Below are positions 1 through 64,000 of a stretch of DNA of 64,000 bases, piece by piece (within the stretch, counting starts at the first letter, position 1; every line of letters starts with the position of its first letter). This DNA comes from Calditrichaceae bacterium (GTDB lineage Bacteria; Calditrichota; Calditrichia; Calditrichales; JBFXGD01): assembly GCA_050173015.1 (NCBI GenBank), contig JBFXLE010000014.1:36474-100473 (forward strand), written 5' to 3'. The position numbers and the translations under genes are program-made. Under the pieces are notes generated by a model. The model saw only the letters and a program-made list of their open reading frames with translations, ran no database searches and was not told where the DNA came from.

Positions 1-8
1 TCCTTGAG

Positions 9-1061
9 ATGTACCCAAAAGACAAAAGAATTCAATCACTCGCCGGAATTTATTATTACTCTTCGGGCGATTATGAACGATCGATCAAATATTTGAAAGA
101 ATCGATCAACATAGATAATAAATACGCTCCTGCATACAATATGGTCGGATACGCTCATTCGGCACTGAATCAGCTTCCCGAGGCAGACACGGCCTTTAAA
201 AAATATATCAATCTTATCCCGGATAATCCTAATCCATATGATTCTTACGCGGAATTTTTGATGAAAACAGGCCGATATGATGAATCAATCGAGAATTATC
301 TAAAATCATTTAACAAGGATAAACGCTTTACGAGCGCTCTTCTTGGGGTTGGGCATAACTACGTGTTTAAAGGAAATTTTAACAAGGCCAGAGAATATTA
401 TAATATGCGTATGGATAATGCCATAAACCCAAACGAGAAGACGAGCGCGATGTTTTGGATTGCAACTTCATATATACATGAAGGAAAGTTAAATGACGCG
501 TTAATCGCCGTTGAAAAAGAACGCGCTATGGCGGAAAAAGAGAAAATGATGACCACTGTGATAGGGACATACAATACTGAGGGATTTATTCTTGTGGAAT
601 CCGGTAAGTTTGATGAAGGAATGAAAAAATTTGATATGGCGGTGCAAATGACTAACAAGTCAGAGCTTCCGGAGACCGTTAAGAAAACTTATCTGTTAAG
701 CTCAAGTATGAATCGCTGTTATGCGCTGACTGCCATGAATAACGTTGACGGAGCAAAAGATGTGCTTGCGGAATGCCAGGCGGTCATAGAAGCCAGGGAA
801 GATCCAAATGAAGTAAAATTTCTTCACTCTCTGCTGGCAATGATTGATCTCAAAAAAGGTAATTTCGATGACGCGATCAAAAATTTTGCGAAATCCGATA
901 TGCAGGATCCGTATAACTGGTTCTATCTCGCTACTGTATATGAAAAGAAAGGTGAAAAGGAAAAAGCCGATCAATTATATGCAAAAGTCGCCGGCCTGAA
1001 TGAAAATTCCTTAGGGTTTGCATTAGTGCGTGACCGGGCCAGGGAAAAGATGATGAAATAA
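9..1061 (+). CDS. Tetratricopeptide-repeat protein (5'-truncated at window edge)
   Basis: Many TPR-like units (e.g. AYNMVGYAHSALNQLPEADTAFKKYINLIPDNP, PYDSYAEFLMKTGRYDESIENY); frame is open back to the window start. Confidence 0.85.
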   Translation: MYPKDKRIQSLAGIYYYSSGDYERSIKYLKESINIDNKYAPAYNMVGYAHSALNQLPEADTAFKKYINLIPDNPNPYDSYAEFLMKTGRYDESIENYLKSFNKDKRFTSALLGVGHNYVFKGNFNKAREYYNMRMDNAINPNEKTSAMFWIATSYIHEGKLNDALIAVEKERAMAEKEKMMTTVIGTYNTEGFILVESGKFDEGMKKFDMAVQMTNKSELPETVKKTYLLSSSMNRCYALTAMNNVDGAKDVLAECQAVIEAREDPNEVKFLHSLLAMIDLKKGNFDDAIKNFAKSDMQDPYNWFYLATVYEKKGEKEKADQLYAKVAGLNENSLGFALVRDRAREKMMK

Positions 1062-2399
1062 ATGAAAGGCGGTTCCATGCTCGAGAAAATGCTGAAAAAA
1101 ATGATTTTCATCCCGTTGTTTTTAGTTTCCGGAATCGCTTATAATTGTACAGAATTGCAGACGCAGCCTGAACAGCTCGGGGAGACATCTGTTGTGAAAA
1201 CTGTCAGGCTGCTTGAAAACGGAGTATCTCTAACCTGTGTGGACGGGATCCAGAACAGTGGCGCCTTATACAGAATATGCGTACCTGAAGACTGGAATGG
1301 AGAACTGGTCGTTTATGCCCACGGGTATGTGGCGCCCGATGAACCGCTTGCCATTCAGGATAACGAAATAGACGGGGTGACCATATCTGAAATCATTAAT
1401 CAGATGGGATACGCCTTCGCCACATCGAGTTACAGGGATAACGGGCTGATCATTCCCGACGCGGTGATGGACCTTGTCGAGCTTACTGATATCTTCAGTT
1501 CCGGTTACGGTGACCCTAAACACGTCTATCTCATAGGCGCTTCAGAAGGCGGCGCGGTTGCCGCTTTAGGGGTAGAACAGTATCCCGGCGTATTTGACGG
1601 TGGGCTCGCGACGTGCGGACCGGTGGGAGATTTTAAAAAGCAGATCGATTACTTCAGTGATTTCAGGGTTGTTTTTGACTACTTTTTTCCGAATATGATT
1701 CCCGGCTCTGCCGTTGATGTTCCGGCGGAAGTAATGATGAACTGGTCTTCAAAATATGAACCACTGATCAAAAACGCGATCGCTGCAAATCCACAGGCTA
1801 CCAGGCAGTTGCTGCGTGTCACCCGCGCTCCGGTTGACGTGAGAGATCCAAAATCAATTGAATCTACAGTGATTGGCATCCTCTGGTACACGGTGTTCGC
1901 GACCAATGACGCGATCGTGAAACTCGGCGGTCAGCCGTTTGATAACTTAACGCGCATTTATTCCGGTTCGGGAAACGATTTATTACTCAATATGAATATC
2001 AAAAGATTTAAAGCGGATGATGATGCTGTCGCGGAAATTGAAGCAAGATACCAAACATCCGGTGATCTAGTCAATCCGTTGGTGACGATGCATACAACCG
2101 GCGATCCGATTGTGCCCTATTGGCATGAACCGCTTTATAACCTGAAAATATATCAATCCGGAAACGTTCAGAAGCATTTCAATATTCCTGTATTCAGATA
2201 CGGACATTGTAATTTTCAAATGTCTGAGGTGCTCGCGGGTTTTACTATTTTGGTTCTAAAAGTGAGTCTGAAAAATTTAATTCTAACGGAGAAAATGATT
2301 CCAAATCCCGGTTTACGCGAAGAAATTAATAAATTTTCACATGATTTTAATCAACAAAGAGAGTTTATGGTTTTTCAACCACCGGGTAGCTTTCAATAA
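1062..2399 (+). CDS. Exported alpha/beta-hydrolase-fold protein (true start may be a few codons downstream)
   Basis: VYAHGY oxyanion-like motif, GASEGG nucleophile elbow, GDPIVP Asp, YGHC His; hydrophobic N-terminus ending in Cys (possible lipoprotein). Confidence 0.75.
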   Translation: MKGGSMLEKMLKKMIFIPLFLVSGIAYNCTELQTQPEQLGETSVVKTVRLLENGVSLTCVDGIQNSGALYRICVPEDWNGELVVYAHGYVAPDEPLAIQDNEIDGVTISEIINQMGYAFATSSYRDNGLIIPDAVMDLVELTDIFSSGYGDPKHVYLIGASEGGAVAALGVEQYPGVFDGGLATCGPVGDFKKQIDYFSDFRVVFDYFFPNMIPGSAVDVPAEVMMNWSSKYEPLIKNAIAANPQATRQLLRVTRAPVDVRDPKSIESTVIGILWYTVFATNDAIVKLGGQPFDNLTRIYSGSGNDLLLNMNIKRFKADDDAVAEIEARYQTSGDLVNPLVTMHTTGDPIVPYWHEPLYNLKIYQSGNVQKHFNIPVFRYGHCNFQMSEVLAGFTILVLKVSLKNLILTEKMIPNPGLREEINKFSHDFNQQREFMVFQPPGSFQ

Positions 2400-2405
2400 A
2401 ATTGG

Positions 2406-2450
2406 AGATCAAGCTTTTCGGGAGTTCCCGTGAAGCTTGATCTTTATTAA
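2406..2450 (+). terminator. Intrinsic terminator hairpin
   Basis: AGATCAAGCTT(2406-2416)/AAGCTTGATCT(2433-2443) plus inner CGGGA/TCCCG stem, then a T-rich tail, just after the stop codon. Confidence 0.75.
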
Positions 2451-2612
2451 CTGTAAAAGGAGAATATTATATCGGGTTACAAAAGTTCCCGAGTTTAAGG
2501 TCGGCTCTGTCAGTTGAATAACATGTTTCAGAAAAATATTTGCCAGATTTGAAAGATTAGTTTTACAATCAGTCTTGATTTGTAAGAAAAATTAACCAGA
2601 CAGGAGGTTTGT

Positions 2613-3626
2613 ATGGCCGTGAAATTGGAAGACGCGAGAAGAATTTTAGCAGAAGCCCGTAAGGAACTGCACAGCAAGCCAAACGTAATTGCCACAGGTA
2701 TCGGTTACAAAACAACACAAGGGGAGCGGACAAAAGATCTGGCCTTAATCTGTTCAGTGGATACCAAAAAAACCAAGAATGCCCTTAGCGCGATGGAACT
2801 CATTCCCGCGAGTATTCAAAATATCCCTACTGATGTTTATCCCACCGGTTTAATTCACGCTTTTCAGCCTCCGACCGGACGATTTCGCCCTGCTCCGGGA
2901 GGCGTTAGTATCGGGCATAAAGATATCACAGCCGGTACATTGGGATGTCTTGTAAAGAAAAACAATAAACTGTTCATTTTATCCAATAATCATGTGCTCG
3001 CTAACAGCAACAATGCAGTTAAAGGTGATGCGATTCTTCAGCCGGGACCTTATGACGGAGGCAAATATCCTCAGGATTATATCGCCAAACTGGATGAATT
3101 TATCAAAATTGAATTTGATAACAGTAACGGCGGAGGAACGGGACCATGCCAGATCGGCAGCGCCGCGGCGGGTATTTTAAACGGTTTAGCCGCATTGTTC
3201 GGCAGTAAAACGCGACTGCGTAGTTTTAGGCCGTCCGCAAGTGAAAATAAAGTGGACTGCGCGCTGGCGGAGCCACTTCAACAGGATTTTGTTAAGAATG
3301 AAATTCTGGAAATTGGCGCAATAGCCGGAAGTGCCGAAGGTTCCCTTGGAATGAGTGTTAAAAAAAGCGGGCGGACCACGGGATTGACTACAGGCAATAT
3401 CATTCAAATAGATGTCACCGTTCAGGTAAGCTATGGTACAAATAAGATTGCCACCTTTGTCGATCAGTTGATGGCGGGAAATATGAGTCAGGGCGGAGAC
3501 AGCGGGTCTGCCGTTTTAAGCGATGACAATAAAATCGTGGGTCTCTTGTTTGCGGGGAGCAATACGAGCACCATCATTAACAGAATCCAGGATGTTTTTA
3601 GTTTATTGCAGGTAACCTTACCGTAA
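2613..3626 (+). CDS. Trypsin-like (S1, Nal1-like) serine protease with N-terminal extension domain
   Basis: Catalytic triad in SNNHVL, VDCALA and GGDSGS; RPAPGGVSIGH, GTLGC and KSGRTTGLT motifs; RBS AGGAGG; no signal peptide. Confidence 0.85.
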   Translation: MAVKLEDARRILAEARKELHSKPNVIATGIGYKTTQGERTKDLALICSVDTKKTKNALSAMELIPASIQNIPTDVYPTGLIHAFQPPTGRFRPAPGGVSIGHKDITAGTLGCLVKKNNKLFILSNNHVLANSNNAVKGDAILQPGPYDGGKYPQDYIAKLDEFIKIEFDNSNGGGTGPCQIGSAAAGILNGLAALFGSKTRLRSFRPSASENKVDCALAEPLQQDFVKNEILEIGAIAGSAEGSLGMSVKKSGRTTGLTTGNIIQIDVTVQVSYGTNKIATFVDQLMAGNMSQGGDSGSAVLSDDNKIVGLLFAGSNTSTIINRIQDVFSLLQVTLP

Positions 3627-3701
3627 TGATGGAAAAAAAAGGAGCAAACATAAAATATTTTCGTATAAAACAAAAGGTTTGCAGAAAAGAGGAATTTTTA
3701 G

Positions 3702-3929
3702 TTGAACACGGATATTGAGAAAGTCCGGGAAATAAAGATGAAATATGAAGCATACTGGATTAAGAAAAGAAATGTGATCGCGGTTGGAATAGGAAACACG
3801 CGTGACGGCCGCGTAGGTGTGATCATTTCAGTAAAAAAACTGAGCAAGAAGGTTCTTGCCCAGTTCCCGGATGAAATTGACCTTGTGCCGATCGAACTCA
3901 ATGAGAGCGGCGAAATACAGGCCTTTTAA
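3702..3929 (+). CDS. Small protein homologous to the N-terminal domain of the upstream protease
   Basis: NVIAVGIG vs NVIATGIG; FPDEIDLVPIELNESGEIQAF vs IPASIQNIPTDVYPTGLIHAF; TTG start with AGAGGA RBS. Confidence 0.8.
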   Translation: MNTDIEKVREIKMKYEAYWIKKRNVIAVGIGNTRDGRVGVIISVKKLSKKVLAQFPDEIDLVPIELNESGEIQAF

Positions 3930-3942
3930 CCGGTCCGGAAAT

Positions 3943-4716
3943 ATGCTTATGATACCGGAATTTAATACCACCCTGCGGCTTTCACGGGATCAGTATTTTT
4001 TGGATGTCGGTTATAAGAATTTAATCGTATTGCATCATACAGCCGGGGGGTCGGCTGTAAGCACCTTTTACTGGTGGCAGAATTATGATCTAAGAAGAGT
4101 CGCTACCGCCTACATAGTGGAACGCGACGGAACGATTTTTGAAATATTCAATCCCTCATGCTGGGCTTTTCATCTTGGATTGGCCGGTACGGGCGGCGCG
4201 CATGATTACAGAAGTATCGGGATTGAACTGGCTTCGGAAGGCGGTCTGATCGCCCGGGGAAGCCGGTTTTATGCTTTTGACCTCGTATCACCGGTAACCG
4301 AATACACCGGTAATGTTTTTGATTATGGAAAAAAGTGGAGAAATTCCTACCGTTTTTTTGCGCAATACACCGAAGAACAGATGAATGCCGCTGTGGAACT
4401 GGTAAATTATCTTTGTACAGATTTCGCGGTTCCGCGGCGGACACCCGCCGCTCACACGGATTATATTCCGGAGGCTCGAGAATACAGGGGGATCATCGGA
4501 CATCATCATGTACGAGGGGATAAGACGGATTTGCATCCGGGATTTGCCTGGGATACACTGATAAGAAGATGCGATTTGGATGTGACCGATTTTGAAGGCA
4601 CCTCATATTTTGCGCAGCGATCTAAAAAATCACCTTCAAATTATTTAGTCAGTATAAGGAATAATAGAAGGAGAATTTCAATCCGGAAAGCTATGACGGA
4701 CAGGTTGATTAAATGA
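3943..4716 (+). CDS. N-acetylmuramoyl-L-alanine amidase (Amidase_2 family)
   Basis: IVLHHT, AYIVERDGTIFE, WAFH, SIGIEL, YTEEQ and GHHHV..KTD zinc/catalytic motifs; start moved to ATG 3943 to avoid overlapping the upstream ORF. Confidence 0.85.
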   Translation: MLMIPEFNTTLRLSRDQYFLDVGYKNLIVLHHTAGGSAVSTFYWWQNYDLRRVATAYIVERDGTIFEIFNPSCWAFHLGLAGTGGAHDYRSIGIELASEGGLIARGSRFYAFDLVSPVTEYTGNVFDYGKKWRNSYRFFAQYTEEQMNAAVELVNYLCTDFAVPRRTPAAHTDYIPEAREYRGIIGHHHVRGDKTDLHPGFAWDTLIRRCDLDVTDFEGTSYFAQRSKKSPSNYLVSIRNNRRRISIRKAMTDRLIK

Positions 4717-4814
4717 CTTGGATTTGATAAAACAGATGATGTCATTGTTTAATAATTTTTTTGCAAATATTTCTTTTTTAATCTAATTTTATAAAAAAAA
4801 TTCGTATTTCCGCG

Positions 4815-4938
4815 TCGCGCGTTGGATAACTAACTCCCATAAAATTTAATCAGCGGAAATATTTCGCGGCTGTTACATGTTAAAAGCCGCAATTTACCTG
4901 ATCATTATGCATGTTAATAGTATCTGTCTCACGCGCGA
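4815..4938. other. Long imperfect intergenic hairpin (candidate structured RNA or miniature element)
   Basis: Nested complementary arms TCGCGCGT/ACGCGCGA, TAAC/GTTA, CATAA/TTATG, ATCAG/CTGAT, GCGGCT/AGCCGC. Confidence 0.4.
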
Positions 4939-5138
4939 TTTAAAAATTGTTTTTATAGGTGAGGCACTTGATTAAAATGTTTTTCTAAATTATAATACTA
5001 TTAACCGGTAGAATTTAATTCGGTTGTTAACTGATCTTTGTGATTATAGTCGGCTAATGTTTAATAGATATATAGAGTATCTCCTCAAGAAATTGAATGA
5101 TGTAAATCATATTCATACTGAGATGAAAGCTAGATTCG

Positions 5139-7901
5139 ATGTATCAAATACGTCTGTCAAAAGATTGGTCACGGTTATTGGTTCTTATATCCGGCGGGAT
5201 GACGCTCGTGATTGGAATAGCCGGATTAATTGGCTGGTACGCGCAGAATCAAACCTTCCTACATTTACTGCCGGCCCACGTTCCTATTTATCATAATACT
5301 TCACTTGGGTTCCTCTTATGCGGTATCGGATTGCTTTCCGGAACTTATAAGAAGAACTTTCCGGGTATGGTAGTCGGTGTTTTTATCATCTTTTCAAGTC
5401 TTTTTGCCCTCCTTGTTTATTATAAGTTTCTCAATACGAGCTGGATTTTTTCTATAACGGATATTACATTACCTAAAGAAAATGACGTTTATACGGATGC
5501 GTTATTCAGGTATATAGCCTTTTCTTTTTTATTATGTGGTATGGCCATTCTATGTATGAGCATTACCACTCGTTTTCTCTTCCGTCCCCTGGTGTTAGGG
5601 GTTCTCGGTATTTTAATCGCGGGCCGGGCGCTGGTCGCATCCTTTTCTTATGTTAGCGGGATACATTTCCCGGTATTTGGAGAAGAGGGTATGGATTTTA
5701 ACATTATTCTTGGTTTTGGGCTGATTGGTATGGGGGTGATCGCTCAGGCTTTTCAGATTGAAAAAACAAGCAAGAGGACGCTGCACCGCTGGCTGCCCAG
5801 CGTTGTACTCACCGGCGCTTTATTTCTTACGATCGTTCTCTGGCAGGCGATGCTGGAAGAATCAAGGGAAACCATTGACAGAACCACCAACATCACCGCG
5901 CGCAGTATTGAACGTGAAATTGAAAATAAAGCAAAAGACAGAGTGGGCGCCCTTGAGCGTATGGGCAGACGCTGGGAGATATGGGGAAGACCGGAGAAGT
6001 CGGCGTGGGAATCGGACGCGGCGTTATATATAAAGCACTATCCGGGCATCATGATACTAGAATGGATCGATTCGGATTTTCAGATCCAATGGCAGGTAAA
6101 TTCTGATTCAATTAATCATGAATATGTTCATCATAAACCATCTGATCATCATCTTGAGATACTAAAAAAATCATTTGACCTTCGTAAATCAATGATATCA
6201 AAGTCCGATATCTTATTTGATCAGAGACAAGGGTTTTATATTTGCGTTCCTGTTTTTGTGAATGACAAGTTTGATGGATTTATTTCGGCATATGTTAATT
6301 CAAATATATTTTTTGACCTGGCCATTCATAACTCCTATCTGAATTCTTACTCCATTTTAATAAGTGATGACGAAAATATCATATTTGGGCAACAGGAAAG
6401 ACGTGATTCTGATATAATGGAATGGACAAAAGAATTTCAAATCAATCAGTATGGCGTTAAATGGATTGTCAAATTATGGCCGGGAAAACAATTACGCGCG
6501 GATCTGGTGACACCGCTGCCAAAATTAGTACTATCTATCGGTGTTTTGCTGGCAATCCTTCTCGCATTTACAACTTATCTGGCGCAAACAGCGCGAAAAA
6601 AATCCAGAGAAGTAGTGGAATCTCAAAAAAATCTGGAGTTTTTGGTGCAGGCAAGCAGAACGATGAATACATCTCTTGACTATCACATCACCCTCGAAAA
6701 TCTGGCTAAACTGACGATTCCGGGTCTGGCGGATATCTGCACGGTTTTTGTCAGGGAGAGCGATAATAACATTCGCCTGGTTAGTGTAGCCCATCGGGAC
6801 CCGGCTGTTGTTGAACGCGCCGGTCATTTAAAAACGCGCTATGAGATAAACCGCGATATCGGAATGGGTATTCAGAAGGTGATTTCCGAAGGGAAAGCGG
6901 AACTATTTGCCGACATCACCAATGATATGATACCAAAAATTACGCTGGATGATGATCATTGCCGTTTTATCACTGATATCGGACCTAAATCCGGTATGGT
7001 TGTACCGTTGCTATCAAGAGGAAAAGTACTTGGCGCCATAACTTTTGGTTTAACAGACGGTGACCGACGGTACACGGGCAGCGATCTGAAACTCGCGGAA
7101 GACCTGGCGTTAAGGGCTGCTCAGGCGGTGGATAACGCGAAATTATACAGCGAAGCGCGATTATTAAATGAAGAGCTGGAAACACGGGTAAATCAACGAA
7201 CCTCTGAACTTGCCATCGCTAACAGAGAACTGGAAGCATTCTCCTATTCCGTTTCCCATGATTTAAGGGCGCCTCTGAGGCATGTTTCCGGATTTGTGGA
7301 TTTGTTAAAAAAACATGCCGGAAAGTCGCTGGACGAAAAAGGAAACAGATATATCAGAACCATAGCCGATTCAGCCGTAAGAATGGGGATGCTGATCGAT
7401 GATCTGCTCAGTTTCTCGAGGATGAGCCGCGCGGAAGTAAAAAAATCAAGTTTCAAAGTTGCGGACCTTGTCCAGGAGATTATTAAAGAATTACAAACAG
7501 AGACCAGGAACCGGAAAGTACTCTGGAAAATTGATACGCTCCCGGAAATCTATGCGGATCGTTCCATGATAAAACAGGCTTATAGCAATCTGTTGTCAAA
7601 CGCCGTAAAATATTCCCGTCCGAGAAAAGAAGCAGTGATTGAAATCGGATTTACAAAAAATGAATTCTTTGTAAGAGATAACGGTGTCGGATTTGATATG
7701 AAGTATTATAATAAACTGTTTGGCGTGTTCCAGCGTTTACATACAGATAGTGAATTTGAAGGAACCGGTATCGGGCTGGCAAATGTCCGGAGAATTATCC
7801 ATCGTCATGGAGGTACTATTCGCGCTGAAAGCGCGCCGGATAAAGGCACTACGTTTTACTTTTCAATAGCAAAAGGTAAAGGGGAAAAGCATGATGGGTA
7901 A
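5139..7901 (+). CDS. Membrane sensor histidine kinase (multi-TM, CHASE-like, GAF, HisKA, HATPase)
   Basis: About 8 TM segments; GAF (LADIC..VPLLSRGKVLGAI..LAEDLA); H-box FSYSVSHDLRAPLR; NLLSNAVKY, DNGVGF, GTGIGLA. Confidence 0.92.
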   Translation: MYQIRLSKDWSRLLVLISGGMTLVIGIAGLIGWYAQNQTFLHLLPAHVPIYHNTSLGFLLCGIGLLSGTYKKNFPGMVVGVFIIFSSLFALLVYYKFLNTSWIFSITDITLPKENDVYTDALFRYIAFSFLLCGMAILCMSITTRFLFRPLVLGVLGILIAGRALVASFSYVSGIHFPVFGEEGMDFNIILGFGLIGMGVIAQAFQIEKTSKRTLHRWLPSVVLTGALFLTIVLWQAMLEESRETIDRTTNITARSIEREIENKAKDRVGALERMGRRWEIWGRPEKSAWESDAALYIKHYPGIMILEWIDSDFQIQWQVNSDSINHEYVHHKPSDHHLEILKKSFDLRKSMISKSDILFDQRQGFYICVPVFVNDKFDGFISAYVNSNIFFDLAIHNSYLNSYSILISDDENIIFGQQERRDSDIMEWTKEFQINQYGVKWIVKLWPGKQLRADLVTPLPKLVLSIGVLLAILLAFTTYLAQTARKKSREVVESQKNLEFLVQASRTMNTSLDYHITLENLAKLTIPGLADICTVFVRESDNNIRLVSVAHRDPAVVERAGHLKTRYEINRDIGMGIQKVISEGKAELFADITNDMIPKITLDDDHCRFITDIGPKSGMVVPLLSRGKVLGAITFGLTDGDRRYTGSDLKLAEDLALRAAQAVDNAKLYSEARLLNEELETRVNQRTSELAIANRELEAFSYSVSHDLRAPLRHVSGFVDLLKKHAGKSLDEKGNRYIRTIADSAVRMGMLIDDLLSFSRMSRAEVKKSSFKVADLVQEIIKELQTETRNRKVLWKIDTLPEIYADRSMIKQAYSNLLSNAVKYSRPRKEAVIEIGFTKNEFFVRDNGVGFDMKYYNKLFGVFQRLHTDSEFEGTGIGLANVRRIIHRHGGTIRAESAPDKGTTFYFSIAKGKGEKHDG

Positions 7902-8337
7902 GGTAAAGAAAATTCTTCTTGTTGAGGACGATAAAAATGATCTGGAATTGACGCTGTCAGCTCTGGATGAAAATCATCTGAGCAATGAGATTGATATAGT
8001 GAGAGACGGTGAAGAGGCTCTTGATTATTTATACCGGCGCGGACGGTTTAAAGATCGGGACAAGGAAAATCCGGCGGTTATTTTACTGGACCTTAAGCTG
8101 CCAAAAGTTAATGGCATGGAAGTTCTTAAGCAGGTTAAAGGAGATCCGGATCTAAAATCGATACCTATTGTAATGCTCACATCTTCCCGTGAGGAAAAGG
8201 ATCTGGTGAGCAGCTATAATCTTGGTGTGAACGCTTTTGTAGTTAAACCGGTGGAATTCGAGCGGTTTGTGGATGCCGTAAAACAGCTTGGATTGTTCTG
8301 GGCGGTTTTGAACGAAGCGCCATCGGCAAAATTGTGA
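7891..8337 (+). CDS. Single-domain response regulator (Rcp1-like)
   Basis: LLVEDD, ILLDLKLPK, MLTSS, SYNLGVNAFVVKP. Confidence 0.92.
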   Translation: MMGKVKKILLVEDDKNDLELTLSALDENHLSNEIDIVRDGEEALDYLYRRGRFKDRDKENPAVILLDLKLPKVNGMEVLKQVKGDPDLKSIPIVMLTSSREEKDLVSSYNLGVNAFVVKPVEFERFVDAVKQLGLFWAVLNEAPSAKL

Positions 8338-8380
8338 TTTTATATTTCAGAATATGTTCATCAACTTTGGAAGGGTTTTT

Positions 8381-10705
8381 ATGAGCAGCGCGTGGCATAT
8401 ATTACATCTGGAGGATAATGACAGGGATGCCGATCTCATACAGTCCATTCTCCTGGCTGAAGGTGTCGATTGCAGATTCACAAGAGTTGATAATCAGAAT
8501 GATTATCTCGCCGCGCTTGATCAGCATCAGTTTGATCTGATTCTCGCGGATTATTCTCTGCCGCAGTTTGACGGTCTTTCGGCGCTCAAAATAGCGCAAT
8601 CCAGTAAGATAAATATCCCGTTTGTCTTTGTTTCAGGAAGTTTCGGAGAAGAAATCGCCATCGAAACCTTGAAAATGGGGGCGACAGATTATGTGTTGAA
8701 AGAAAGACTCAACCGGTTGGCGCCGGCGGTGAAACGGGCTTATAAGGAGGCGGAAGAGAGAAAAAAACTATTTAAAGCTGAGCAAACTCTTAGGGATAGT
8801 GAGGAGCGGTTCCGGAAAATTTTTGAAGAAGGTCCTTTGGGCATGTCCCTGAATGATATGAATTTCCGTTTTACCGATGTAAACAATACACTTTGCCAAA
8901 TGCTGGGTTACTCAAAATCAGAACTTCTCAATAAGAGTTTTCTGGAGATTACGCATCCGGATGACGCCTCCAGAAATCGGGAAAATATTGAGAAACTTTT
9001 AAATGGTGAGAGTCAGACTTATCAAACTGAAAAACGTTATCTCAGAAAAGATGGAAGTGTTATGTATGCGGGGTTGACAGCCTCGCTCATAAGAAATAAT
9101 GACGGCAGTCCCATGAGTCTTCTCGGAATGGTCGATGATATCACAGAGCGTAAAAAAATGGAAATCGCGCTGGTGGAATCAGAAAAAAAATACCGTACCA
9201 TTTTTGAAGAGTCGAGAGATGTCATCTTTATCAGCTCCCCGGATGGCCGGTTTTTAGATGTGAATCCAATAGGAATGGAGATTTTCGGTTATGATTCCAT
9301 GGAAGATTTTATTGGGATAGATATCGCAAAAGATCTGTATCAAAATCCGGAAGACCGAAATAAATTTCTTAATAATATGGAACGATTTGGATATGTGAAA
9401 AATTATGAAATATTGATGAAGAAAAAAAGCGGTGAACCGATCGTTTTTGTCGCCACGGCAAGCGTTGTCCGTGATGATAATGGCAATTTGATCGGATATC
9501 GGGGTGTTCTCAGGGATGTGACCGAAAACCGACAGCTCGAGCGTCAGCTTTTTCAGGCCCAGAAAATGGAATCGATCGGTATGCTTGCCGGAGGAGTAGC
9601 CCATGATTTTAACAATATTCTTACGGTAATTAACGGCCATGCCGAAATGATGCTGATGAAAATGCAATCCACGGACGCTTTCCATAGCGATGCGGTTGCT
9701 GTTCTTAAGGCGGGGAAAAGAGCAAGCAATCTGACACGGCAATTGTTGGCCTTCAGCCGCAAACAAATTATTGAACCAAAAATAGTCGACGTCAATAAAA
9801 TCATCAACGATCTTGATAAAATGCTTCACCGGCTGATCGGTGAAGATATTAGTATTCAGAACGTCTTATATGAAAAGTTAGGATACATAAAGGCTGACCA
9901 GGGGCAGATCGAACAAATTATCATCAATCTTGTTGTAAACGCCAGGGATGCTATCAATCAGAGAACGGATAAAGCATCCGAAAAGAAAATAACCATTGAA
10001 ACCTATGACATAAATCTTGACGAACCCTACGCCGCAAAACATCTTTCTGGAAAAGCCGGACCCTATGCCGTATTAGCGATAAGTGACACGGGAACCGGGA
10101 TGCCGGATGAGATAAAAGAGAAAATTTTTGAGCCTTTTTTTACCACTAAGAAAAAAGGAGAGGGAACAGGACTGGGACTTTCAACCGTTTATGGTATAGT
10201 AAAACAGAACGAAGGAAGCGTTGAGGTCTATAGTGAGATAGGCAAAGGCACGACGTTCAAAATATACTGGCCATGCGTCGGTGAATCAGAAATAACGGAT
10301 CACGAAGATGAGCCGGAAGAGATTATTGTGGGCGGAAATGAAACAATTTTATTTGTTGAAGATGATTATGCCGTCAGGGGGTTTGCATGCGAGACGCTGC
10401 GTTCATTCGGATATAATGTCATCGAAGCGGAAAATGGACTTGAAGCCCTGGAAATAGCGTATAAAATGAAATTTAAAGATATTTTGGTGATCAGCGATGT
10501 AATCATGCCCGAAATGGGAGGGGATGAGCTGGGAGAGAAACTAAAGAATGTCATCCCAGGATTAAAAGTGCTCTTCGCCTCAGGATACACGGATAATCAC
10601 ATTGTGCGAAGCGGTGTTTTAAAACAGGGTGTGAATTTTATCCATAAGCCCTATTCAGTGCAGTCACTGGCAAAAAAAGTTAGGTCAATTCTGGATCAAA
10701 AATAG
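8381..10705 (+). CDS. Hybrid histidine kinase REC-PAS-PAS-HisKA-HATPase-REC
   Basis: N-terminal REC (LHLED..LADY), two PAS/PAC domains, AHDFNNIL H-box, [14 protein letters not shown]-terminal REC (FVEDD..SDVIMP..KP); start 8381 or 8354. Confidence 0.92.
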
Positions 10706-10751
10706 ACAAACACCCGCTACACAACAGAATAATTTCTTCTATGCGATCCGG

Positions 10752-11429
10752 TTAACGTCCGTTTTTGTCTTCTACTATTTTGCCGTCTTTAAGGTGGATT
10801 TGCCTGGGACAACGGTCTGAAATATCCGGGTCATGCGTTATCATCAGTATAGTGTTGCCCTGCTGCCATAATTCCGTAAACAGGTCAATGATTTCCTGAC
10901 CGGAGTGGCTGTCAAGATTACCCGTGGGCTCATCAGCCAAAATAATTCGCGGGGCGTTCGCCAGGGCTCTGGCAATCGCGACTCTCTGCTGTTGTCCTCC
11001 GGAAAGCTCGTTTGGTTTATGATCCATTCTGTCTTCGAGACCCACGCGTTTGAGTAAATCAACCACTCTCGTTTTTCTTTTGGAAGCGGACATCCCGGAT
11101 AAAATTAATGGCAGCTCTACATTCTCATAAGCCGTGGCATATGGCAGAAGATTAAAATTCTGAAAAACAAAACCGATTTTGTGATTGCGTATGGCGGAGA
11201 GTTTATTGTCGTCCATTTTCCGGATCGGCTTCCCGTCAAGGAAATAATTTCCTGAACTGGGTGTGTCAAGACAACCAATCATGTTCATCAGCGTTGATTT
11301 ACCGGAACCGGAAGGTCCCATAATCGCCACAAATTCGCCGCCGCTGATATGCAAATCAATTTCTTTAAGAGCATTAACCTTAACTCTTCCGGTGTCGTAA
11401 ACCCGGGAAATATTTTCCATTTTTATCAT
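10752..11429 (-). CDS. ABC transporter ATP-binding protein (MacB/LolD type)
   Basis: [32 protein letters not shown]. Confidence 0.95.
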
Positions 11430-11461
11430 TTCGCTTCTCCGGTTAATAAAATCTGTGCCAT

Positions 11462-12712
11462 TTATTCGTACCTTAGTGCCTCCACGGGTTCAATTTTTGA
11501 AGCGCGTCTCGCGGGAAAATAACCCGAAGCCAGACCTACGATTCCGAGAATAATAGTTGTTGCCAGCGCGATGGGCAAAGAGAAAGTCGGTTTTCCCAGA
11601 AACTGAAGGGGACCTTCAGCTACCGGTATGCCCTGCAAAATCTTGATGATGAATAAGGCGATCATTCCGCCGATCAGGCCACCCGCCAGCGCGATAAAAA
11701 AGGCTTCCGATACAATCTGGGATTTAATAAAAGCGCGGTTGGCTCCAATGGCCCGTTTAACACCAATTTCCCTTGTTCTTTCTTTCACCGATACATACAT
11801 CGTATTGGCGACACCGATACTGGCGATCAGGAGCGTAAGAGCGCCAATCACCCCTAGAAACAGCTGAATGCCATCCATAATCAATTTTACTATCTTCGAA
11901 TTTTCAATGGTGTCCCAAACGAAGAGCGCCTTGTTGTCATCCGGGTCAAAACGGTATTTTCTCCCCAATACTCTGAATACTTCTTTTTTTACAAATGGGG
12001 CGGATTCCGCATGCTCAACCTGATAAACGATACGGCTCAGGTGTCTTCTTCCAAACAGTGATTTGAAAGTAGTCAATGGTATGCTTGCTTTTCCGGCATC
12101 GGGACCGTTATACATGCTCATCTGCATTTTATTTTTCATAACACCAATAACGGTGAAAGGAATATTATTGACTTTTATCGTCTTCCCAACGGCGGGCTCA
12201 TCGCCAATCAATCGTTGTTTTAATTCATCTCCAAGAAAGATCACGCGTCGGCTCTGCTCTATATCTATTTTGTTTATAAATCTGCCTCCGGCATCGGGAT
12301 AGTGAGTGCGCATATCCTCAAAGGATGGAAGCACGCCCGTAAAGCGGTCTGTCAGGGTCGTTTTACCGTAGTTGAATGAGGCTCCCCAGTAATCATATTC
12401 ACCGCTGATTCTTGTTATCTCAGGGATCTCTTTCTTTAACAATTCAACATCTTCTCCTGTAAAATTTATTTGCCGGCCTTTAGGAAGTCCCTGATAAACT
12501 TTGCCGGTTTGTCCTCCATTAACGATAACAATATTAATCCCCAGCCCCTTCTCTGTTATACTCATCTGCCGTTTTAAACCTTCTCCGAAAGAAAGCAGGA
12601 GAATAATGGACAGAGTGCCCCATGCGATGGCAGAAATGGTAAGCATAATGCGTTTGCGTTGTATTTTCATTTCCTTTAAAAAGAGACGGAATAGATACCA
12701 ATTTTTTATCAT
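11462..12712 (-). CDS. ABC transporter permease (MacB/FtsX type)
   Basis: One TM, periplasmic domain, three TM; GVANTM..SVKERTREIGVKRAIGA; PARRAS.IEPVEALRYE. Confidence 0.92.
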   Translation of the reverse strand: MIKNWYLFRLFLKEMKIQRKRIMLTISAIAWGTLSIILLLSFGEGLKRQMSITEKGLGINIVIVNGGQTGKVYQGLPKGRQINFTGEDVELLKKEIPEITRISGEYDYWGASFNYGKTTLTDRFTGVLPSFEDMRTHYPDAGGRFINKIDIEQSRRVIFLGDELKQRLIGDEPAVGKTIKVNNIPFTVIGVMKNKMQMSMYNGPDAGKASIPLTTFKSLFGRRHLSRIVYQVEHAESAPFVKKEVFRVLGRKYRFDPDDNKALFVWDTIENSKIVKLIMDGIQLFLGVIGALTLLIASIGVANTMYVSVKERTREIGVKRAIGANRAFIKSQIVSEAFFIALAGGLIGGMIALFIIKILQGIPVAEGPLQFLGKPTFSLPIALATTIILGIVGLASGYFPARRASKIEPVEALRYE

Positions 12713-12723
12713 GTATTTATCCT

Positions 12724-13953
12724 CTATGTCCGAATCGCTATGACAGGATCGAGGTCTGCCGCCCGTTTTGCCGGAAACCAGCCGGCGACCATACCAATTA
12801 ATCCCAGAGTCAGCAATGAAATCGAGGCATTAAGGGGTGAAATCGACAATTGACCCACATATTTTTCCAGCCCCATTAAATTCACCGCTGAAATTATTCC
12901 GTATGAAATCATAAAACCCATAGCCCCGCCGAGGACAGTCAATAAAAGCGTTTCAAGGATATACTGTCCCAAAATCAACATTTTCCTCGCGCCCAGGGCC
13001 CGTTTGATACCGATCTCCCTGGTGCGTTCCTCGACAACGATATTCATTATATTGGATAATCCGATACCTCCAACGATCAGCGTCATGGCACCGACAATAC
13101 CGAGAAATATTGAGAATCCTCCAAAAAAAGAATCCATAAATTTATCCGAGTAAGATGTATCCCATATGGCAAGCGATTCCTTGTCATTTGGATCAAAGCG
13201 GTGAATTTTGCCCAGAACCCGGTACATTTTATCTTTCATTTGTTCTGTCAGAAGAGGGTCGGTTGCTTTATATATCATGTTACCGATGTATCTGTCGCCA
13301 AATATGCCCGCATATGTTGATGATGGGATATACGTTGTATTGGCATCCCCGCCGTTGCTGTAATTAGAACTTTGAATCTTTTCCTTTAGCACGCCGATCA
13401 CGGTGAAGGGGATAGAATTAATCATGATTGTCTTGCCAAGACCGTTTCCTTTGCCAAAAAGATCTGTTTCCACCTGGTTTCCGATAAACACAACTCGCCG
13501 GCGGTATTGCAGGTCAAGTGGATTTATAAATCTTCCGCCCTCTGCGGCAATCATGTTCCGCAAATTAGTAAACTCCGGATAGACCCCGGACAGGTTTGTG
13601 GAGTACGATTCTTTTCCGACTCTTACCTTCACCTGGCGGGAATATTCAGGAGTGATCCAGCGGATTTCACTGATTTGTTTTCTCAATACTTCCACATCGG
13701 ATTCAGGAAAACCGATAAACCTGCCGCTGGGGAATCCTTCGAACGGGATACTGGTCCGGCCGGGCCACATAATGCAAATGCCTTCACCCAGCCCGTGTGC
13801 GGATTTTTTGGAAACTTTATACAGACCATCTCCGAATGTTAGCAGGAGTATAATGGCAACCGATCCCCATATGATTCCGAACATGGTTAAAGTTGTCCGC
13901 AATTTTTGATGTCTTATATCCCTGAACAACTGAATCAGATTTTGTTTGAACAT
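12724..13953 (-). CDS. ABC transporter permease (MacB/FtsX type)
   Basis: GGIGLSNIM..VEERTREIGIKRALGA; PAKRAADLDPV. Confidence 0.92.
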   Translation of the reverse strand: MFKQNLIQLFRDIRHQKLRTTLTMFGIIWGSVAIILLLTFGDGLYKVSKKSAHGLGEGICIMWPGRTSIPFEGFPSGRFIGFPESDVEVLRKQISEIRWITPEYSRQVKVRVGKESYSTNLSGVYPEFTNLRNMIAAEGGRFINPLDLQYRRRVVFIGNQVETDLFGKGNGLGKTIMINSIPFTVIGVLKEKIQSSNYSNGGDANTTYIPSSTYAGIFGDRYIGNMIYKATDPLLTEQMKDKMYRVLGKIHRFDPNDKESLAIWDTSYSDKFMDSFFGGFSIFLGIVGAMTLIVGGIGLSNIMNIVVEERTREIGIKRALGARKMLILGQYILETLLLTVLGGAMGFMISYGIISAVNLMGLEKYVGQLSISPLNASISLLTLGLIGMVAGWFPAKRAADLDPVIAIRT

Positions 13954-14000
13954 AATAAATTCTTTATGTTTTGGTTGACATTGCCGAATGCGATTATTTG

Positions 14001-15092
14001 TTATTCAATCACTTTGGGCGGTCTTTCAACAACGAGTGATTCTTTGTCTAAACCGCTCTGTATTTCTACATTGACTCCATCGCTCAACCCGAGAGATATC
14101 AGTTTCTTTTCAATGTGACCGGAAGTGGTATCTATGACTTCCACATAGGTGCTGTCATCTTTGAAAGTGACAAGTCGTTCGGGAACGTAAAGCACATCCG
14201 CGGCATTTTTGATGATAATATCCGCGTTTGCCGAATAACCGGCGCGCAATTCCACCGAGTTTGTATTGTCTATTGAAATTTCTATATCAAATAGCGTGGC
14301 ATTTTCAACTTTTTTTGCTTTTGGTGAAATGCGCGAAACTTTGCCGAGGACTTCCGTTCCGGGAAGCGCCCCTATTTTCAACTGAGCGGGCATCCCCAGG
14401 TGAACTTTACCTACATCGATCTCATCAATGGTACCACGAAAGATAAGTTCACTCATATCGGCGAGGGTATATACGGGAGTGCCAGCCTGATAGGTGGTTA
14501 AAGGCACCACCGGATCTCCGGCATTAACAAATTTCTCCAATACGGTTCCGCTGATCGGGGCTTTGATTACTGATTCCACAGCGTCACGGCTGTCACTGGC
14601 GCGGCCGTTGATAATCAGGGATAAACGTTCTTCGTTTAATTTCTTTTTTAAAACAGCTTCATCAAAGAGCTGTTTTTCTTTTTCAAATTCCTGCTTAGAA
14701 ATCAGTTTTGAATTTAATAATTCTTTCTTTCGTTCAAATTCGGTCTTGGCCTGTTCAAAAGCGACGTTGGATATTTCAAAATTCCGCCGCGCCTCTGTGA
14801 TTTCGAGCGGTGTAGGATCTGGCATGATTTCGACAAGGGCCTGACCGGTGTGAATTTTATCTCCCACTTCGGCATAAATTTTATGGACGATTCCCGCGAT
14901 TTTGGATTTGACCTGAATTTCATTTACCGGTGTTATTTCTCCGATGGCTAAAGCCTTTTCTACAATCGAACCTCGTTCCACCGGGACTTTTTTTATTTCA
15001 GCTTTCGTATCATTTCCGTTTCGCGTAAAAGCAAATATCAGAACCGAGATGATCATTAGAGCAATCAGACCGATAATAATTTTTTTCATCAT
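14001..15092 (-). CDS. Efflux periplasmic adaptor subunit (MacA/HlyD family)
   Basis: N-terminal TM, lipoyl halves (VKSKIAG..VGD; IKAPISGTV), coiled hairpin, beta-barrel domain. Confidence 0.9.
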   Translation of the reverse strand: MMKKIIIGLIALMIISVLIFAFTRNGNDTKAEIKKVPVERGSIVEKALAIGEITPVNEIQVKSKIAGIVHKIYAEVGDKIHTGQALVEIMPDPTPLEITEARRNFEISNVAFEQAKTEFERKKELLNSKLISKQEFEKEKQLFDEAVLKKKLNEERLSLIINGRASDSRDAVESVIKAPISGTVLEKFVNAGDPVVPLTTYQAGTPVYTLADMSELIFRGTIDEIDVGKVHLGMPAQLKIGALPGTEVLGKVSRISPKAKKVENATLFDIEISIDNTNSVELRAGYSANADIIIKNAADVLYVPERLVTFKDDSTYVEVIDTTSGHIEKKLISLGLSDGVNVEIQSGLDKESLVVERPPKVIE

Positions 15093-15283
15093 AGCCCCTC
15101 TCTGAATTAAAGTATCGCTTATTTTCCTGATAAATACGTTTGGAAATTTATTGATGTTGCATAGATTCTGTGTTTTTATAAAAAAATTTTACAGATATGG
15201 ATAATAACTCACTGTCCTGAGGAAGAAAAACAGCGATGCTATTGCATTATTGCTGAAAAATTTATGGGAGAATTGTTCGATGA

Positions 15284-16132
15284 CTACCAGTACAGGGAGA
15301 CAGAGAAACCATTTTTCGCGGGATATATCTGCCATCTGAATGATTCCGCGGCTCCGGCGTCTTTCAACCTGTCTGAATGTCGAATGACAAAATGAACGCT
15401 GGATATGCTCAACGCGGCTCCAAGAAAGGCATCAGAAGCCCAGTGGTAATCCTCATAGACCCGGGCCATAGCTCCAAGGGTACCCAAACCGTATAAAAAT
15501 ACCTTCGCGGGGAGATAATTAATTCTTTTGGCCAAAACAAGGGATGTACTGACGGCAACCATGGTATGACCGGAAAGGAAAGACCTGTAATGCTCATTTC
15601 TCCTGAATGGATCAAATTCATGATTACCGAGCTCCAGGTAGGGCCGCGCGCGTCCGGCGCTTCGCTCGGCTGTCACCTGAATCAAGCCTATAGGAACAAG
15701 CGCTGTGGTCAGGATAACAGTCGTTTCGCGAGCCCATTCGTTATCGGTAAATAGACCATATCCGTATATGCCGCCGGCGATCATAATCACTGTCAGAGGT
15801 TCTCCGTAATTTCTGCCGATTCTGCCCATGCTGTCGCCAAATCCACTTCGATTTTTCTTTAGAAAATCACGTATTTCGTTATCCGCTAATGACATTGCGA
15901 TGGCGCCTGAACTCACCGCGCCAAATGTCAGCCAGTCCCGTTTTTCCCATTTGAATGGGCTGTTTAAAACACGCGTCATACCGGATAAGGAGGCTGACGC
16001 ATCATTGTAAATTTTACCCGTTATACTTCCGGATGTAACTGAATTTTGGGCGTATAATGAGAAATTAAGTATGCACAAGAGCATAAATATCTTATAAAAG
16101 TTCAAAGAAAGCATTTCCTGTTGTTGAAACAA
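15284..16132 (-). CDS. PAP2-family phosphatase
   Basis: GRARP, SFLSGHT and ARVYEDYHWASD motifs (the canonical motif-1 Lys is Glu here). Confidence 0.85.
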   Translation of the reverse strand: MFQQQEMLSLNFYKIFMLLCILNFSLYAQNSVTSGSITGKIYNDASASLSGMTRVLNSPFKWEKRDWLTFGAVSSGAIAMSLADNEIRDFLKKNRSGFGDSMGRIGRNYGEPLTVIMIAGGIYGYGLFTDNEWARETTVILTTALVPIGLIQVTAERSAGRARPYLELGNHEFDPFRRNEHYRSFLSGHTMVAVSTSLVLAKRINYLPAKVFLYGLGTLGAMARVYEDYHWASDAFLGAALSISSVHFVIRHSDRLKDAGAAESFRWQIYPAKNGFSVSLYW

Positions 16133-16410
16133 AAATAAAATGATTTTGTATAGTTTAGAAAATATTATCCTCTAGAGGGTTTTGACCCAAATTGATGCCG
16201 AAGAATCATGCTCTTTAAAGTTATTTGCTTTTACATTCAGACGCAAGTTTTCTTAGGAGGATAATGTGAACCTGGCGGATATTCTAAATTCCGGTAGAAC
16301 GATGTAAATTTAAATAGGAGGAATTACCGGAATATAAGAAGCTATTTGCATCAATAAATCATTTCACATACATTATATTCATAAACCAATACTTAAGTTC
16401 GGGAATTCTT

Positions 16411-17478
16411 TTGAGCAAATCGTTACAAATCAAACAGATGATAAAGACTTTTATAATCATCGTCATGGGATGGATTGCCAGTATCTTTTTGAGTATGCGT
16501 ATTATTTCTAAAAACGCGTTTAGTCCGGACGATATTATCGATGCCACGTTAGGCGGAATTATTGTTGGTACCATCAGTTTCTGGTTTGCCATGAGTGTGT
16601 TTCCGAAACTCCACAGGCGTTCATGGAGATTGAATTTTATATTACTCCTGATAGTCCGCACCTTATTCTACGTCATCCTGCTCTTCGGAGTCATCATCAC
16701 GTTTGGTTTGGCGACACACAGCCTTCAAAAAAATGTCTCTGTATTCGAAATCCTGAATGATCCCAAATTTCTTGCGTTTTTAAAGAGCGGCGGATTGCTT
16801 TCATTGTTGATTTTCGTCGCGGCCGCCAGTTTTGTGATCAATTTTATTCGGCAGATAAATCGCCTTTTAGGTCCCGGTATGCTGTTAAAGGTGATCGCGG
16901 GCAGATACTATTCTCCGGTTGAGGAAGAACGGATTTTTATGTTTCTTGATCTGCGCTCATCCACAACCATCGCCGAGCATCTGGGGCATGTCAAATTTAA
17001 CCGACTTCTGAATGATTTTTTTCATGATATTTCGATGCCGGTACTTGAAACCCACGGGGAAATATACCAGTATGTGGGTGATGAGGTGGTGATCACCTGG
17101 ACTTTAAAGCATGGCCTCAAAAATATGAACTGTCTGCGATGCTTTTTTAGAGTTAAAAAAGAGGTGGATTCATCGGAAGCGAAATATCTGCAAAAATACG
17201 GGCTTGTACCGCAGTTTAAGGCCGGGGTGCATTACGGAAGGGTAGTGACTTCGGAAGTGGGAGATCTTAAAAAAGAAATCGTGTTCAGCGGAGATGTTCT
17301 CAATACCGCCGCGAGAATTCAGGCGGAATGCAATGGTCTTAAGAAAGATCTTCTTGTCTCCGAGGAATTAATGAATCGAATAACAATCATCCCGGGTTAT
17401 CGAAAGACAAATATGGGTGATTTTTTACTTCGGGGTAAAGAACATTCAATGGCTCTGTATGCTGTTGAAAAAGACTAA
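16411..17478 (+). CDS. Membrane-anchored class III nucleotide cyclase (adenylate/guanylate cyclase domain)
   Basis: About 4 N-terminal TM; FLDLRSST, YQYVGDEV, GDVLNTAARIQ, LRGK. Confidence 0.9.
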   Translation: MSKSLQIKQMIKTFIIIVMGWIASIFLSMRIISKNAFSPDDIIDATLGGIIVGTISFWFAMSVFPKLHRRSWRLNFILLLIVRTLFYVILLFGVIITFGLATHSLQKNVSVFEILNDPKFLAFLKSGGLLSLLIFVAAASFVINFIRQINRLLGPGMLLKVIAGRYYSPVEEERIFMFLDLRSSTTIAEHLGHVKFNRLLNDFFHDISMPVLETHGEIYQYVGDEVVITWTLKHGLKNMNCLRCFFRVKKEVDSSEAKYLQKYGLVPQFKAGVHYGRVVTSEVGDLKKEIVFSGDVLNTAARIQAECNGLKKDLLVSEELMNRITIIPGYRKTNMGDFLLRGKEHSMALYAVEKD

Positions 17479-17494
17479 ATTTGCCTGTTACGGG

Positions 17495-19549
17495 TCATGT
17501 CTCCGTTCTGCCTTTAATATAAGCGTACGTATCCATCTGAGAGCGAATTTTTTTCTCCCGAGGATCTTCCCGATATGGATTGGACTGATCTTTGTCGATA
17601 ATTCTGGCTTTTACGTTGTCATTTAGCTGGAAATCAATGATGTCGCGAATTTCCTGTCGCAAACTCATGTCATACACAGGAAAAACAACTTCAATCCTGC
17701 TGCTTAGGTTTCTCTGCATCCAGTCCGCCGATCCGGTAAAATATAATTCATCGCCGCCATTATGAAAAATGTAAACCCGGGCATGCTCAAGGAATCGGTC
17801 GATAATGCTTATTACTTCTATGTTTTCGCTCATATCCTTCACCCCTGGAATAAGACAGCAGATTCCTCTGGCGATGATACGGATTTTTACACCGGCATTG
17901 CTCGCTTCATAAAGACGCCGGATAATTTTCTTGTCCTGCAGACTGTTTAACTTTATGATAATTTCGGCTTTTTTGCCGGATTCGGCATTTAGAATCTCAT
18001 TTTTGATGAGCTGATAAAACCGTTTTCGCATGTTGAAAGGCGCCACAAGTAAATGTGAAAAGGCTATTGGGTCCGGGTTTCTGTTAAGATACTTAAATAA
18101 TGAACTGATTTCCGAAGTGAGACGCTTATCTGCCGAGAAGAAACCAAAATCGCAATATATTCGCGCTGTTTTTTCGTTGAAATTGCCTGTCGATATATAA
18201 CAATAATTTCTTGGTCCATCCGATTCATTCCTGGAAATGAGACAAATTTTTGAATGAACTTTCAAACCCGGGAAGCTGTATAGCACCTGTATCCCGGCAT
18301 TTTCCATCTCTTCAGCCCATTTGATATTCATTTCTTCATCAAATCTCGCCTTAACTTCGACAAACGCGGTTACTTTTATACTCCTCTTTGCAGCGTGTAT
18401 CAGATTTTTTACGATTTCGGAATCAGGCGCCACCCGGTAAAGAGTGATGCTGATGGCGGTAACGTTTGGATCATTGGCAGCCCGGGACAGAAATTGTGTG
18501 ACATAATCATATGACTGATAGGGGAAATAGACCATGATGTCCCGCCGGCTGATGATGCTGAACATATCCGGATTTGAATCAAAAATTCCGGAAGGCAAAG
18601 GCGGCATTGGTTCGTAAAGATGCCCCGTTTGATTTATAGCAGGGAAGGAGAAAAAATCATTGAAATTGTGAAAGCGGCCGCCCGCGACTAAATCTTCTTT
18701 ATTCAGATTGAGTGATTCAGTAAGGAATTTCAGGAAATCTTCCGGCATGTTCTGATCATATAAAAATCTGGATGGGACACCCGTGCTGCGCTTAGAGAGT
18801 CCTTTTTTGATCTTTTCAAGCAAATCACCGCTGAATTCATCATCCAAATACATTTGAGCATCACGTGTTAATTTAATGGAATAGGAAGATTCAATCTCAT
18901 ATCCGGGAAAGATTGAAGGCAGATTGAATCGAATAATGTCGTCGATCAATATGACATAACGCGTATCTCCCGTGGAAGGAATTTTAATAAAACGGGAACT
19001 CTGTTTTGTGGGAATTTCAACAAGGGCATATTTTGAACGGCCGGCGCCCTTCTGGCTTTTTGAGAGCAATTTAACAGCGAGATAAAGCGCTTTATTTTGA
19101 AGAAACGGGGCAACTTTCTTTTTTACAAGCAAAATAGGCTGAACATAGGGAATAATATTTGTGACAAAATATTCATGTGCAAATACTTTTTGATCCGCGC
19201 TCAGTTCCGTATCGGTAATAATAAATATGTTCTGTTTGGCGAGTTTCTCCAGAATATCTCTGTTGATGATTCCGAGTTGTTCCTGCTGATTAAAAACGGT
19301 TTTTTGAATCTGATCGAGTAGGAGTGCCGGGTCGAATTCAAGTTTTTTTCGTGTTTTTTTCTTAAGCTCCAGCAAATTTCTGAGCGCGGCCACTCTCACC
19401 CGGAAAAATTCATCTAGATTGGATGAAAATATAGCCATAAATTTTATCTGTTCATATAATGGTACATCAGGATCCATCGCCTCCTGAAGCACACGGTGAT
19501 TAAATGAAAGCCAGCTTAGTTCACGGTTAAAGTAGATAAAATCACTCAT
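17495..19549 (-). CDS. ppk1: Polyphosphate kinase 1
   Basis: NRELSWLSFNHRVLQEA, SSNLDEFFRVRVA, TLYRV, KARFDEE, LKVHSK, STGNFNE, RFLEHAR, SADWM.RNL. Confidence 0.97.
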   Translation of the reverse strand: MSDFIYFNRELSWLSFNHRVLQEAMDPDVPLYEQIKFMAIFSSNLDEFFRVRVAALRNLLELKKKTRKKLEFDPALLLDQIQKTVFNQQEQLGIINRDILEKLAKQNIFIITDTELSADQKVFAHEYFVTNIIPYVQPILLVKKKVAPFLQNKALYLAVKLLSKSQKGAGRSKYALVEIPTKQSSRFIKIPSTGDTRYVILIDDIIRFNLPSIFPGYEIESSYSIKLTRDAQMYLDDEFSGDLLEKIKKGLSKRSTGVPSRFLYDQNMPEDFLKFLTESLNLNKEDLVAGGRFHNFNDFFSFPAINQTGHLYEPMPPLPSGIFDSNPDMFSIISRRDIMVYFPYQSYDYVTQFLSRAANDPNVTAISITLYRVAPDSEIVKNLIHAAKRSIKVTAFVEVKARFDEEMNIKWAEEMENAGIQVLYSFPGLKVHSKICLISRNESDGPRNYCYISTGNFNEKTARIYCDFGFFSADKRLTSEISSLFKYLNRNPDPIAFSHLLVAPFNMRKRFYQLIKNEILNAESGKKAEIIIKLNSLQDKKIIRRLYEASNAGVKIRIIARGICCLIPGVKDMSENIEVISIIDRFLEHARVYIFHNGGDELYFTGSADWMQRNLSSRIEVVFPVYDMSLRQEIRDIIDFQLNDNVKARIIDKDQSNPYREDPREKKIRSQMDTYAYIKGRTET

Positions 19550-19750
19550 TTTTTTTCCTGATTTAAACTTAAAGTACCAGTCGAAATGATATTAATAAAT
19601 AACTAAGAAATGTAGTGCTACGACATTCTAATTCGAAATCAGATCAAATTCAATCGTAATTTGGCATTTTTACAATAAATATGATATATTTTCTGCCTTG
19701 TGATTAAGAAAAAAATGACTTTCGGAATAAACAAACCAGGGATTTGAAGG

Positions 19751-20611
19751 ATGAAGAAAACCGCATATCTTTTGGTAATACTATTGCTTCTTATTGTATT
19801 TATTTTGTCCGGAAGAACAGATTATACTTCAGACAGATCCTCTCTCCGAAACTCGTTCGCGCTTATTATGCGGAATTCTTCGCTCATAGATGATCCTGAA
19901 CTGAAAGAAATTTCAGGTCTGGCCTCATCTGAAGACGGTCGGCTATTCTGCCATAATGATGAGACGGGGATTGTGTACGAGGTTGACCGGAAAGAAGGAA
20001 AAATTATTAAAAAATTCTTTCCCGGTAATAAAATTATAAAAGCTGATTTTGAAGGCATTGCCATTGCGGACGATGAATTTTATATGGTGACCAGCAGCGG
20101 AGAAATTTATGAATTCAGTGAAGGAGAGGACAACGCGTTTGTCGGGTATAAGTTCTATGATACGGGACTTCCGGCCAAATGTGATATTGAAGGTTTGTGC
20201 TATGATCCCGAAACGGACTGTCTTCTTTTAGCCTGCAAGGGGTATCCGGGAAAAGGTTATGAGGGATCGAAGGCCGTCTATTCGTTTTCACTGAATACGA
20301 AATCTTTGATTAAGGAGCCCCGATTTCTTCTGTCTGAAAAATTACTAAAAAAACAGACAGGTGAAAAAAATTTTTATCCGTCCGGAATAGAAAGAAATCC
20401 TGTTACAGGCACCTTTCTTATCATATCTGCCCGCGCGAAAGCTATCATCGAAATTTCAGGGGACGGTGAAATCTTAGGACATGCGGAGCTCGACAAAAAA
20501 GTGCATGATCAGCCTGAGGGGATTACTTTTACTCAGGACTTGAATATATTGATAAGTGATGAGGGAAGAAAAAGCGGAAAACTCACCCTTTATAAAAAAA
20601 CAAAAAGTTAA
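19751..20611 (+). CDS. SdiA-regulated/YjiK-like secreted beta-propeller protein
   Basis: Signal-like N-terminus; repeated blades EISGL, DFEGIA, DIEGLC, YPSGI, QPEGITF. Confidence 0.8.
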   Translation: MKKTAYLLVILLLLIVFILSGRTDYTSDRSSLRNSFALIMRNSSLIDDPELKEISGLASSEDGRLFCHNDETGIVYEVDRKEGKIIKKFFPGNKIIKADFEGIAIADDEFYMVTSSGEIYEFSEGEDNAFVGYKFYDTGLPAKCDIEGLCYDPETDCLLLACKGYPGKGYEGSKAVYSFSLNTKSLIKEPRFLLSEKLLKKQTGEKNFYPSGIERNPVTGTFLIISARAKAIIEISGDGEILGHAELDKKVHDQPEGITFTQDLNILISDEGRKSGKLTLYKKTKS

Positions 20612-20651
20612 CCAGTGCAAATTCAAGCTAATATTGCTGTCATTGTTAAGG

Positions 20652-23297
20652 ATGAAATTTAAATTGAACCGGATTACGTTAAAAATTTTAATATTATTGA
20701 GTATTTTTTTTCTGAACCGAAATACCGGAATTTGCGAGGCCCGGGAGGCGATTAGCACTAATAATATTACACAGGTCGTTGTTGATCCGGATATTGATGC
20801 CGGTCCTGTCCATAAATTTTTGTGGGGAGGTCACTGGAGAAAATTATGGTCAACCGGAATAAAGGTGCCTGTACTCGATATTAAAAATTTCGACGGCGGA
20901 CTCCTGCCTGCCGGGATAGATACAGGCAAAACCGCCCTGTATTTTAAGAGTACTAACGGAAAATCTTTTAAATTTGAACCAATCGATACCGAATCCCGGA
21001 GCAAATTAGCCTATGATTACCGGCGAACATTCGCTTCATATATCAATGCTGATCAATATAGTACCGCGCACCCCGCGGCGGGATTGGTAACGGCTCATCT
21101 GCTTAACGGAGTTGGGTTATCCACCCCCGAACCCATCTTAATCGCCCTTCCATATCATGTGTTACCGGATTCTTTATTGATTCGGTTCGAGGGCAAGGCG
21201 GGCTTGCTCTATGAAATTCCATCAGATGAATACACTGGTCATGGCCCAAACCGGTATATTGAGTCCTATGAAATATTTGAAGAAACCGAAAATAATCATA
21301 ACAGCAATGTTGACGCGGTGAGCTTATTGAAACACCGGCTGATGGATATTTATCTTGGAGAGAATGAGAGACCGGTTCAGAAATGGAAATGGAAATATGA
21401 TTTAAAAGGGGCTTCTAAAATCTGGCGCCCGGTTCCATCGGAAAGAGATCTGGCATTTTCGGTTCAGGACGGATTCTTCCCCTGGATTATCACTCTCTCC
21501 ATTACTCCGATCGAGGGATTTGGAGAAAATTATCAACAAATTAACAATATGACGTGGACAGGGCGGTACCTTGACCGAAGGTTTCTGACGGGAATTGATA
21601 GATCATTATGGGATTCAGTAACGGTTTCGATTCAGTCAGCATTAACAAATGAGCTTATTGAAAACGCGGTTCGCAAAATGCCGGCGGAATGGTATGAAAA
21701 AGAGGGAAATCGCCTCACCGGCATGCTGAAGAAAAGACGGGATAACCTGAAATCGATTTCTGAACAGTATTACCGTTTATTGTCAGAGTACGTATCTATA
21801 TGGACAGGCAACGGACCCGATTATGTATTAGTCAACCGCCTTGATGATCAAAAACTCGAAGTAACGATTTATAGGAAAGATCCGCAATCAGGAGAAAAAA
21901 CCGGTGAAACGGTGTATCATCGATTCTTTGATGGCGCGGAAACAAAAGAACTACGATTGTACTTGCAGGATGGTGATGATACCGCGATTGTCAGAGGGAA
22001 CACACGTAAGAATATAATTGTCAGAATCGCTGCCGGAAAAGGTAAGGATACTCTGATCGATGAATCCAGGGTCGGGAAGTATCTTTGTAAAATTTTGCCG
22101 GTAACCGTTGATGCCACCGGGACCTACTTCTATGATCCGGATGACGATACGGTTCCGATTGAATCGACAGCTACTAAATCTATCATTGAACCCGATCCCG
22201 AGGAACTCCCTTATGATCCATCGACTGACGTGTATAATGAAAATTACGAACCGCGGGAACGGGATTCGGGATTTGCCTGGAAATTTATGCCATGGTTCAA
22301 CTTTACATCAGATGACGGTTTTGTGCTTGGCGGCGGTCCGGTCAGGTATGAATATGGATTCCGGACACAACCTTATGTTTACAGAATGTCTCTTCTTGGG
22401 GCATACGCGACATACGCCAATACCTATCGTCTTGAATATAACGGGGAATTTTATTCGCTGATACGGGGATGGAGGGTTTTGATCAAAGCCGGTCGGACAG
22501 AACTCGATTATAACAGATTCTTCGGATTTGGTAATGAAACAAAATTCGACGGAAAGCTCGAAGATCAGGGTTATTATAAAACAGAGCAGAAACTGACTGA
22601 ATTTTTAAGCAGATATGAATTTGAGGTTTACCACAAAACAAGATTTTCATTTGGCTTCACTGTTAAAAATTCCGACATACCCGCCAAAAGCAATACCATT
22701 CTTGAAAATTCAGATCTGAACGGAATCGGCGACAAAACTTATTTGAGTTTGTATTCCGGACTGACCAGAGATACAAGAGATCATCAATATTTTCCTCAAA
22801 ATGGAATGTTTGTCACCATAAGCGGAGAATATTTTCCCGAATTGCTCGACAATGGGAATCATTATATAAAGACCGGATTGGATGCCAGGTTTTACACGAC
22901 CACTGAACGATTGAACGCGACACTGGCGGCAAGGCTGTATTCTGAAAAATTATGGGGTGACTATTTCTTCTTCGACGGCGCCTATCTCGGCGGAGGTGAC
23001 AAATTGCTCGGCTACAGCCGTGAAAGATTCGCGGGCGATGCTTCCGTTCTCGGCAGGATGGAGCTCCGTATACCTGTAGCCAAGGTCGAAATTGTTTTTC
23101 CGGCAACTTTTGGCGTCTCATTTTATGGTGAGCTGGGGCGTGTGTTCCGTGATGGAGAATCATCGGACAAATGGCACAATTCCCAGGGCGCGGGCGCGTG
23201 GCTTTCCTATTTTCATAAGCGAATAAATCTAAATTTTACCGCGGCAAACTCTACTGAAGATCTGGCTTTTTATTTCAGAACGGAATTTATGTTTTAG
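20652..23297 (+). CDS. Omp85/BamA-TamA-family outer-membrane protein with N-terminal kinase-like domain
   Basis: Signal peptide from ATG 20652; C-terminal barrel with LGGGDKLLGYSRERFAG motif and terminal Phe; N-terminal RLMDIYLGENER..PSERDLAF segment. Confidence 0.75.
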   Translation: MKFKLNRITLKILILLSIFFLNRNTGICEAREAISTNNITQVVVDPDIDAGPVHKFLWGGHWRKLWSTGIKVPVLDIKNFDGGLLPAGIDTGKTALYFKSTNGKSFKFEPIDTESRSKLAYDYRRTFASYINADQYSTAHPAAGLVTAHLLNGVGLSTPEPILIALPYHVLPDSLLIRFEGKAGLLYEIPSDEYTGHGPNRYIESYEIFEETENNHNSNVDAVSLLKHRLMDIYLGENERPVQKWKWKYDLKGASKIWRPVPSERDLAFSVQDGFFPWIITLSITPIEGFGENYQQINNMTWTGRYLDRRFLTGIDRSLWDSVTVSIQSALTNELIENAVRKMPAEWYEKEGNRLTGMLKKRRDNLKSISEQYYRLLSEYVSIWTGNGPDYVLVNRLDDQKLEVTIYRKDPQSGEKTGETVYHRFFDGAETKELRLYLQDGDDTAIVRGNTRKNIIVRIAAGKGKDTLIDESRVGKYLCKILPVTVDATGTYFYDPDDDTVPIESTATKSIIEPDPEELPYDPSTDVYNENYEPRERDSGFAWKFMPWFNFTSDDGFVLGGGPVRYEYGFRTQPYVYRMSLLGAYATYANTYRLEYNGEFYSLIRGWRVLIKAGRTELDYNRFFGFGNETKFDGKLEDQGYYKTEQKLTEFLSRYEFEVYHKTRFSFGFTVKNSDIPAKSNTILENSDLNGIGDKTYLSLYSGLTRDTRDHQYFPQNGMFVTISGEYFPELLDNGNHYIKTGLDARFYTTTERLNATLAARLYSEKLWGDYFFFDGAYLGGGDKLLGYSRERFAGDASVLGRMELRIPVAKVEIVFPATFGVSFYGELGRVFRDGESSDKWHNSQGAGAWLSYFHKRINLNFTAANSTEDLAFYFRTEFMF

Positions 23298-23319
23298 ATG
23301 GATTTTATATAAAACTCAT

Positions 23320-24048
23320 CCATCCCACGCCTCATCCCTGAAACAGCAGGAAATGGAGAAGAAATTGGGGAATGAGATATTTTGAACAAATCAAATTCCC
23401 TTCCCTTTTGCGTAAGGGAAGGGTTAGGGATGGGTAAGTCCAATCACCAAAACGAGTGCCCTTGCTGGTGGATGCAAATTGCTCTTTGCTACGAAATTAT
23501 GTAAATGCTCAAGTTTCTGACCCATCCCCCGCCCCCTTCCCTGAAACAGCAGGGAAGGGGAGAAGAAATCGGGGAATGAGATATTTTGAACAAATCAAAT
23601 TCCCTTCCCTTTTGCGTAAGGGAAGGGTTAGGGATTGGTAAGTCCAATCACCAAAACGAGTGCCCTTGCTGGTGGATGCAAATTGCTCTTTGCTACGAAA
23701 TTATGTAAATGCTCAAGTTTCTGACCCATCCCACACCTCATCCCTGAAACAGCAGGAAATGGAGAAGAAATCGGATAATGAGATAATTTGAACAAATCAA
23801 ATTCCCTTCCCTTTTGCGTAAGGGAAGGGTTAGGGATGGGTAAGTCCAATCACCAAAACGAGTGCCCTTGCTGGTGGATGCAAATTGCTCTTTGCTACGA
23901 AATTATGTAAATGCTCAAGTTTCTGGCCCATTCCCCGCCCCCTTCCCTGAAACAGCAGGGAAGGGGAGAAGAAATCGGATAATGAGATAATTTGAACAAA
24001 TCAAATTCCCTTCCCTTTTGCGTAAGGGAAGGGTTAGGGATGGGTAAG
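23320..24048. repeat. REP/BIME-like tandem array: four inverted REP doublets, ~203-bp period
   Basis: CCCTTCCCTT-TTGCGT-AAGGGAAGGG palindrome at 23398, 23602, 23804 and 24008; three near-identical ~85-bp linkers; lies between convergent genes. Confidence 0.9.
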
Positions 24049-24063
24049 AAAACTAAAAAAAAC

Positions 24064-25236
24064 TCAATAAATGGTAATCAAAAATGCAATGACGGAAAGG
24101 ATCAGACCGTACATAAATATCACATAGGCGATTCTTAAATATTTATACTTTTTGTTTAAAACCAGCCCTAAGTAGTAAATATCCCGGATCAGATTGTCAT
24201 ACAAATATTCACCGTCTTCCATCAGCCGCTTCATGCTCCATTGATAATCATCAACAGACATTCCTTTAAAATTCCCGAAGAACAGAAGATTCCCCTTTTT
24301 TTTCTCAACATCTTCACGGGTAAGAGTGCTGCTTGTAACTGACGGCTTTGTTGATAATGTAGCGAAGACAATGGTCAGGACACATGTAACAAGCAAAATG
24401 CTGGCGGGTATATTCACCTGGGCTGAGACATCAATTTTTCCTATCAGAAAAGAGATAACAATGGAAATGATCAAAGCGCTGATACTGATAAGTGTATTCG
24501 CTTTGCTGTCAGCTATGGCGCTCAGATTGATGTGATTTCTGGATGTAGTCCTGAATACGGTCTCGATACCGCGCTGGGAAGATTGGGATTCACTTTTATC
24601 TTTTCTTGCCTTCTTGTTTTTTGAAATGGAAAGAGGCTTTGTTTCGGATTCTTCACTTCCGGTTACAAATTTGCTGAGATTTTTAAGTTTTCGTCCCGAA
24701 TACTCCCGGTTCGCGTACTCTGTGTAAAATTTGACAGAGGCGTAAAAATCACGGGTAAGTTTTTCCCACTCGGAATCAGAATATTTCTTACCCAAAATAA
24801 TTTCCCATTCTTTCCGGAGAGCCCGGGTTTTTTTCGATGCGCCCTTTCTGCCGATGTGCAGGATATCCGCATCCCGCATTATTTCTTCCAGCTTATTGGC
24901 AGGTTTCCGGTCAAACTTTGTCGCCCTGATTAATGATGATATCCTATTTATCTTTTCATCCGGATATTTCTGCTTTTCGAGAAATTCCGCGGCGTATTTC
25001 ACACTTATTTCTTCATGCCCCTCATAGGTATCGATATATCCCGTGTCATGAAACCAGGCCGCGATTGTCAGAGCTTCAAGATCGGAATCACTCACATCAC
25101 TACTTTCAGCAATTTCGCGAATATTTTCAACAACCTGCATAGTGTGATCGGGATTATGAAATTTAAACCCCGGGTTTAATTCGTTTTTCAATAATTCTGT
25201 TACATAATCCGAGACCTGATTTATGATCTTATTCAT
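24064..25236 (-). CDS. HD-domain phosphohydrolase fused to Pycsar-effector-like (DUF5706/PycTM) membrane domain
   Basis: FHNPDHT, WFHDTG and DAD HD motifs; C-terminal RTTSRNHINLSAIADSKAN, TM helices, NLLFFGNF, KYKYLR.AY. Confidence 0.82.
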   Translation of the reverse strand: MNKIINQVSDYVTELLKNELNPGFKFHNPDHTMQVVENIREIAESSDVSDSDLEALTIAAWFHDTGYIDTYEGHEEISVKYAAEFLEKQKYPDEKINRISSLIRATKFDRKPANKLEEIMRDADILHIGRKGASKKTRALRKEWEIILGKKYSDSEWEKLTRDFYASVKFYTEYANREYSGRKLKNLSKFVTGSEESETKPLSISKNKKARKDKSESQSSQRGIETVFRTTSRNHINLSAIADSKANTLISISALIISIVISFLIGKIDVSAQVNIPASILLVTCVLTIVFATLSTKPSVTSSTLTREDVEKKKGNLLFFGNFKGMSVDDYQWSMKRLMEDGEYLYDNLIRDIYYLGLVLNKKYKYLRIAYVIFMYGLILSVIAFLITIY

Positions 25237-25401
25237 AATGTTTCTTCCGCGTTACGTGGTAAGACATAGCTTGAGTTAAGTTCAAAAAGGGTATTTGTTG
25301 TTGAATTATAACTTCAATCTAAATATAAAGCAAGAATTCATGTAAATTAATCCATATTTCTAACTCATCCTTATAATCCGCGGAGATCTACCAGAGATCA
25401 T

Positions 25402-25461
25402 CAAATTTTAAGCAAATTTTAAGAGATTACTTAAAAGAATTTAAGATTGGCGCGCTATTAT
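25402..25461 (+). promoter_or_regulatory. Phased TTAAG direct repeats (putative OmpR-family operator) plus -10 box
   Basis: CAAATTTTAAG twice in tandem (25402-25423), TTAAA 25431, TTAAG 25441, TATTAT 25456. Confidence 0.6.
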
Positions 25462-25484
25462 TGATATAAAAAAAGGAGGTTATA

Positions 25485-26027
25485 ATGTTTGATTTCAGTC
25501 ATCTTCATCCAATGATTGTCCATTTTCCGATTGCCTTACTGATTGTAGGGTTGTTTTCAGATCTGACCGGTGTAATAACTAAAAAGAATTTTTTTAGCAA
25601 TGCAGGATTTTATTTATTAATATTAGGCTATATAGGATTAATAGCGGCATTTTTATCAGGAAATTCGGCGGGGGAAGGTGTCGCGGAAACCGGAACCCTG
25701 AAACAGGCTCTCGAAATGCATGAAGAAGCCGCTGAATTATCTGTGTGGATAATGAGCGCGGCTGCCGCAATAAGGATCGCGGTCGTCCTAATGAAAAAAT
25801 ATTCCGGTGTATATAAATGGATCGCAGTTATATTGTTTTTAATCGGCGCGGCCTCCGTTGCGAGAACTGGATATTACGGAGGAGAACTCGTATATAAACA
25901 CGCAGCCGGGGTAACAATAAATCTGGGTTTTGATTTCATGCAGGAAAATGCGGATTCAGAAATCTCAACGCCGCTTCCAGCCGAATCTGCAGGAAATAAA
26001 CCGGAGAATGACAGGGATGATGATTAA
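25485..26027 (+). CDS. DUF2231-family membrane protein
   Basis: HLHPMIVHFPIALL, HEEAA, TGYYGGELVY; 4 TM; RBS AGGAGG. Confidence 0.85.
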   Translation: MFDFSHLHPMIVHFPIALLIVGLFSDLTGVITKKNFFSNAGFYLLILGYIGLIAAFLSGNSAGEGVAETGTLKQALEMHEEAAELSVWIMSAAAAIRIAVVLMKKYSGVYKWIAVILFLIGAASVARTGYYGGELVYKHAAGVTINLGFDFMQENADSEISTPLPAESAGNKPENDRDDD

Positions 26028-26040
26028 TTAAAGGATCAGC

Positions 26041-26706
26041 ATGCGCATTCTGATTGTAGAAGATGAAAAAGGGATCGCGAATTTTATAAGAGACGGGTTA
26101 GAAGAAGAAAATTTCGCCGTCGATGTCGCTTCCGACGGTGTCACCGGCCTCGAAATGTCATTGATCAACGAATATGACGTTATTTTACTGGACTGGATGA
26201 TACCGGGTATTAGTGGCATCGAAGTTTGTCGAAGGATCAGGAAAAACAACAACACAACCCCTCTGATTTTTCTGACAGCAAAGGATACCGTGCAGGATAC
26301 CATATTTGGTCTGAATGCCGGAGCAAATGATTATATCAAAAAGCCGTTTGATTTTGAAGAGCTTTTGGCCAGAATTCGTGTTCAGTTGAGATCCGCCGGA
26401 GACGAAAATGTTCTACTCACACTCGGCGATATTGAGATGAATCTTGAAACACATCAGGTGACGCGTGATAAACAGGAGATATCTCTTACACAAAAAGAAT
26501 TCGCGTTATTGGAATTTCTAATCAGAAACAAAAACAAAGTGTGCAGCCGTACGCGTATCATGGAGCATGTCTGGGATATTCATTTTGAATCGGATACATC
26601 CGTAATCGATGTATATATCAATTTTCTCCGAAAAAAACTAAACCAGAGTGATGATAAAGATCTTATTCAGACGATCAGGGGAGTTGGCTACATCGCCAGA
26701 GATTAA
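26041..26706 (+). CDS. OmpR-family response regulator (CusR/ArlR-like)
   Basis: ILIVEDE, LLDWMIP, KPF; wHTH LTQKEFALL..VIDVYINFLRKK..TIRGVGY. Confidence 0.95.
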   Translation: MRILIVEDEKGIANFIRDGLEEENFAVDVASDGVTGLEMSLINEYDVILLDWMIPGISGIEVCRRIRKNNNTTPLIFLTAKDTVQDTIFGLNAGANDYIKKPFDFEELLARIRVQLRSAGDENVLLTLGDIEMNLETHQVTRDKQEISLTQKEFALLEFLIRNKNKVCSRTRIMEHVWDIHFESDTSVIDVYINFLRKKLNQSDDKDLIQTIRGVGYIARD

Positions 26707-26708
26707 TC

Positions 26709-28100
26709 ATGAATCTGAATCTGAAAAACCGAATTGCTTTTTATTTCATAACCGCGACGGGCACTCTCACCTTTTTACTTTTTCTGGGTATATACTTTGT
26801 TGTTTACAACACGGTGTACACTCATCTCGACGATGATCTTGAACTTGAGGCGGGTGAAGTTTACAAAAGTACGGTGGTACTCGACGGTGAGTTTATCTTT
26901 GCCAACCCTTTTGAGTGGGAAGAAAGGGAACATCTGCAGATAGAAGTCAATCCCACTTTTATAGAAGTTGTGGATACCTCCGGTCGGTCATTGAAAAAAT
27001 CGGGAAATCTATACGACGGTTCTCTGCCGTTCGATCCACTCATCAGGGAGCAAATATTTTTTAATACTTCTCTTAACGGAGATTTAATCCGGATGACCCA
27101 GATTCCAATCAGTAATCCGCACGGTTTAATTCTTGGGCATCTTTTAATCGGTGTTCCGTTGGAAGATTCACAATTAGTATTAACCAATCTAAGAACCGTT
27201 CTTGTAGCGGGATTTCCGATTGTCCTTATTTTGTTGTTTTATCTCACCCGGTTTATTGCCGGAAAGATTATCGCGCCGTTAAACGAGGTGATATCAACCG
27301 CGGAAATAATTACCAGGGAGAACCTGGAACAACGCATCGATCTTCCACGCCATAAAGATGAATTATACACTTTGGCAACAACCATAAATGGTCTGTTGGG
27401 ACGTCTCACAGACGCGCTGGAAAGGGAAAAACAGTTTACGGCAAATGCGTCTCATGAACTTCGTACGCCTCTGGCGGTGATTAAGGGAACCCTGGAGGTG
27501 CTGGTTCGAAAGCCCAGAAAATCAGAGCAGTATATTGAAAAAATCCGTTACTGTATTCAGGAAACCGATCGAATGTCCGGTCTTGTGGATCAGTTGCTGA
27601 TTCTGGCGAGACATGACGCGGGAAAATTGGAGCCGCAATTAATGCTGGTGCGATTAGATGAGGCGGTGCCGGCTGTTCTCAAACGTCTGGAAACAAAAAT
27701 ACTTGATAAAAACATAAACATCGTTTTTGATAATCACCATGCAGCGATGAGTATTAACACCGATCCATCGCTGTTCGGGATAATTCTTGAAAATCTGATT
27801 TCAAATTCCATTAAATATTCAAATCCCGGTGGTGAAATAGAGATAGATTTTAATAAAAACGAATTATTTGTTAAGGATTACGGTCCCGGTATCTCTGAAG
27901 AACAACTTATAAAAATTTTTGATCCTTTCTACCGGGCGGATGCATACAGAAATTCAGATATCTCCGGGGACGGATTGGGTCTAGCGATTGTAAAAAAACT
28001 GTCTGATATTCAAAATATAAAAGTTGACGTTAAAAGCCGTGTAGGAAAAGGAACAACTTTTATACTGCGCTTTCCGGATGATTCGCTTAAAATCGTATAA
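26709..28100 (+). CDS. HAMP-domain sensor histidine kinase
   Basis: 2 TM, HAMP, ASHELRTPL, NLISNSIKY, DYGPGI, GLGLAI. Confidence 0.95.
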   Translation: MNLNLKNRIAFYFITATGTLTFLLFLGIYFVVYNTVYTHLDDDLELEAGEVYKSTVVLDGEFIFANPFEWEEREHLQIEVNPTFIEVVDTSGRSLKKSGNLYDGSLPFDPLIREQIFFNTSLNGDLIRMTQIPISNPHGLILGHLLIGVPLEDSQLVLTNLRTVLVAGFPIVLILLFYLTRFIAGKIIAPLNEVISTAEIITRENLEQRIDLPRHKDELYTLATTINGLLGRLTDALEREKQFTANASHELRTPLAVIKGTLEVLVRKPRKSEQYIEKIRYCIQETDRMSGLVDQLLILARHDAGKLEPQLMLVRLDEAVPAVLKRLETKILDKNINIVFDNHHAAMSINTDPSLFGIILENLISNSIKYSNPGGEIEIDFNKNELFVKDYGPGISEEQLIKIFDPFYRADAYRNSDISGDGLGLAIVKKLSDIQNIKVDVKSRVGKGTTFILRFPDDSLKIV

Positions 28101-28115
28101 ATAAAACATATCAGG

Positions 28116-28175
28116 AAATTTTAAGTAAATTTTTAGACTCCGTTAATATTCCTTTTAGAATCCCCATCGTATCTT
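28116..28175 (+). promoter_or_regulatory. Second copy of the phased operator, upstream of rubrerythrin
   Basis: TTAAG, TTTAG, TTAAT and TTTAG at 28121, 28132, 28143 and 28154 (exact 11-bp phase); -10-like TATCTT at 28170. Confidence 0.6.
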
Positions 28176-28218
28176 TTTGCCGTCAAAACAATCAAACCCA
28201 TTAAAGAGGAGTTATCAA

Positions 28219-28845
28219 ATGAACAGACAATCGTTAGTCACCATGGTCGCTTTGGTTTTTTCTTTTGTGGCATTTTCGTTTGCAGGTACCGGGCAGGGAA
28301 ATGTTAAAACAATTCAAAACCTTAAGGATGCTTTTAAAGGCGAAACAACCGCAAGCGCGAAATATGCAGCGTATTCAAAAAAAGCGAAAGATGAAGGATA
28401 TGAAAAAATCGCTCTGCTTTTCCAGGCCGCTTCAAAATCGGAGAGTATTCACGCGGCAAACCACAGTGCGGCTATTGAGCAGATTGGCGGCAAGATGGAT
28501 CCTGTGACGCCTGAATTTGAGGTTAAATCCACAAAAGAAAATTTGCAGGATGCTATCGCGGGTGAATCGTATGAAGTTGAAACGATGTATCCGGATTTTT
28601 TAAAGGCTGCATCAATCGAGAACGCCAACATCGCGTTGCTGTCCTTTAATTACGCGTACCAAACAGAAAAGAAGCATAAAGTCTTGTATGCCAATGCCCT
28701 GAAAGAGTTGACCGCGGGAAATGAAGGTACGCTCCCGGATCAATATATGGTATGTTCTACATGCGGGAATACCTATGAAGGCGATGCCCCTCAAAGATGC
28801 GGTATTTCAATGACGCCAAAAGAAAGATTTTATACCATCAAATGA
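28219..28845 (+). CDS. Rubrerythrin-family protein with N-terminal signal peptide
   Basis: TIQNLKDAFKGE, ESIHA, GESYE..MYP, EKKH diiron ligands; C-terminal CSTC..CGIS; GAGGAG RBS before ATG 28219. Confidence 0.88.
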   Translation: MNRQSLVTMVALVFSFVAFSFAGTGQGNVKTIQNLKDAFKGETTASAKYAAYSKKAKDEGYEKIALLFQAASKSESIHAANHSAAIEQIGGKMDPVTPEFEVKSTKENLQDAIAGESYEVETMYPDFLKAASIENANIALLSFNYAYQTEKKHKVLYANALKELTAGNEGTLPDQYMVCSTCGNTYEGDAPQRCGISMTPKERFYTIK

Positions 28846-28865
28846 TGACACCAGAGTCATCACAA

Positions 28866-28906
28866 ACCGCGGCATAGTATCACCCCCCCTGTGTCGCGGT
28901 ATTTCT
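28866..28906 (+). terminator. Probable terminator hairpin between convergent genes
   Basis: ACCGCGGCATAG/CTGTGTCGCGGT stem whose two mismatches form G-U pairs on the + strand. Confidence 0.55.
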
Positions 28907-28942
28907 AATAATTATAAATTCGATGATCCTCCCCACTTTTTA

Positions 28943-30775
28943 TTATCCTTCAGTGTTAACCCGTTCATTGTTCTTATCCTCAATATAGATTAAGGTTTGC
29001 CCCACTATGGGCGCTGAAGGTGGTTCATCGGTGAAAGGAATAAGATTTCCGGATTCTGTAAGCAGAAATAGGGGGATTTGATGAGTCTGGAGGCTATCCC
29101 AACCGGTAAATTCCGCCGTGATAGTCATTTTTTTAAGAGAGTCGGGAGTATTCAAAAGTTTGGTTAGAACTGAATATGTCATATCCTGGCCGAACAAAAA
29201 TCTTCCGCGTAAATGTCTGGAAACGGATGCTGATTTTCCGTTGCTCAGATTGTCATAGGGTAATTGATAGAGTTCCGCGCTGCCGAAAACTTCTGAAAAA
29301 TGAAGTGCTGCAAGACCGTTAACTTCATTATTGGGGGTCATCGCGAATAATTTACCGATTCCGTCGAGATTAATTTTATCCTTGATATTCTCAGAAAGAA
29401 CGTTGTCAGACACGGTCTTAAGACCCATTTTATTGGCAGCTCTGCAATTGGAAACATTTGTATCAATAAATATGACTTTAATACCATGTTCCTTGATTAT
29501 ATTACCCAAACGCCTTGCCCAGGAATGTGCGCCTATGAAAAGTACACCCTGCGGATTGGGCATGGCCAGCTTTAGCAGCCTGGCGACGGGTGATGCCGTC
29601 AGGCCGTAAAGGGTAACGGTAGTGATGATAACAATGAATGTAATCGGAACAAGACGGGCGGCGGATTCAATACCCGCATCTGTCAATAACAGGGCGAACA
29701 GAGACGATACAGCGGCGGCAACAATTCCCCTTGGAGCCATCCAGGAGAGGAACACTTTTTCGCGCCAGTTTAAATCTTTACCGATCGTCGATGCAAAAAC
29801 AGCCAGCGGCCGGGTGATGAATATGAGAACTCCGAGGAATAAAATAAGTTCTAATGAAATATTTGTCAGGTCAGTTAATTTCACGCGCGCCGCGAGAATG
29901 ATGAACAGACTGGAGATCAGCAGAACACGCAGGTTTTCCTTAAATTCAATGATATGTTTGATCGACACTTCTTTCTGATTAGCAAGAACTATACCCATAA
30001 TCGTAACGGATAGCAAGCCTGATTCCCCCTGAAAGAAATTCGATAAGATATAGGCGCCCACCACCATCATTATAGCGGCCGAGTTATGGAGATAATCCGG
30101 TATCCAGTACCGTTTCAGGAAAAAAATGATGATCTTTGCCGCCACCCAGCCAATCACAATGCCTATCAACAAGGTTTTTAATAATCCGAACAAGGATTGA
30201 ACAGAAAATTGATCCAATCCGCCGCTAATTATTTCCTCAAACACAAGCACCGCCAGAACCGCGCCAACGGGATCAATCATGATACCTTCCCATTTGGCAA
30301 TGGCGCCGACTTTTCCGGTCGGGCGTACATGTCGCAGCAAAGGTAGGATGACAGTCGGACCGGTCACCACGAGGATGGCACCCAGTAAAAGGGCGATATC
30401 AAATTCCAGTTTCATGATGTAGTATGCTGAAGCGGTGGTGAAAATCCACGTGATAAGCGCGCCGATAGTGATCAGATTGCGGGTAATCCGCCCAATTTCC
30501 TGAAACTCGGATTTAGTAAGGCTGAGTCCGCCTTCAAATAAAATAATCGCGACAGAAATTGAAACAAACGGGAAAAGCAGATCGCCGAACAGACGGTCTG
30601 TCTCAACGATTCCGGTAACAGGACCCACGAGAAATCCAAAAAGCAAGAGAAGCAATATGGATGGGATGTGCAGGCGCCACGCAAGCCATTGAGCGAGTGT
30701 GCCGGCGAGAATGATGGCCCCCAAACCGATTACTAAATGTTCAGTCAATTCAAACCCCCTGATAACTTCCATCAA
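28943..30775 (-). CDS. NhaP-type cation:proton antiporter with C-terminal TrkA-N/RCK domain
   Basis: ILFEGGL, VTGPTVI, WEG..IDP.GA, APRGIVAAA; cytoplasmic Rossmann-like tail. Confidence 0.9.
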   Translation of the reverse strand: MMEVIRGFELTEHLVIGLGAIILAGTLAQWLAWRLHIPSILLLLLFGFLVGPVTGIVETDRLFGDLLFPFVSISVAIILFEGGLSLTKSEFQEIGRITRNLITIGALITWIFTTASAYYIMKLEFDIALLLGAILVVTGPTVILPLLRHVRPTGKVGAIAKWEGIMIDPVGAVLAVLVFEEIISGGLDQFSVQSLFGLLKTLLIGIVIGWVAAKIIIFFLKRYWIPDYLHNSAAIMMVVGAYILSNFFQGESGLLSVTIMGIVLANQKEVSIKHIIEFKENLRVLLISSLFIILAARVKLTDLTNISLELILFLGVLIFITRPLAVFASTIGKDLNWREKVFLSWMAPRGIVAAAVSSLFALLLTDAGIESAARLVPITFIVIITTVTLYGLTASPVARLLKLAMPNPQGVLFIGAHSWARRLGNIIKEHGIKVIFIDTNVSNCRAANKMGLKTVSDNVLSENIKDKINLDGIGKLFAMTPNNEVNGLAALHFSEVFGSAELYQLPYDNLSNGKSASVSRHLRGRFLFGQDMTYSVLTKLLNTPDSLKKMTITAEFTGWDSLQTHQIPLFLLTESGNLIPFTDEPPSAPIVGQTLIYIEDKNNERVNTEG

Positions 30776-31279
30776 ACTGATTCATATCATACTCACAGAA
30801 GTGATAATGTTCAAGTTGTTTCTTGTGTTTTGGTTAAGAATGCGCTTATTTAATTCTCATGACTTTCCCGGAAATTATATGAACATAACAACTTTTACAT
30901 TCATTCCAAAACCATCTTTTTATTAAAAAATTCTATATTCATAATAAATAAATTAGCATGGAGACTATCGATTTAACGTGTTAAAAAAAATTAAATCACT
31001 TTCTCTATAATATTTTTTTTTGTATAATTTTATTAGTCTCAGAACATCTCGACTTACACTTAGTGATATTTCAGGGATTTCTGAAGTTTCTTTTCCGCAA
31101 TTCATGATCAGGTCTGTATATAAATTAATGATATTATAAGTTCATTAGTAGTGTCTCAAATTCTAATTTATAATGCATATTGATGAATTCAAAAATTACT
31201 TAAAGTCTACTATAGGATTCAAACCGTTTCTTTTCTTTTGATATAAAATAAAGTTATAAGTTTCAGAGAGGAGATTCAA

Positions 31280-33202
31280 ATGTCGTTAAAAGTATTGGTA
31301 CGATTTATTTTTTTCTTATTACTATTTCCCATTATTCTGTTTGCTCAAAAGTTTGGAGAGATTTCAGATTCTGAATTACAGATGAAAAGTATCCCGGAGG
31401 ATCCCGAGGCGAACGCGGTTATTCTATTTAATAAAGGAGAGATCTCCATTACTCCCGATTTTGACCTGGAGTTTAATATCCACAAAAGAATAAAAATCTT
31501 GACAGAAGCCGGAAAAAAGTTTGCCAATGTAGAACTATATTATTTCCATGAGGATAAAATCCATAATCTTAAGGCGTATTCATATACACCAAATGGAAAG
31601 AAAATTAAATTGAAAAAGGATGATATATTTGAAGAAAGAACTTCCAATATTAAAAAGAAAATTTTTGCTGTTCCTGGCGTGGAAATCGGTTCAGTAATCG
31701 AATATAGCTATCGTCTTGAATCAGAATATATCCACAGGCTTGAACCCTGGTATTTTCAGGATCACGAGCTAACAAAATTCAGCGAGATTGCTGTTATTTT
31801 ACCAAGCGGATTTTCTTACAGTGTGCTTACAAAAAACTCTATCATCAATGATGTTTTGCATACGAAACAGAAAATACGAGATCCGTATGACCCGAGGAAA
31901 ACTTGTACAAAATTTATCTGGACCGCGCAAGATGTCCCGGGAATCAAAAATGAACCATACATGACCAATTATTCTGATTACTACACTCAACTTCTATTCC
32001 AACTGGTCTCTTTTGAAAATCCATATTATAAGTATAATTATGCAAAAGAATGGGATGATATGGCGGAGCTGGTCTGGAAAAAGTACAGTGATTTTGTGGA
32101 ACAGAACGATGGTCTGAAAGATTTTACAAAAAGTTTATACATGCCGTCAATAGATACATTGGAAGTAATCGGTAAAATATATGATTTTGTTCGTTCGGAT
32201 ATTAGAAATACTGATGAGATTAGACTTTTTAGCGATGAGTTTAAGCAGCCGAAAGATGTATATAAGGATAAGGAAGGGAATGCTAATGAAAAAAATATTT
32301 TACTCATCAATCTGCTTAAACATGCCGGGCTTGATGCAAAACCTTTATTGATAAGTAAGAAATCCCAGGGAATGATTAACCCCAATTGGGTGCAATTGCA
32401 ACAGTTTAATCATGTACTGGTTTATCTGAGGTTAAAAAATCAGGAATTATTCCTAAATACATGTGACAAATATTGCCCTCCCGGATATCTCACTCCGGAA
32501 TTCGATGTAATGGATGGACTTCTAATCGATGAAAAGAAGGGAAGTATCATAAAAATAAAACCATTACGAGCCGAAAATCTGCTTACTGTTGAAACGGATG
32601 CTAATCTGGAAGTAAATAATAGTCTGATCGCGCATTCAAATTTAACATATGAAGGATTAGAAGCGGTGTCAGAAAGAGAAAATATTTCAGCTAAAGAATT
32701 GAATGAATATTTCGCAAACAAATTGAAAGATTTATATTCTGAGGCAGTTCTTGATTCTTTTAACTGTGAAAATTTAGATTCTATTGATTTGCCATTGACT
32801 GTTGATCTGTTCTATCATCTGCCTGATTATATAAATGATACGGGTACAATTGCATATTTTACGCCTCCATTTATGACAAGGACTAAGAAAAACCCGTTTA
32901 TTAGAGAACAAAGACAATTCCCGGTGGATTATTCGTCTGATTTTACTAAGTCGGAAACAATAAACATAAATTTTCCAGATACATATTCTATTAGTGAAAA
33001 ACCCAGAATCGCGAGTGGAAGAATGGAAAATTTATCTTTTACAAAAATCTATTTTGAGAATGGAAATTCGATTGAGTGCCGAAGAAAGTTTAATTTGGGT
33101 CGTACACAATTTCAACCTAAAGAATACATGACTTTAAGAAAAATCTATGATATAATTGTCAGCTCGGATCAGGATCAAATAGTTCTTAACCATAGCGAAT
33201 AA
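31280..33202 (+). CDS. DUF3857 + transglutaminase-like secreted protein (catalytic Cys absent)
   Basis: Signal peptide, RIKIL, GSVIEYSY; GNANEK in place of GDCKD; FNHV. Confidence 0.8.
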   Translation: MSLKVLVRFIFFLLLFPIILFAQKFGEISDSELQMKSIPEDPEANAVILFNKGEISITPDFDLEFNIHKRIKILTEAGKKFANVELYYFHEDKIHNLKAYSYTPNGKKIKLKKDDIFEERTSNIKKKIFAVPGVEIGSVIEYSYRLESEYIHRLEPWYFQDHELTKFSEIAVILPSGFSYSVLTKNSIINDVLHTKQKIRDPYDPRKTCTKFIWTAQDVPGIKNEPYMTNYSDYYTQLLFQLVSFENPYYKYNYAKEWDDMAELVWKKYSDFVEQNDGLKDFTKSLYMPSIDTLEVIGKIYDFVRSDIRNTDEIRLFSDEFKQPKDVYKDKEGNANEKNILLINLLKHAGLDAKPLLISKKSQGMINPNWVQLQQFNHVLVYLRLKNQELFLNTCDKYCPPGYLTPEFDVMDGLLIDEKKGSIIKIKPLRAENLLTVETDANLEVNNSLIAHSNLTYEGLEAVSERENISAKELNEYFANKLKDLYSEAVLDSFNCENLDSIDLPLTVDLFYHLPDYINDTGTIAYFTPPFMTRTKKNPFIREQRQFPVDYSSDFTKSETININFPDTYSISEKPRIASGRMENLSFTKIYFENGNSIECRRKFNLGRTQFQPKEYMTLRKIYDIIVSSDQDQIVLNHSE

Positions 33203-33361
33203 TGGTTCTGTAATATATTGCTTGCAAAAAATTTATACTTAAACAGATTGCACTTGATTTTAAATATAACGGGTGATGAGTTGCGGACATCGGTTGCTTT
33301 CTATAGCAGTTCCATTCAATCGGAAGCACATTCATCATTATAGGATTAGGATGATCAAGAA

Positions 33362-35266
33362 ATGAATAAAATATTTATATTTTTTATCTTGTTATTATGC
33401 TTTACCGGACCGAGTTATCCCCAGATAATAACTACGGATGTAATAATGGATTCATTAACAGATAATGCGAATGCCTTGATTCTGGATGATATAAATATTT
33501 GTACAATCAAAGCGAGAGATTCGGCTGAGTTTTATAAAAAAAGAAGAATTTTGATTAAAAACAGATCAGGGGAAAAATACTGCAGCCTATGGTTGCAGGA
33601 ATCAGATTTTATTGAAGTCAAAGATATAAAAGCGGTAATAACTGATACTTCAGGCCGAAAGTTGAAAGAGCTTCACAAAAATGAGATTAAAGAATCAACA
33701 ATATCTCCAGATCATATTCTTTACGTGAAAAATAAAAATAAACATTTCGAAATGGTTTATCATAGTTATCCTTATGTTTTTGAATATTCTTACGCACTGG
33801 AACTGAGCAGCCTTTTTTTTTGGCCCTCATGGTATCCGCAATCTGATATTCCGGTCTTATTTTCCAGTTATAAACTAATTATTCAATACCCAACATCATA
33901 TAATACTCATAATATTGGCATGGAAATATTTCCTCTGAAGACTGTGGAAAGGGGGGATTCGGTTCATTATTGGGAGATAAAAAATGTACACCCCAGGATT
34001 AGCGAAGATTTTTTGCCACCGGAAAATGAATTGCAAATAGCGTTGTTTTTCGCGCCTGAAAATTTCAGGTTGGGAAAGATTTCCGGATCGTTTGCGAATT
34101 GGGATGTAATGGCGAATTGGTACCGGCGGATGGCAGAAGGCAGCTATCAGTTGTCGCCGGAAGCACAATATGAGGTTCAGGAGCTGATAAAAGGGGTAGA
34201 TAATAAATATGAAAAAGTAAGAGTCATATATAAATATCTCCAGGAGAAGACGCGATATGCGGCTATTTATTTAGATATAGGAGGATGGAAACCAAATTCC
34301 GCAATCTCAGTTCATAAAAATCGTTATGGGGATTGTAAAGATCTTACCACCTATATGGTGGCAATGCTTACTGAGGCCGGGATTCAGGCATATCCCGCTC
34401 TCGCAAAGACCAGGGATCGGGGAACTGTGATTAAGGATTTCCCCTCAAATCAGTTTAATCACTGTATCGCATTTGTACCGTTTGATCACGATACTCTTTG
34501 GCTGGAGTGTACGGCTGATTTTCTTGACATAAAAGATGTTCCATATACGATCGAAGGAATTGACGCACTGGTCATTAAGGATGATGCGGGAGAGATGATA
34601 CGAACGCCTGTTGCTCCTTCTAATAAAAATAGATGGAATTCAACTTCCATCGCGGAATTAAATTCTTCCGGTAACCTTAAGATAAAAGGTTGTGTAAAAA
34701 CGACAGGGAAACAAAAACGATATTTTAAAACGCTGTTTGAATATGCAAAAAATGATGAAAAAAAAGTACAACTTCAGAAAATTTTTGGGGATCACATACC
34801 GGGTCTTACAATAAATAATTATCAGTTTTCAGAAGATGGTTCTGACGAAAAAGTGGTCTCAATTAGTTTTGATGGCAATTATGATAAGGCATTTTCAAAG
34901 AGTGGATCTCGTCTCTTTGTAAATCCGAATATTTTTAATCGGAAGACATCATCTAATATTCCAGATGAGACTGTAGATGATCGTAAATTTCCTATACATT
35001 TCAATTATCCATATCAGGATTTGGATTCAGTGGTGATTAAGATTCCATACGGGTACGATTTGGAAGCTGCTCCGGAAATGATCAATATCGATAATTCCTT
35101 TGCATCATTTAAAACAGAATATAATTTTGAAGATCAGTATTTAACTTATGTGAGGTATTTCGAGTATAAAACAAATTATTTTTCAAGAGATTTATATTCA
35201 GAATATCTTGAGTTTTTAAAGACAGTGGTTAAATTTGATCAGACAAAATTTGTTTTCAAACATTAA
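33362..35266 (+). CDS. DUF3857 + transglutaminase-like secreted protein
   Basis: TRYAAI.L.IGGWKP, YGDCKD, FNHCI, WLECT. Confidence 0.85.
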   Translation: MNKIFIFFILLLCFTGPSYPQIITTDVIMDSLTDNANALILDDINICTIKARDSAEFYKKRRILIKNRSGEKYCSLWLQESDFIEVKDIKAVITDTSGRKLKELHKNEIKESTISPDHILYVKNKNKHFEMVYHSYPYVFEYSYALELSSLFFWPSWYPQSDIPVLFSSYKLIIQYPTSYNTHNIGMEIFPLKTVERGDSVHYWEIKNVHPRISEDFLPPENELQIALFFAPENFRLGKISGSFANWDVMANWYRRMAEGSYQLSPEAQYEVQELIKGVDNKYEKVRVIYKYLQEKTRYAAIYLDIGGWKPNSAISVHKNRYGDCKDLTTYMVAMLTEAGIQAYPALAKTRDRGTVIKDFPSNQFNHCIAFVPFDHDTLWLECTADFLDIKDVPYTIEGIDALVIKDDAGEMIRTPVAPSNKNRWNSTSIAELNSSGNLKIKGCVKTTGKQKRYFKTLFEYAKNDEKKVQLQKIFGDHIPGLTINNYQFSEDGSDEKVVSISFDGNYDKAFSKSGSRLFVNPNIFNRKTSSNIPDETVDDRKFPIHFNYPYQDLDSVVIKIPYGYDLEAAPEMINIDNSFASFKTEYNFEDQYLTYVRYFEYKTNYFSRDLYSEYLEFLKTVVKFDQTKFVFKH

Positions 35267-35513
35267 TTATGTACACCATTCTTTCAATGTGTTGATTCTT
35301 TAGATGGCAAAATTGAATAACAATACATTAGCAAATAAAATTTCTATTTAATGGACACTCTTAATTTGAATAACCGGAAACAACTCAGTTTATAGTCCAT
35401 CCTCATTCGATAGATTCTCGCTTTTTCCGGAAAATTAATAAATATTGTTTGGATCAAATCCATTTTAGGCATTAAACTGTTTTGCGAACTAATTTAGGTG
35501 GGGAAGGAATTTT

Positions 35514-36332
35514 ATGCGGCTAATCATCCAACCGGATTATGATGCGGTCTCAAAGTGGGCGGCATGGTATGTGGCAAAATCAATTATTGACTTTAAGCCG
35601 GATGAAAACAGACCTTTTGTACTGGGACTGCCTACCGGATCGTCTCCTTTGGGAATGTATAAGGAACTAATCTTACTCTGTCAAAAAAATAAAATATCAT
35701 TCAGAGATGTTGTCACCTTCAATATGGATGAGTACGCCGGTCTTGCTGAAGACCATCCCGGGAGCTATCATTCCTATATGCAGAAGAATTTTTTTCGGCA
35801 CATCGATATCAGGAAAGAAAATGTTAATATCCCTGATGGATCCGCTGCCGATCTTGAGGCGGAATGTGAACGGTATGAAAATAAAATCAGAGCATATGGC
35901 GGCGTGAACCTGTTTGTCGGAGGCATCGGTCCCGATGGTCATATTGCCTTCAATGAACCCGGCTCATCTCTTGGTTCACTGACGCGGGTCAAAACATTGA
36001 CGGAAGACACGCGCCTGGTAAATGCCCGGTTTTTTGATGATGATGCTGCAAAAGTTCCAAAACTGGCGCTGACGGTAGGGGTAAAAACCGTTCTTGATTC
36101 AGAGCAGGTATTGATTATTATCAGCAGTCATCAGAAGGCCAGGGCGCTCGCGAAAGTTGTTGAGGAGGGCGTGAATCATATGTGGACGGTTAGCGCTCTT
36201 CAAATGCACCCCAAAGGTCTCATCATTTGTGATGAGAATTCTACCGTTGAATTAAAAGTAGGCACCGTGAATTATTTTAGACAGATTGAATCCGCAAACC
36301 TGAATGCGGACAGTCTCCTCCGGGCTCTTTAA
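35514..36332 (+). CDS. nagB: Glucosamine-6-phosphate deaminase
   Basis: FVLGLPTGSSP, TFNMDEY, GGIGPDGHIAFNEPGSSL, VNHMWTVSALQMH. Confidence 0.97.
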   Translation: MRLIIQPDYDAVSKWAAWYVAKSIIDFKPDENRPFVLGLPTGSSPLGMYKELILLCQKNKISFRDVVTFNMDEYAGLAEDHPGSYHSYMQKNFFRHIDIRKENVNIPDGSAADLEAECERYENKIRAYGGVNLFVGGIGPDGHIAFNEPGSSLGSLTRVKTLTEDTRLVNARFFDDDAAKVPKLALTVGVKTVLDSEQVLIIISSHQKARALAKVVEEGVNHMWTVSALQMHPKGLIICDENSTVELKVGTVNYFRQIESANLNADSLLRAL

Positions 36333-36478
36333 CTTCTAACCCGTGATATGATAATACCCCTTTCTTTTACAATAAAATCATTTTGGATTTCCCGGGAAGA
36401 TTTATTTTGTTTTATTCCTTATGTCGTTATATTTGATGCAAAAAATTTTGGTAGAATTCTGTCAGAAAGATTTAATCT

Positions 36479-39400
36479 ATGAATTCGATTCGCCGGTTAT
36501 ATGTCGAAAAGAAAGAGGGCTTTGATGTCGAAGCGCAAAGCCTATTAAGTGATTTAAAAGAAAATCTTGGAATAAAGGAACTGAAATCTCTCCGAATCCT
36601 GTACAGATATGATATCTCCGAAATTTCAGACAAAATATATGATGAGTCACGCACCACCATCTTTTCAGAACCCCCCATTGACTATGTATATGATGAGTTT
36701 TTTAAAGTTTATCCGGATGAAAAGGTTTTTGGGATCGAATATCTGCCCGGACAATATGACCAAAGGGCGGATTCGGCAATGCAGTGTATTCAGGTACTGA
36801 GCCATCAGGATCCTCCGCTTATAACAACCGCAAAAATAATAATTCTTAACGGAAATATCTCCGAAGAAGTATTTGTAAAAATAAAAAGCTACTGTATCAA
36901 TCCTGTGGATTCAACCGATGCTGATCTTGAAAAACCGGAAACGCTGAAACAGGTAATCGATGAACCGGAGAATGTAGGTCTAGTATCAGGGTTTCGTGAT
37001 TTTTCCCAAACGCGGCTGGTTCTGCTGATGGACGAGCTTGGGCTGGCGATGAGTCAGGATGATCTTGAATACACCCGCCTGTATTTCAGAAACGAGGAAA
37101 AACGCGATCCCACGGTTACAGAAATTAAAGTTCTTGATACCTACTGGTCAGATCATTGCCGCCACACTACCTTCCTGACAAAGATCGAAAATGTTGAATT
37201 CGATACCGGCCTATATGCCGCCGCGGTGAAGAACGCTTTCGCGATGTATCTGCAATCCCGGGAATATGTTTATGGTCAACATCAGAAAGACATGAGTCTG
37301 ATGGATCTCGCCATCATCCCGGTGAAAGATTTGCGAAAGAAAGGGATGCTGGACAGGCTGGATATTTCGGATGAGATCAACGCCTGCAGTATATCGGTTC
37401 AGGTGGATGTTGACGGAAAAAATGAAGACTGGCTGGTAATGTTCAAAAATGAAACGCATAACCATCCCACAGAGATTGAACCATTTGGCGGCGCGGCAAC
37501 CTGTCTCGGCGGAGCTATTCGTGATCCGCTTTCGGGAAGAACCTATGTTTATCAGGCCATGCGTGTATCCGGCAGTGGTGATCCGCGGGCGAAAGTCGAA
37601 GAGACTTTGCCGGGGAAATTACCGCAGCGAACCATCACGACAAAAGCGGCGCATGGTTACAGCTCATACGGTAATCAGATTGGCCTGGCCACCGGCCTGG
37701 TGACCGAAATCTATGATCAGGGCTATGTGGCGAAAAGAATGGAGATCGGCGCTGTTATCGCCGCGGCGCCTAAAAAAAATGTACGCCGTGAAAAACCGGA
37801 ATCCGGAGATATGATTCTTCTGGTCGGAGGCAGGACAGGGAGAGATGGAATCGGTGGCGCAACGGGTTCATCCAAAGCGCATACGGAACATGCTCTGAAA
37901 AATGAAGCGGAAGTCCAGAAAGGAAATCCGCCCACGGAAAGAAAACTTCAGAGGCTGTTCCGAAATCCTGAGGCAAGCCGGCTGATAAAAAAAAGTAATG
38001 ATTTTGGGGCGGGCGGAGTTTCGGTGGCCATTGGTGAACTTAGTGACGGTCTTGATATTTTTCTGGACGCGGTACCAAAAAAATATGAGGGACTTGATGG
38101 CACCGAACTGGCGATTTCCGAATCACAGGAACGAATGGCTGTGGTGATAGCGCCGGATGATGTCCAAAAATTTTCAGAATTCGCTGCCGATGAAAATCTG
38201 GAAATAACACCGGTGGCAAAAGTCACTGATTTAAACAGGTTGAGAATGTTCTGGCGGGAACAGAAGATTGTAGATATTGACCGGAAATTTCTCGACACGA
38301 ACGGTGTAAGCCAGAATACTAATATCGCGGTGGCTTCACCGGATTCAACCAAAAATTATTTTACTTCCCTTCCGAAAGAAGTGGAAATGAATAAATCCAA
38401 TTTTAAAGAATCATTTCTTGCCAATTTAAGGGATTTGGGAATCGCGGGTCAGCGCGGGCTGATTGAGCGTTTTGACAGCACCATCGGAGCATCGACGGTT
38501 CTTCATCCGTTCGGCGGAAAATACCAGATAACACCGGCCGAAGCAATGGTCGCGAAAATACCTATGTTCCATGAGGTGACAAGTTCCGCCACGTTGATGA
38601 GCTTCGGATTTGATCCGAAATTGTCAACATGGTCGCCGTTCCATGGCGCGCTTTATGCCGTGATTGAATCTGTCGCGAGAATCGTCGCATCGGGCGGGGA
38701 TTATAAACGCGCATATCTCACGCTGCAGGAATATTTTGAGAAATTAGGCGCTGATAAGTATAAATGGGGCAAACCATTCAGCGCGCTGCTTGGGGCGTTC
38801 TATGCTCAAATGAATCTTGGAATCGCGGCTATCGGAGGAAAAGACAGCATGTCCGGAACATTTGAAAACCTGAATGTGCCTCCAACGCTTGTGTCGTTTG
38901 CCGTTGATGTCGCGGATGCTTCTGATATCATTTCACCGGAATTTAAGGAATCGGGCAATTACGTTATTTTCCTTCCGCTGCCGCGAGACGGGGAGGAAGT
39001 ACCCGATTTTGAATATCTATCAAAAATGTATTCTATGATAACCCGGCTGATCAGGAAAGAAAAAATAGTAGCGGCTCAGACAGTCCGGTACGGCGGAATA
39101 GCGGCGGCAATAGGTAAAATGTCTTTCGGGAACAGAATCGGCGCGCGTCTTACGGATATTTCCGATTTCAATGAGTTATTTACACCGGAACTTGGTTCAT
39201 TTGTCGTTGAGCTCAGCGCATCGGAAAACCCTGAATCATTGTTTGACGGATTCAAGTTTAGGATTCTGGGACAGACAACTGATGCGCAGATTATTCAGTA
39301 CGGGACAACAAAAATTTCCATTGAAGAGGCGGTCAAAGAGTGGGAAAGCCCTCTTGAGCAAGTTTTTCCTTCGAAAACAACATTTCATAATGAAAAACCC

Positions 39401-40252
39401 GCCAACATCAACTATGAAACGCGAAACAATCGCCGGTCCGCAATAAAAATAGCAAAACCCCGGGTGTTTATCCCGGTATTTCCCGGAACAAATTGCGAAT
39501 ATGATTCAGCAAGGGCATTTAATCAGGCCGGCGGTGTATCAAAAATATTTGTTTTAAAAAATCTGTCGTCAAAAGACCTCAATGAATCTTTGAAATTGAT
39601 GGCTAAAGAAATTAACAACGCGCAGATTGTGATGCTTCCGGGAGGATTCAGCGCCGGTGATGAACCGGAAGGATCCGGGAAGTTTATTGCCGCGGTATTC
39701 CGCAATCCAGCGATTAAAGAGGCGGTTATGAACCTCCTGAACACCCGTGACGGATTAATGCTGGGAATTTGTAACGGATTTCAGGCGCTTATTAAACTTG
39801 GGCTGCTCCCATACGGGGAGATTCGTGGAATGGATGAAAATAGCCCTACGCTCACTTTTAACGAAATCGGCCGGCATGTATCGAGAATGGTTCATACGAA
39901 AGTCGTATCCGTACAATCTCCGTGGTTGGCAAATTCTGATTTGGGAGAAATTCATACCGTAGCCGTTTCACATGGGGAAGGACGGTTTGTGGCGCCGCGT
40001 GAAGTGGTGGATGAGTTAATAAGGAACGGACAAATTGCCACACAATATGTCAATCTTGATGGAAATCCGACATATGATATTGATTTTAATCCCAATGGTT
40101 CGCAGCATGCAATTGAGGGCATCACGAGCATAGATGGAAAAATTTTCGGTAAAATGGCGCATTCGGAGAGAATAGGAAAATTTGTGGGAAAAAATATACC
40201 GGGAAATAAAGATCAGAAAATTTTTAAAGCCGGTGTGAAATATTTTGATTAA
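36479..40252 (+). CDS. purL: Phosphoribosylformylglycinamidine synthase, large fused form
   Basis: TYWSDHCRH, KNETHNHPTEIEPFGGA, SESQERM; glutaminase domain FPGTNCE..LGICNGFQ..MAHSER. Confidence 0.97.
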   Translation: MNSIRRLYVEKKEGFDVEAQSLLSDLKENLGIKELKSLRILYRYDISEISDKIYDESRTTIFSEPPIDYVYDEFFKVYPDEKVFGIEYLPGQYDQRADSAMQCIQVLSHQDPPLITTAKIIILNGNISEEVFVKIKSYCINPVDSTDADLEKPETLKQVIDEPENVGLVSGFRDFSQTRLVLLMDELGLAMSQDDLEYTRLYFRNEEKRDPTVTEIKVLDTYWSDHCRHTTFLTKIENVEFDTGLYAAAVKNAFAMYLQSREYVYGQHQKDMSLMDLAIIPVKDLRKKGMLDRLDISDEINACSISVQVDVDGKNEDWLVMFKNETHNHPTEIEPFGGAATCLGGAIRDPLSGRTYVYQAMRVSGSGDPRAKVEETLPGKLPQRTITTKAAHGYSSYGNQIGLATGLVTEIYDQGYVAKRMEIGAVIAAAPKKNVRREKPESGDMILLVGGRTGRDGIGGATGSSKAHTEHALKNEAEVQKGNPPTERKLQRLFRNPEASRLIKKSNDFGAGGVSVAIGELSDGLDIFLDAVPKKYEGLDGTELAISESQERMAVVIAPDDVQKFSEFAADENLEITPVAKVTDLNRLRMFWREQKIVDIDRKFLDTNGVSQNTNIAVASPDSTKNYFTSLPKEVEMNKSNFKESFLANLRDLGIAGQRGLIERFDSTIGASTVLHPFGGKYQITPAEAMVAKIPMFHEVTSSATLMSFGFDPKLSTWSPFHGALYAVIESVARIVASGGDYKRAYLTLQEYFEKLGADKYKWGKPFSALLGAFYAQMNLGIAAIGGKDSMSGTFENLNVPPTLVSFAVDVADASDIISPEFKESGNYVIFLPLPRDGEEVPDFEYLSKMYSMITRLIRKEKIVAAQTVRYGGIAAAIGKMSFGNRIGARLTDISDFNELFTPELGSFVVELSASENPESLFDGFKFRILGQTTDAQIIQYGTTKISIEEAVKEWESPLEQVFPSKTTFHNEKPANINYETRNNRRSAIKIAKPRVFIPVFPGTNCEYDSARAFNQAGGVSKIFVLKNLSSKDLNESLKLMAKEINNAQIVMLPGGFSAGDEPEGSGKFIAAVFRNPAIKEAVMNLLNTRDGLMLGICNGFQALIKLGLLPYGEIRGMDENSPTLTFNEIGRHVSRMVHTKVVSVQSPWLANSDLGEIHTVAVSHGEGRFVAPREVVDELIRNGQIATQYVNLDGNPTYDIDFNPNGSQHAIEGITSIDGKIFGKMAHSERIGKFVGKNIPGNKDQKIFKAGVKYFD

Positions 40253-40306
40253 TCATCACATGATATTCAGTTTCCCCCGATCAATTAATAACAAATAGAG
40301 CAAATA

Positions 40307-41257
40307 ATGACAGGCCATAATAATACAAAAAAAAGTCCTTTTACCGTTCTGGGTGATTTCGCCTGGGATGTACTTATTCGTACAAACAGTGAGTTATTGC
40401 CGGGAGGGGATAGTTTTGGCGAAGTTATGATTGCTCCCGGAGGAAGCGCCGCGAATGTCGCTGTCTGGGCATCAAGATGCGGATTAAAGACGACATTTGT
40501 CGGAAAAGTCGGGCGGGACCGGTTCGGACAAATGGCGGCGGAAAACCTGGCGTGGGAGAATGTGGAGGCGCATCTGATCGGCACAAGCGAGCATAGGACG
40601 GCTGCCGTTTCTGTCTGGATAGATCATCAAGGTCAGCGATCGATGGTGTCAGGCCAGGGAGCAGATTTTTATCTGCTTACATCCGAACTTCCTGTGTCAA
40701 TTTTTAAAAACACGCAGCATTTACATTTAAGCGCCTGGTCGCTTTTTCGCGATCCGCCGCGTTCGGCATCAAGAATGGCTTCAAAAATAGTTAAAGAGTC
40801 GGGCGGATCAGTTTCCCTCGATCCGGCGTCCTTTCAGATCATCGGTGAAATTGGCGCTGATAAATTCATGTCATACATTCGGGATCTGAATATTGACATC
40901 TTCTTCCCAAATTTCGAGGAAGGCCGTGTTCTGAGCGGTGAGAAGAATCCAAAAGCCATTATAAGGAAATTATCCGCGATGATACCCGGTGCAATTATCG
41001 CGCTAAAACTTGATTCCAATGGGGCTCTGATAATGTGTGAAGGGAAGGAAACTCTTATTCCTGCCGCGACGAACTCGATTATAGACGCGACAGGAGCGGG
41101 TGATGCCTTTGCCGGCGCGTTTTTGTCAAAATATTTGCGCGGTTGCGATATTACAACTTCCGGAAAATTTGCCGTCAAAATATCAGCCTGGGTTGTAAAT
41201 CATATCAGCGCGCGGCCGCATAGTGATAAAGCGCTGGAAAATATATTACAATCTTAG
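40307..41257 (+). CDS. PfkB-family carbohydrate kinase
   Basis: PGGSAANVA, FPNFEE, DATGAGDAF. Confidence 0.92.
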   Translation: MTGHNNTKKSPFTVLGDFAWDVLIRTNSELLPGGDSFGEVMIAPGGSAANVAVWASRCGLKTTFVGKVGRDRFGQMAAENLAWENVEAHLIGTSEHRTAAVSVWIDHQGQRSMVSGQGADFYLLTSELPVSIFKNTQHLHLSAWSLFRDPPRSASRMASKIVKESGGSVSLDPASFQIIGEIGADKFMSYIRDLNIDIFFPNFEEGRVLSGEKNPKAIIRKLSAMIPGAIIALKLDSNGALIMCEGKETLIPAATNSIIDATGAGDAFAGAFLSKYLRGCDITTSGKFAVKISAWVVNHISARPHSDKALENILQS

Positions 41258-42087
41258 TCTTCTGAAGTGCTGCTCACTTTTTTTGAAGTAAATTTAGCCC
41301 TTTTTGTAATTTTTTTTGAAGGATATCCGGCGGGAATTCTTGATTTTGGCAGTACTACCTCATGTGGCGCGATTGTGGCGCCGGCTCCAATTTCTACGTC
41401 CCCGAAAATGGTCGCTTTCAGACCAACCGTGGCTCCCTTACCGATTTTTACCGGGGCAATAACCAGATATCCTCTTACCGCGTAGTGACAAACAATCGTG
41501 GCGGAGCCTCCGATAGTCACATTATCCTCAATCTCTATCAGGGAAGGATCTGAAATATTTGTGGTATTTAAATGCACGCCTTTACCAATTTTCATACCCA
41601 TTAGTCTGTAAAAAAGAATATTAAGCGGGGTCGGTGTTATAAACTCCAAAAATGTATATCGAACCAGATAAGTAAACGCATTGTGAAAATACCAGGGTAC
41701 AGATTGCAGAGAATAATACCCTCCGCGCCAGGGCTTGATACGAAGCGGTAAAATGAAATTAAAAAAGGGCGCCACAAAAATTATCGTAAAGCCGTACATG
41801 AAAAATCCCGCTACAAGAGAGAACGCAATGGCGACAATCTGAAAAAATGGCATCCAATCTTTTGAATATTCCAGAACATATTGAAAAAAATAAACCCCGG
41901 GTGTGAGAGAAATGGACATGATCATTATCCCCAGAATATAAAGCGGTATCAACGCGATCAGATAGCTTACTGTTCTGAATCGTCTGAGGAAAGTCTCAAA
42001 AAATTTTGCTATTCCGGTTTTAGAAGACGTGGTGGAATACACATTTTCTTTATTATTCCCTGAGTTGGTATGTTGTGCCATAAACAT
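41254..42087 (-). CDS. Membrane-anchored hexapeptide-repeat acyltransferase
   Basis: 2 TM, then LMGMKIGKGV..IEIEDNVTIG..VKIGKGATVG..VEIGAGATI (left-handed beta-helix). Confidence 0.8.
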   Translation of the reverse strand: MFMAQHTNSGNNKENVYSTTSSKTGIAKFFETFLRRFRTVSYLIALIPLYILGIMIMSISLTPGVYFFQYVLEYSKDWMPFFQIVAIAFSLVAGFFMYGFTIIFVAPFFNFILPLRIKPWRGGYYSLQSVPWYFHNAFTYLVRYTFLEFITPTPLNILFYRLMGMKIGKGVHLNTTNISDPSLIEIEDNVTIGGSATIVCHYAVRGYLVIAPVKIGKGATVGLKATIFGDVEIGAGATIAPHEVVLPKSRIPAGYPSKKITKRAKFTSKKVSSTSED

Positions 42088-42366
42088 ATCCTCTTTAAGA
42101 TATGAGTTTAATGAAGATCGGTTGTTCCGGCCGTTGATTTTTCGCTTAAAAATATATTAACACAAAATTTTCAATTTTTCAAAGCGATTAAACCATAAAT
42201 GATGAATACATTTAGTCTAACGCAGTTATGGGTAAATAAATTTTCCTACAATTTAATTTGTTTTTTTCCCGTGATGTATAAATATTAAAGATGTGTTCCT
42301 GATGATTAATATTTATCATAAAAACAGATGAAATCCAATCACTAAACAAATGTTCGAGAGATCACA

Positions 42367-42831
42367 ATGAATTCTCATAACTTATTGAGGATAGAAAAAG
42401 CAGGCCGGTCTGAAGCAAATAGTATTGCTGAATTTCAGAAAAGAATGGCGCTGGAAACGGAAAACCTTAATCTGGAAATCGAAATAGTCAGAAAAGGGGT
42501 CGGCGCGATCTTTGATAATCCCGAACGGGGCTTTTACATGATTGTTAAAGATGGTAAAGATAATTGTATTGGTTCCATGCTTGTGCAGAAGGAATGGAGT
42601 GATTGGCGGAATGCCGATGTCTGGTGGCTGCACAGCGTGTTTATTTTGCCTGAATACAGGGGGCGCGGAATCTTTCGGAAATTATTTGAAAATACAGAGC
42701 GAATGGCATTGGAATCTGGGGTAATCGGGATTAGACTATATGTTGATAAAAGTAATCTGCACGCGCAGCAGGTGTACGCCGGTTTACAAATGACAAACGA
42801 ACATTATGAACTATATGAAAAGATGTTCTGA
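42367..42831 (+). CDS. GNAT N-acetyltransferase
   Basis: EWSDWRN..WWLHSVFILPEYRGRGIF, RLYV..N..AQ.VY. Confidence 0.9.
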   Translation: MNSHNLLRIEKAGRSEANSIAEFQKRMALETENLNLEIEIVRKGVGAIFDNPERGFYMIVKDGKDNCIGSMLVQKEWSDWRNADVWWLHSVFILPEYRGRGIFRKLFENTERMALESGVIGIRLYVDKSNLHAQQVYAGLQMTNEHYELYEKMF

Positions 42832-42853
42832 GTATTAATCAGAAAGGGTAAAA

Positions 42854-43282
42854 ATGAGTATCTGGCACGGTGAATTCAGTATCGAAAGTATCAATGAAAA
42901 GGGTAAAAACACAATGGCGGAGCAAATCGGTATTGAATTCGTGGATTTTGGATCCGATTATTTAAAAGCCCGAATGCCTGTTGACTATCGTTCAATACAA
43001 CCGGCGGGTATTCTCCATGGAGGCGCTTCCGTCGCGCTTGCGGAAACAATTGGAAGTGTGGGCGCTTATCTTTCCCTGGATCCGGAAATGTTTTATTGTG
43101 TCGGTTTAGAAATTAACGCTAATCATGTCCGGTCAGAAAGAAGCGGCTATGTCTATGGAACAGGAACACCCATACATCTCGGAAAAAGCACGCAAATTTG
43201 GGAAATCAGGATTACAAACGATAAAGAGCAGTTGATTTGCATAAGCAGAATCACGATGGCTGTTCTCAAAAAGAATGTATAA
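42854..43282 (+). CDS. Hotdog-fold thioesterase (MenI/YdiI-like)
   Basis: QPAGILHGGASVALAETIGS, VGLEINANH. Confidence 0.9.
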   Translation: MSIWHGEFSIESINEKGKNTMAEQIGIEFVDFGSDYLKARMPVDYRSIQPAGILHGGASVALAETIGSVGAYLSLDPEMFYCVGLEINANHVRSERSGYVYGTGTPIHLGKSTQIWEIRITNDKEQLICISRITMAVLKKNV

Positions 43283-43460
43283 CAATAATATAAATTTACA
43301 GAAAAACATCAGTTTTTGCCGGAATACACCAAAAAAATAATAAAAAATAGTGATTTTTCTATAATTATCTCTTATTTTAAACCGGTTTTAGAGAATTTAA
43401 ATTAATGGAAATTAAAAAAGTAATCCTGAGGATTCTCACAATGGAGAGGATTATTTTATC

Positions 43461-44231
43461 ATGACGATTAACAATTCAGAAATAGATCAGCAAAAACAAA
43501 AACAAATTCTGAAACTTGTAACGAACAGCTTCTATAAAGAACTGGTCAACTATGGCGTTGAGCAAAGTGATATCGTAACGGTCTCGGTTAATCTTCTGGA
43601 TTTAGTTACAGAAAAAGATAATGTAGCGTCCGGAAATAATCATTACTTTAATAATATTTTTTCCATCAAAGCGGTTGAGAATCATTGGAATGAAAAAAAT
43701 TGTTTATGTCTTGAAAAAGTGTCTCTTGAACCGCTTAAAATAAATCATCTCGCGAAAATCACCGAATGGCTGAAGGCACCGGAAATAAGGGAAACATTTA
43801 TTGAATTTTTCCCTAAGACAAAAGATGAGCTGCAAAAATATCTTTTTGATAATGTCAATCATTGCTACTTTGCCATTTTTTATGAAAAAGAACTGGTCGG
43901 ATTTATCGGGGCAGATACCATTGACCGGAATTTTAAAAAACTTGAAATGAAAAAGCTGATTGGGGATGCGGAATTCAGGAGCAGGGGAATAGGCAAAATT
44001 GCGACTTTTCTGTTTTTATACCATACCTTCAAAATTCTGAATTTCAATAAAGTCTATATTCATTCACTTGATACTAACATTAAGAATATCAATTTAAACA
44101 GCAAATTTGGATTTGAACTTGAAGGGATTTTATATAAAGACGCCTATCTTAAGGGTGTCTATCGTGACGTCCTAAGGATGGGTTTGCTAAAAACAAAATG
44201 GGAGAAAATTTTTTCAAATCCAAAACATTGA
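43461..44231 (+). CDS. RimJ/RimL-type GNAT acetyltransferase with extra N-terminal helical domain
   Basis: IGDAEFRSRGIGK, N..NINLNSKFGFELEG, DVLRMGLL. Confidence 0.8.
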   Translation: MTINNSEIDQQKQKQILKLVTNSFYKELVNYGVEQSDIVTVSVNLLDLVTEKDNVASGNNHYFNNIFSIKAVENHWNEKNCLCLEKVSLEPLKINHLAKITEWLKAPEIRETFIEFFPKTKDELQKYLFDNVNHCYFAIFYEKELVGFIGADTIDRNFKKLEMKKLIGDAEFRSRGIGKIATFLFLYHTFKILNFNKVYIHSLDTNIKNINLNSKFGFELEGILYKDAYLKGVYRDVLRMGLLKTKWEKIFSNPKH

Positions 44232-44343
44232 ACTCAAAAATATTTCATCTAATGTATCTTCAGTTTAATCTCTCCGTTCTTATCCTGAACCCCGGTCCAT
44301 ATCAGCCTGACTATTCTGGAAATTTCATCAAAAAATATATTTC

Positions 44344-44372
44344 TTGACAAGTGCAATCTTTCTTTTTATAAT
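44344..44372 (+). promoter_or_regulatory. Consensus sigma70 promoter
   Basis: TTGACA(44344-44349)-17 bp-TATAAT(44367-44372). Confidence 0.8.
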
Positions 44373-44408
44373 ACAGGTGTACGATAGTACTATAAAAAGG
44401 AAAAAGCC

Positions 44409-44621
44409 ATGGGAACATCTATTTTGCAAAATAACGCTTTATTGATGGATTCTTTTTATACTAAGACAAGATTCGATGTCCTTACCGATGAGGAACTTGA
44501 AATTTTTGAGGAAAGGGCTGCCATCATGGAATACGAAGGCTGTTTAAGCAGGGAACAGGCGGAATCTATGGCGATCAAAGAAATTTTGAATTCCAGAGAA
44601 AGACTCAGCTTAGCCGGGTGA
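44409..44621 (+). CDS. Small hypothetical protein with EERAAIMEYEGxLSRxxAE motif
   Basis: Has its own promoter and an AAGGA RBS; helical motif recalled from phage-associated proteins. Confidence 0.7.
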   Translation: MGTSILQNNALLMDSFYTKTRFDVLTDEELEIFEERAAIMEYEGCLSREQAESMAIKEILNSRERLSLAG

Positions 44622-44885
44622 TATCTTTTATAATTATGTAAATTCTCCGGAATTTTAGAATTGATGCCGATTGCTTCTTTCGGATTACAAGTTTCTGGTC
44701 TCCCCGTTTTCCGTTTTGCCGAACAATGAATCTAATTGTCTCAGTGCATATAATCATTGCCTATATTAGGAGTAATAATCCCTATCTCCCTCCATTCCGA
44801 ATAAATACCGTCTTGCTTACGTTTTAATTATCAACAAATATACACCCCACCCACCCTGTGACACGTAAAATTATGATGGAGACCA

Positions 44886-45644
44886 ATGAAGTTTGAACGG
44901 TTAAAATTTAAAGGAAGTCAGGATCATTTACTTAGCGCCCGCCTGGACTTGCCGGATGAAAGAGAACCCACCGCCTATGCTATTTTTGCGCATTGTTTTA
45001 CATGCAGTAAAAATTTAAAAGCAATTCACAACATAAATATGTCTTTAACCGCAAAAGGAATTGCCGTTCTTCGCTTTGATTTTACGGGTCTTGGTGAGAG
45101 TGAGGGAGATTTCGCGGATACAAATTTTTCATCTAACGTGGGTGATCTTGTCGCGGCAGCGGATTACCTGCGTTCCAATTATACGGCGCCGAAAATACTG
45201 ATCGGTCATTCGCTGGGTGGCGCCGCAATACTTCAGTCCGCAATATCTATTCCATCTTCGGTCGCAGTCAGCACCATTGGCTCTCCTTTTGATCCCGGGC
45301 ACGTTAAAGCCCTGCTACGGAGTACGCGAGAACAAATAGAGCTGCAGGGGGAAGCGGAATTTGTGTTGGCCGGGCGTCAATTTAGGATAAAAAAACAATT
45401 TTTGGATGATCTTGAACAGGCAAAAATGGATCAATTTATCCGGAACCTAAACAAAGCGCTCCTCATTTTTCATTCACCGGTTGATAATATTGTTGGTATC
45501 GATAACGCGGCAAAAATTTTTATGACGGCAAGACATCCCAAGAGTTTTATATCGCTTGATAAAGCCGATCATCTGCTGGCTGAGGAGACAGATTCAAAAT
45601 ATGTCGGCGCCATAATTGGTACATGGGCCGGGATGTATTTGTGA
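44886..45644 (+). CDS. Alpha/beta hydrolase (type usually fused to OsmC; OsmC domain absent here)
   Basis: FAHCFTCSK, RFDFTGLGESEG, GHSLGG, HSPVD, ADHLL. Confidence 0.88.
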   Translation: MKFERLKFKGSQDHLLSARLDLPDEREPTAYAIFAHCFTCSKNLKAIHNINMSLTAKGIAVLRFDFTGLGESEGDFADTNFSSNVGDLVAAADYLRSNYTAPKILIGHSLGGAAILQSAISIPSSVAVSTIGSPFDPGHVKALLRSTREQIELQGEAEFVLAGRQFRIKKQFLDDLEQAKMDQFIRNLNKALLIFHSPVDNIVGIDNAAKIFMTARHPKSFISLDKADHLLAEETDSKYVGAIIGTWAGMYL

Positions 45645-46072
45645 TAATATGAAATATTTGGCTCCAGTTATTGATACACAAATTTAAATATGCTGATACA
45701 TTCCAAATCATCCTTAACCCGTTGTACCAACATTCCAAATTTAACTCAGATCCAAAGTCTCAATAAGTCTTAATTAAAATAGGAGCATAAGGCTATAACG
45801 CGTCTCCGTTCAAATTACCGGCGGGCAAATTTTCAATTCAATCCCATGATGTTCATATTAAAATTTATGAAGGTATTTCTTAAGTTTTCAGGCGATGAAG
45901 TCGATACATCATTAAGTTAAACCCCGGTTTGGTTGAGGGGTATGAAACATTCTTTGAATCTGAGAGATTTTTTTTGTAAAATTTGACAATTAATTAGACG
46001 ATTATTTTATGCTGATTTGCTTTTATAAAGCCGAGGATAATGGACAGAGCGAATTTGGCGTGAGATCGGTTT

Positions 46073-48493
46073 ATGGCTAAAAAAAATATAAATTCATCAT
46101 TTATCGGCAGAGTACTTGATAACTACCGCATTCTGGAGAGTCTTGGGCAGGGTGGCATGGGCATGGTATTCAAGGCGCTTAATGTCAAGCTGGATAAAAT
46201 TGTTGCCATAAAAATTCTGGCGCCGGGATTATCGATGAACGATAATTTCATAAAGCGTTTTCAAACGGAAGCAAGAGCTCTCGCGAAGCTGGAAAACCGG
46301 AATATTGTCAATATATATGATCTCCGTTCAGATAATTTTCAATGGTTCATCGTGATGGAGTTTGTTGACGGCAAGACTCTCGGGGATTTAATTTCAGGAC
46401 GGGGGGCGTTTTCATGGGATGAGGCCCTGAAAATATTTAAACAAATGCTTAACGCCATCGGACACGCTCACAGCGCCGGCATCATCCACCGCGATATCAA
46501 ACCCAATAACGTTCTGATTACAGAAAACGGAATTGTAAAAATTACCGATTTCGGACTTGCAAAAGATCAGCAGTACACAGGTAATACAGTGACCTTCGCA
46601 TCCGGCGGAACTCTTTTTTATATGTCTCCGGAACAGGTGAGAGGGCTTCAGTTTACCGATCTCAGAAGCGATATCTACGCTCTGGGCATTACTCTTTATG
46701 AGATGCTTGCCGGGAAAACGCCATTTAAAGAGAGTCACACTGATTTTGATATTCGTGAGACGATTGTACGTAAAGAATTTCCGCCTCCTGTCAGCTACAA
46801 TCCAAAAATTCCTTCCGGGTTAAATGATATTGTTATGAAAGCCATTTCCAAAGACCCGGATACACGGTACCAGAGTGTGAAAGATCTGAGCGATGCCATT
46901 GATTATTTCGAATCCAATTATACAAGTCGTATAACTTATAATACTCAAAATTCAGAAAAAAACAGGGTTAGTGATAAAAAAGCCGCATCTCAGAGCGCTC
47001 TGGATTACCGGGGCAGCCTCGAAACCGATATCTTATCCGAAGCTATAAATTATGGGAAAAGTAAACATTCGGCCGGTAAATTCGCCGCGACCGGGTTAAT
47101 CATTTTACTGCTTTTTGTGATAGCGTTTCTATTGTTCCCTGATAATATTCCATGGTTCAAAAGTGACCCTGATAAGGCAATGGTGGCCATTGACAGTTCG
47201 CCGCGACAGGCCAGTGTAATTGTTGACGAAATCCCCATAGGGGTAACGCCTCTAAATGAGTTTAAATCCGAAAGCGGGATGTTAAAATTGCGACTGAAGA
47301 AAAGCGGATTTTTTGATATTGATACTACCGTGGTAATTGAAAAGGATCACAATAACGCGTTTATATTCAATTTGACGCCGGCTGCCGATGTTTCACTAAA
47401 TATTCTTCCGGTGGATTCCGAAATTCAACTTGACGGAAAAATGATTTCGGCTGAAATGATTTCTGAACTGCGTTTGACCGTGGGCGATCATTCCATAGAG
47501 GTATCTCATCCCGGTTATGAATCTGAAATTTTTCAATTCTATGCTGATGCAGGTAAAAACGCACCTCTCAATTTCAGGCTTAGAAAAAAAATTAATAATA
47601 TTTCCGAAATTTCTGAAAAATATGGGATTTTGAGTGTGAAATCAAATCCGGAGGGAGCGGAAATATTATTAAATAATCGCTTCGTGGGGAAAACTCCGTT
47701 TACCGGTAATAAGTACCCGGAAGGTGAATATGATTTGCTGCTTCGCCGGAACGGATATGTTGATTATTCGCAAAAAGTGGTTGTCAGACCAAATCAGTCT
47801 TTCGACGTCATGGCGGCTCTGATAAAAAAAGCGGGTTCTTTGACGATAAGTTCAGAACCCTCTGACGCGATGGTGTCTCTGGATGGGAAAGAACTCAAAG
47901 GAAAGCTAACGCCATTCACATTAGAATCCGTCGCGCCCGGAAAACACGATATTTCAATAAAGAAAGAGGGGTACTCCGGGTCATCAGGGTCGATTACCGT
48001 CAGTGAAGATCAGGAAAGCGAGTTTTTTGGCGAACTTAAGCGGTTAATGGGAGATCTTGAAGTTCATGTGAAGCCATGGGGCACCATTTATATTGACGGT
48101 AAACTAATGAAAAAAGATACTGATCTAAAATATATGGTTCAGTTGCCGGCAATAAAACATATGGTAAGAGTGGTTCATCCGTCTCTGGGAGTCTGCGAAA
48201 AGGAAATACACGTCGAACACGATGAAACAGTGAAATTCTCAGTGGATTTTAATAAAATTGTCAATGTAAGTGTCTCGGCATTCGATTCGGATGGTAAGCC
48301 TGTTTGGGGGGAAATCATTGTTGACGGGCAAAATACCGGTGAGATGACACCGAAAGAAATTAAACTGCGGGTCGGAATGCACACAATTGCTGTCAAAAAA
48401 GATGGTTACGTGCTGATCGGCGGGGAGAAACAAATACTCGTGGACGAAGAAGGCAGAATTTTCCAAAAATTTATACTCAAGAGAAACGGTTAA
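46073..48493 (+). CDS. Hanks-type Ser/Thr protein kinase with TM and multiple PEGA domains
   Basis: LGQGGMG, VAIK, HRDIKPNN, DFG, YMSPEQ; TM; about 6 PEGA-like repeats (S.P.GA.I..G.TP). Confidence 0.92.
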   Translation: MAKKNINSSFIGRVLDNYRILESLGQGGMGMVFKALNVKLDKIVAIKILAPGLSMNDNFIKRFQTEARALAKLENRNIVNIYDLRSDNFQWFIVMEFVDGKTLGDLISGRGAFSWDEALKIFKQMLNAIGHAHSAGIIHRDIKPNNVLITENGIVKITDFGLAKDQQYTGNTVTFASGGTLFYMSPEQVRGLQFTDLRSDIYALGITLYEMLAGKTPFKESHTDFDIRETIVRKEFPPPVSYNPKIPSGLNDIVMKAISKDPDTRYQSVKDLSDAIDYFESNYTSRITYNTQNSEKNRVSDKKAASQSALDYRGSLETDILSEAINYGKSKHSAGKFAATGLIILLLFVIAFLLFPDNIPWFKSDPDKAMVAIDSSPRQASVIVDEIPIGVTPLNEFKSESGMLKLRLKKSGFFDIDTTVVIEKDHNNAFIFNLTPAADVSLNILPVDSEIQLDGKMISAEMISELRLTVGDHSIEVSHPGYESEIFQFYADAGKNAPLNFRLRKKINNISEISEKYGILSVKSNPEGAEILLNNRFVGKTPFTGNKYPEGEYDLLLRRNGYVDYSQKVVVRPNQSFDVMAALIKKAGSLTISSEPSDAMVSLDGKELKGKLTPFTLESVAPGKHDISIKKEGYSGSSGSITVSEDQESEFFGELKRLMGDLEVHVKPWGTIYIDGKLMKKDTDLKYMVQLPAIKHMVRVVHPSLGVCEKEIHVEHDETVKFSVDFNKIVNVSVSAFDSDGKPVWGEIIVDGQNTGEMTPKEIKLRVGMHTIAVKKDGYVLIGGEKQILVDEEGRIFQKFILKRNG

Positions 48494-48597
48494 TATCTTT
48501 GGCCGTTTCAATTTATACCGTGAGTATATGATTTAGCCTTTCGAATCGTTTATGATAGAAATAAGTCTGTATGCATATTGAAGGAGAGTGAAAAAGT

Positions 48598-49167
48598 TTG
48601 AATCTGAAATCATTTATCTCAGTCCTGCTTTCCATAAGCTTTCTGTCATTTCAGTTTATGATACCGGTTATAGACAACACCTCGGTTCTTCATGCCCAGG
48701 AAAGCGAACAGGCATGCGCAAAAATGCTGAGTGCGGCACAGACCATGTACTATGAAGGCCGGTTTGACGAAGCGATTGATTTGGTAAAAGAATGCCTGAA
48801 ATCAAATGATTATTCGATGGAAGATAAAAAACTGGCATATAAAATTGCCGGGCAGTCACTTCTCGCGAAAGGTTATCCGGACACCGCGAAAGAATTCATA
48901 AGAAAATTACTGGAAATGGATCCTGGATATCACCCGACAATAGAGGATGAACCACCTGTCTTTGTTGAACTGGTTGATGTCGTAAGAACAGAAATAAGTG
49001 TTCAGGAAGCGGCGTCTGTTCCTGAAAAGAAAAGTAATAAAAAATGGATCTGGATAGGCGCCGGGGGAGCTGTTCTTCTCGGCACAATAGCGATTATTGC
49101 CGGTGGAAGCGGTGGGGGAGATTCCGACGGTAAAAAACCGTTATCATCGCCGCCGGACTGGCCCTGA
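48598..49167 (+). CDS. Exported TPR-like protein with C-terminal TM and Gly/Pro-rich tail
   Basis: Signal peptide, YYEGRFDEAIDL..TPR helices, KWIWIGAGGAVLLG..GGSGGG..PLSSPPDWP. Confidence 0.7.
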   Translation: MNLKSFISVLLSISFLSFQFMIPVIDNTSVLHAQESEQACAKMLSAAQTMYYEGRFDEAIDLVKECLKSNDYSMEDKKLAYKIAGQSLLAKGYPDTAKEFIRKLLEMDPGYHPTIEDEPPVFVELVDVVRTEISVQEAASVPEKKSNKKWIWIGAGGAVLLGTIAIIAGGSGGGDSDGKKPLSSPPDWP

Positions 49168-49224
49168 GTAACTACCGGTGAGTAAAGAATCAAAACAGAC
49201 AATATTTGACGAACGGTAATTGAT

Positions 49225-52200
49225 ATGAGAAAATTTTCTACAGCTCTACTATTTATTTTAATGGCCGGTAATCTATTTGCAACCGACAAAAGTGGAACCA
49301 TAACCGCTGAAACCTGGACCCTTGCCGGGTCGCCTTATCATATAACGGGCAACATTAAAGTGGTAAATCTCACTATCGAGCCTGGTGTCTCTGTTTTGTT
49401 TAAGGGTGACTATGATTTTAATATTGAAGGTATTTTTAAAGCAGTAGGGACCGCTGAGGATTCGATTATTTTTAAAAATGATCCGACCTATACGGGTGGC
49501 TGGACAGGCATCAATTTTAAATCTGCGTATCTGGGTTCTGAAATGGCTTTTTGCAGCATAAAAGACGGAAAAGATTATGGGGTTCTGACTAATGAGGATA
49601 TAGATCTGACTATTAGAAATTCAAATATTTCAAACAATGGAGGAAAAGGGGTTTATGTTAAAGGAAAAACAACGAATATTTTCAAATGTACTATAAAAAA
49701 TAACGCAAGTGACGGAATATTATTAGATAGTCAGTCAAACGCGATCGTATCTAATTGTATTATTTCGAACAATAGAAACGGAATCTATACCAATGACGGA
49801 AAGGCAACCCTCAAAAATACTGTCATATCTTATCAGACCTCTTGGGGAATATACCTTCAAAATGGTAATGATGTTGTTAATGTAATCAACTCAACAATTG
49901 TCTATAACTATCTGAATGGTATTTTTAAAGCCAGTGGTACAATAAGTGTAAATAATTCTATCGTATATTTTAACAATAATTCAAATAATCAAATCACCCC
50001 GCTCGATCTTCCGGTTACCTACAGCGCTGTTCAATTCGGTTATTCAGGTACGGGGAACATAGGCAACCTTGTTGAAGATCCGTATTTTGAAGATAATACG
50101 ACTTTTAAACTTCTTGAAAATTCAGCCTGTATCGACATGGGTGATCCGGATGTTTCCTATAATGATCTCTATTTTCCGCCTTCTCACAAACTGACCAGAA
50201 ATGATATGGGCGCTTATGGCGGTCCGGATGCCGGTTTTTGGTACGAACCACTATTTATAACAAAAGAGTCGATTGATTATGGTAAGGTTCGCCGGGATAG
50301 CACAAAAACCGAAACAATAACCGTAAAAAATTATGGCGATTCTCTTTTGACAGTCTCATCCATCATTCTCTCAGGGGCTGACCCGACGCAGTTTTCAGTG
50401 AATGTCAGTCCATTCTCTTTAAATCCCAGGGACAGTCTGGTTGTCATCATAAATTTTACCCCGGAAGGTACAAACTCTTATTCCGTCGGACTTGACCTCT
50501 CCAGCAACAGTGGCAACACTTCAATTCCACTCAGCGGAACGGGGGTAATCCCGCAAATCCATGTGGCACAGGATTTAATTCTGTTCGGAGAAATTAAAGT
50601 CGGAAATTCAGGCTCAGAAGAGCTGAGCATTATAAATATGGGACAGGATACCTTAGTAATAAACAGCATTGAAGCCTCTCTACCAGAATTCAGCTCAGAT
50701 ACCACATCCGGGACCATTGCCCCCGGCGGTTTGATGAATATTCATGTTATATTTATGCCAGATAATTATGGAAACTATGACGGTATTTTATCCATATACA
50801 GCAATGATCCGGACCGCAGCCGGCTGGATGTCACAGTGAGGGGAACCGGACTGGCCCCGAATATTGCCGTGGCTCCGGATTCGGTTAAATTCGGAAATAT
50901 TGCCGTAAAAGACAGCTCGCAATTTTCCGCTTATGTACTAAATTCGGGAAACGACGATTTACAAGTCGATTCCATCGGTATTTATGGATTAGATACTGGT
51001 TATTTTTCAATTTTCAATAATCCGGCCCCGTTCATTTTATCAGCTGGAGGCCCAAATATTGAAGTTCAGGTTAAATTTCTGCCGGATACTATAAAAGATT
51101 TTTCGGCGTCGCTTGATTTTTATAGCAATGATCCGGATCAGGCCATTCGTAAAATTCACCTTAATGGATCAGGAATCGCGCCTTACCTGACGACAGACAG
51201 CGATAGCCTGATCTTCGGAAATATTATCGTGGACAGAGATTCTGTGATGTCTGTATCTGTAAGTAACGAAGGTAATAGTTCTCTTGTTGTTGAGAGCACA
51301 GATGTTACGGGTGTTAATCCGGATGACTATACAATCGTTGGCGGCGAGGGGGCTTTTACGCTTGAGCCCGATGATCCCGCGCGTCAAATAGTCATTAATT
51401 TCCATCCTGTTTCCGAAGGAGTGAAAAACGCTCAGCTTAATATAAACAGCAATGATCCATTCAAACCCGTCACTGCCATTGCTCTTGAAGGTGTGGCTCT
51501 CCAGCCGGATATTTCAGTCACTCCGGATTCCCTGAATTTTGGAGCGCTTGAGCTACGCAGCGACTCGGTTATGACGGTCAGTGTCAGCAATATCGGAATA
51601 AATGATCTGGAAGTGCTGGACACACAACTTGAAGGCGAAGATGCCGGGGAATTTTCGATTTTTAGCGGTGGAGGAGCGTTTAGTCTGCCGGTGGGCAGCG
51701 ATCCGCATCAGATAATGCTCCGGTTTGCTCCAACAGAAGACGGGGATAAGGAAGCGGTATTAAAAATTACCAGTAATGATCATATCCTGGAAACAATACG
51801 ATTACCGCTCAAAGGCAAGGGCGTTGCTCCGGTAATGGTGATCGATACCCTGGAGCTCGATTTCGGCACCGTCCATATGGATTCAGACACCACAGTTCAT
51901 CTGTTGATCACCAACAGCGGGTCTGCTGAGTTGTTTATCGACAGCACCATCATATCCGGACTTAACGCGGATGATTATATAATAACGCGGGGGCAAGCGC
52001 CTTTATCTGTTCAAAAAAATGATGGAACCGATACGATAGCGGTTAAATTCCATCCGGTAAACGGTGGTGAGCGTCTGGCAAATCTTACGATTGTAACGAA
52101 TGATCCGGAAAATTCAAGGGTAAATGTCCTGTTAAAAGGAAAATCCTTCACTACCGGCAAATCATTAATTGTATCGGATCAAAATGGAGAAATAAGTTTT

Positions 52201-54078
52201 GGAGAAGTTCTGATCAGTCTGGAAAATACGCGGGAAATAAACGTCTCAAATTATGGAACGAATGATCTTGTGATTGACAGCGTTCGATTCAACGGATTGA
52301 ATACGACTGAATTCTCATTAGAGGAACAGACCTTTCCAATCGTTCTGACAATGAATGACGATCCGCGGAATTTTAAGATATATTTTTCTCCTTTAACAGC
52401 GGGACAAAAAACAGCCGATCTTCTCATCTACAGTAATGATACAGCCAATAATCCGTTACCTGTCGCGCTGACAGGATGGGGAAAAATCGATGATACGCCG
52501 GCAAATTTTGTTTTCAATCCGGCCGCGGTTTTATTGACCATGGACAGTACATATACTTTTCAAATTGGTATTTCTGATGATGAAACCGAAGTCGAATCGG
52601 TAGATTTGTGTATCCGTAAGGGTGGGGAGTTCAATTTTCAACGGTTATCCCTTAACGAATCAACACAGGATCTCTGGTCCGTCCAAATTGACGGGCAGTA
52701 TATTACATCACGAGGAATTGAATACTATTTTGAAGCCGTTCACGGAGGGGGAAAAAGCTTGTATCCGGAGAATGGTTCGGAAAATCCGGCGGTTGCCACT
52801 GTTTCTATACCTGCAATGAATTTTCCGGGACTTACTCAGCAAAACACGTATCAAAAGATTTCTTTTCCGGCTAACACCGGTGGTAAAATGCTCAAAGATT
52901 TACTTTTGGATGATCTTGGTGAATATGATAATTCAAAATACAGATTGTTTGACTGGGATATTTCAAGTGAATCATATGTCGAATTAACCGATATGAATAA
53001 AATTGTTCAGACGGGCAAGGCATTTTGGCTGATTACAAAAGAACAAACACAGCTCGATCTTGAGAATTGTCAGTCATCAAATACGGGAAGCGATTATTCA
53101 ATTACACTCAAAAAAGGGTGGAATATGATCGGTAATCCGTTTGCTTTCCGGGTTGACTGGGCTGCAATAAATACATCCGCGATTCAGGGCGGGACACTCA
53201 ACTATTATAATGGAACCGGGTGGGAAGCAGCTTCTGATCTTCAACCGTTCAAAGGATACGCGGTTTACGCGATGAATGATACGGTGTTAAATATTCCCGC
53301 TGTTGAAGGTACGGCTTCGAAATCTAAACTGAGTCAGAGTGAAACTGCTCAGAAAGAATGGTATTTTCAGATTAGAGCCGCTAAGGGAAAATACAAAGAT
53401 GATAATAATTACGCCGGAGCGCGATCGGGAGCTTTGAATGCAAGAGACCGATTGGATATTCTGGAGCCGCCGGTAATTGGTGATTATGTCTCCCTGTTCT
53501 TCGAATCGGAAGATGAAAATGATCCGGGTAAATTCATGGGAGATTTCAGGACTCCTGAGGAGGAAGGGTATTCCTTTGATTTTCGGGTGGTCAGTAACTT
53601 TTCCGGAACGACCGAAATACAAGTTGATCCCGTTAATCTTCCGGAATATTATGAATGGATATTGGTTTCGCCGGAATCAAAAATTATTTATCCGAACGGA
53701 ATAATTCAGACCGATCGGTCAGAGAAAAATTACCGTCTTGTCGTGGGTTCAAAATCATATTTAGACGGTGTGTCAGCTGATTTTCTTGAGCTGCCGGTAG
53801 CGTTTAAACTGAATCAGAATTACCCGAATCCGTTTAATCCCGAAACCAATGTCAGGTTTGAACTGCCAATCGAAGGAATCGTATCTGTTGATATCTATGA
53901 TATACTTGGCCGACGGGTAAAAAATATTTATGGCAATGAATTTATGGAAGCCGGATATCATAAGATTATCTGGGACGGCAGTAACAATACAGGACAAAAA
54001 GCCGCGAGCGGTATTTATTTTCTGCATTTAAAGGCCGGACAATATTCAAAAACAATAAAGATGATATTGCAGAGATAG
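49225..54078 (+). CDS. Large secreted protein: right-handed beta-helix, seven ASH/choice-of-anchor-D Ig repeats, FlgD-Ig/T9SS-type C-terminal domain
   Basis: Signal peptide; WTLAGSPY + parallel beta-helix repeats; 7x FG...N.G...L...F.P...SNDP...L.G.G; LNQNYPNPFNPET..IYDILG..WDG..SGIYF. Confidence 0.88.
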   Translation: MRKFSTALLFILMAGNLFATDKSGTITAETWTLAGSPYHITGNIKVVNLTIEPGVSVLFKGDYDFNIEGIFKAVGTAEDSIIFKNDPTYTGGWTGINFKSAYLGSEMAFCSIKDGKDYGVLTNEDIDLTIRNSNISNNGGKGVYVKGKTTNIFKCTIKNNASDGILLDSQSNAIVSNCIISNNRNGIYTNDGKATLKNTVISYQTSWGIYLQNGNDVVNVINSTIVYNYLNGIFKASGTISVNNSIVYFNNNSNNQITPLDLPVTYSAVQFGYSGTGNIGNLVEDPYFEDNTTFKLLENSACIDMGDPDVSYNDLYFPPSHKLTRNDMGAYGGPDAGFWYEPLFITKESIDYGKVRRDSTKTETITVKNYGDSLLTVSSIILSGADPTQFSVNVSPFSLNPRDSLVVIINFTPEGTNSYSVGLDLSSNSGNTSIPLSGTGVIPQIHVAQDLILFGEIKVGNSGSEELSIINMGQDTLVINSIEASLPEFSSDTTSGTIAPGGLMNIHVIFMPDNYGNYDGILSIYSNDPDRSRLDVTVRGTGLAPNIAVAPDSVKFGNIAVKDSSQFSAYVLNSGNDDLQVDSIGIYGLDTGYFSIFNNPAPFILSAGGPNIEVQVKFLPDTIKDFSASLDFYSNDPDQAIRKIHLNGSGIAPYLTTDSDSLIFGNIIVDRDSVMSVSVSNEGNSSLVVESTDVTGVNPDDYTIVGGEGAFTLEPDDPARQIVINFHPVSEGVKNAQLNINSNDPFKPVTAIALEGVALQPDISVTPDSLNFGALELRSDSVMTVSVSNIGINDLEVLDTQLEGEDAGEFSIFSGGGAFSLPVGSDPHQIMLRFAPTEDGDKEAVLKITSNDHILETIRLPLKGKGVAPVMVIDTLELDFGTVHMDSDTTVHLLITNSGSAELFIDSTIISGLNADDYIITRGQAPLSVQKNDGTDTIAVKFHPVNGGERLANLTIVTNDPENSRVNVLLKGKSFTTGKSLIVSDQNGEISFGEVLISLENTREINVSNYGTNDLVIDSVRFNGLNTTEFSLEEQTFPIVLTMNDDPRNFKIYFSPLTAGQKTADLLIYSNDTANNPLPVALTGWGKIDDTPANFVFNPAAVLLTMDSTYTFQIGISDDETEVESVDLCIRKGGEFNFQRLSLNESTQDLWSVQIDGQYITSRGIEYYFEAVHGGGKSLYPENGSENPAVATVSIPAMNFPGLTQQNTYQKISFPANTGGKMLKDLLLDDLGEYDNSKYRLFDWDISSESYVELTDMNKIVQTGKAFWLITKEQTQLDLENCQSSNTGSDYSITLKKGWNMIGNPFAFRVDWAAINTSAIQGGTLNYYNGTGWEAASDLQPFKGYAVYAMNDTVLNIPAVEGTASKSKLSQSETAQKEWYFQIRAAKGKYKDDNNYAGARSGALNARDRLDILEPPVIGDYVSLFFESEDENDPGKFMGDFRTPEEEGYSFDFRVVSNFSGTTEIQVDPVNLPEYYEWILVSPESKIIYPNGIIQTDRSEKNYRLVVGSKSYLDGVSADFLELPVAFKLNQNYPNPFNPETNVRFELPIEGIVSVDIYDILGRRVKNIYGNEFMEAGYHKIIWDGSNNTGQKAASGIYFLHLKAGQYSKTIKMILQR

Positions 54079-54174
54079 GTGAGAAGGAACTCAATTTAAT
54101 CAAACTCACGGACGAATCTACCGTGTACTAAGGGATCATATTGATCTGAAACCGGTGAATCTGGGGTAAAATTA

Positions 54175-56874
54175 ATGGCATTGTTTTCAGATGGCACATT
54201 CCGAAAAAAGGCTGGTTTATCAATGACCGGCGGGCTGATTTCAATATTTATTTTTTTGCTGATATTTTTCTTTTTAAATTTAAGCTTCACTTCTTCTCCA
54301 GTCAGAAATCTGTTGTTTATAGCATACGCGCTTCTGGGAATTCTTTCCGCTGCCGTCTATTTGCTGACAATCGGTCAATATCGTAAGATTAGCGCGGATG
54401 TGGCTCAGGTCGCGTTTCTTGTTATCGCGGGAGGGGTACTTTCCTTCCTAAATTTAAAAGTTCCTGTTGATAACGCCGTATTTTACCACAGTGGTTTGAT
54501 GATTCTGATTCTATCAGGATATTTGCTATTCCGATTCAAAATAAAAACAGCCAATGCTGCCGGCTGGCTCATCTTTATCGTGTACAATTTCATAAATATC
54601 GGAAATAATGGCATTCAGATAGCTTCAATTGTTTACGTGAATTTCTTTCTGATTATGGCCAATCTGGTGGGGATGTATGTCAGATATTTCGGATTGGGAG
54701 CGGGAAAAGGAAATATTATACATTCCCGGTTGGATGAGAATGACGATATTGTGAATATAGATACCTCTTCTCAGTTATCGGATCTGAATCACGAGCTCGC
54801 GCTGACAAAATCGACGATGCAGGTCGAACGTCTTATCAGCTCCTTAGCGATGCGGTTTATAGCGCTTCCTCCTGAGAAGATAGAGGATATGATTCGCCAG
54901 AGTCTGAATTTATTGGCCGGATTTACAAGCGCTGATCGCGCCTATATATATGTATTTCGAAACCATGGCGCAGATCTGGAAATTGCGTACGAATGGTGCG
55001 GGGAAGGGATTAATCCAAAAATCAGCAGGCATGAACGTGTAAACAGTGATGACTTTAGCTGGTTTATGAATACCATTCAAAGCGATGGGAAAATACAATT
55101 TTCCGGTATCAATGAACTGCCGCCGGCCGCGAGTACGGTAAGAGCTATTTTTAGCGTGGAAGGTGTCAAATCCTTAATAATCGCGCCCATAATCTCTAAA
55201 AAAAGGTTGATTGGCCTGGTAGGAATTGACTCGGTTAAAGAAGAAAAGAGATGGCCGCAAACGACCATTCACCTGGTTAAAAACGCGGGACGACTATTTG
55301 ATGGCGCGTTGGAACGCAAGAAGGTCAATGACCGGAGAAAACGTACAGAAGAGCGTTTACGCACATTGTTTGAGCGTTCCGAAGATGTTGTCTTTATCAG
55401 TACGCCGGAAGGCAAAATAATAGATATAAATCCATCAGGAGCGCGTTTGTTCGGGTACTCTTCCATTGATGAGCTCAGGCAGGTTGATATTTCGAAAAAA
55501 CTTTTTTATGATCCGGAACAAAGAGTGCAATACCATAAAATGTTGGAAAAGCATGGTCATGTCCGGGATTTCGAATTAACTCTGAAGTCAAAGGACGGTC
55601 AAAAATTAGTTGTTCTTGAGACCACAACCGCAGTTAAAGACGAAACAGGAAAAATTGTGGCTTATGAGGGGATCATGCGGGATGTTACAGAGAGAAAAAA
55701 ACTCGAGCAGCAGCTTTTGCAAGCTCAAAAAATGGAATCGATCGGTCTGCTTGCCGGCGGGGTGGCGCATGACTTTAATAACATTCTGACGGCGATTAAC
55801 GGGTACGCGGATATGATGCTGATGAAAATGGATCCCACCAATCCGGCGTATGGTGATTTGATGAATATCGTCAGAGGCGGTAAACGCGCGGAAAGGCTTA
55901 CCCGGCAGCTTCTGGCATTTAGCAGAAAACAGGTTATCGAGCCCAGAATCATAGACATAAATAAATTGATTTTGGATCTGGATAATATGCTGAGAAGATT
56001 AATCGGTGAAGATATTCAAATTGAGACATGTTTAAAAGAAGACGTTTCTCATATAAAAGCCGATCCCGGGCAGATCGAACAAGTTTTGGTCAACCTTGTG
56101 ATCAACGCGACCTATGCGATCAACCAAAATAAAAATCTTAATGCTGACAAAAAAATCACCATTGGCACAGAGCAGGTAAAACTGGATGAGCCTTTTGTAA
56201 GAATGCATCCGGGCAGCAAAAAAGGGAATCATGTAGTGATATCCGTGAGAGACACGGGTGTCGGAATGGATGAAGAAACAAAAAATAAAATATTTGAACC
56301 GTTCTTTACCACAAAACAAAAGAATAAGGGAACTGGACTTGGCCTTTCCACCGTTTATGGGATTGTAAAACAAAATGACGGTAGCGTTTATGTGGAAAGC
56401 GAAGTTGGCAAGGGATCGGTTTTTAAAATATACTGGCAGGCGACAGAGAAGGAAGCAAGTCCGGATACATTTTATGAGATTAGTGATTCAAAATCTGTAG
56501 TGAGTGAAACCATTCTGGTCGTGGAAGATGATGAAGATGTACGCGATCTGGCCTGCTCTTACTTAAAGATTCTTGGATACAATGTAATGGAAGCGCAGAA
56601 TGGGGTGAAAGCGCTGGATATGATGCGGGACAATGATCCTGATACAAGGGTGGATCTGCTTTTTTCGGATATTGTGATGCCTGAAATGGGCGGAGAAGAG
56701 CTGGCAAAAAAAATAAGAGCGATGATCCCGGAAATTAAAATAATTTTAACATCTGGTTATACCGACAGTCAAATGCTTCATGGGGAAACCTTAAGAAAAG
56801 GAATTAGTTTTCTCTCGAAACCATACACAATTGAAGAGATGAAGAAAAAAATCCGCTCTGTGCTGGATAATTAG
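54175..56874 (+). CDS. Membrane hybrid histidine kinase (TM, GAF, PAS, HisKA, HATPase, REC)
   Basis: About 6 TM; GAF (ADRAYIY..YEWC), [27 protein letters not shown] (LVVEDD..SDIVMP..KP). Confidence 0.92.
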   Translation: MALFSDGTFRKKAGLSMTGGLISIFIFLLIFFFLNLSFTSSPVRNLLFIAYALLGILSAAVYLLTIGQYRKISADVAQVAFLVIAGGVLSFLNLKVPVDNAVFYHSGLMILILSGYLLFRFKIKTANAAGWLIFIVYNFINIGNNGIQIASIVYVNFFLIMANLVGMYVRYFGLGAGKGNIIHSRLDENDDIVNIDTSSQLSDLNHELALTKSTMQVERLISSLAMRFIALPPEKIEDMIRQSLNLLAGFTSADRAYIYVFRNHGADLEIAYEWCGEGINPKISRHERVNSDDFSWFMNTIQSDGKIQFSGINELPPAASTVRAIFSVEGVKSLIIAPIISKKRLIGLVGIDSVKEEKRWPQTTIHLVKNAGRLFDGALERKKVNDRRKRTEERLRTLFERSEDVVFISTPEGKIIDINPSGARLFGYSSIDELRQVDISKKLFYDPEQRVQYHKMLEKHGHVRDFELTLKSKDGQKLVVLETTTAVKDETGKIVAYEGIMRDVTERKKLEQQLLQAQKMESIGLLAGGVAHDFNNILTAINGYADMMLMKMDPTNPAYGDLMNIVRGGKRAERLTRQLLAFSRKQVIEPRIIDINKLILDLDNMLRRLIGEDIQIETCLKEDVSHIKADPGQIEQVLVNLVINATYAINQNKNLNADKKITIGTEQVKLDEPFVRMHPGSKKGNHVVISVRDTGVGMDEETKNKIFEPFFTTKQKNKGTGLGLSTVYGIVKQNDGSVYVESEVGKGSVFKIYWQATEKEASPDTFYEISDSKSVVSETILVVEDDEDVRDLACSYLKILGYNVMEAQNGVKALDMMRDNDPDTRVDLLFSDIVMPEMGGEELAKKIRAMIPEIKIILTSGYTDSQMLHGETLRKGISFLSKPYTIEEMKKKIRSVLDN

Positions 56875-56948
56875 TGTGACTTTTTTGGACATATATTAAT
56901 GGTGGAGTTCAATATTTTTGTTATTTGTAAGATAAAATTTTAAATCGA

Positions 56949-56977
56949 TTGACATCCTGCCCGTTTGGTTTTATACT
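56949..56977 (+). promoter_or_regulatory. Near-consensus sigma70 promoter upstream of the AraC gene
   Basis: TTGACA(56949-56954)-17 bp-TATACT(56972-56977). Confidence 0.7.
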
Positions 56978-57257
56978 TTTATAAGTCAATTTGTAAAGTA
57001 TTTTTTAATCCTGCCTACTGCTCTGCCTTACTGGATTATTTATCGGCCGTTTGGTTTGTGTGTGGTCTTTTGTGTTTGACTTGACGGAACTGTTTGTTCT
57101 TTATGGATCTTTTTGGATAGAGAGTCATGTGTAAATTGGAATAAACAAAATCTATTCATAACCCTGCAAGGGAGGCAATATAGTTCTCATCGTCAATGAC
57201 GGATAAAATACCAATGAGCTCTGAAGTAGAAAATATATTTTTTTAGAAAAGTCCAAA

Positions 57258-57581
57258 ATGGAAAACACAGTTAAAAAAGCCAAACAGATTATCCACACAC
57301 AATATCAAGAGATACAAAGTGTTAAGGAAATTACAAATACGCTTGGTTGTAATTACCATACGCTACGGTCTGTTTTTGTCCGTGAGACAGGTTATACGTT
57401 AGTGTCCTACCTTAATAAAATAAGGTGTCTGTATGCGGCAATTATATTAAAAACAACAAACAAGAAATTGTACCAAATTGCAATTGAAGTGGGTTTCAAT
57501 AATGAGAGTTATTTCATTAAGGTTTTTAAAAAATATCAGGGAAAATGTCCTGATGAATACAGGAGGAAATTTTCAGAATAA
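57258..57581 (+). CDS. Stand-alone AraC-family HTH regulator (no effector domain)
   Basis: F..ETG.TL..YL..IR...A..L, IA.EVGFNNESYF.KVFKK..G..P.EYR; 107 aa. Confidence 0.9.
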   Translation: MENTVKKAKQIIHTQYQEIQSVKEITNTLGCNYHTLRSVFVRETGYTLVSYLNKIRCLYAAIILKTTNKKLYQIAIEVGFNNESYFIKVFKKYQGKCPDEYRRKFSE

Positions 57582-57777
57582 ATTTTATATAGATTGTTTA
57601 GTCAATAATTACCATCAAAATTTACAATCAAAAAATGCAATGTTTTCTTGTTGATTTTTCTACTTAATAAACCTATAATTTATTTCAAAGGTCCATTCTT
57701 GAATGAACTTATCATATTTTAGCATTGGAAACTAAAACATTCTAGTTATAAATATTTTTGATATACGGATTAATCAT

Positions 57778-59199
57778 ATGAGAAAAAATAAAATTATTTT
57801 AATCAACACTGGTTTGGATGGCTGTTTCAAAGAAAGTCTCAGAGAAAAATATAATTATCCACCATATGGCTTACTTAATATCGCTTCAATGTTATCTATG
57901 CACGGTTACAATGTAACTTTGTTTGATTTTTTTTCTGAATCTATTAGTAAGTCAATATTTACTGAAAAATTGATAAAAGACTCGCAGAATATATTAGCTA
58001 TAGGTATTTCAACATATACTGAAAGTTTCCATTTAGCAATTTCGATAGCAGATATTATTAAACAAACATTGCCAAAAACAAAAATTATTTTGGGAGGTGT
58101 ACATGTTTCGTTTAAACCTAATGAGGGATTGGAAAGTAATGATATCGATTTTATTGTAAGAGGTGAGGGTGAATCAAAAATAATTCCTTTATTAGAACAT
58201 ATAAAATATCCAAATATTATAAGTCCTTATAAACTCAGGGGAATATCATTTAAAAATAGAGAAGGGAAAATAGTCCATACAGATAATATTGGGTACGTAA
58301 ATCGACTTGACTGTTTACCTCTCCCGTCTTATTACCTCATTGCACATAGTCAAGTTTATTCAGATACCCTGTCTATAGTTTCAAGCCGTGGTTGTCCAGG
58401 GAAATGTAATTTTTGTGCATCAAGAGAATTCAATGGTAAAAAATTCAGAATGCACTCTGCAATATGGATATTTTCTCTTCTATATTATTATTTCAACAAA
58501 ATAAATAAATTTAAAATTATAGATTTTATGGATGACGCCTTTACTGTAAACAAGAGAAGAGTAAAACATTTATTTAATATTCTTGAATTTAATAAATGTA
58601 ATTACATATGGACCTGCAAAAGTAGAACTGACTCTTTAGATGAATCTTTAATAAAGCTTCTTGCTCAGAATGGTTGTAAGTCAATACACCTTGGAATTGA
58701 AAGTAGTGATCAGAAAATATTAAACTCTATTGATAAAAGTATTACTCACGAAAGAAATTTAGAGATTATAAAATTATGTTATAAATATTCTATACGAGTT
58801 GAATGTTCATTCATGATAGGTTTACCAAAAGACACAAAAGAAACGATTGATAAGACTTTAATCTTTGCATCTGAAATCTCAGCCGCAAGAATAGGTTTAA
58901 CCTATGTTGGAATAGCAACTCCATTTCCAGGAACAAAAATATATGAAAATTCTAAATTGAATGGAATGAAGTTTTTAAATTCTAATTGGAAAAATTATAC
59001 AACTCGAAAACCAATTTATTATACCGACAACTTCTCCATAGAGGATTTAAGAAATGCATATCATTATTTTAATTTTGATAAAATAAAGTTAAAAGGAGAT
59101 AATATTATTTCTAAAATTAACCTCTCAGATTTTAAAAGGGGAATACAATTATGGATAAAAGAAGTAATTGAGTGTAAAATGAGTGTCCAAAAAAAGTGA
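57778..59199 (+). CDS. Cobalamin-binding radical SAM protein (class B methyltransferase-like)
   Basis: PPYGLL.IAS.L and GGVH B12 domain; SRGCPGKCNFC; DDAFT; GIES; TPFPGT. Confidence 0.92.
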   Translation: MRKNKIILINTGLDGCFKESLREKYNYPPYGLLNIASMLSMHGYNVTLFDFFSESISKSIFTEKLIKDSQNILAIGISTYTESFHLAISIADIIKQTLPKTKIILGGVHVSFKPNEGLESNDIDFIVRGEGESKIIPLLEHIKYPNIISPYKLRGISFKNREGKIVHTDNIGYVNRLDCLPLPSYYLIAHSQVYSDTLSIVSSRGCPGKCNFCASREFNGKKFRMHSAIWIFSLLYYYFNKINKFKIIDFMDDAFTVNKRRVKHLFNILEFNKCNYIWTCKSRTDSLDESLIKLLAQNGCKSIHLGIESSDQKILNSIDKSITHERNLEIIKLCYKYSIRVECSFMIGLPKDTKETIDKTLIFASEISAARIGLTYVGIATPFPGTKIYENSKLNGMKFLNSNWKNYTTRKPIYYTDNFSIEDLRNAYHYFNFDKIKLKGDNIISKINLSDFKRGIQLWIKEVIECKMSVQKK

Positions 59200-59209
59200 G
59201 TAAAACATT

Positions 59210-60655
59210 ATGATTAATGAAAGTAAAATAAATGTCATTGAAAAGAATCCTCTGTATTTGGAATACGACAACAATACAGTTATTATAATAGTGCCTGAAA
59301 AACCTTTGTGGCTCAAAACGTCAACAACAGGAAAATGGATTTATGAACAAATTAAATCTAGTCATTTAAATATCAATGAATTGATAAGGTTAGCAGCAAA
59401 GAATTATTCTCTCCCAAAAGATGCATTAAAAGATTCGATCACAAACCTCATTTGTCAGCTTGAAGAAAATAATTTTATAAAATTTTCATCAGATACAAGT
59501 TTAACTTATAAGGACGATAACAATTTAAATCAAGTTAAACAAAAGAAATTAGAATTAAAGAATGATGAACTCCCAAAATTAGGACTAATAAACGTATGGT
59601 TTAATATTCTGTCTACTTGCAATTTATCATGTGATCATTGTTTTTTACACAAAGAAAAAAAAAGTAAACCAATTTCTTTTGAAGATGCAAAGTTTATTAT
59701 AAGCAATCTTGTTAAATTAAAACCGAAAAGATTAAATATCTCCGGTGGTGAACCATTGCTTCATCCAAATCTATTAGAGATATTGCAGTATGCAAAAGAT
59801 AGCTTCGATTGGGAAATTGTATTGGTTACAAATGGTCAAACTGAAAATGAGGAACTTATTAAATCTATTTCTGGATATTTATCATACATCCAAATTTCTA
59901 TTGACGGAATAAACTCTAGTACGAATGATAGAATACGTGGTACCGGTACATTTAAAAGAGCGGTGAACATTTTTAAAATATTGCATAGGATGAATAGCAG
60001 TTTAAAAAAATGTATTTCTTTTACACCTCATCCAGAAAATGTAAGCCAAATACCAGATTTATTTAAATTTGCAATTTCATTAGATGCTGATTTAATATAT
60101 ATCACTAAGCCTAAAATTCCGTCCAACAACAACAATGATCGATTTGATTCTTCAGAGTTTTTATCTCTACATTTTAGAGAAAAGGTATATTCACAATATG
60201 ATAAATTAATTAAAATATACATGGAATTAACAAAAGCAAACACCAATTCAACCAATATTAAGATGCCAATCGTTGATCCATTTTTTGATCCATCTCTTAA
60301 TTTATTAAATCCAATTAAAAGAGCTTGCTGTGGTGCTGGTGGAAGTATTCTTTTCATAAATGAATTAGGGGAATGTTATCCTTGTGCGGCATTAAATAGA
60401 CCTGAATTGAGTCTAGGTAATTTATTTAATACAAGCCTTGAGGAAATTTACTATAACAACTCAATTGCAGACTTTAGACAAAGCATTCATGTTGATAATA
60501 TCGATGAATGCCAAGAATGTTGTTTCAAATACATATGTGCTGGTGATTGTAGAGCATTATCTTATGAAATAAAAGACAAAACGCCATATTGTGAATTAAT
60601 AAAACAAAGATATCATAAACTTTTAAAAAATGTTTATTTGCCAAAACAATTATGA
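59210..60655 (+). CDS. RRE(PqqD)-radical SAM-SPASM peptide maturase
   Basis: N-terminal PqqD-like TG.WI...L...Y......L...L; CNLSCDHC; SGGEPLLHP; SPASM CGAG..YPC..CQEC..ICAGDCRA..YC. Confidence 0.9.
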   Translation: MINESKINVIEKNPLYLEYDNNTVIIIVPEKPLWLKTSTTGKWIYEQIKSSHLNINELIRLAAKNYSLPKDALKDSITNLICQLEENNFIKFSSDTSLTYKDDNNLNQVKQKKLELKNDELPKLGLINVWFNILSTCNLSCDHCFLHKEKKSKPISFEDAKFIISNLVKLKPKRLNISGGEPLLHPNLLEILQYAKDSFDWEIVLVTNGQTENEELIKSISGYLSYIQISIDGINSSTNDRIRGTGTFKRAVNIFKILHRMNSSLKKCISFTPHPENVSQIPDLFKFAISLDADLIYITKPKIPSNNNNDRFDSSEFLSLHFREKVYSQYDKLIKIYMELTKANTNSTNIKMPIVDPFFDPSLNLLNPIKRACCGAGGSILFINELGECYPCAALNRPELSLGNLFNTSLEEIYYNNSIADFRQSIHVDNIDECQECCFKYICAGDCRALSYEIKDKTPYCELIKQRYHKLLKNVYLPKQL

Positions 60656-60927
60656 AAACCTATTATAATAATTTATCAATTAAAGCAACTTCATGGATAA
60701 GATTCGAAAATTATATAAAAGTACCTAATCCATTTACTCAAAGAGAAGTCTTCTTAACAAATGAAAAAGCGGACATCTTTGTACTAATTGACTATGGTTA
60801 TAACCAAGAGGAAATACTCAGCAAATTAAAACCAAAATATAGTAATATTACAATGAATGAAATTATTAAAATTATTAACTTACTATTAGAACTAGATGTT
60901 ATTCAAGAAGTAGATCAATTCGATTAA
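60652..60927 (+). CDS. Stand-alone PqqD/RRE-like protein
   Basis: NP..REVFL.NE.ADIF.LID....EEI..L..KY......I..LLELDVI winged-helix pattern; ATGA overlap with the rSAM gene. Confidence 0.7.
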   Translation: MKTYYNNLSIKATSWIRFENYIKVPNPFTQREVFLTNEKADIFVLIDYGYNQEEILSKLKPKYSNITMNEIIKIINLLLELDVIQEVDQFD

Positions 60928-60942
60928 TATATTGGAGTTTAT

Positions 60943-61152
60943 ATGAATAGCTTAGAAAGTTATCTAAATGAAAGGATTGTACTGACATGTTTGAATGAGA
61001 TTAGTTATGCAGGAACTGTAAATAAAATATTAATGATTGATGATAATAAAGGGTTGCTCTTAAAAATTGATGAATTATCCGGCTTTTCAGTTTGGTGTCC
61101 ACAAAATTTTATTAAGGATATATTAATCATACCTATACCAAAATTAGATTGA
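60943..61152 (+). CDS. Small hypothetical protein, possible Sm/LSm-like fold
   Basis: GGAG RBS; LESYLNERIVLTCLNEISYAGTVNKI resembles an Sm1 motif. Confidence 0.55.
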   Translation: MNSLESYLNERIVLTCLNEISYAGTVNKILMIDDNKGLLLKIDELSGFSVWCPQNFIKDILIIPIPKLD

Positions 61153-61159
61153 TAAAAAA

Positions 61160-61816
61160 ATGAACGATATTTATCTGATATTTTTGACTTGTTACTTATT
61201 ATTGATAATCCTATATACTTTTAGTTTTTTTCTTTTAATAGAATATCCAAATAAGTTAATAATTTTAAGATCAGTATTAGGTCGTCTATATTTTATTAAA
61301 AATATTAAAGGTAATGAAAATGACATTATTTATCAATCTAGTATTGAAGGTTGTGGTTTAGCAACAATAAAAATGCTTTTTAAAAGGTTGAAAATTATTG
61401 AAACTATAGCTGATGATTTGATTATTAATTATAATTTTTCTTTGGACATGAAATCTATGTCAGGAATTATTGAAAGTACAGGATTTAATACGACTGGTTA
61501 TAGATTCGCTTCTATACGACAATTCGAAAATTTTTATCAATTAAACCCTGATAGTTACATAATATTGTTGATGAAAAGATATGATACTATAGATCAGATT
61601 TCATTAATGACGATTGTATTTTTTCCTGTTTATGTAATAACTGATTTTTTAAATAAACTAAAACTATTAAATTTTCCAGATTTTCATTGGGTTATATTAG
61701 ATAAATTCTCAGAAAAGGGAGCAGTGTTATCAGATCCATTTTTTGGGAAAATATTGTTGACTTCCTCTAGGTTCAAGAGTTGTTGGAGTAGATATGGATT
61801 AGTAATAAATAAGTGA
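61160..61816 (+). CDS. Membrane-anchored C39-family cysteine peptidase
   Basis: YQSSIEGCGLA (Q/C), FHWVIL (H), SDPFFG (D), F...W; N-terminal TM. Confidence 0.8.
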   Translation: MNDIYLIFLTCYLLLIILYTFSFFLLIEYPNKLIILRSVLGRLYFIKNIKGNENDIIYQSSIEGCGLATIKMLFKRLKIIETIADDLIINYNFSLDMKSMSGIIESTGFNTTGYRFASIRQFENFYQLNPDSYIILLMKRYDTIDQISLMTIVFFPVYVITDFLNKLKLLNFPDFHWVILDKFSEKGAVLSDPFFGKILLTSSRFKSCWSRYGLVINK

Positions 61817-61822
61817 GTTAAA

Positions 61823-62584
61823 ATGATAAATGTGAAAAACATATTTAAAACTTACGATGACAAGACGTTTGCTCTTGAAGATGTAAGTTTTAATCTTGAA
61901 CAAGGTCAAATAGTAACTGTTTTAGGTCATAATGGAGCAGGGAAATCCACGCTTCTTAAAATTATTGCAACTGTACTGGCTCCGACACAGGGGGAAGTTC
62001 ATTTTGATTCTATTTGTCTGACAAAAGCAAATCAAGACCAATTAAGAAATATAAAAAGAACTATTGGTTTTCTTACAGAAGATCCGAATCTTTTTGATAA
62101 TTTTACACCATTCGAGTATTTAACCTATTTGGGACAGCTATATGGGATTAACGATGATACAATACTAAAAACTAAGATTAACGATTTATTCATCTTATTT
62201 AATATTGATAAAGGTGAAACAAAATTTATAGACAAATATTCTTCTGGTTTGAAGAAAAGAATAGCTCTAGCGGGGGTTATGATCAACGAACCAAAGTTGG
62301 TTATATTGGATGAACCCACAAACAATCTCGATCCGGTTGGCGTCAAACTATTTATACAATTGATGCAAAATATTAAATCAAAAGGTACTTCTGTTGTTCT
62401 TGCTACGCATCAGCTTGAAATTGCAGAAAGAATTTCTGATGTGATTGTTGTGATCGATCATGGTAGAATTATATTTAAGGGTACTTTATCTTTACTGGAA
62501 AATATGTTTAATAAGATAAAAACAAATAAATCACTTGAAAATTTGTATACATTATTAGTAGAGGACGAGGCATTTGTTGAATGA
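61823..62584 (+). CDS. ABC transporter ATP-binding protein
   Basis: GHNGAGKST, YSSGLKKR, ILDEPTNNLD, ATH. Confidence 0.93.
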   Translation: MINVKNIFKTYDDKTFALEDVSFNLEQGQIVTVLGHNGAGKSTLLKIIATVLAPTQGEVHFDSICLTKANQDQLRNIKRTIGFLTEDPNLFDNFTPFEYLTYLGQLYGINDDTILKTKINDLFILFNIDKGETKFIDKYSSGLKKRIALAGVMINEPKLVILDEPTNNLDPVGVKLFIQLMQNIKSKGTSVVLATHQLEIAERISDVIVVIDHGRIIFKGTLSLLENMFNKIKTNKSLENLYTLLVEDEAFVE

Positions 62585-64000
62585 AATTACAAAAAGTGTA
62601 ATAATATTATATAAAACAAAATTAATAAATCATTATAGAAATTCATTTGTATTTAGGCTGTTGTTTGGTAGCCAACTATCTATTAATCATATAATTATAA
62701 CCCATGCAATTATTGTATTGTTGTATTTTGCTTTGTTTTATGTTTTGCCTTTCCAGTTACCCGAAATAATGCATTCAATTGCATTAAATTTGACGGACTA
62801 TATCGTTTACAGAGAATTTGTATGCAACTTATTCTTAGCGTATTTATTTTTTATGGGTATGCTTGTCGGCATGAATATGATCTTTGATATTACTATTAAT
62901 GAAAATATTCATTTTTTAAAACTCCCCACTATTATCGATGATTTAGTTTATTATAGACTAATAGAAGCAATATTGATAATTCTTAAGAACAGCTTCTACT
63001 TTACGTTACCGTTAATTTTATATATAGCAATTCTATCTTTTTCGCAAACAAGTCAGATCATGTTATATGTATTTTCCTATTTATGGATTTCCTTCTTAAT
63101 ATATTTTTTTGGGATTCTTCTATTTCTATTGTTAAAACGAATACTCAAAAAAATGAAACCCGAACGCTTATTTGTTAATATTATATTAGGATCTATAATT
63201 TTATTTGCTGTTACCGTTCGGGTACTAAAGGACAATAATATATTTCTTAATGAATTCTTATTTTGGTTAAATACTAATCATTATAATATTTATTTTTCCC
63301 CGGCTCATTTGGTACATAATATTATTGTAAGCAATAACAACAGCTTATTGATTGCTTTTTCATTTTTAATACCACTAATATTAATCTTGATTTTATTATT
63401 TGATCAAACTATAAAATTATTAAAAGTGTCTTACAAAAATATACATCTTTATCCAACATCAAAGGTGGTCTGTCAAAAATCGATATCATTTTTAACATAT
63501 AACAAGATAAATAATTTTTTGATGATTATTCCCATAAAAATCAGACCATTTATTATCAAAGATATTCTTACTTTAATACGTAAGCCATTTTTTCTGTTAA
63601 AGTTAATTCTATTTTTCCTATTTATAATAATTTTAACTTTATATCCTTTTGAACAAAAATCAAATATAGATTTTAATTTATTCCTTCTATATATCATTCC
63701 TTCATATATAATAAGCTTATTATTTATTAATTCTATTGGATTTGAAAAAAGTAATATATATCTGATTAAACGTTTGTTTCCTTCTTCTTTTAAATTTCTA
63801 ATGACCAGATTTCAAATTAATTTGTTTTGTTCAGTTATTATTTTATTCCCGATATTATCATTTTACTCATTGATTAACTTTGTGTCTATTACTTTAATTG
63901 AAACGTTGTTTAGGTTTTTTCTTGTATTTTTCAGCATTATTATAATGACAGTATTGGTAACGGGATATTCTGCATCGTTTTCTTTATTTAAAAATAAATA
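62577..64000 (+). CDS. ABC exporter permease (3'-truncated; absent from the ORF track)
   Basis: Hand translation: frame from TTG 62574/62577 (GAGG RBS) stays open to the window end; multi-TM; IIKDILTLIRKP and NSIGFEKSNIYLIK motifs. Confidence 0.8.
   Translation, partial: MNEITKSVIILYKTKLINHYRNSFVFRLLFGSQLSINHIIITHAIIVLLYFALFYVLPFQLPEIMHSIALNLTDYIVYREFVCNLFLAYLFFMGMLVGMNMIFDITINENIHFLKLPTIIDDLVYYRLIEAILIILKNSFYFTLPLILYIAILSFSQTSQIMLYVFSYLWISFLIYFFGILLFLLLKRILKKMKPERLFVNIILGSIILFAVTVRVLKDNNIFLNEFLFWLNTNHYNIYFSPAHLVHNIIVSNNNSLLIAFSFLIPLILILILLFDQTIKLLKVSYKNIHLYPTSKVVCQKSISFLTYNKINNFLMIIPIKIRPFIIKDILTLIRKPFFLLKLILFFLFIIILTLYPFEQKSNIDFNLFLLYIIPSYIISLLFINSIGFEKSNIYLIKRLFPSSFKFLMTRFQINLFCSVIILFPILSFYSLINFVSITLIETLFRFFLVFFSIIIMTVLVTGYSASFSLFKNK

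Follow-up and report, generated by a model that had tools for sequence, protein, structure and literature searches.

The last 6.2 kb of the window, by which we mean the whole 64,000-nucleotide stretch of DNA analysed, are occupied by seven co-directional ORFs that run on the forward strand from position 57778 to the window end and, by their coordinates, either overlap or lie no more than 15 bp apart. The series starts with a B12-binding radical SAM (rSAM) enzyme of class B (57778..59199, 473 aa), followed after 10 bp by an RRE-rSAM-SPASM enzyme (59210..60655, 481 aa), which in turn overlaps by 4 bp with orf91, a free protein with a PqqD/RRE-like predicted fold (60652..60927, 91 aa). Fifteen base pairs downstream lies orf69 (60943..61152, 69 aa), a conserved protein predicted to form an Sm-like barrel, and after a further 7 bp a stand-alone C39-like cysteine peptidase (61160..61816, 218 aa). 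A 6-bp gap separates the latter from an ABC transporter ATPase (61823..62584, 253 aa), the gene of which shares 11 bp with that of a presumed, polytopic ABC permease starting at 62574 and extending beyond 63998, with at least 475 aa inside the window (end at 64000) and its 3' end open. An earlier description of this DNA, made from the letters and their translations and referred to here as the sequence-only reading, had reported this enzyme set and its tight coupling; ORFs and spacing are as it described, and Pfam domain calls together with the operon spacing confirm that the enzyme set is real. Missing from its gene list was an AraC/XylS-type, HTH-only regulator of 107 aa (57258..57581, forward strand; Pfam HTH_18 64.7 bits, HTH_AraC 54.3 bits), which lies inside the AT-rich stretch and is about the same size as MarA and SoxS. 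Its position makes this protein a candidate regulator of the pathway.

The GC profile of the window sets the region apart. From 57001 onwards, the GC content of each of the seven 1-kb bins lies at 0.226-0.298, compared with 0.32-0.50 in the 57 earlier bins, none of which falls below 0.322, and GC3 is 0.185-0.236 in the five cluster genes measured versus 0.314-0.493 in 36 other ORFs. The AT-richness that had been noticed by eye is thus borne out, GC and GC3 of the cluster being below those of all other bins and ORFs measured; the AraC-type gene has a GC content of 0.32 and a GC3 of 0.315. The drop begins directly after a histidine-kinase gene at ~56.9 kb, and across the intergenic left edge of the stretch (56875..57257) GC falls from ~0.42 to 0.30-0.34. 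This edge, to the left of the AraC-type gene, contains two copies of CCGTTTGGTTT at a distance of 86 bp (56960-56971 and 57046-57057), a repeat pattern that matches the window three times, a count reached in 2 of 100 shuffles, where 0.52 matches would be expected. Neither tRNAs nor Rfam elements were detected within the window, and no integrase-like domain was found among the ORFs scanned. With composition as the sole evidence and the right-hand border lying beyond the window, we regard the cluster as probably imported.

Radical SAM enzymes and RRE-like domains

The 473-aa enzyme combines an N-terminal B12-binding domain (PF02310, 65.3 bits) with a radical SAM core (PF04055, 67.6 bits) in which the CxxxCxxC motif is intact (CPGKCNFC at residue 206), the make-up of a class B enzyme. 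At E ≤ 1e-3 the large superfamily to which it belongs comprises 50,760 representatives, with 48% identity for the closest one. Its best NCBIfam neighbours are HpnJ (187 bits, cut-off 578), ApyD (156 bits, cut-off 750) and BchE (151 bits, cut-off 481), AprD4 standing lower in the list, and PhpK (131 bits) and the RiPP C-methyltransferase model TIGR03975 (84 bits) likewise stay under their cut-offs of 600 and 282.

The 481-aa enzyme has the radical SAM core (Pfam Radical_SAM 73.6 bits, Fer4_12 37.3 bits, CNLSCDHC at residue 137) and the C-terminal SPASM domain (PF13186, 35.1 bits, cut-off 21.5) with the auxiliary-cluster Cys set that characterize SPASM maturases. Ten Cys residues follow residue 350; in all nine members of the family this part contains 9-11 Cys, those at positions 373, 374, 389, 392, 434, 437, 443, 447 and 461 being invariant. 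The family is rare, as just eight close relatives (39-77% identity) exist among 5.8 billion protein clusters and the score falls from 419 to 95 bits after the eighth. By sequence, the nearest solved structure is CteB with 82.7 bits. Comparison with NCBIfam gave scores far from the respective cut-offs for StsB (116 against 625 bits), MftC (102 against 265), WgkB (99 against 650), PapB (87 against 340), the SCIFF maturase (78 against 425), PqqE (74 against 381), DynA (72 against 450) and AlbA (70 against 850). The statement of the sequence-only reading that the pathway cannot be assigned to a named class therefore holds, as neither rSAM enzyme reaches any named NCBIfam cut-off and all scores are far below; nor is such a cut-off reached by another enzyme of the cluster. 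The SPASM enzyme is rare and, judged by these profiles, fits no named family.

The cyclopropylglycine synthases TvgB and TigE have the same architecture, TigE matching the SPASM enzyme weakly (31.7 bits) and the RRE of TigE being among the fold matches of orf91. Cyclopropyl synthases are defined by a GYW sequence whose Tyr ligates auxiliary cluster I (PMC10878394). As GYW is absent from all nine members of the SPASM family, we rejected this identity.

The evidence for RRE domains is divided between profiles and folds. The N-terminal PqqD match of the SPASM enzyme scores 17.8 bits, under the Pfam cut-off of 23.4, and PF05402 (PqqD) is pre-annotated on six of the nine family members. For orf91 neither Pfam nor NCBIfam gave a match, and an hhalign comparison with the N-terminal domain of the SPASM enzyme was not significant (E 0.2). 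The AF2 model of orf91 (pLDDT 69) has a beta-beta-beta-alpha-alpha-alpha topology, and its best PDB fold matches in Foldseek are the RRE domains of TbiB1, CteB and lasso B1, all of them weak (E 0.05-0.5, TM ~0.5). In the ESM Atlas orf91 is grouped with PqqD/MftB clusters (0.91-0.92) and has a structural TM of 0.75/0.79 to one PqqD cluster. HMMs thus do not back the free PqqD/RRE that had been read from the sequence, whereas predicted fold and Atlas neighbours do. Failure of RRE HMMs on both domains, an outcome that the sequence-only reading had counted against itself, very nearly occurred, the fused PqqD being sub-threshold and orf91 matching none; it is averted only by the family annotation and the fold evidence. 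We have moderate confidence that an RRE (PqqD-like) domain is present on or beside the modifying enzymes.

orf69, peptidase and transporter

The 69-aa ORF, treated as filler by the sequence-only reading, turned out to be better conserved than any other member of the cluster, with an Sm-like barrel as its predicted fold. It has five homologues with 65-88% identity, among which the motif SGFSVWCP is invariant. Homologues of orf69 and of the SPASM enzyme have three longest contigs of the same sizes (9247, 13107 and 10441 bp), as have those of orf91 and orf69 (2451, 9247 and 968 bp). Based on these equal sizes of the longest contigs, the contigs themselves being unseen, orf69 and orf91 appear to travel with the SPASM enzyme. 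Between the relatives on the 10441-bp contig and the window, identity is 65% for orf69 as compared with 48% for the enzyme.

AF2 predicts an N-terminal helix and five strands that form a compact barrel, the best model having a pLDDT of 89.4 and the other four of 75-52. A Foldseek search returned Sm-like, Hfq and LSm structures (Edc3/Scd6 LSm, XC5848, Hfq) with TMq 0.6-0.69 and E ~1e-2, and comparison with an LSM-domain cluster of the ESM Atlas gave a TM of 0.77/0.81, the Atlas model itself having a pLDDT of 0.80 and a pTM of 0.70. Pfam LSM14 matched weakly in two of the six family members (best E 0.005) and no PDB entry matched by sequence, so that orf69 resembles Sm-like, Hfq and LSm barrels in predicted fold only, with sequence models sub-threshold. 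Sm-like and Hfq proteins proper combine this fold with Sm1 and Sm2 motifs, assemble into rings and bind RNA. Owing to its apparent co-travel, its conservation above that of the enzyme and its predicted barrel we consider orf69 an unusual companion or possibly the substrate; it may represent either a new type of accessory protein or a new kind of substrate. Our literature search found no paper joining Sm-like proteins to RiPP and radical SAM clusters, nor did we find a description of an apparently constant, highly conserved Sm-like small protein for such clusters.

The peptidase matches Pfam Peptidase_C39 with 38.3 bits (cut-off 22), the match being limited to its last 44 residues (175-218, profile positions 87-130 of 133). 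Its sequence contains QSSIEGCG (residue 59) and HWV (residue 176), which by analogy to C39 motifs we take to be the putative catalytic Gln/Cys/His, and a single N-terminal hydrophobic anchor (residues 9-27); a sequence search found no solved relative. The ATPase matches Pfam ABC_tran with 107 bits, its best NCBIfam models being a DrrA-type (168 bits) and a lantibiotic-protection ABC protein (151 bits), both under their cut-offs. The permease shows 11 hydrophobic peaks, two of which overlap, suggesting at least ten hydrophobic segments, and has no match in Pfam, NCBIfam, PADLOC or the plasmid collection. PCATs, which process peptides with double-glycine leaders, likewise place a C39-type peptidase beside an ABC exporter, and this arrangement suggests that the proteins probably do the same job here, namely leader removal coupled to export. 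However, the peptidase of the window is separate, singly anchored and 218 aa long, and its ABC part consists of two proteins, the ATPase and a large permease of no known family; with C39, membrane and ATPase parts on three separate ORFs, we rejected identity with PCATs. Anti-phage defence was rejected as well, PADLOC giving only generic matches (rSAM core to pVip, ATPase to AAA-type models) and none for orf91, orf69 or the peptidase.

A related plasmid cluster and the precursor

Context was visible for a single relative, an uncharacterised cluster of the Clostridium estertheticum plasmid pDSM14864-244 (NZ_CP086250.1, 126.8-134.4 kb, locus L081); queries with either rSAM placed this record at the top of the plasmid collection. 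In one direction the cluster carries a G/A/V/S-rich ORF of 56 aa and the genes for a 96-aa protein, a B12-rSAM, an RRE-SPASM enzyme, an S8 protease, a second B12-rSAM, an ABC ATPase and a permease. Although distant, with identities to the window of 34% for both B12-rSAMs, 28% for the SPASM enzyme and 29% for the ATPase, it follows the same logic: a free RRE-like small protein (the 96-aa protein, the best window match of which is orf91 with E 0.003), class B rSAM, RRE-rSAM-SPASM, protease, ABC ATPase and permease. It differs in having two B12-rSAMs, an S8 instead of a C39 protease, another permease, no orf69 homologue and, upstream, a visible 56-aa candidate precursor. No NCBIfam cut-off was reached by the plasmid cluster. 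Neither does it occur among the eight bacteriocin clusters of PMC8792950, nor its peptide in the core-peptide table of that paper.

Like the sequence-only reading, we see no precursor in the window. Between 56875 and 57800 there is no plausible short ORF, the gaps between the cluster genes leave no room for one, no window ORF matches the Clostridium 56-aa ORF, and nowhere in the window is there a G/A/S/V/T-rich ORF segment. The sole candidate in the visible operon is orf69, which is predicted to be folded. A precursor gene would most likely lie downstream of the permease, beyond the window end.

Proposed pathway and alternatives

The operon probably encodes a rare, unnamed radical-SAM peptide-maturation pathway of the RiPP type, located in a compositionally foreign stretch of a Bacteroidota-like chromosome. 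We infer its chemical steps, and the existence and location of its precursor, as follows. The small AraC-type protein would switch the operon on, and the PqqD/RRE folds would hold the leader of a precursor encoded outside the visible 6.2 kb, the free RRE orf91 serving the class B enzyme, which itself has no RRE. That enzyme would alkylate unactivated carbons, for which C-methylation is the most likely type, although not every class B rSAM is a methylase and its best NCBIfam neighbours are HpnJ, ApyD and BchE. In a second radical reaction, the RRE-fused SPASM enzyme might cross-link or epimerise the peptide. The membrane-anchored C39-like peptidase would then cut off the leader on the inner side of the membrane, and the ATPase/permease pair would export the product or protect the producer, with orf69 as an accessory, e.g. 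a scaffold, chaperone or immunity factor. Against this reading count the lack of a visible precursor, the sub-threshold HMM scores of both RREs, the short C39 match of the peptidase and the absence of an orf69 counterpart from the Clostridium cluster. The sequence-only reading, a horizontally acquired pathway for a methylated, rSAM-modified and exported peptide, is thus supported in part: enzyme set, coupling and composition are borne out, whereas a peptide substrate, methylation and acquisition are proposals.

Alternatively, orf69 might itself be the substrate, a small and possibly folded precursor whose invariant SGFSVWCP...FIK...IPIPK half is modified by both rSAM enzymes and which the divergent C39-like peptidase might cut, e.g. 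after Ser46-Gly47, before export. We consider this rather unlikely, even though several observations fit: orf69 is the only short unassigned ORF of the operon, stands next to the free RRE as does the Clostridium 56-aa candidate precursor, and apparently co-occurs with the SPASM enzyme; its N-terminal conserved block (R11, VLT, NE, YAG), variable middle and invariant C-terminal block (Trp-Cys, Lys) can be read as leader, site and core, and AF2 gave four of its five models no more than moderate confidence. Against it stand two predictors that both give a compact helix and five-strand barrel, with Sm-like proteins as best fold matches, in which the putative core makes up strands 4-5 and is followed by just 2-10 variable residues. 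The sequence preceding Ser-Gly departs from the pattern of double-glycine leaders, with their acidic residue at -4, the conservation of orf69 above that of the enzyme is unusual for a precursor, and the Clostridium analogue lacks an orf69 homologue. That orf69 is a folded mini-protein modified at the invariant SGFSVWCP/FIK through RRE-type recognition and then trimmed and exported is accordingly a doubtful proposal; if true, it would constitute a new RiPP precursor architecture, in contrast to leader-core peptides that are disordered, and would define a new class limited to a handful of genomes.

The operon could also serve a non-secreted product, maturing a protein or cofactor as in the QhpD/QhpC, PQQ and mycofactocin systems, with peptidase and ABC proteins processing or transporting a component. 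SPASM enzymes with PqqD partners do make cofactors, MftC and PqqE are among the NCBIfam neighbours of the SPASM enzyme (102 and 74 bits), the Atlas neighbours of orf91 are MftB and PqqD clusters, and a product of fixed function would be in keeping with the strong conservation of orf69. However, the scores to cofactor families are all far under their cut-offs, the visible operon contains no dehydrogenase or other user enzyme, and the great rarity of the family and its location in DNA of foreign composition are not what one expects of a housekeeping cofactor pathway. Clusters for exported peptides, moreover, usually end with a peptidase and an ABC exporter, as this one does. A cofactor pathway seems improbable. 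That the genes are neighbours by chance, or the remains of a decaying cluster, without joint function is hardly credible: the window ends inside the permease and the completeness of the operon is not visible, but the seven co-directional ORFs are intact and spaced by no more than 15 bp, both rSAM enzymes retain CxxxCxxC, the extreme GC3 is common to the cluster and the SPASM/orf91/orf69 neighbourhood is apparently kept on other contigs.

While the general logic of a peptide-maturation pathway with rSAM enzymes, RRE, protease and ABC exporter is well known, radical-SAM RiPP pathways count among the main sources of novel peptide chemistry, from the C-methylation of unactivated carbons and the formation of thioether and C-C cross-links to epimerisation and cyclopropanation. 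As a class B enzyme is paired here with a rare RRE-SPASM enzyme of no named family, the product likely bears an undescribed combination of modifications. The thioether maturases of sactipeptides and ranthipeptides (CteB, StsB, PapB, SCIFF maturase) share the three-domain RRE-rSAM-SPASM architecture, but the window enzyme scores far under their family cut-offs and the window shows no Cys-rich precursor; to our knowledge, thioether-maturase systems normally have no class B rSAM. A class B rSAM combined with a second radical peptide-modifying enzyme is found in the proteusin pathway of the polytheonamides, compared here by description, where a radical epimerase acts together with the B12-rSAM C-methyltransferases PoyB and PoyC, the latter reportedly methylating valine. 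In contrast to proteusins, no NHLP/Nif11-type precursor was seen in the window, and the second enzyme is an RRE-SPASM protein instead of a PoyD-type epimerase. The G/A/V/S-rich candidate core of the Clostridium cluster, for its part, recalls proteusin substrates.

Domain content of the operon and its enzymes

Seven ORFs, all on the + strand, run from 57778 to the end of the window, spaced by gaps of 6-15 bp or overlapping by 4 and 11 bp. Pfam searches identified a B12-binding domain followed by a radical SAM core in the first protein (the class B enzyme, 57778-59199), a radical SAM core with Fer4_12 and SPASM domains in the second (the SPASM enzyme, 59210-60655), a Peptidase_C39 match covering only the last 44 residues of the fifth (61160-61816) and an ABC ATPase in the sixth (61823-62584). 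The seventh, an open-ended ORF starting at 62574 and continuing beyond the window end, encodes a putative permease with at least 10 hydrophobic segments that matches no family in Pfam or NCBIfam, and neither collection gave a match for the 91-aa and 69-aa proteins orf91 (60652-60927) and orf69 (60943-61152). Spacing and domains thus bear out the tightly coupled operon with this enzyme set that had been described from the sequence alone. A gene for a 107-aa AraC-type HTH protein (57258-57581) is located 196 bp upstream, within the same AT-rich stretch.

Both radical SAM enzymes have an intact CxxxCxxC motif, and nine cysteines of the SPASM half are invariant throughout the SPASM family, i.e. 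the window copy and its eight close relatives. The sequence-only reading could not assign the pathway to a named class, and for the two enzymes the NCBIfam scores are all far under their cut-offs: 187 vs 578 for HpnJ, 156 vs 750 for ApyD and 151 vs 481 for BchE in the case of the class B enzyme, and 116 vs 625 for StsB, 102 vs 265 for MftC, 99 vs 650 for WgkB, 87 vs 340 for PapB and 74 vs 381 for PqqE in the case of the SPASM enzyme. The closest solved structures by sequence are AprD4 (78 bits) for the former and CteB (82.7 bits) for the latter; a PDB sequence search with the peptidase returned nothing meaningful. The available text of PMC10878394 gives GYW as the signature of cyclopropyl synthases, and as this motif is missing in all nine members of the SPASM family we rejected, on that description, a cyclopropyl-synthase assignment. 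An anti-phage defence system was likewise rejected, the PADLOC matches being generic only.

Two PqqD/RRE domains had also been claimed, and this claim stands at the level of fold and family annotation but not at that of HMM searches. The PqqD match on the SPASM enzyme (residues 26-90) is sub-threshold, with 17.8 bits vs a Pfam cut-off of 23.4, and PF05402 is pre-annotated on six of the nine family members. For orf91 no HMM of Pfam or NCBIfam matched, a PDB sequence search with its profile yielded nothing meaningful, and hhalign comparisons with the N-terminal domain of the SPASM enzyme and with the whole family were not significant (E 0.2). The AF2 model of orf91 (mean pLDDT 69, from an alignment of 4 sequences) comprises strands at residues 16-18, 21-25 and 32-35 followed by helices at 37-47, 52-59 and 68-89, which is the order of elements in PqqD/RRE. 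Leader-bound TbiB1, CteB and a lasso B1 protein head its PDB fold matches, TigE and TruD ranking lower; all of these matches are weak (E 0.05-1.4, TM about 0.5). Its ESM Atlas neighbours are clusters named 'PqqD family peptide modification chaperone', MftB and PqqD (0.91-0.92), and the model of orf91 aligns to a PqqD cluster with TM 0.75/0.79. Taking this evidence together, we accept two predicted RRE-type modules, one fused to the SPASM enzyme and one free.

Distribution of the enzymes and the predicted Sm-like companion orf69

At E <= 1e-3 a search with the SPASM enzyme retained 32 of 7924 candidates. Nine of these proteins, window copy included, have 419-1089 bits and 39-100% identity, after which the score drops to 95 bits. 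The class B enzyme is part of a much broader continuum of 50,760 representatives at E <= 1e-3 (best 48% identity) that shows no sharp score gap. When genome contigs were searched with the SPASM alignment, the 80 loci listed were all PqqE-like or other distant radical SAM proteins of 22-35% identity, with neither a family member nor the window copy among them; tblastn of 8 window proteins against these loci produced no match for orf91, orf69, the C39-like peptidase or the permease, and one weak match for the class B enzyme (L061). Two of the eight SPASM relatives (P0008 and P0009 in alignment A1) are Arg/Ala-rich as in high-GC organisms, whereas the window copy is extremely AT-rich, so that the family, judged by amino-acid composition, seems to be scattered over very different genomes.

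The longest contigs bearing orf69 homologues measure 2451, 9247, 968, 13107 and 10441 bp; those bearing orf91 homologues measure 2451, 9247 and 968 bp, and those bearing SPASM homologues include 9247, 13107, 10441 and 13005 bp, the window's own SPASM protein occurring on contigs as long as 100,473 bp. Taking contigs of equal size to be the same contig, we infer that the SPASM enzyme, orf91 and orf69 travel together; the search was word-indexed and may have missed more divergent relatives of the two small proteins. Compared with the window, orf69 is better conserved than the SPASM enzyme: their respective identities are 78% and 77% for the contig of 9247 bp, 69% and 60% for that of 13107 bp, and 65% and 48% for that of 10441 bp.

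The six sequences of the orf69 family share an N-terminal block (R11, V13-L-T15, N18-E19, Y22-A-G24) and an invariant S46-G-F-S-V-W-C-P53 followed by F56-I-K58, I60-L61, I63-P64 and K67, while middle and tails are variable. AF2 predicts five strands along with a short helix; pLDDT is 89.4 in the top model and 75, 63, 62 and 52 in the other four, and the Atlas's own model has a pLDDT of 0.80. The fold matches are Sm-like proteins, namely Edc3/Scd6 LSm, XC5848, Hfq, Lsm2-8 and Gemin6/7, at TMq 0.6-0.69 and E about 1e-2, none reaching 1e-3. An Atlas cluster named 'LSM domain' aligns with TM 0.77/0.81, and Pfam LSM14 is weakly detected in two of the six members. A PDB sequence search with the orf69 profile gave nothing meaningful, a BFVD fold search matched nothing beyond unnamed phage proteins with a generic small barrel, and a literature search combining Sm-like, RiPP and radical SAM found no paper. 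The predicted complex of orf91 and orf69 (score 0.00, mark 0.32) counts neither for nor against binding.

Two readings of orf69 remain, a folded accessory protein, as the models suggest, or the substrate itself. That orf69 is the sole unassigned short ORF in the operon and adjoins the free RRE speaks for a substrate, and its block pattern can also be interpreted as a leader with cleavage site and core. However, the protein is folded by prediction, the conserved 'core' would coincide with strands 4-5 of the barrel, and almost no residues lie beyond it. Moreover, the residues preceding Ser-Gly are off the double-glycine pattern, and a substrate would here be conserved more strongly than its enzyme.

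Precursor search, plasmid analogue and proposed pathway

No precursor had been visible in the window, and our searches agree: there is no room for one between the cluster genes, inspection of every ORF from 20 aa upwards in 56875-57800 brought up no plausible candidate, and a six-frame scan of the window revealed no ORF segment in which 16 or more of 20 residues are G/A/S/V/T. Since the operon runs past base 64000, we favour a location downstream, beyond the window end.

A distant analogue is found on the Clostridium estertheticum plasmid pDSM14864-244 (NZ_CP086250.1), the first-ranked record of the plasmid collection for both radical SAM queries. The SPASM query matches it with 27.9% identity over 91% of its length (137 bits), one other record scoring higher by sum (181 bits over two radical SAM genes), and the class B query with 34.3% identity and 254 bits, the next of the 12 matches listed having 154 bits. 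Annotation and tblastn place in one direction a 56-aa ORF, a 96-aa ORF, a B12 radical SAM enzyme, an RRE-SPASM enzyme annotated 'PqqD family peptide modification chaperone', an S8 protease, a second B12 radical SAM enzyme, an ABC ATPase with 29% identity to that of the window and a permease. In the window the 96-aa ORF matches orf91 best, with 23% identity across 81 aa (E 0.003); orf69, the peptidase and the permease were unmatched by tblastn in the plasmid collection, and none of the proteins of this locus reaches any NCBIfam cut-off. The locus thus shares a class B enzyme, an RRE-SPASM enzyme, a free RRE, a protease and an ABC system with the window but is without an orf69 homologue, which shows that this combination recurs as a design and that a short gene resembling a precursor can accompany it. 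The 56-aa ORF, annotated hypothetical (126823-126993 of NZ_CP086250.1, 6948-7118 of the extracted locus L081), has a C-terminal half rich in G/A/V/S and lies directly upstream of the free RRE-like gene and the two B12 radical SAM genes, making it an uncharacterised candidate precursor; tblastn found nothing similar to it in the window. The sactipeptide clusters described in the available text of a C. estertheticum genome-mining paper carry other core peptides (PMC8792950), and the plasmid locus is therefore not among the bacteriocin clusters named there.

From the observed domain content and gene order we infer a pathway whose chemical steps are all conditional. The operon would be controlled by the AraC-type protein, and the RRE folds would dock the precursor leader, orf91 serving as adaptor for the class B enzyme, which has no RRE. 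The class B enzyme would alkylate unactivated carbons, most likely by C-methylation, and the RRE-SPASM enzyme would add a cross-link or an epimerisation. The leader would be cut off at the membrane by the peptidase, which has one N-terminal anchor with a Lys/Arg-rich stretch behind it, suggesting, by the positive-inside rule, a cytoplasmic catalytic domain. The ATPase/permease pair may provide product export or immunity. A RiPP-type pathway is a reasonable interpretation, unproven at its centre because no precursor was seen. Systems of this kind are known and the cluster is a variant of them; it gains interest from being rare, from having two enzymes that fit no named family and from its conserved Sm-like companion.

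Composition and genomic surroundings

The AT-richness noted earlier relative to the flanking genes was confirmed by 1-kb bins and by GC3. GC is 0.226-0.298 in all seven bins from 57001, and the 57 bins before them all reach at least 0.322, the fall starting directly after a hybrid histidine-kinase gene (end at 56874). GC3 is 0.185-0.236 in the five cluster genes tabulated (all except orf69 and the open-ended permease), 0.315 in the AraC gene and 0.314-0.493 in the remaining 36 ORFs. As scans of the whole window found no tRNA or Rfam element, the ORFs scanned contain no integrase-like domain and the right border lies beyond view, the argument for horizontal acquisition is a compositional one. 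No repeats of note flank the cluster.

A copy of the Bacteroidota-type -7 promoter motif TAnnTTTG occupies 57753-57760, leaving 18 nt to the start of the class B enzyme; with 64 occurrences in the window vs 65 expected the motif is not enriched and thus constitutes no evidence. Between the histidine-kinase and AraC-type genes CCGTTTGGTTT occurs twice, at 56960-56971 and 57046-57057, 86 bp apart. The pattern has 3 matches in the window vs 0.52 expected, a number reached in 2 of 100 shuffles, and the pair may represent an operator or have arisen by chance.

Elsewhere the window is ordinary chromosome, with a PurL-like FGAM synthase, polyphosphate kinase, two-component systems and a MacB-type exporter. 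A second AT-rich patch (31280-35266, + strand; GC 0.34-0.35, GC3 0.31-0.32) encodes two proteins of ~640 aa each, one with DUF3857 and one transglutaminase-like, and a GNAT acetyltransferase gene (43461-44231, GC 0.33) is a third low-GC gene. A 390-aa protein encoded at 24064-25236 (- strand) has an HD domain (38.7 bits) and, at its C-terminus, the PycTM transmembrane domain of a 'Pycsar effector' (107.8 bits), and may be a cyclic-nucleotide-responsive defence effector; a gene with an adenylate/guanylate-cyclase domain at 16411-17478 does not adjoin it. Finally, a 1617-aa surface protein (49225-54078, + strand) provides the main hint of a Bacteroidota-like host, as its tail is a type IX secretion sorting domain (TIGR04183, 34.9 bits, cut-off 23); its other features are a beta-helix region and seven choice-of-anchor D repeats.
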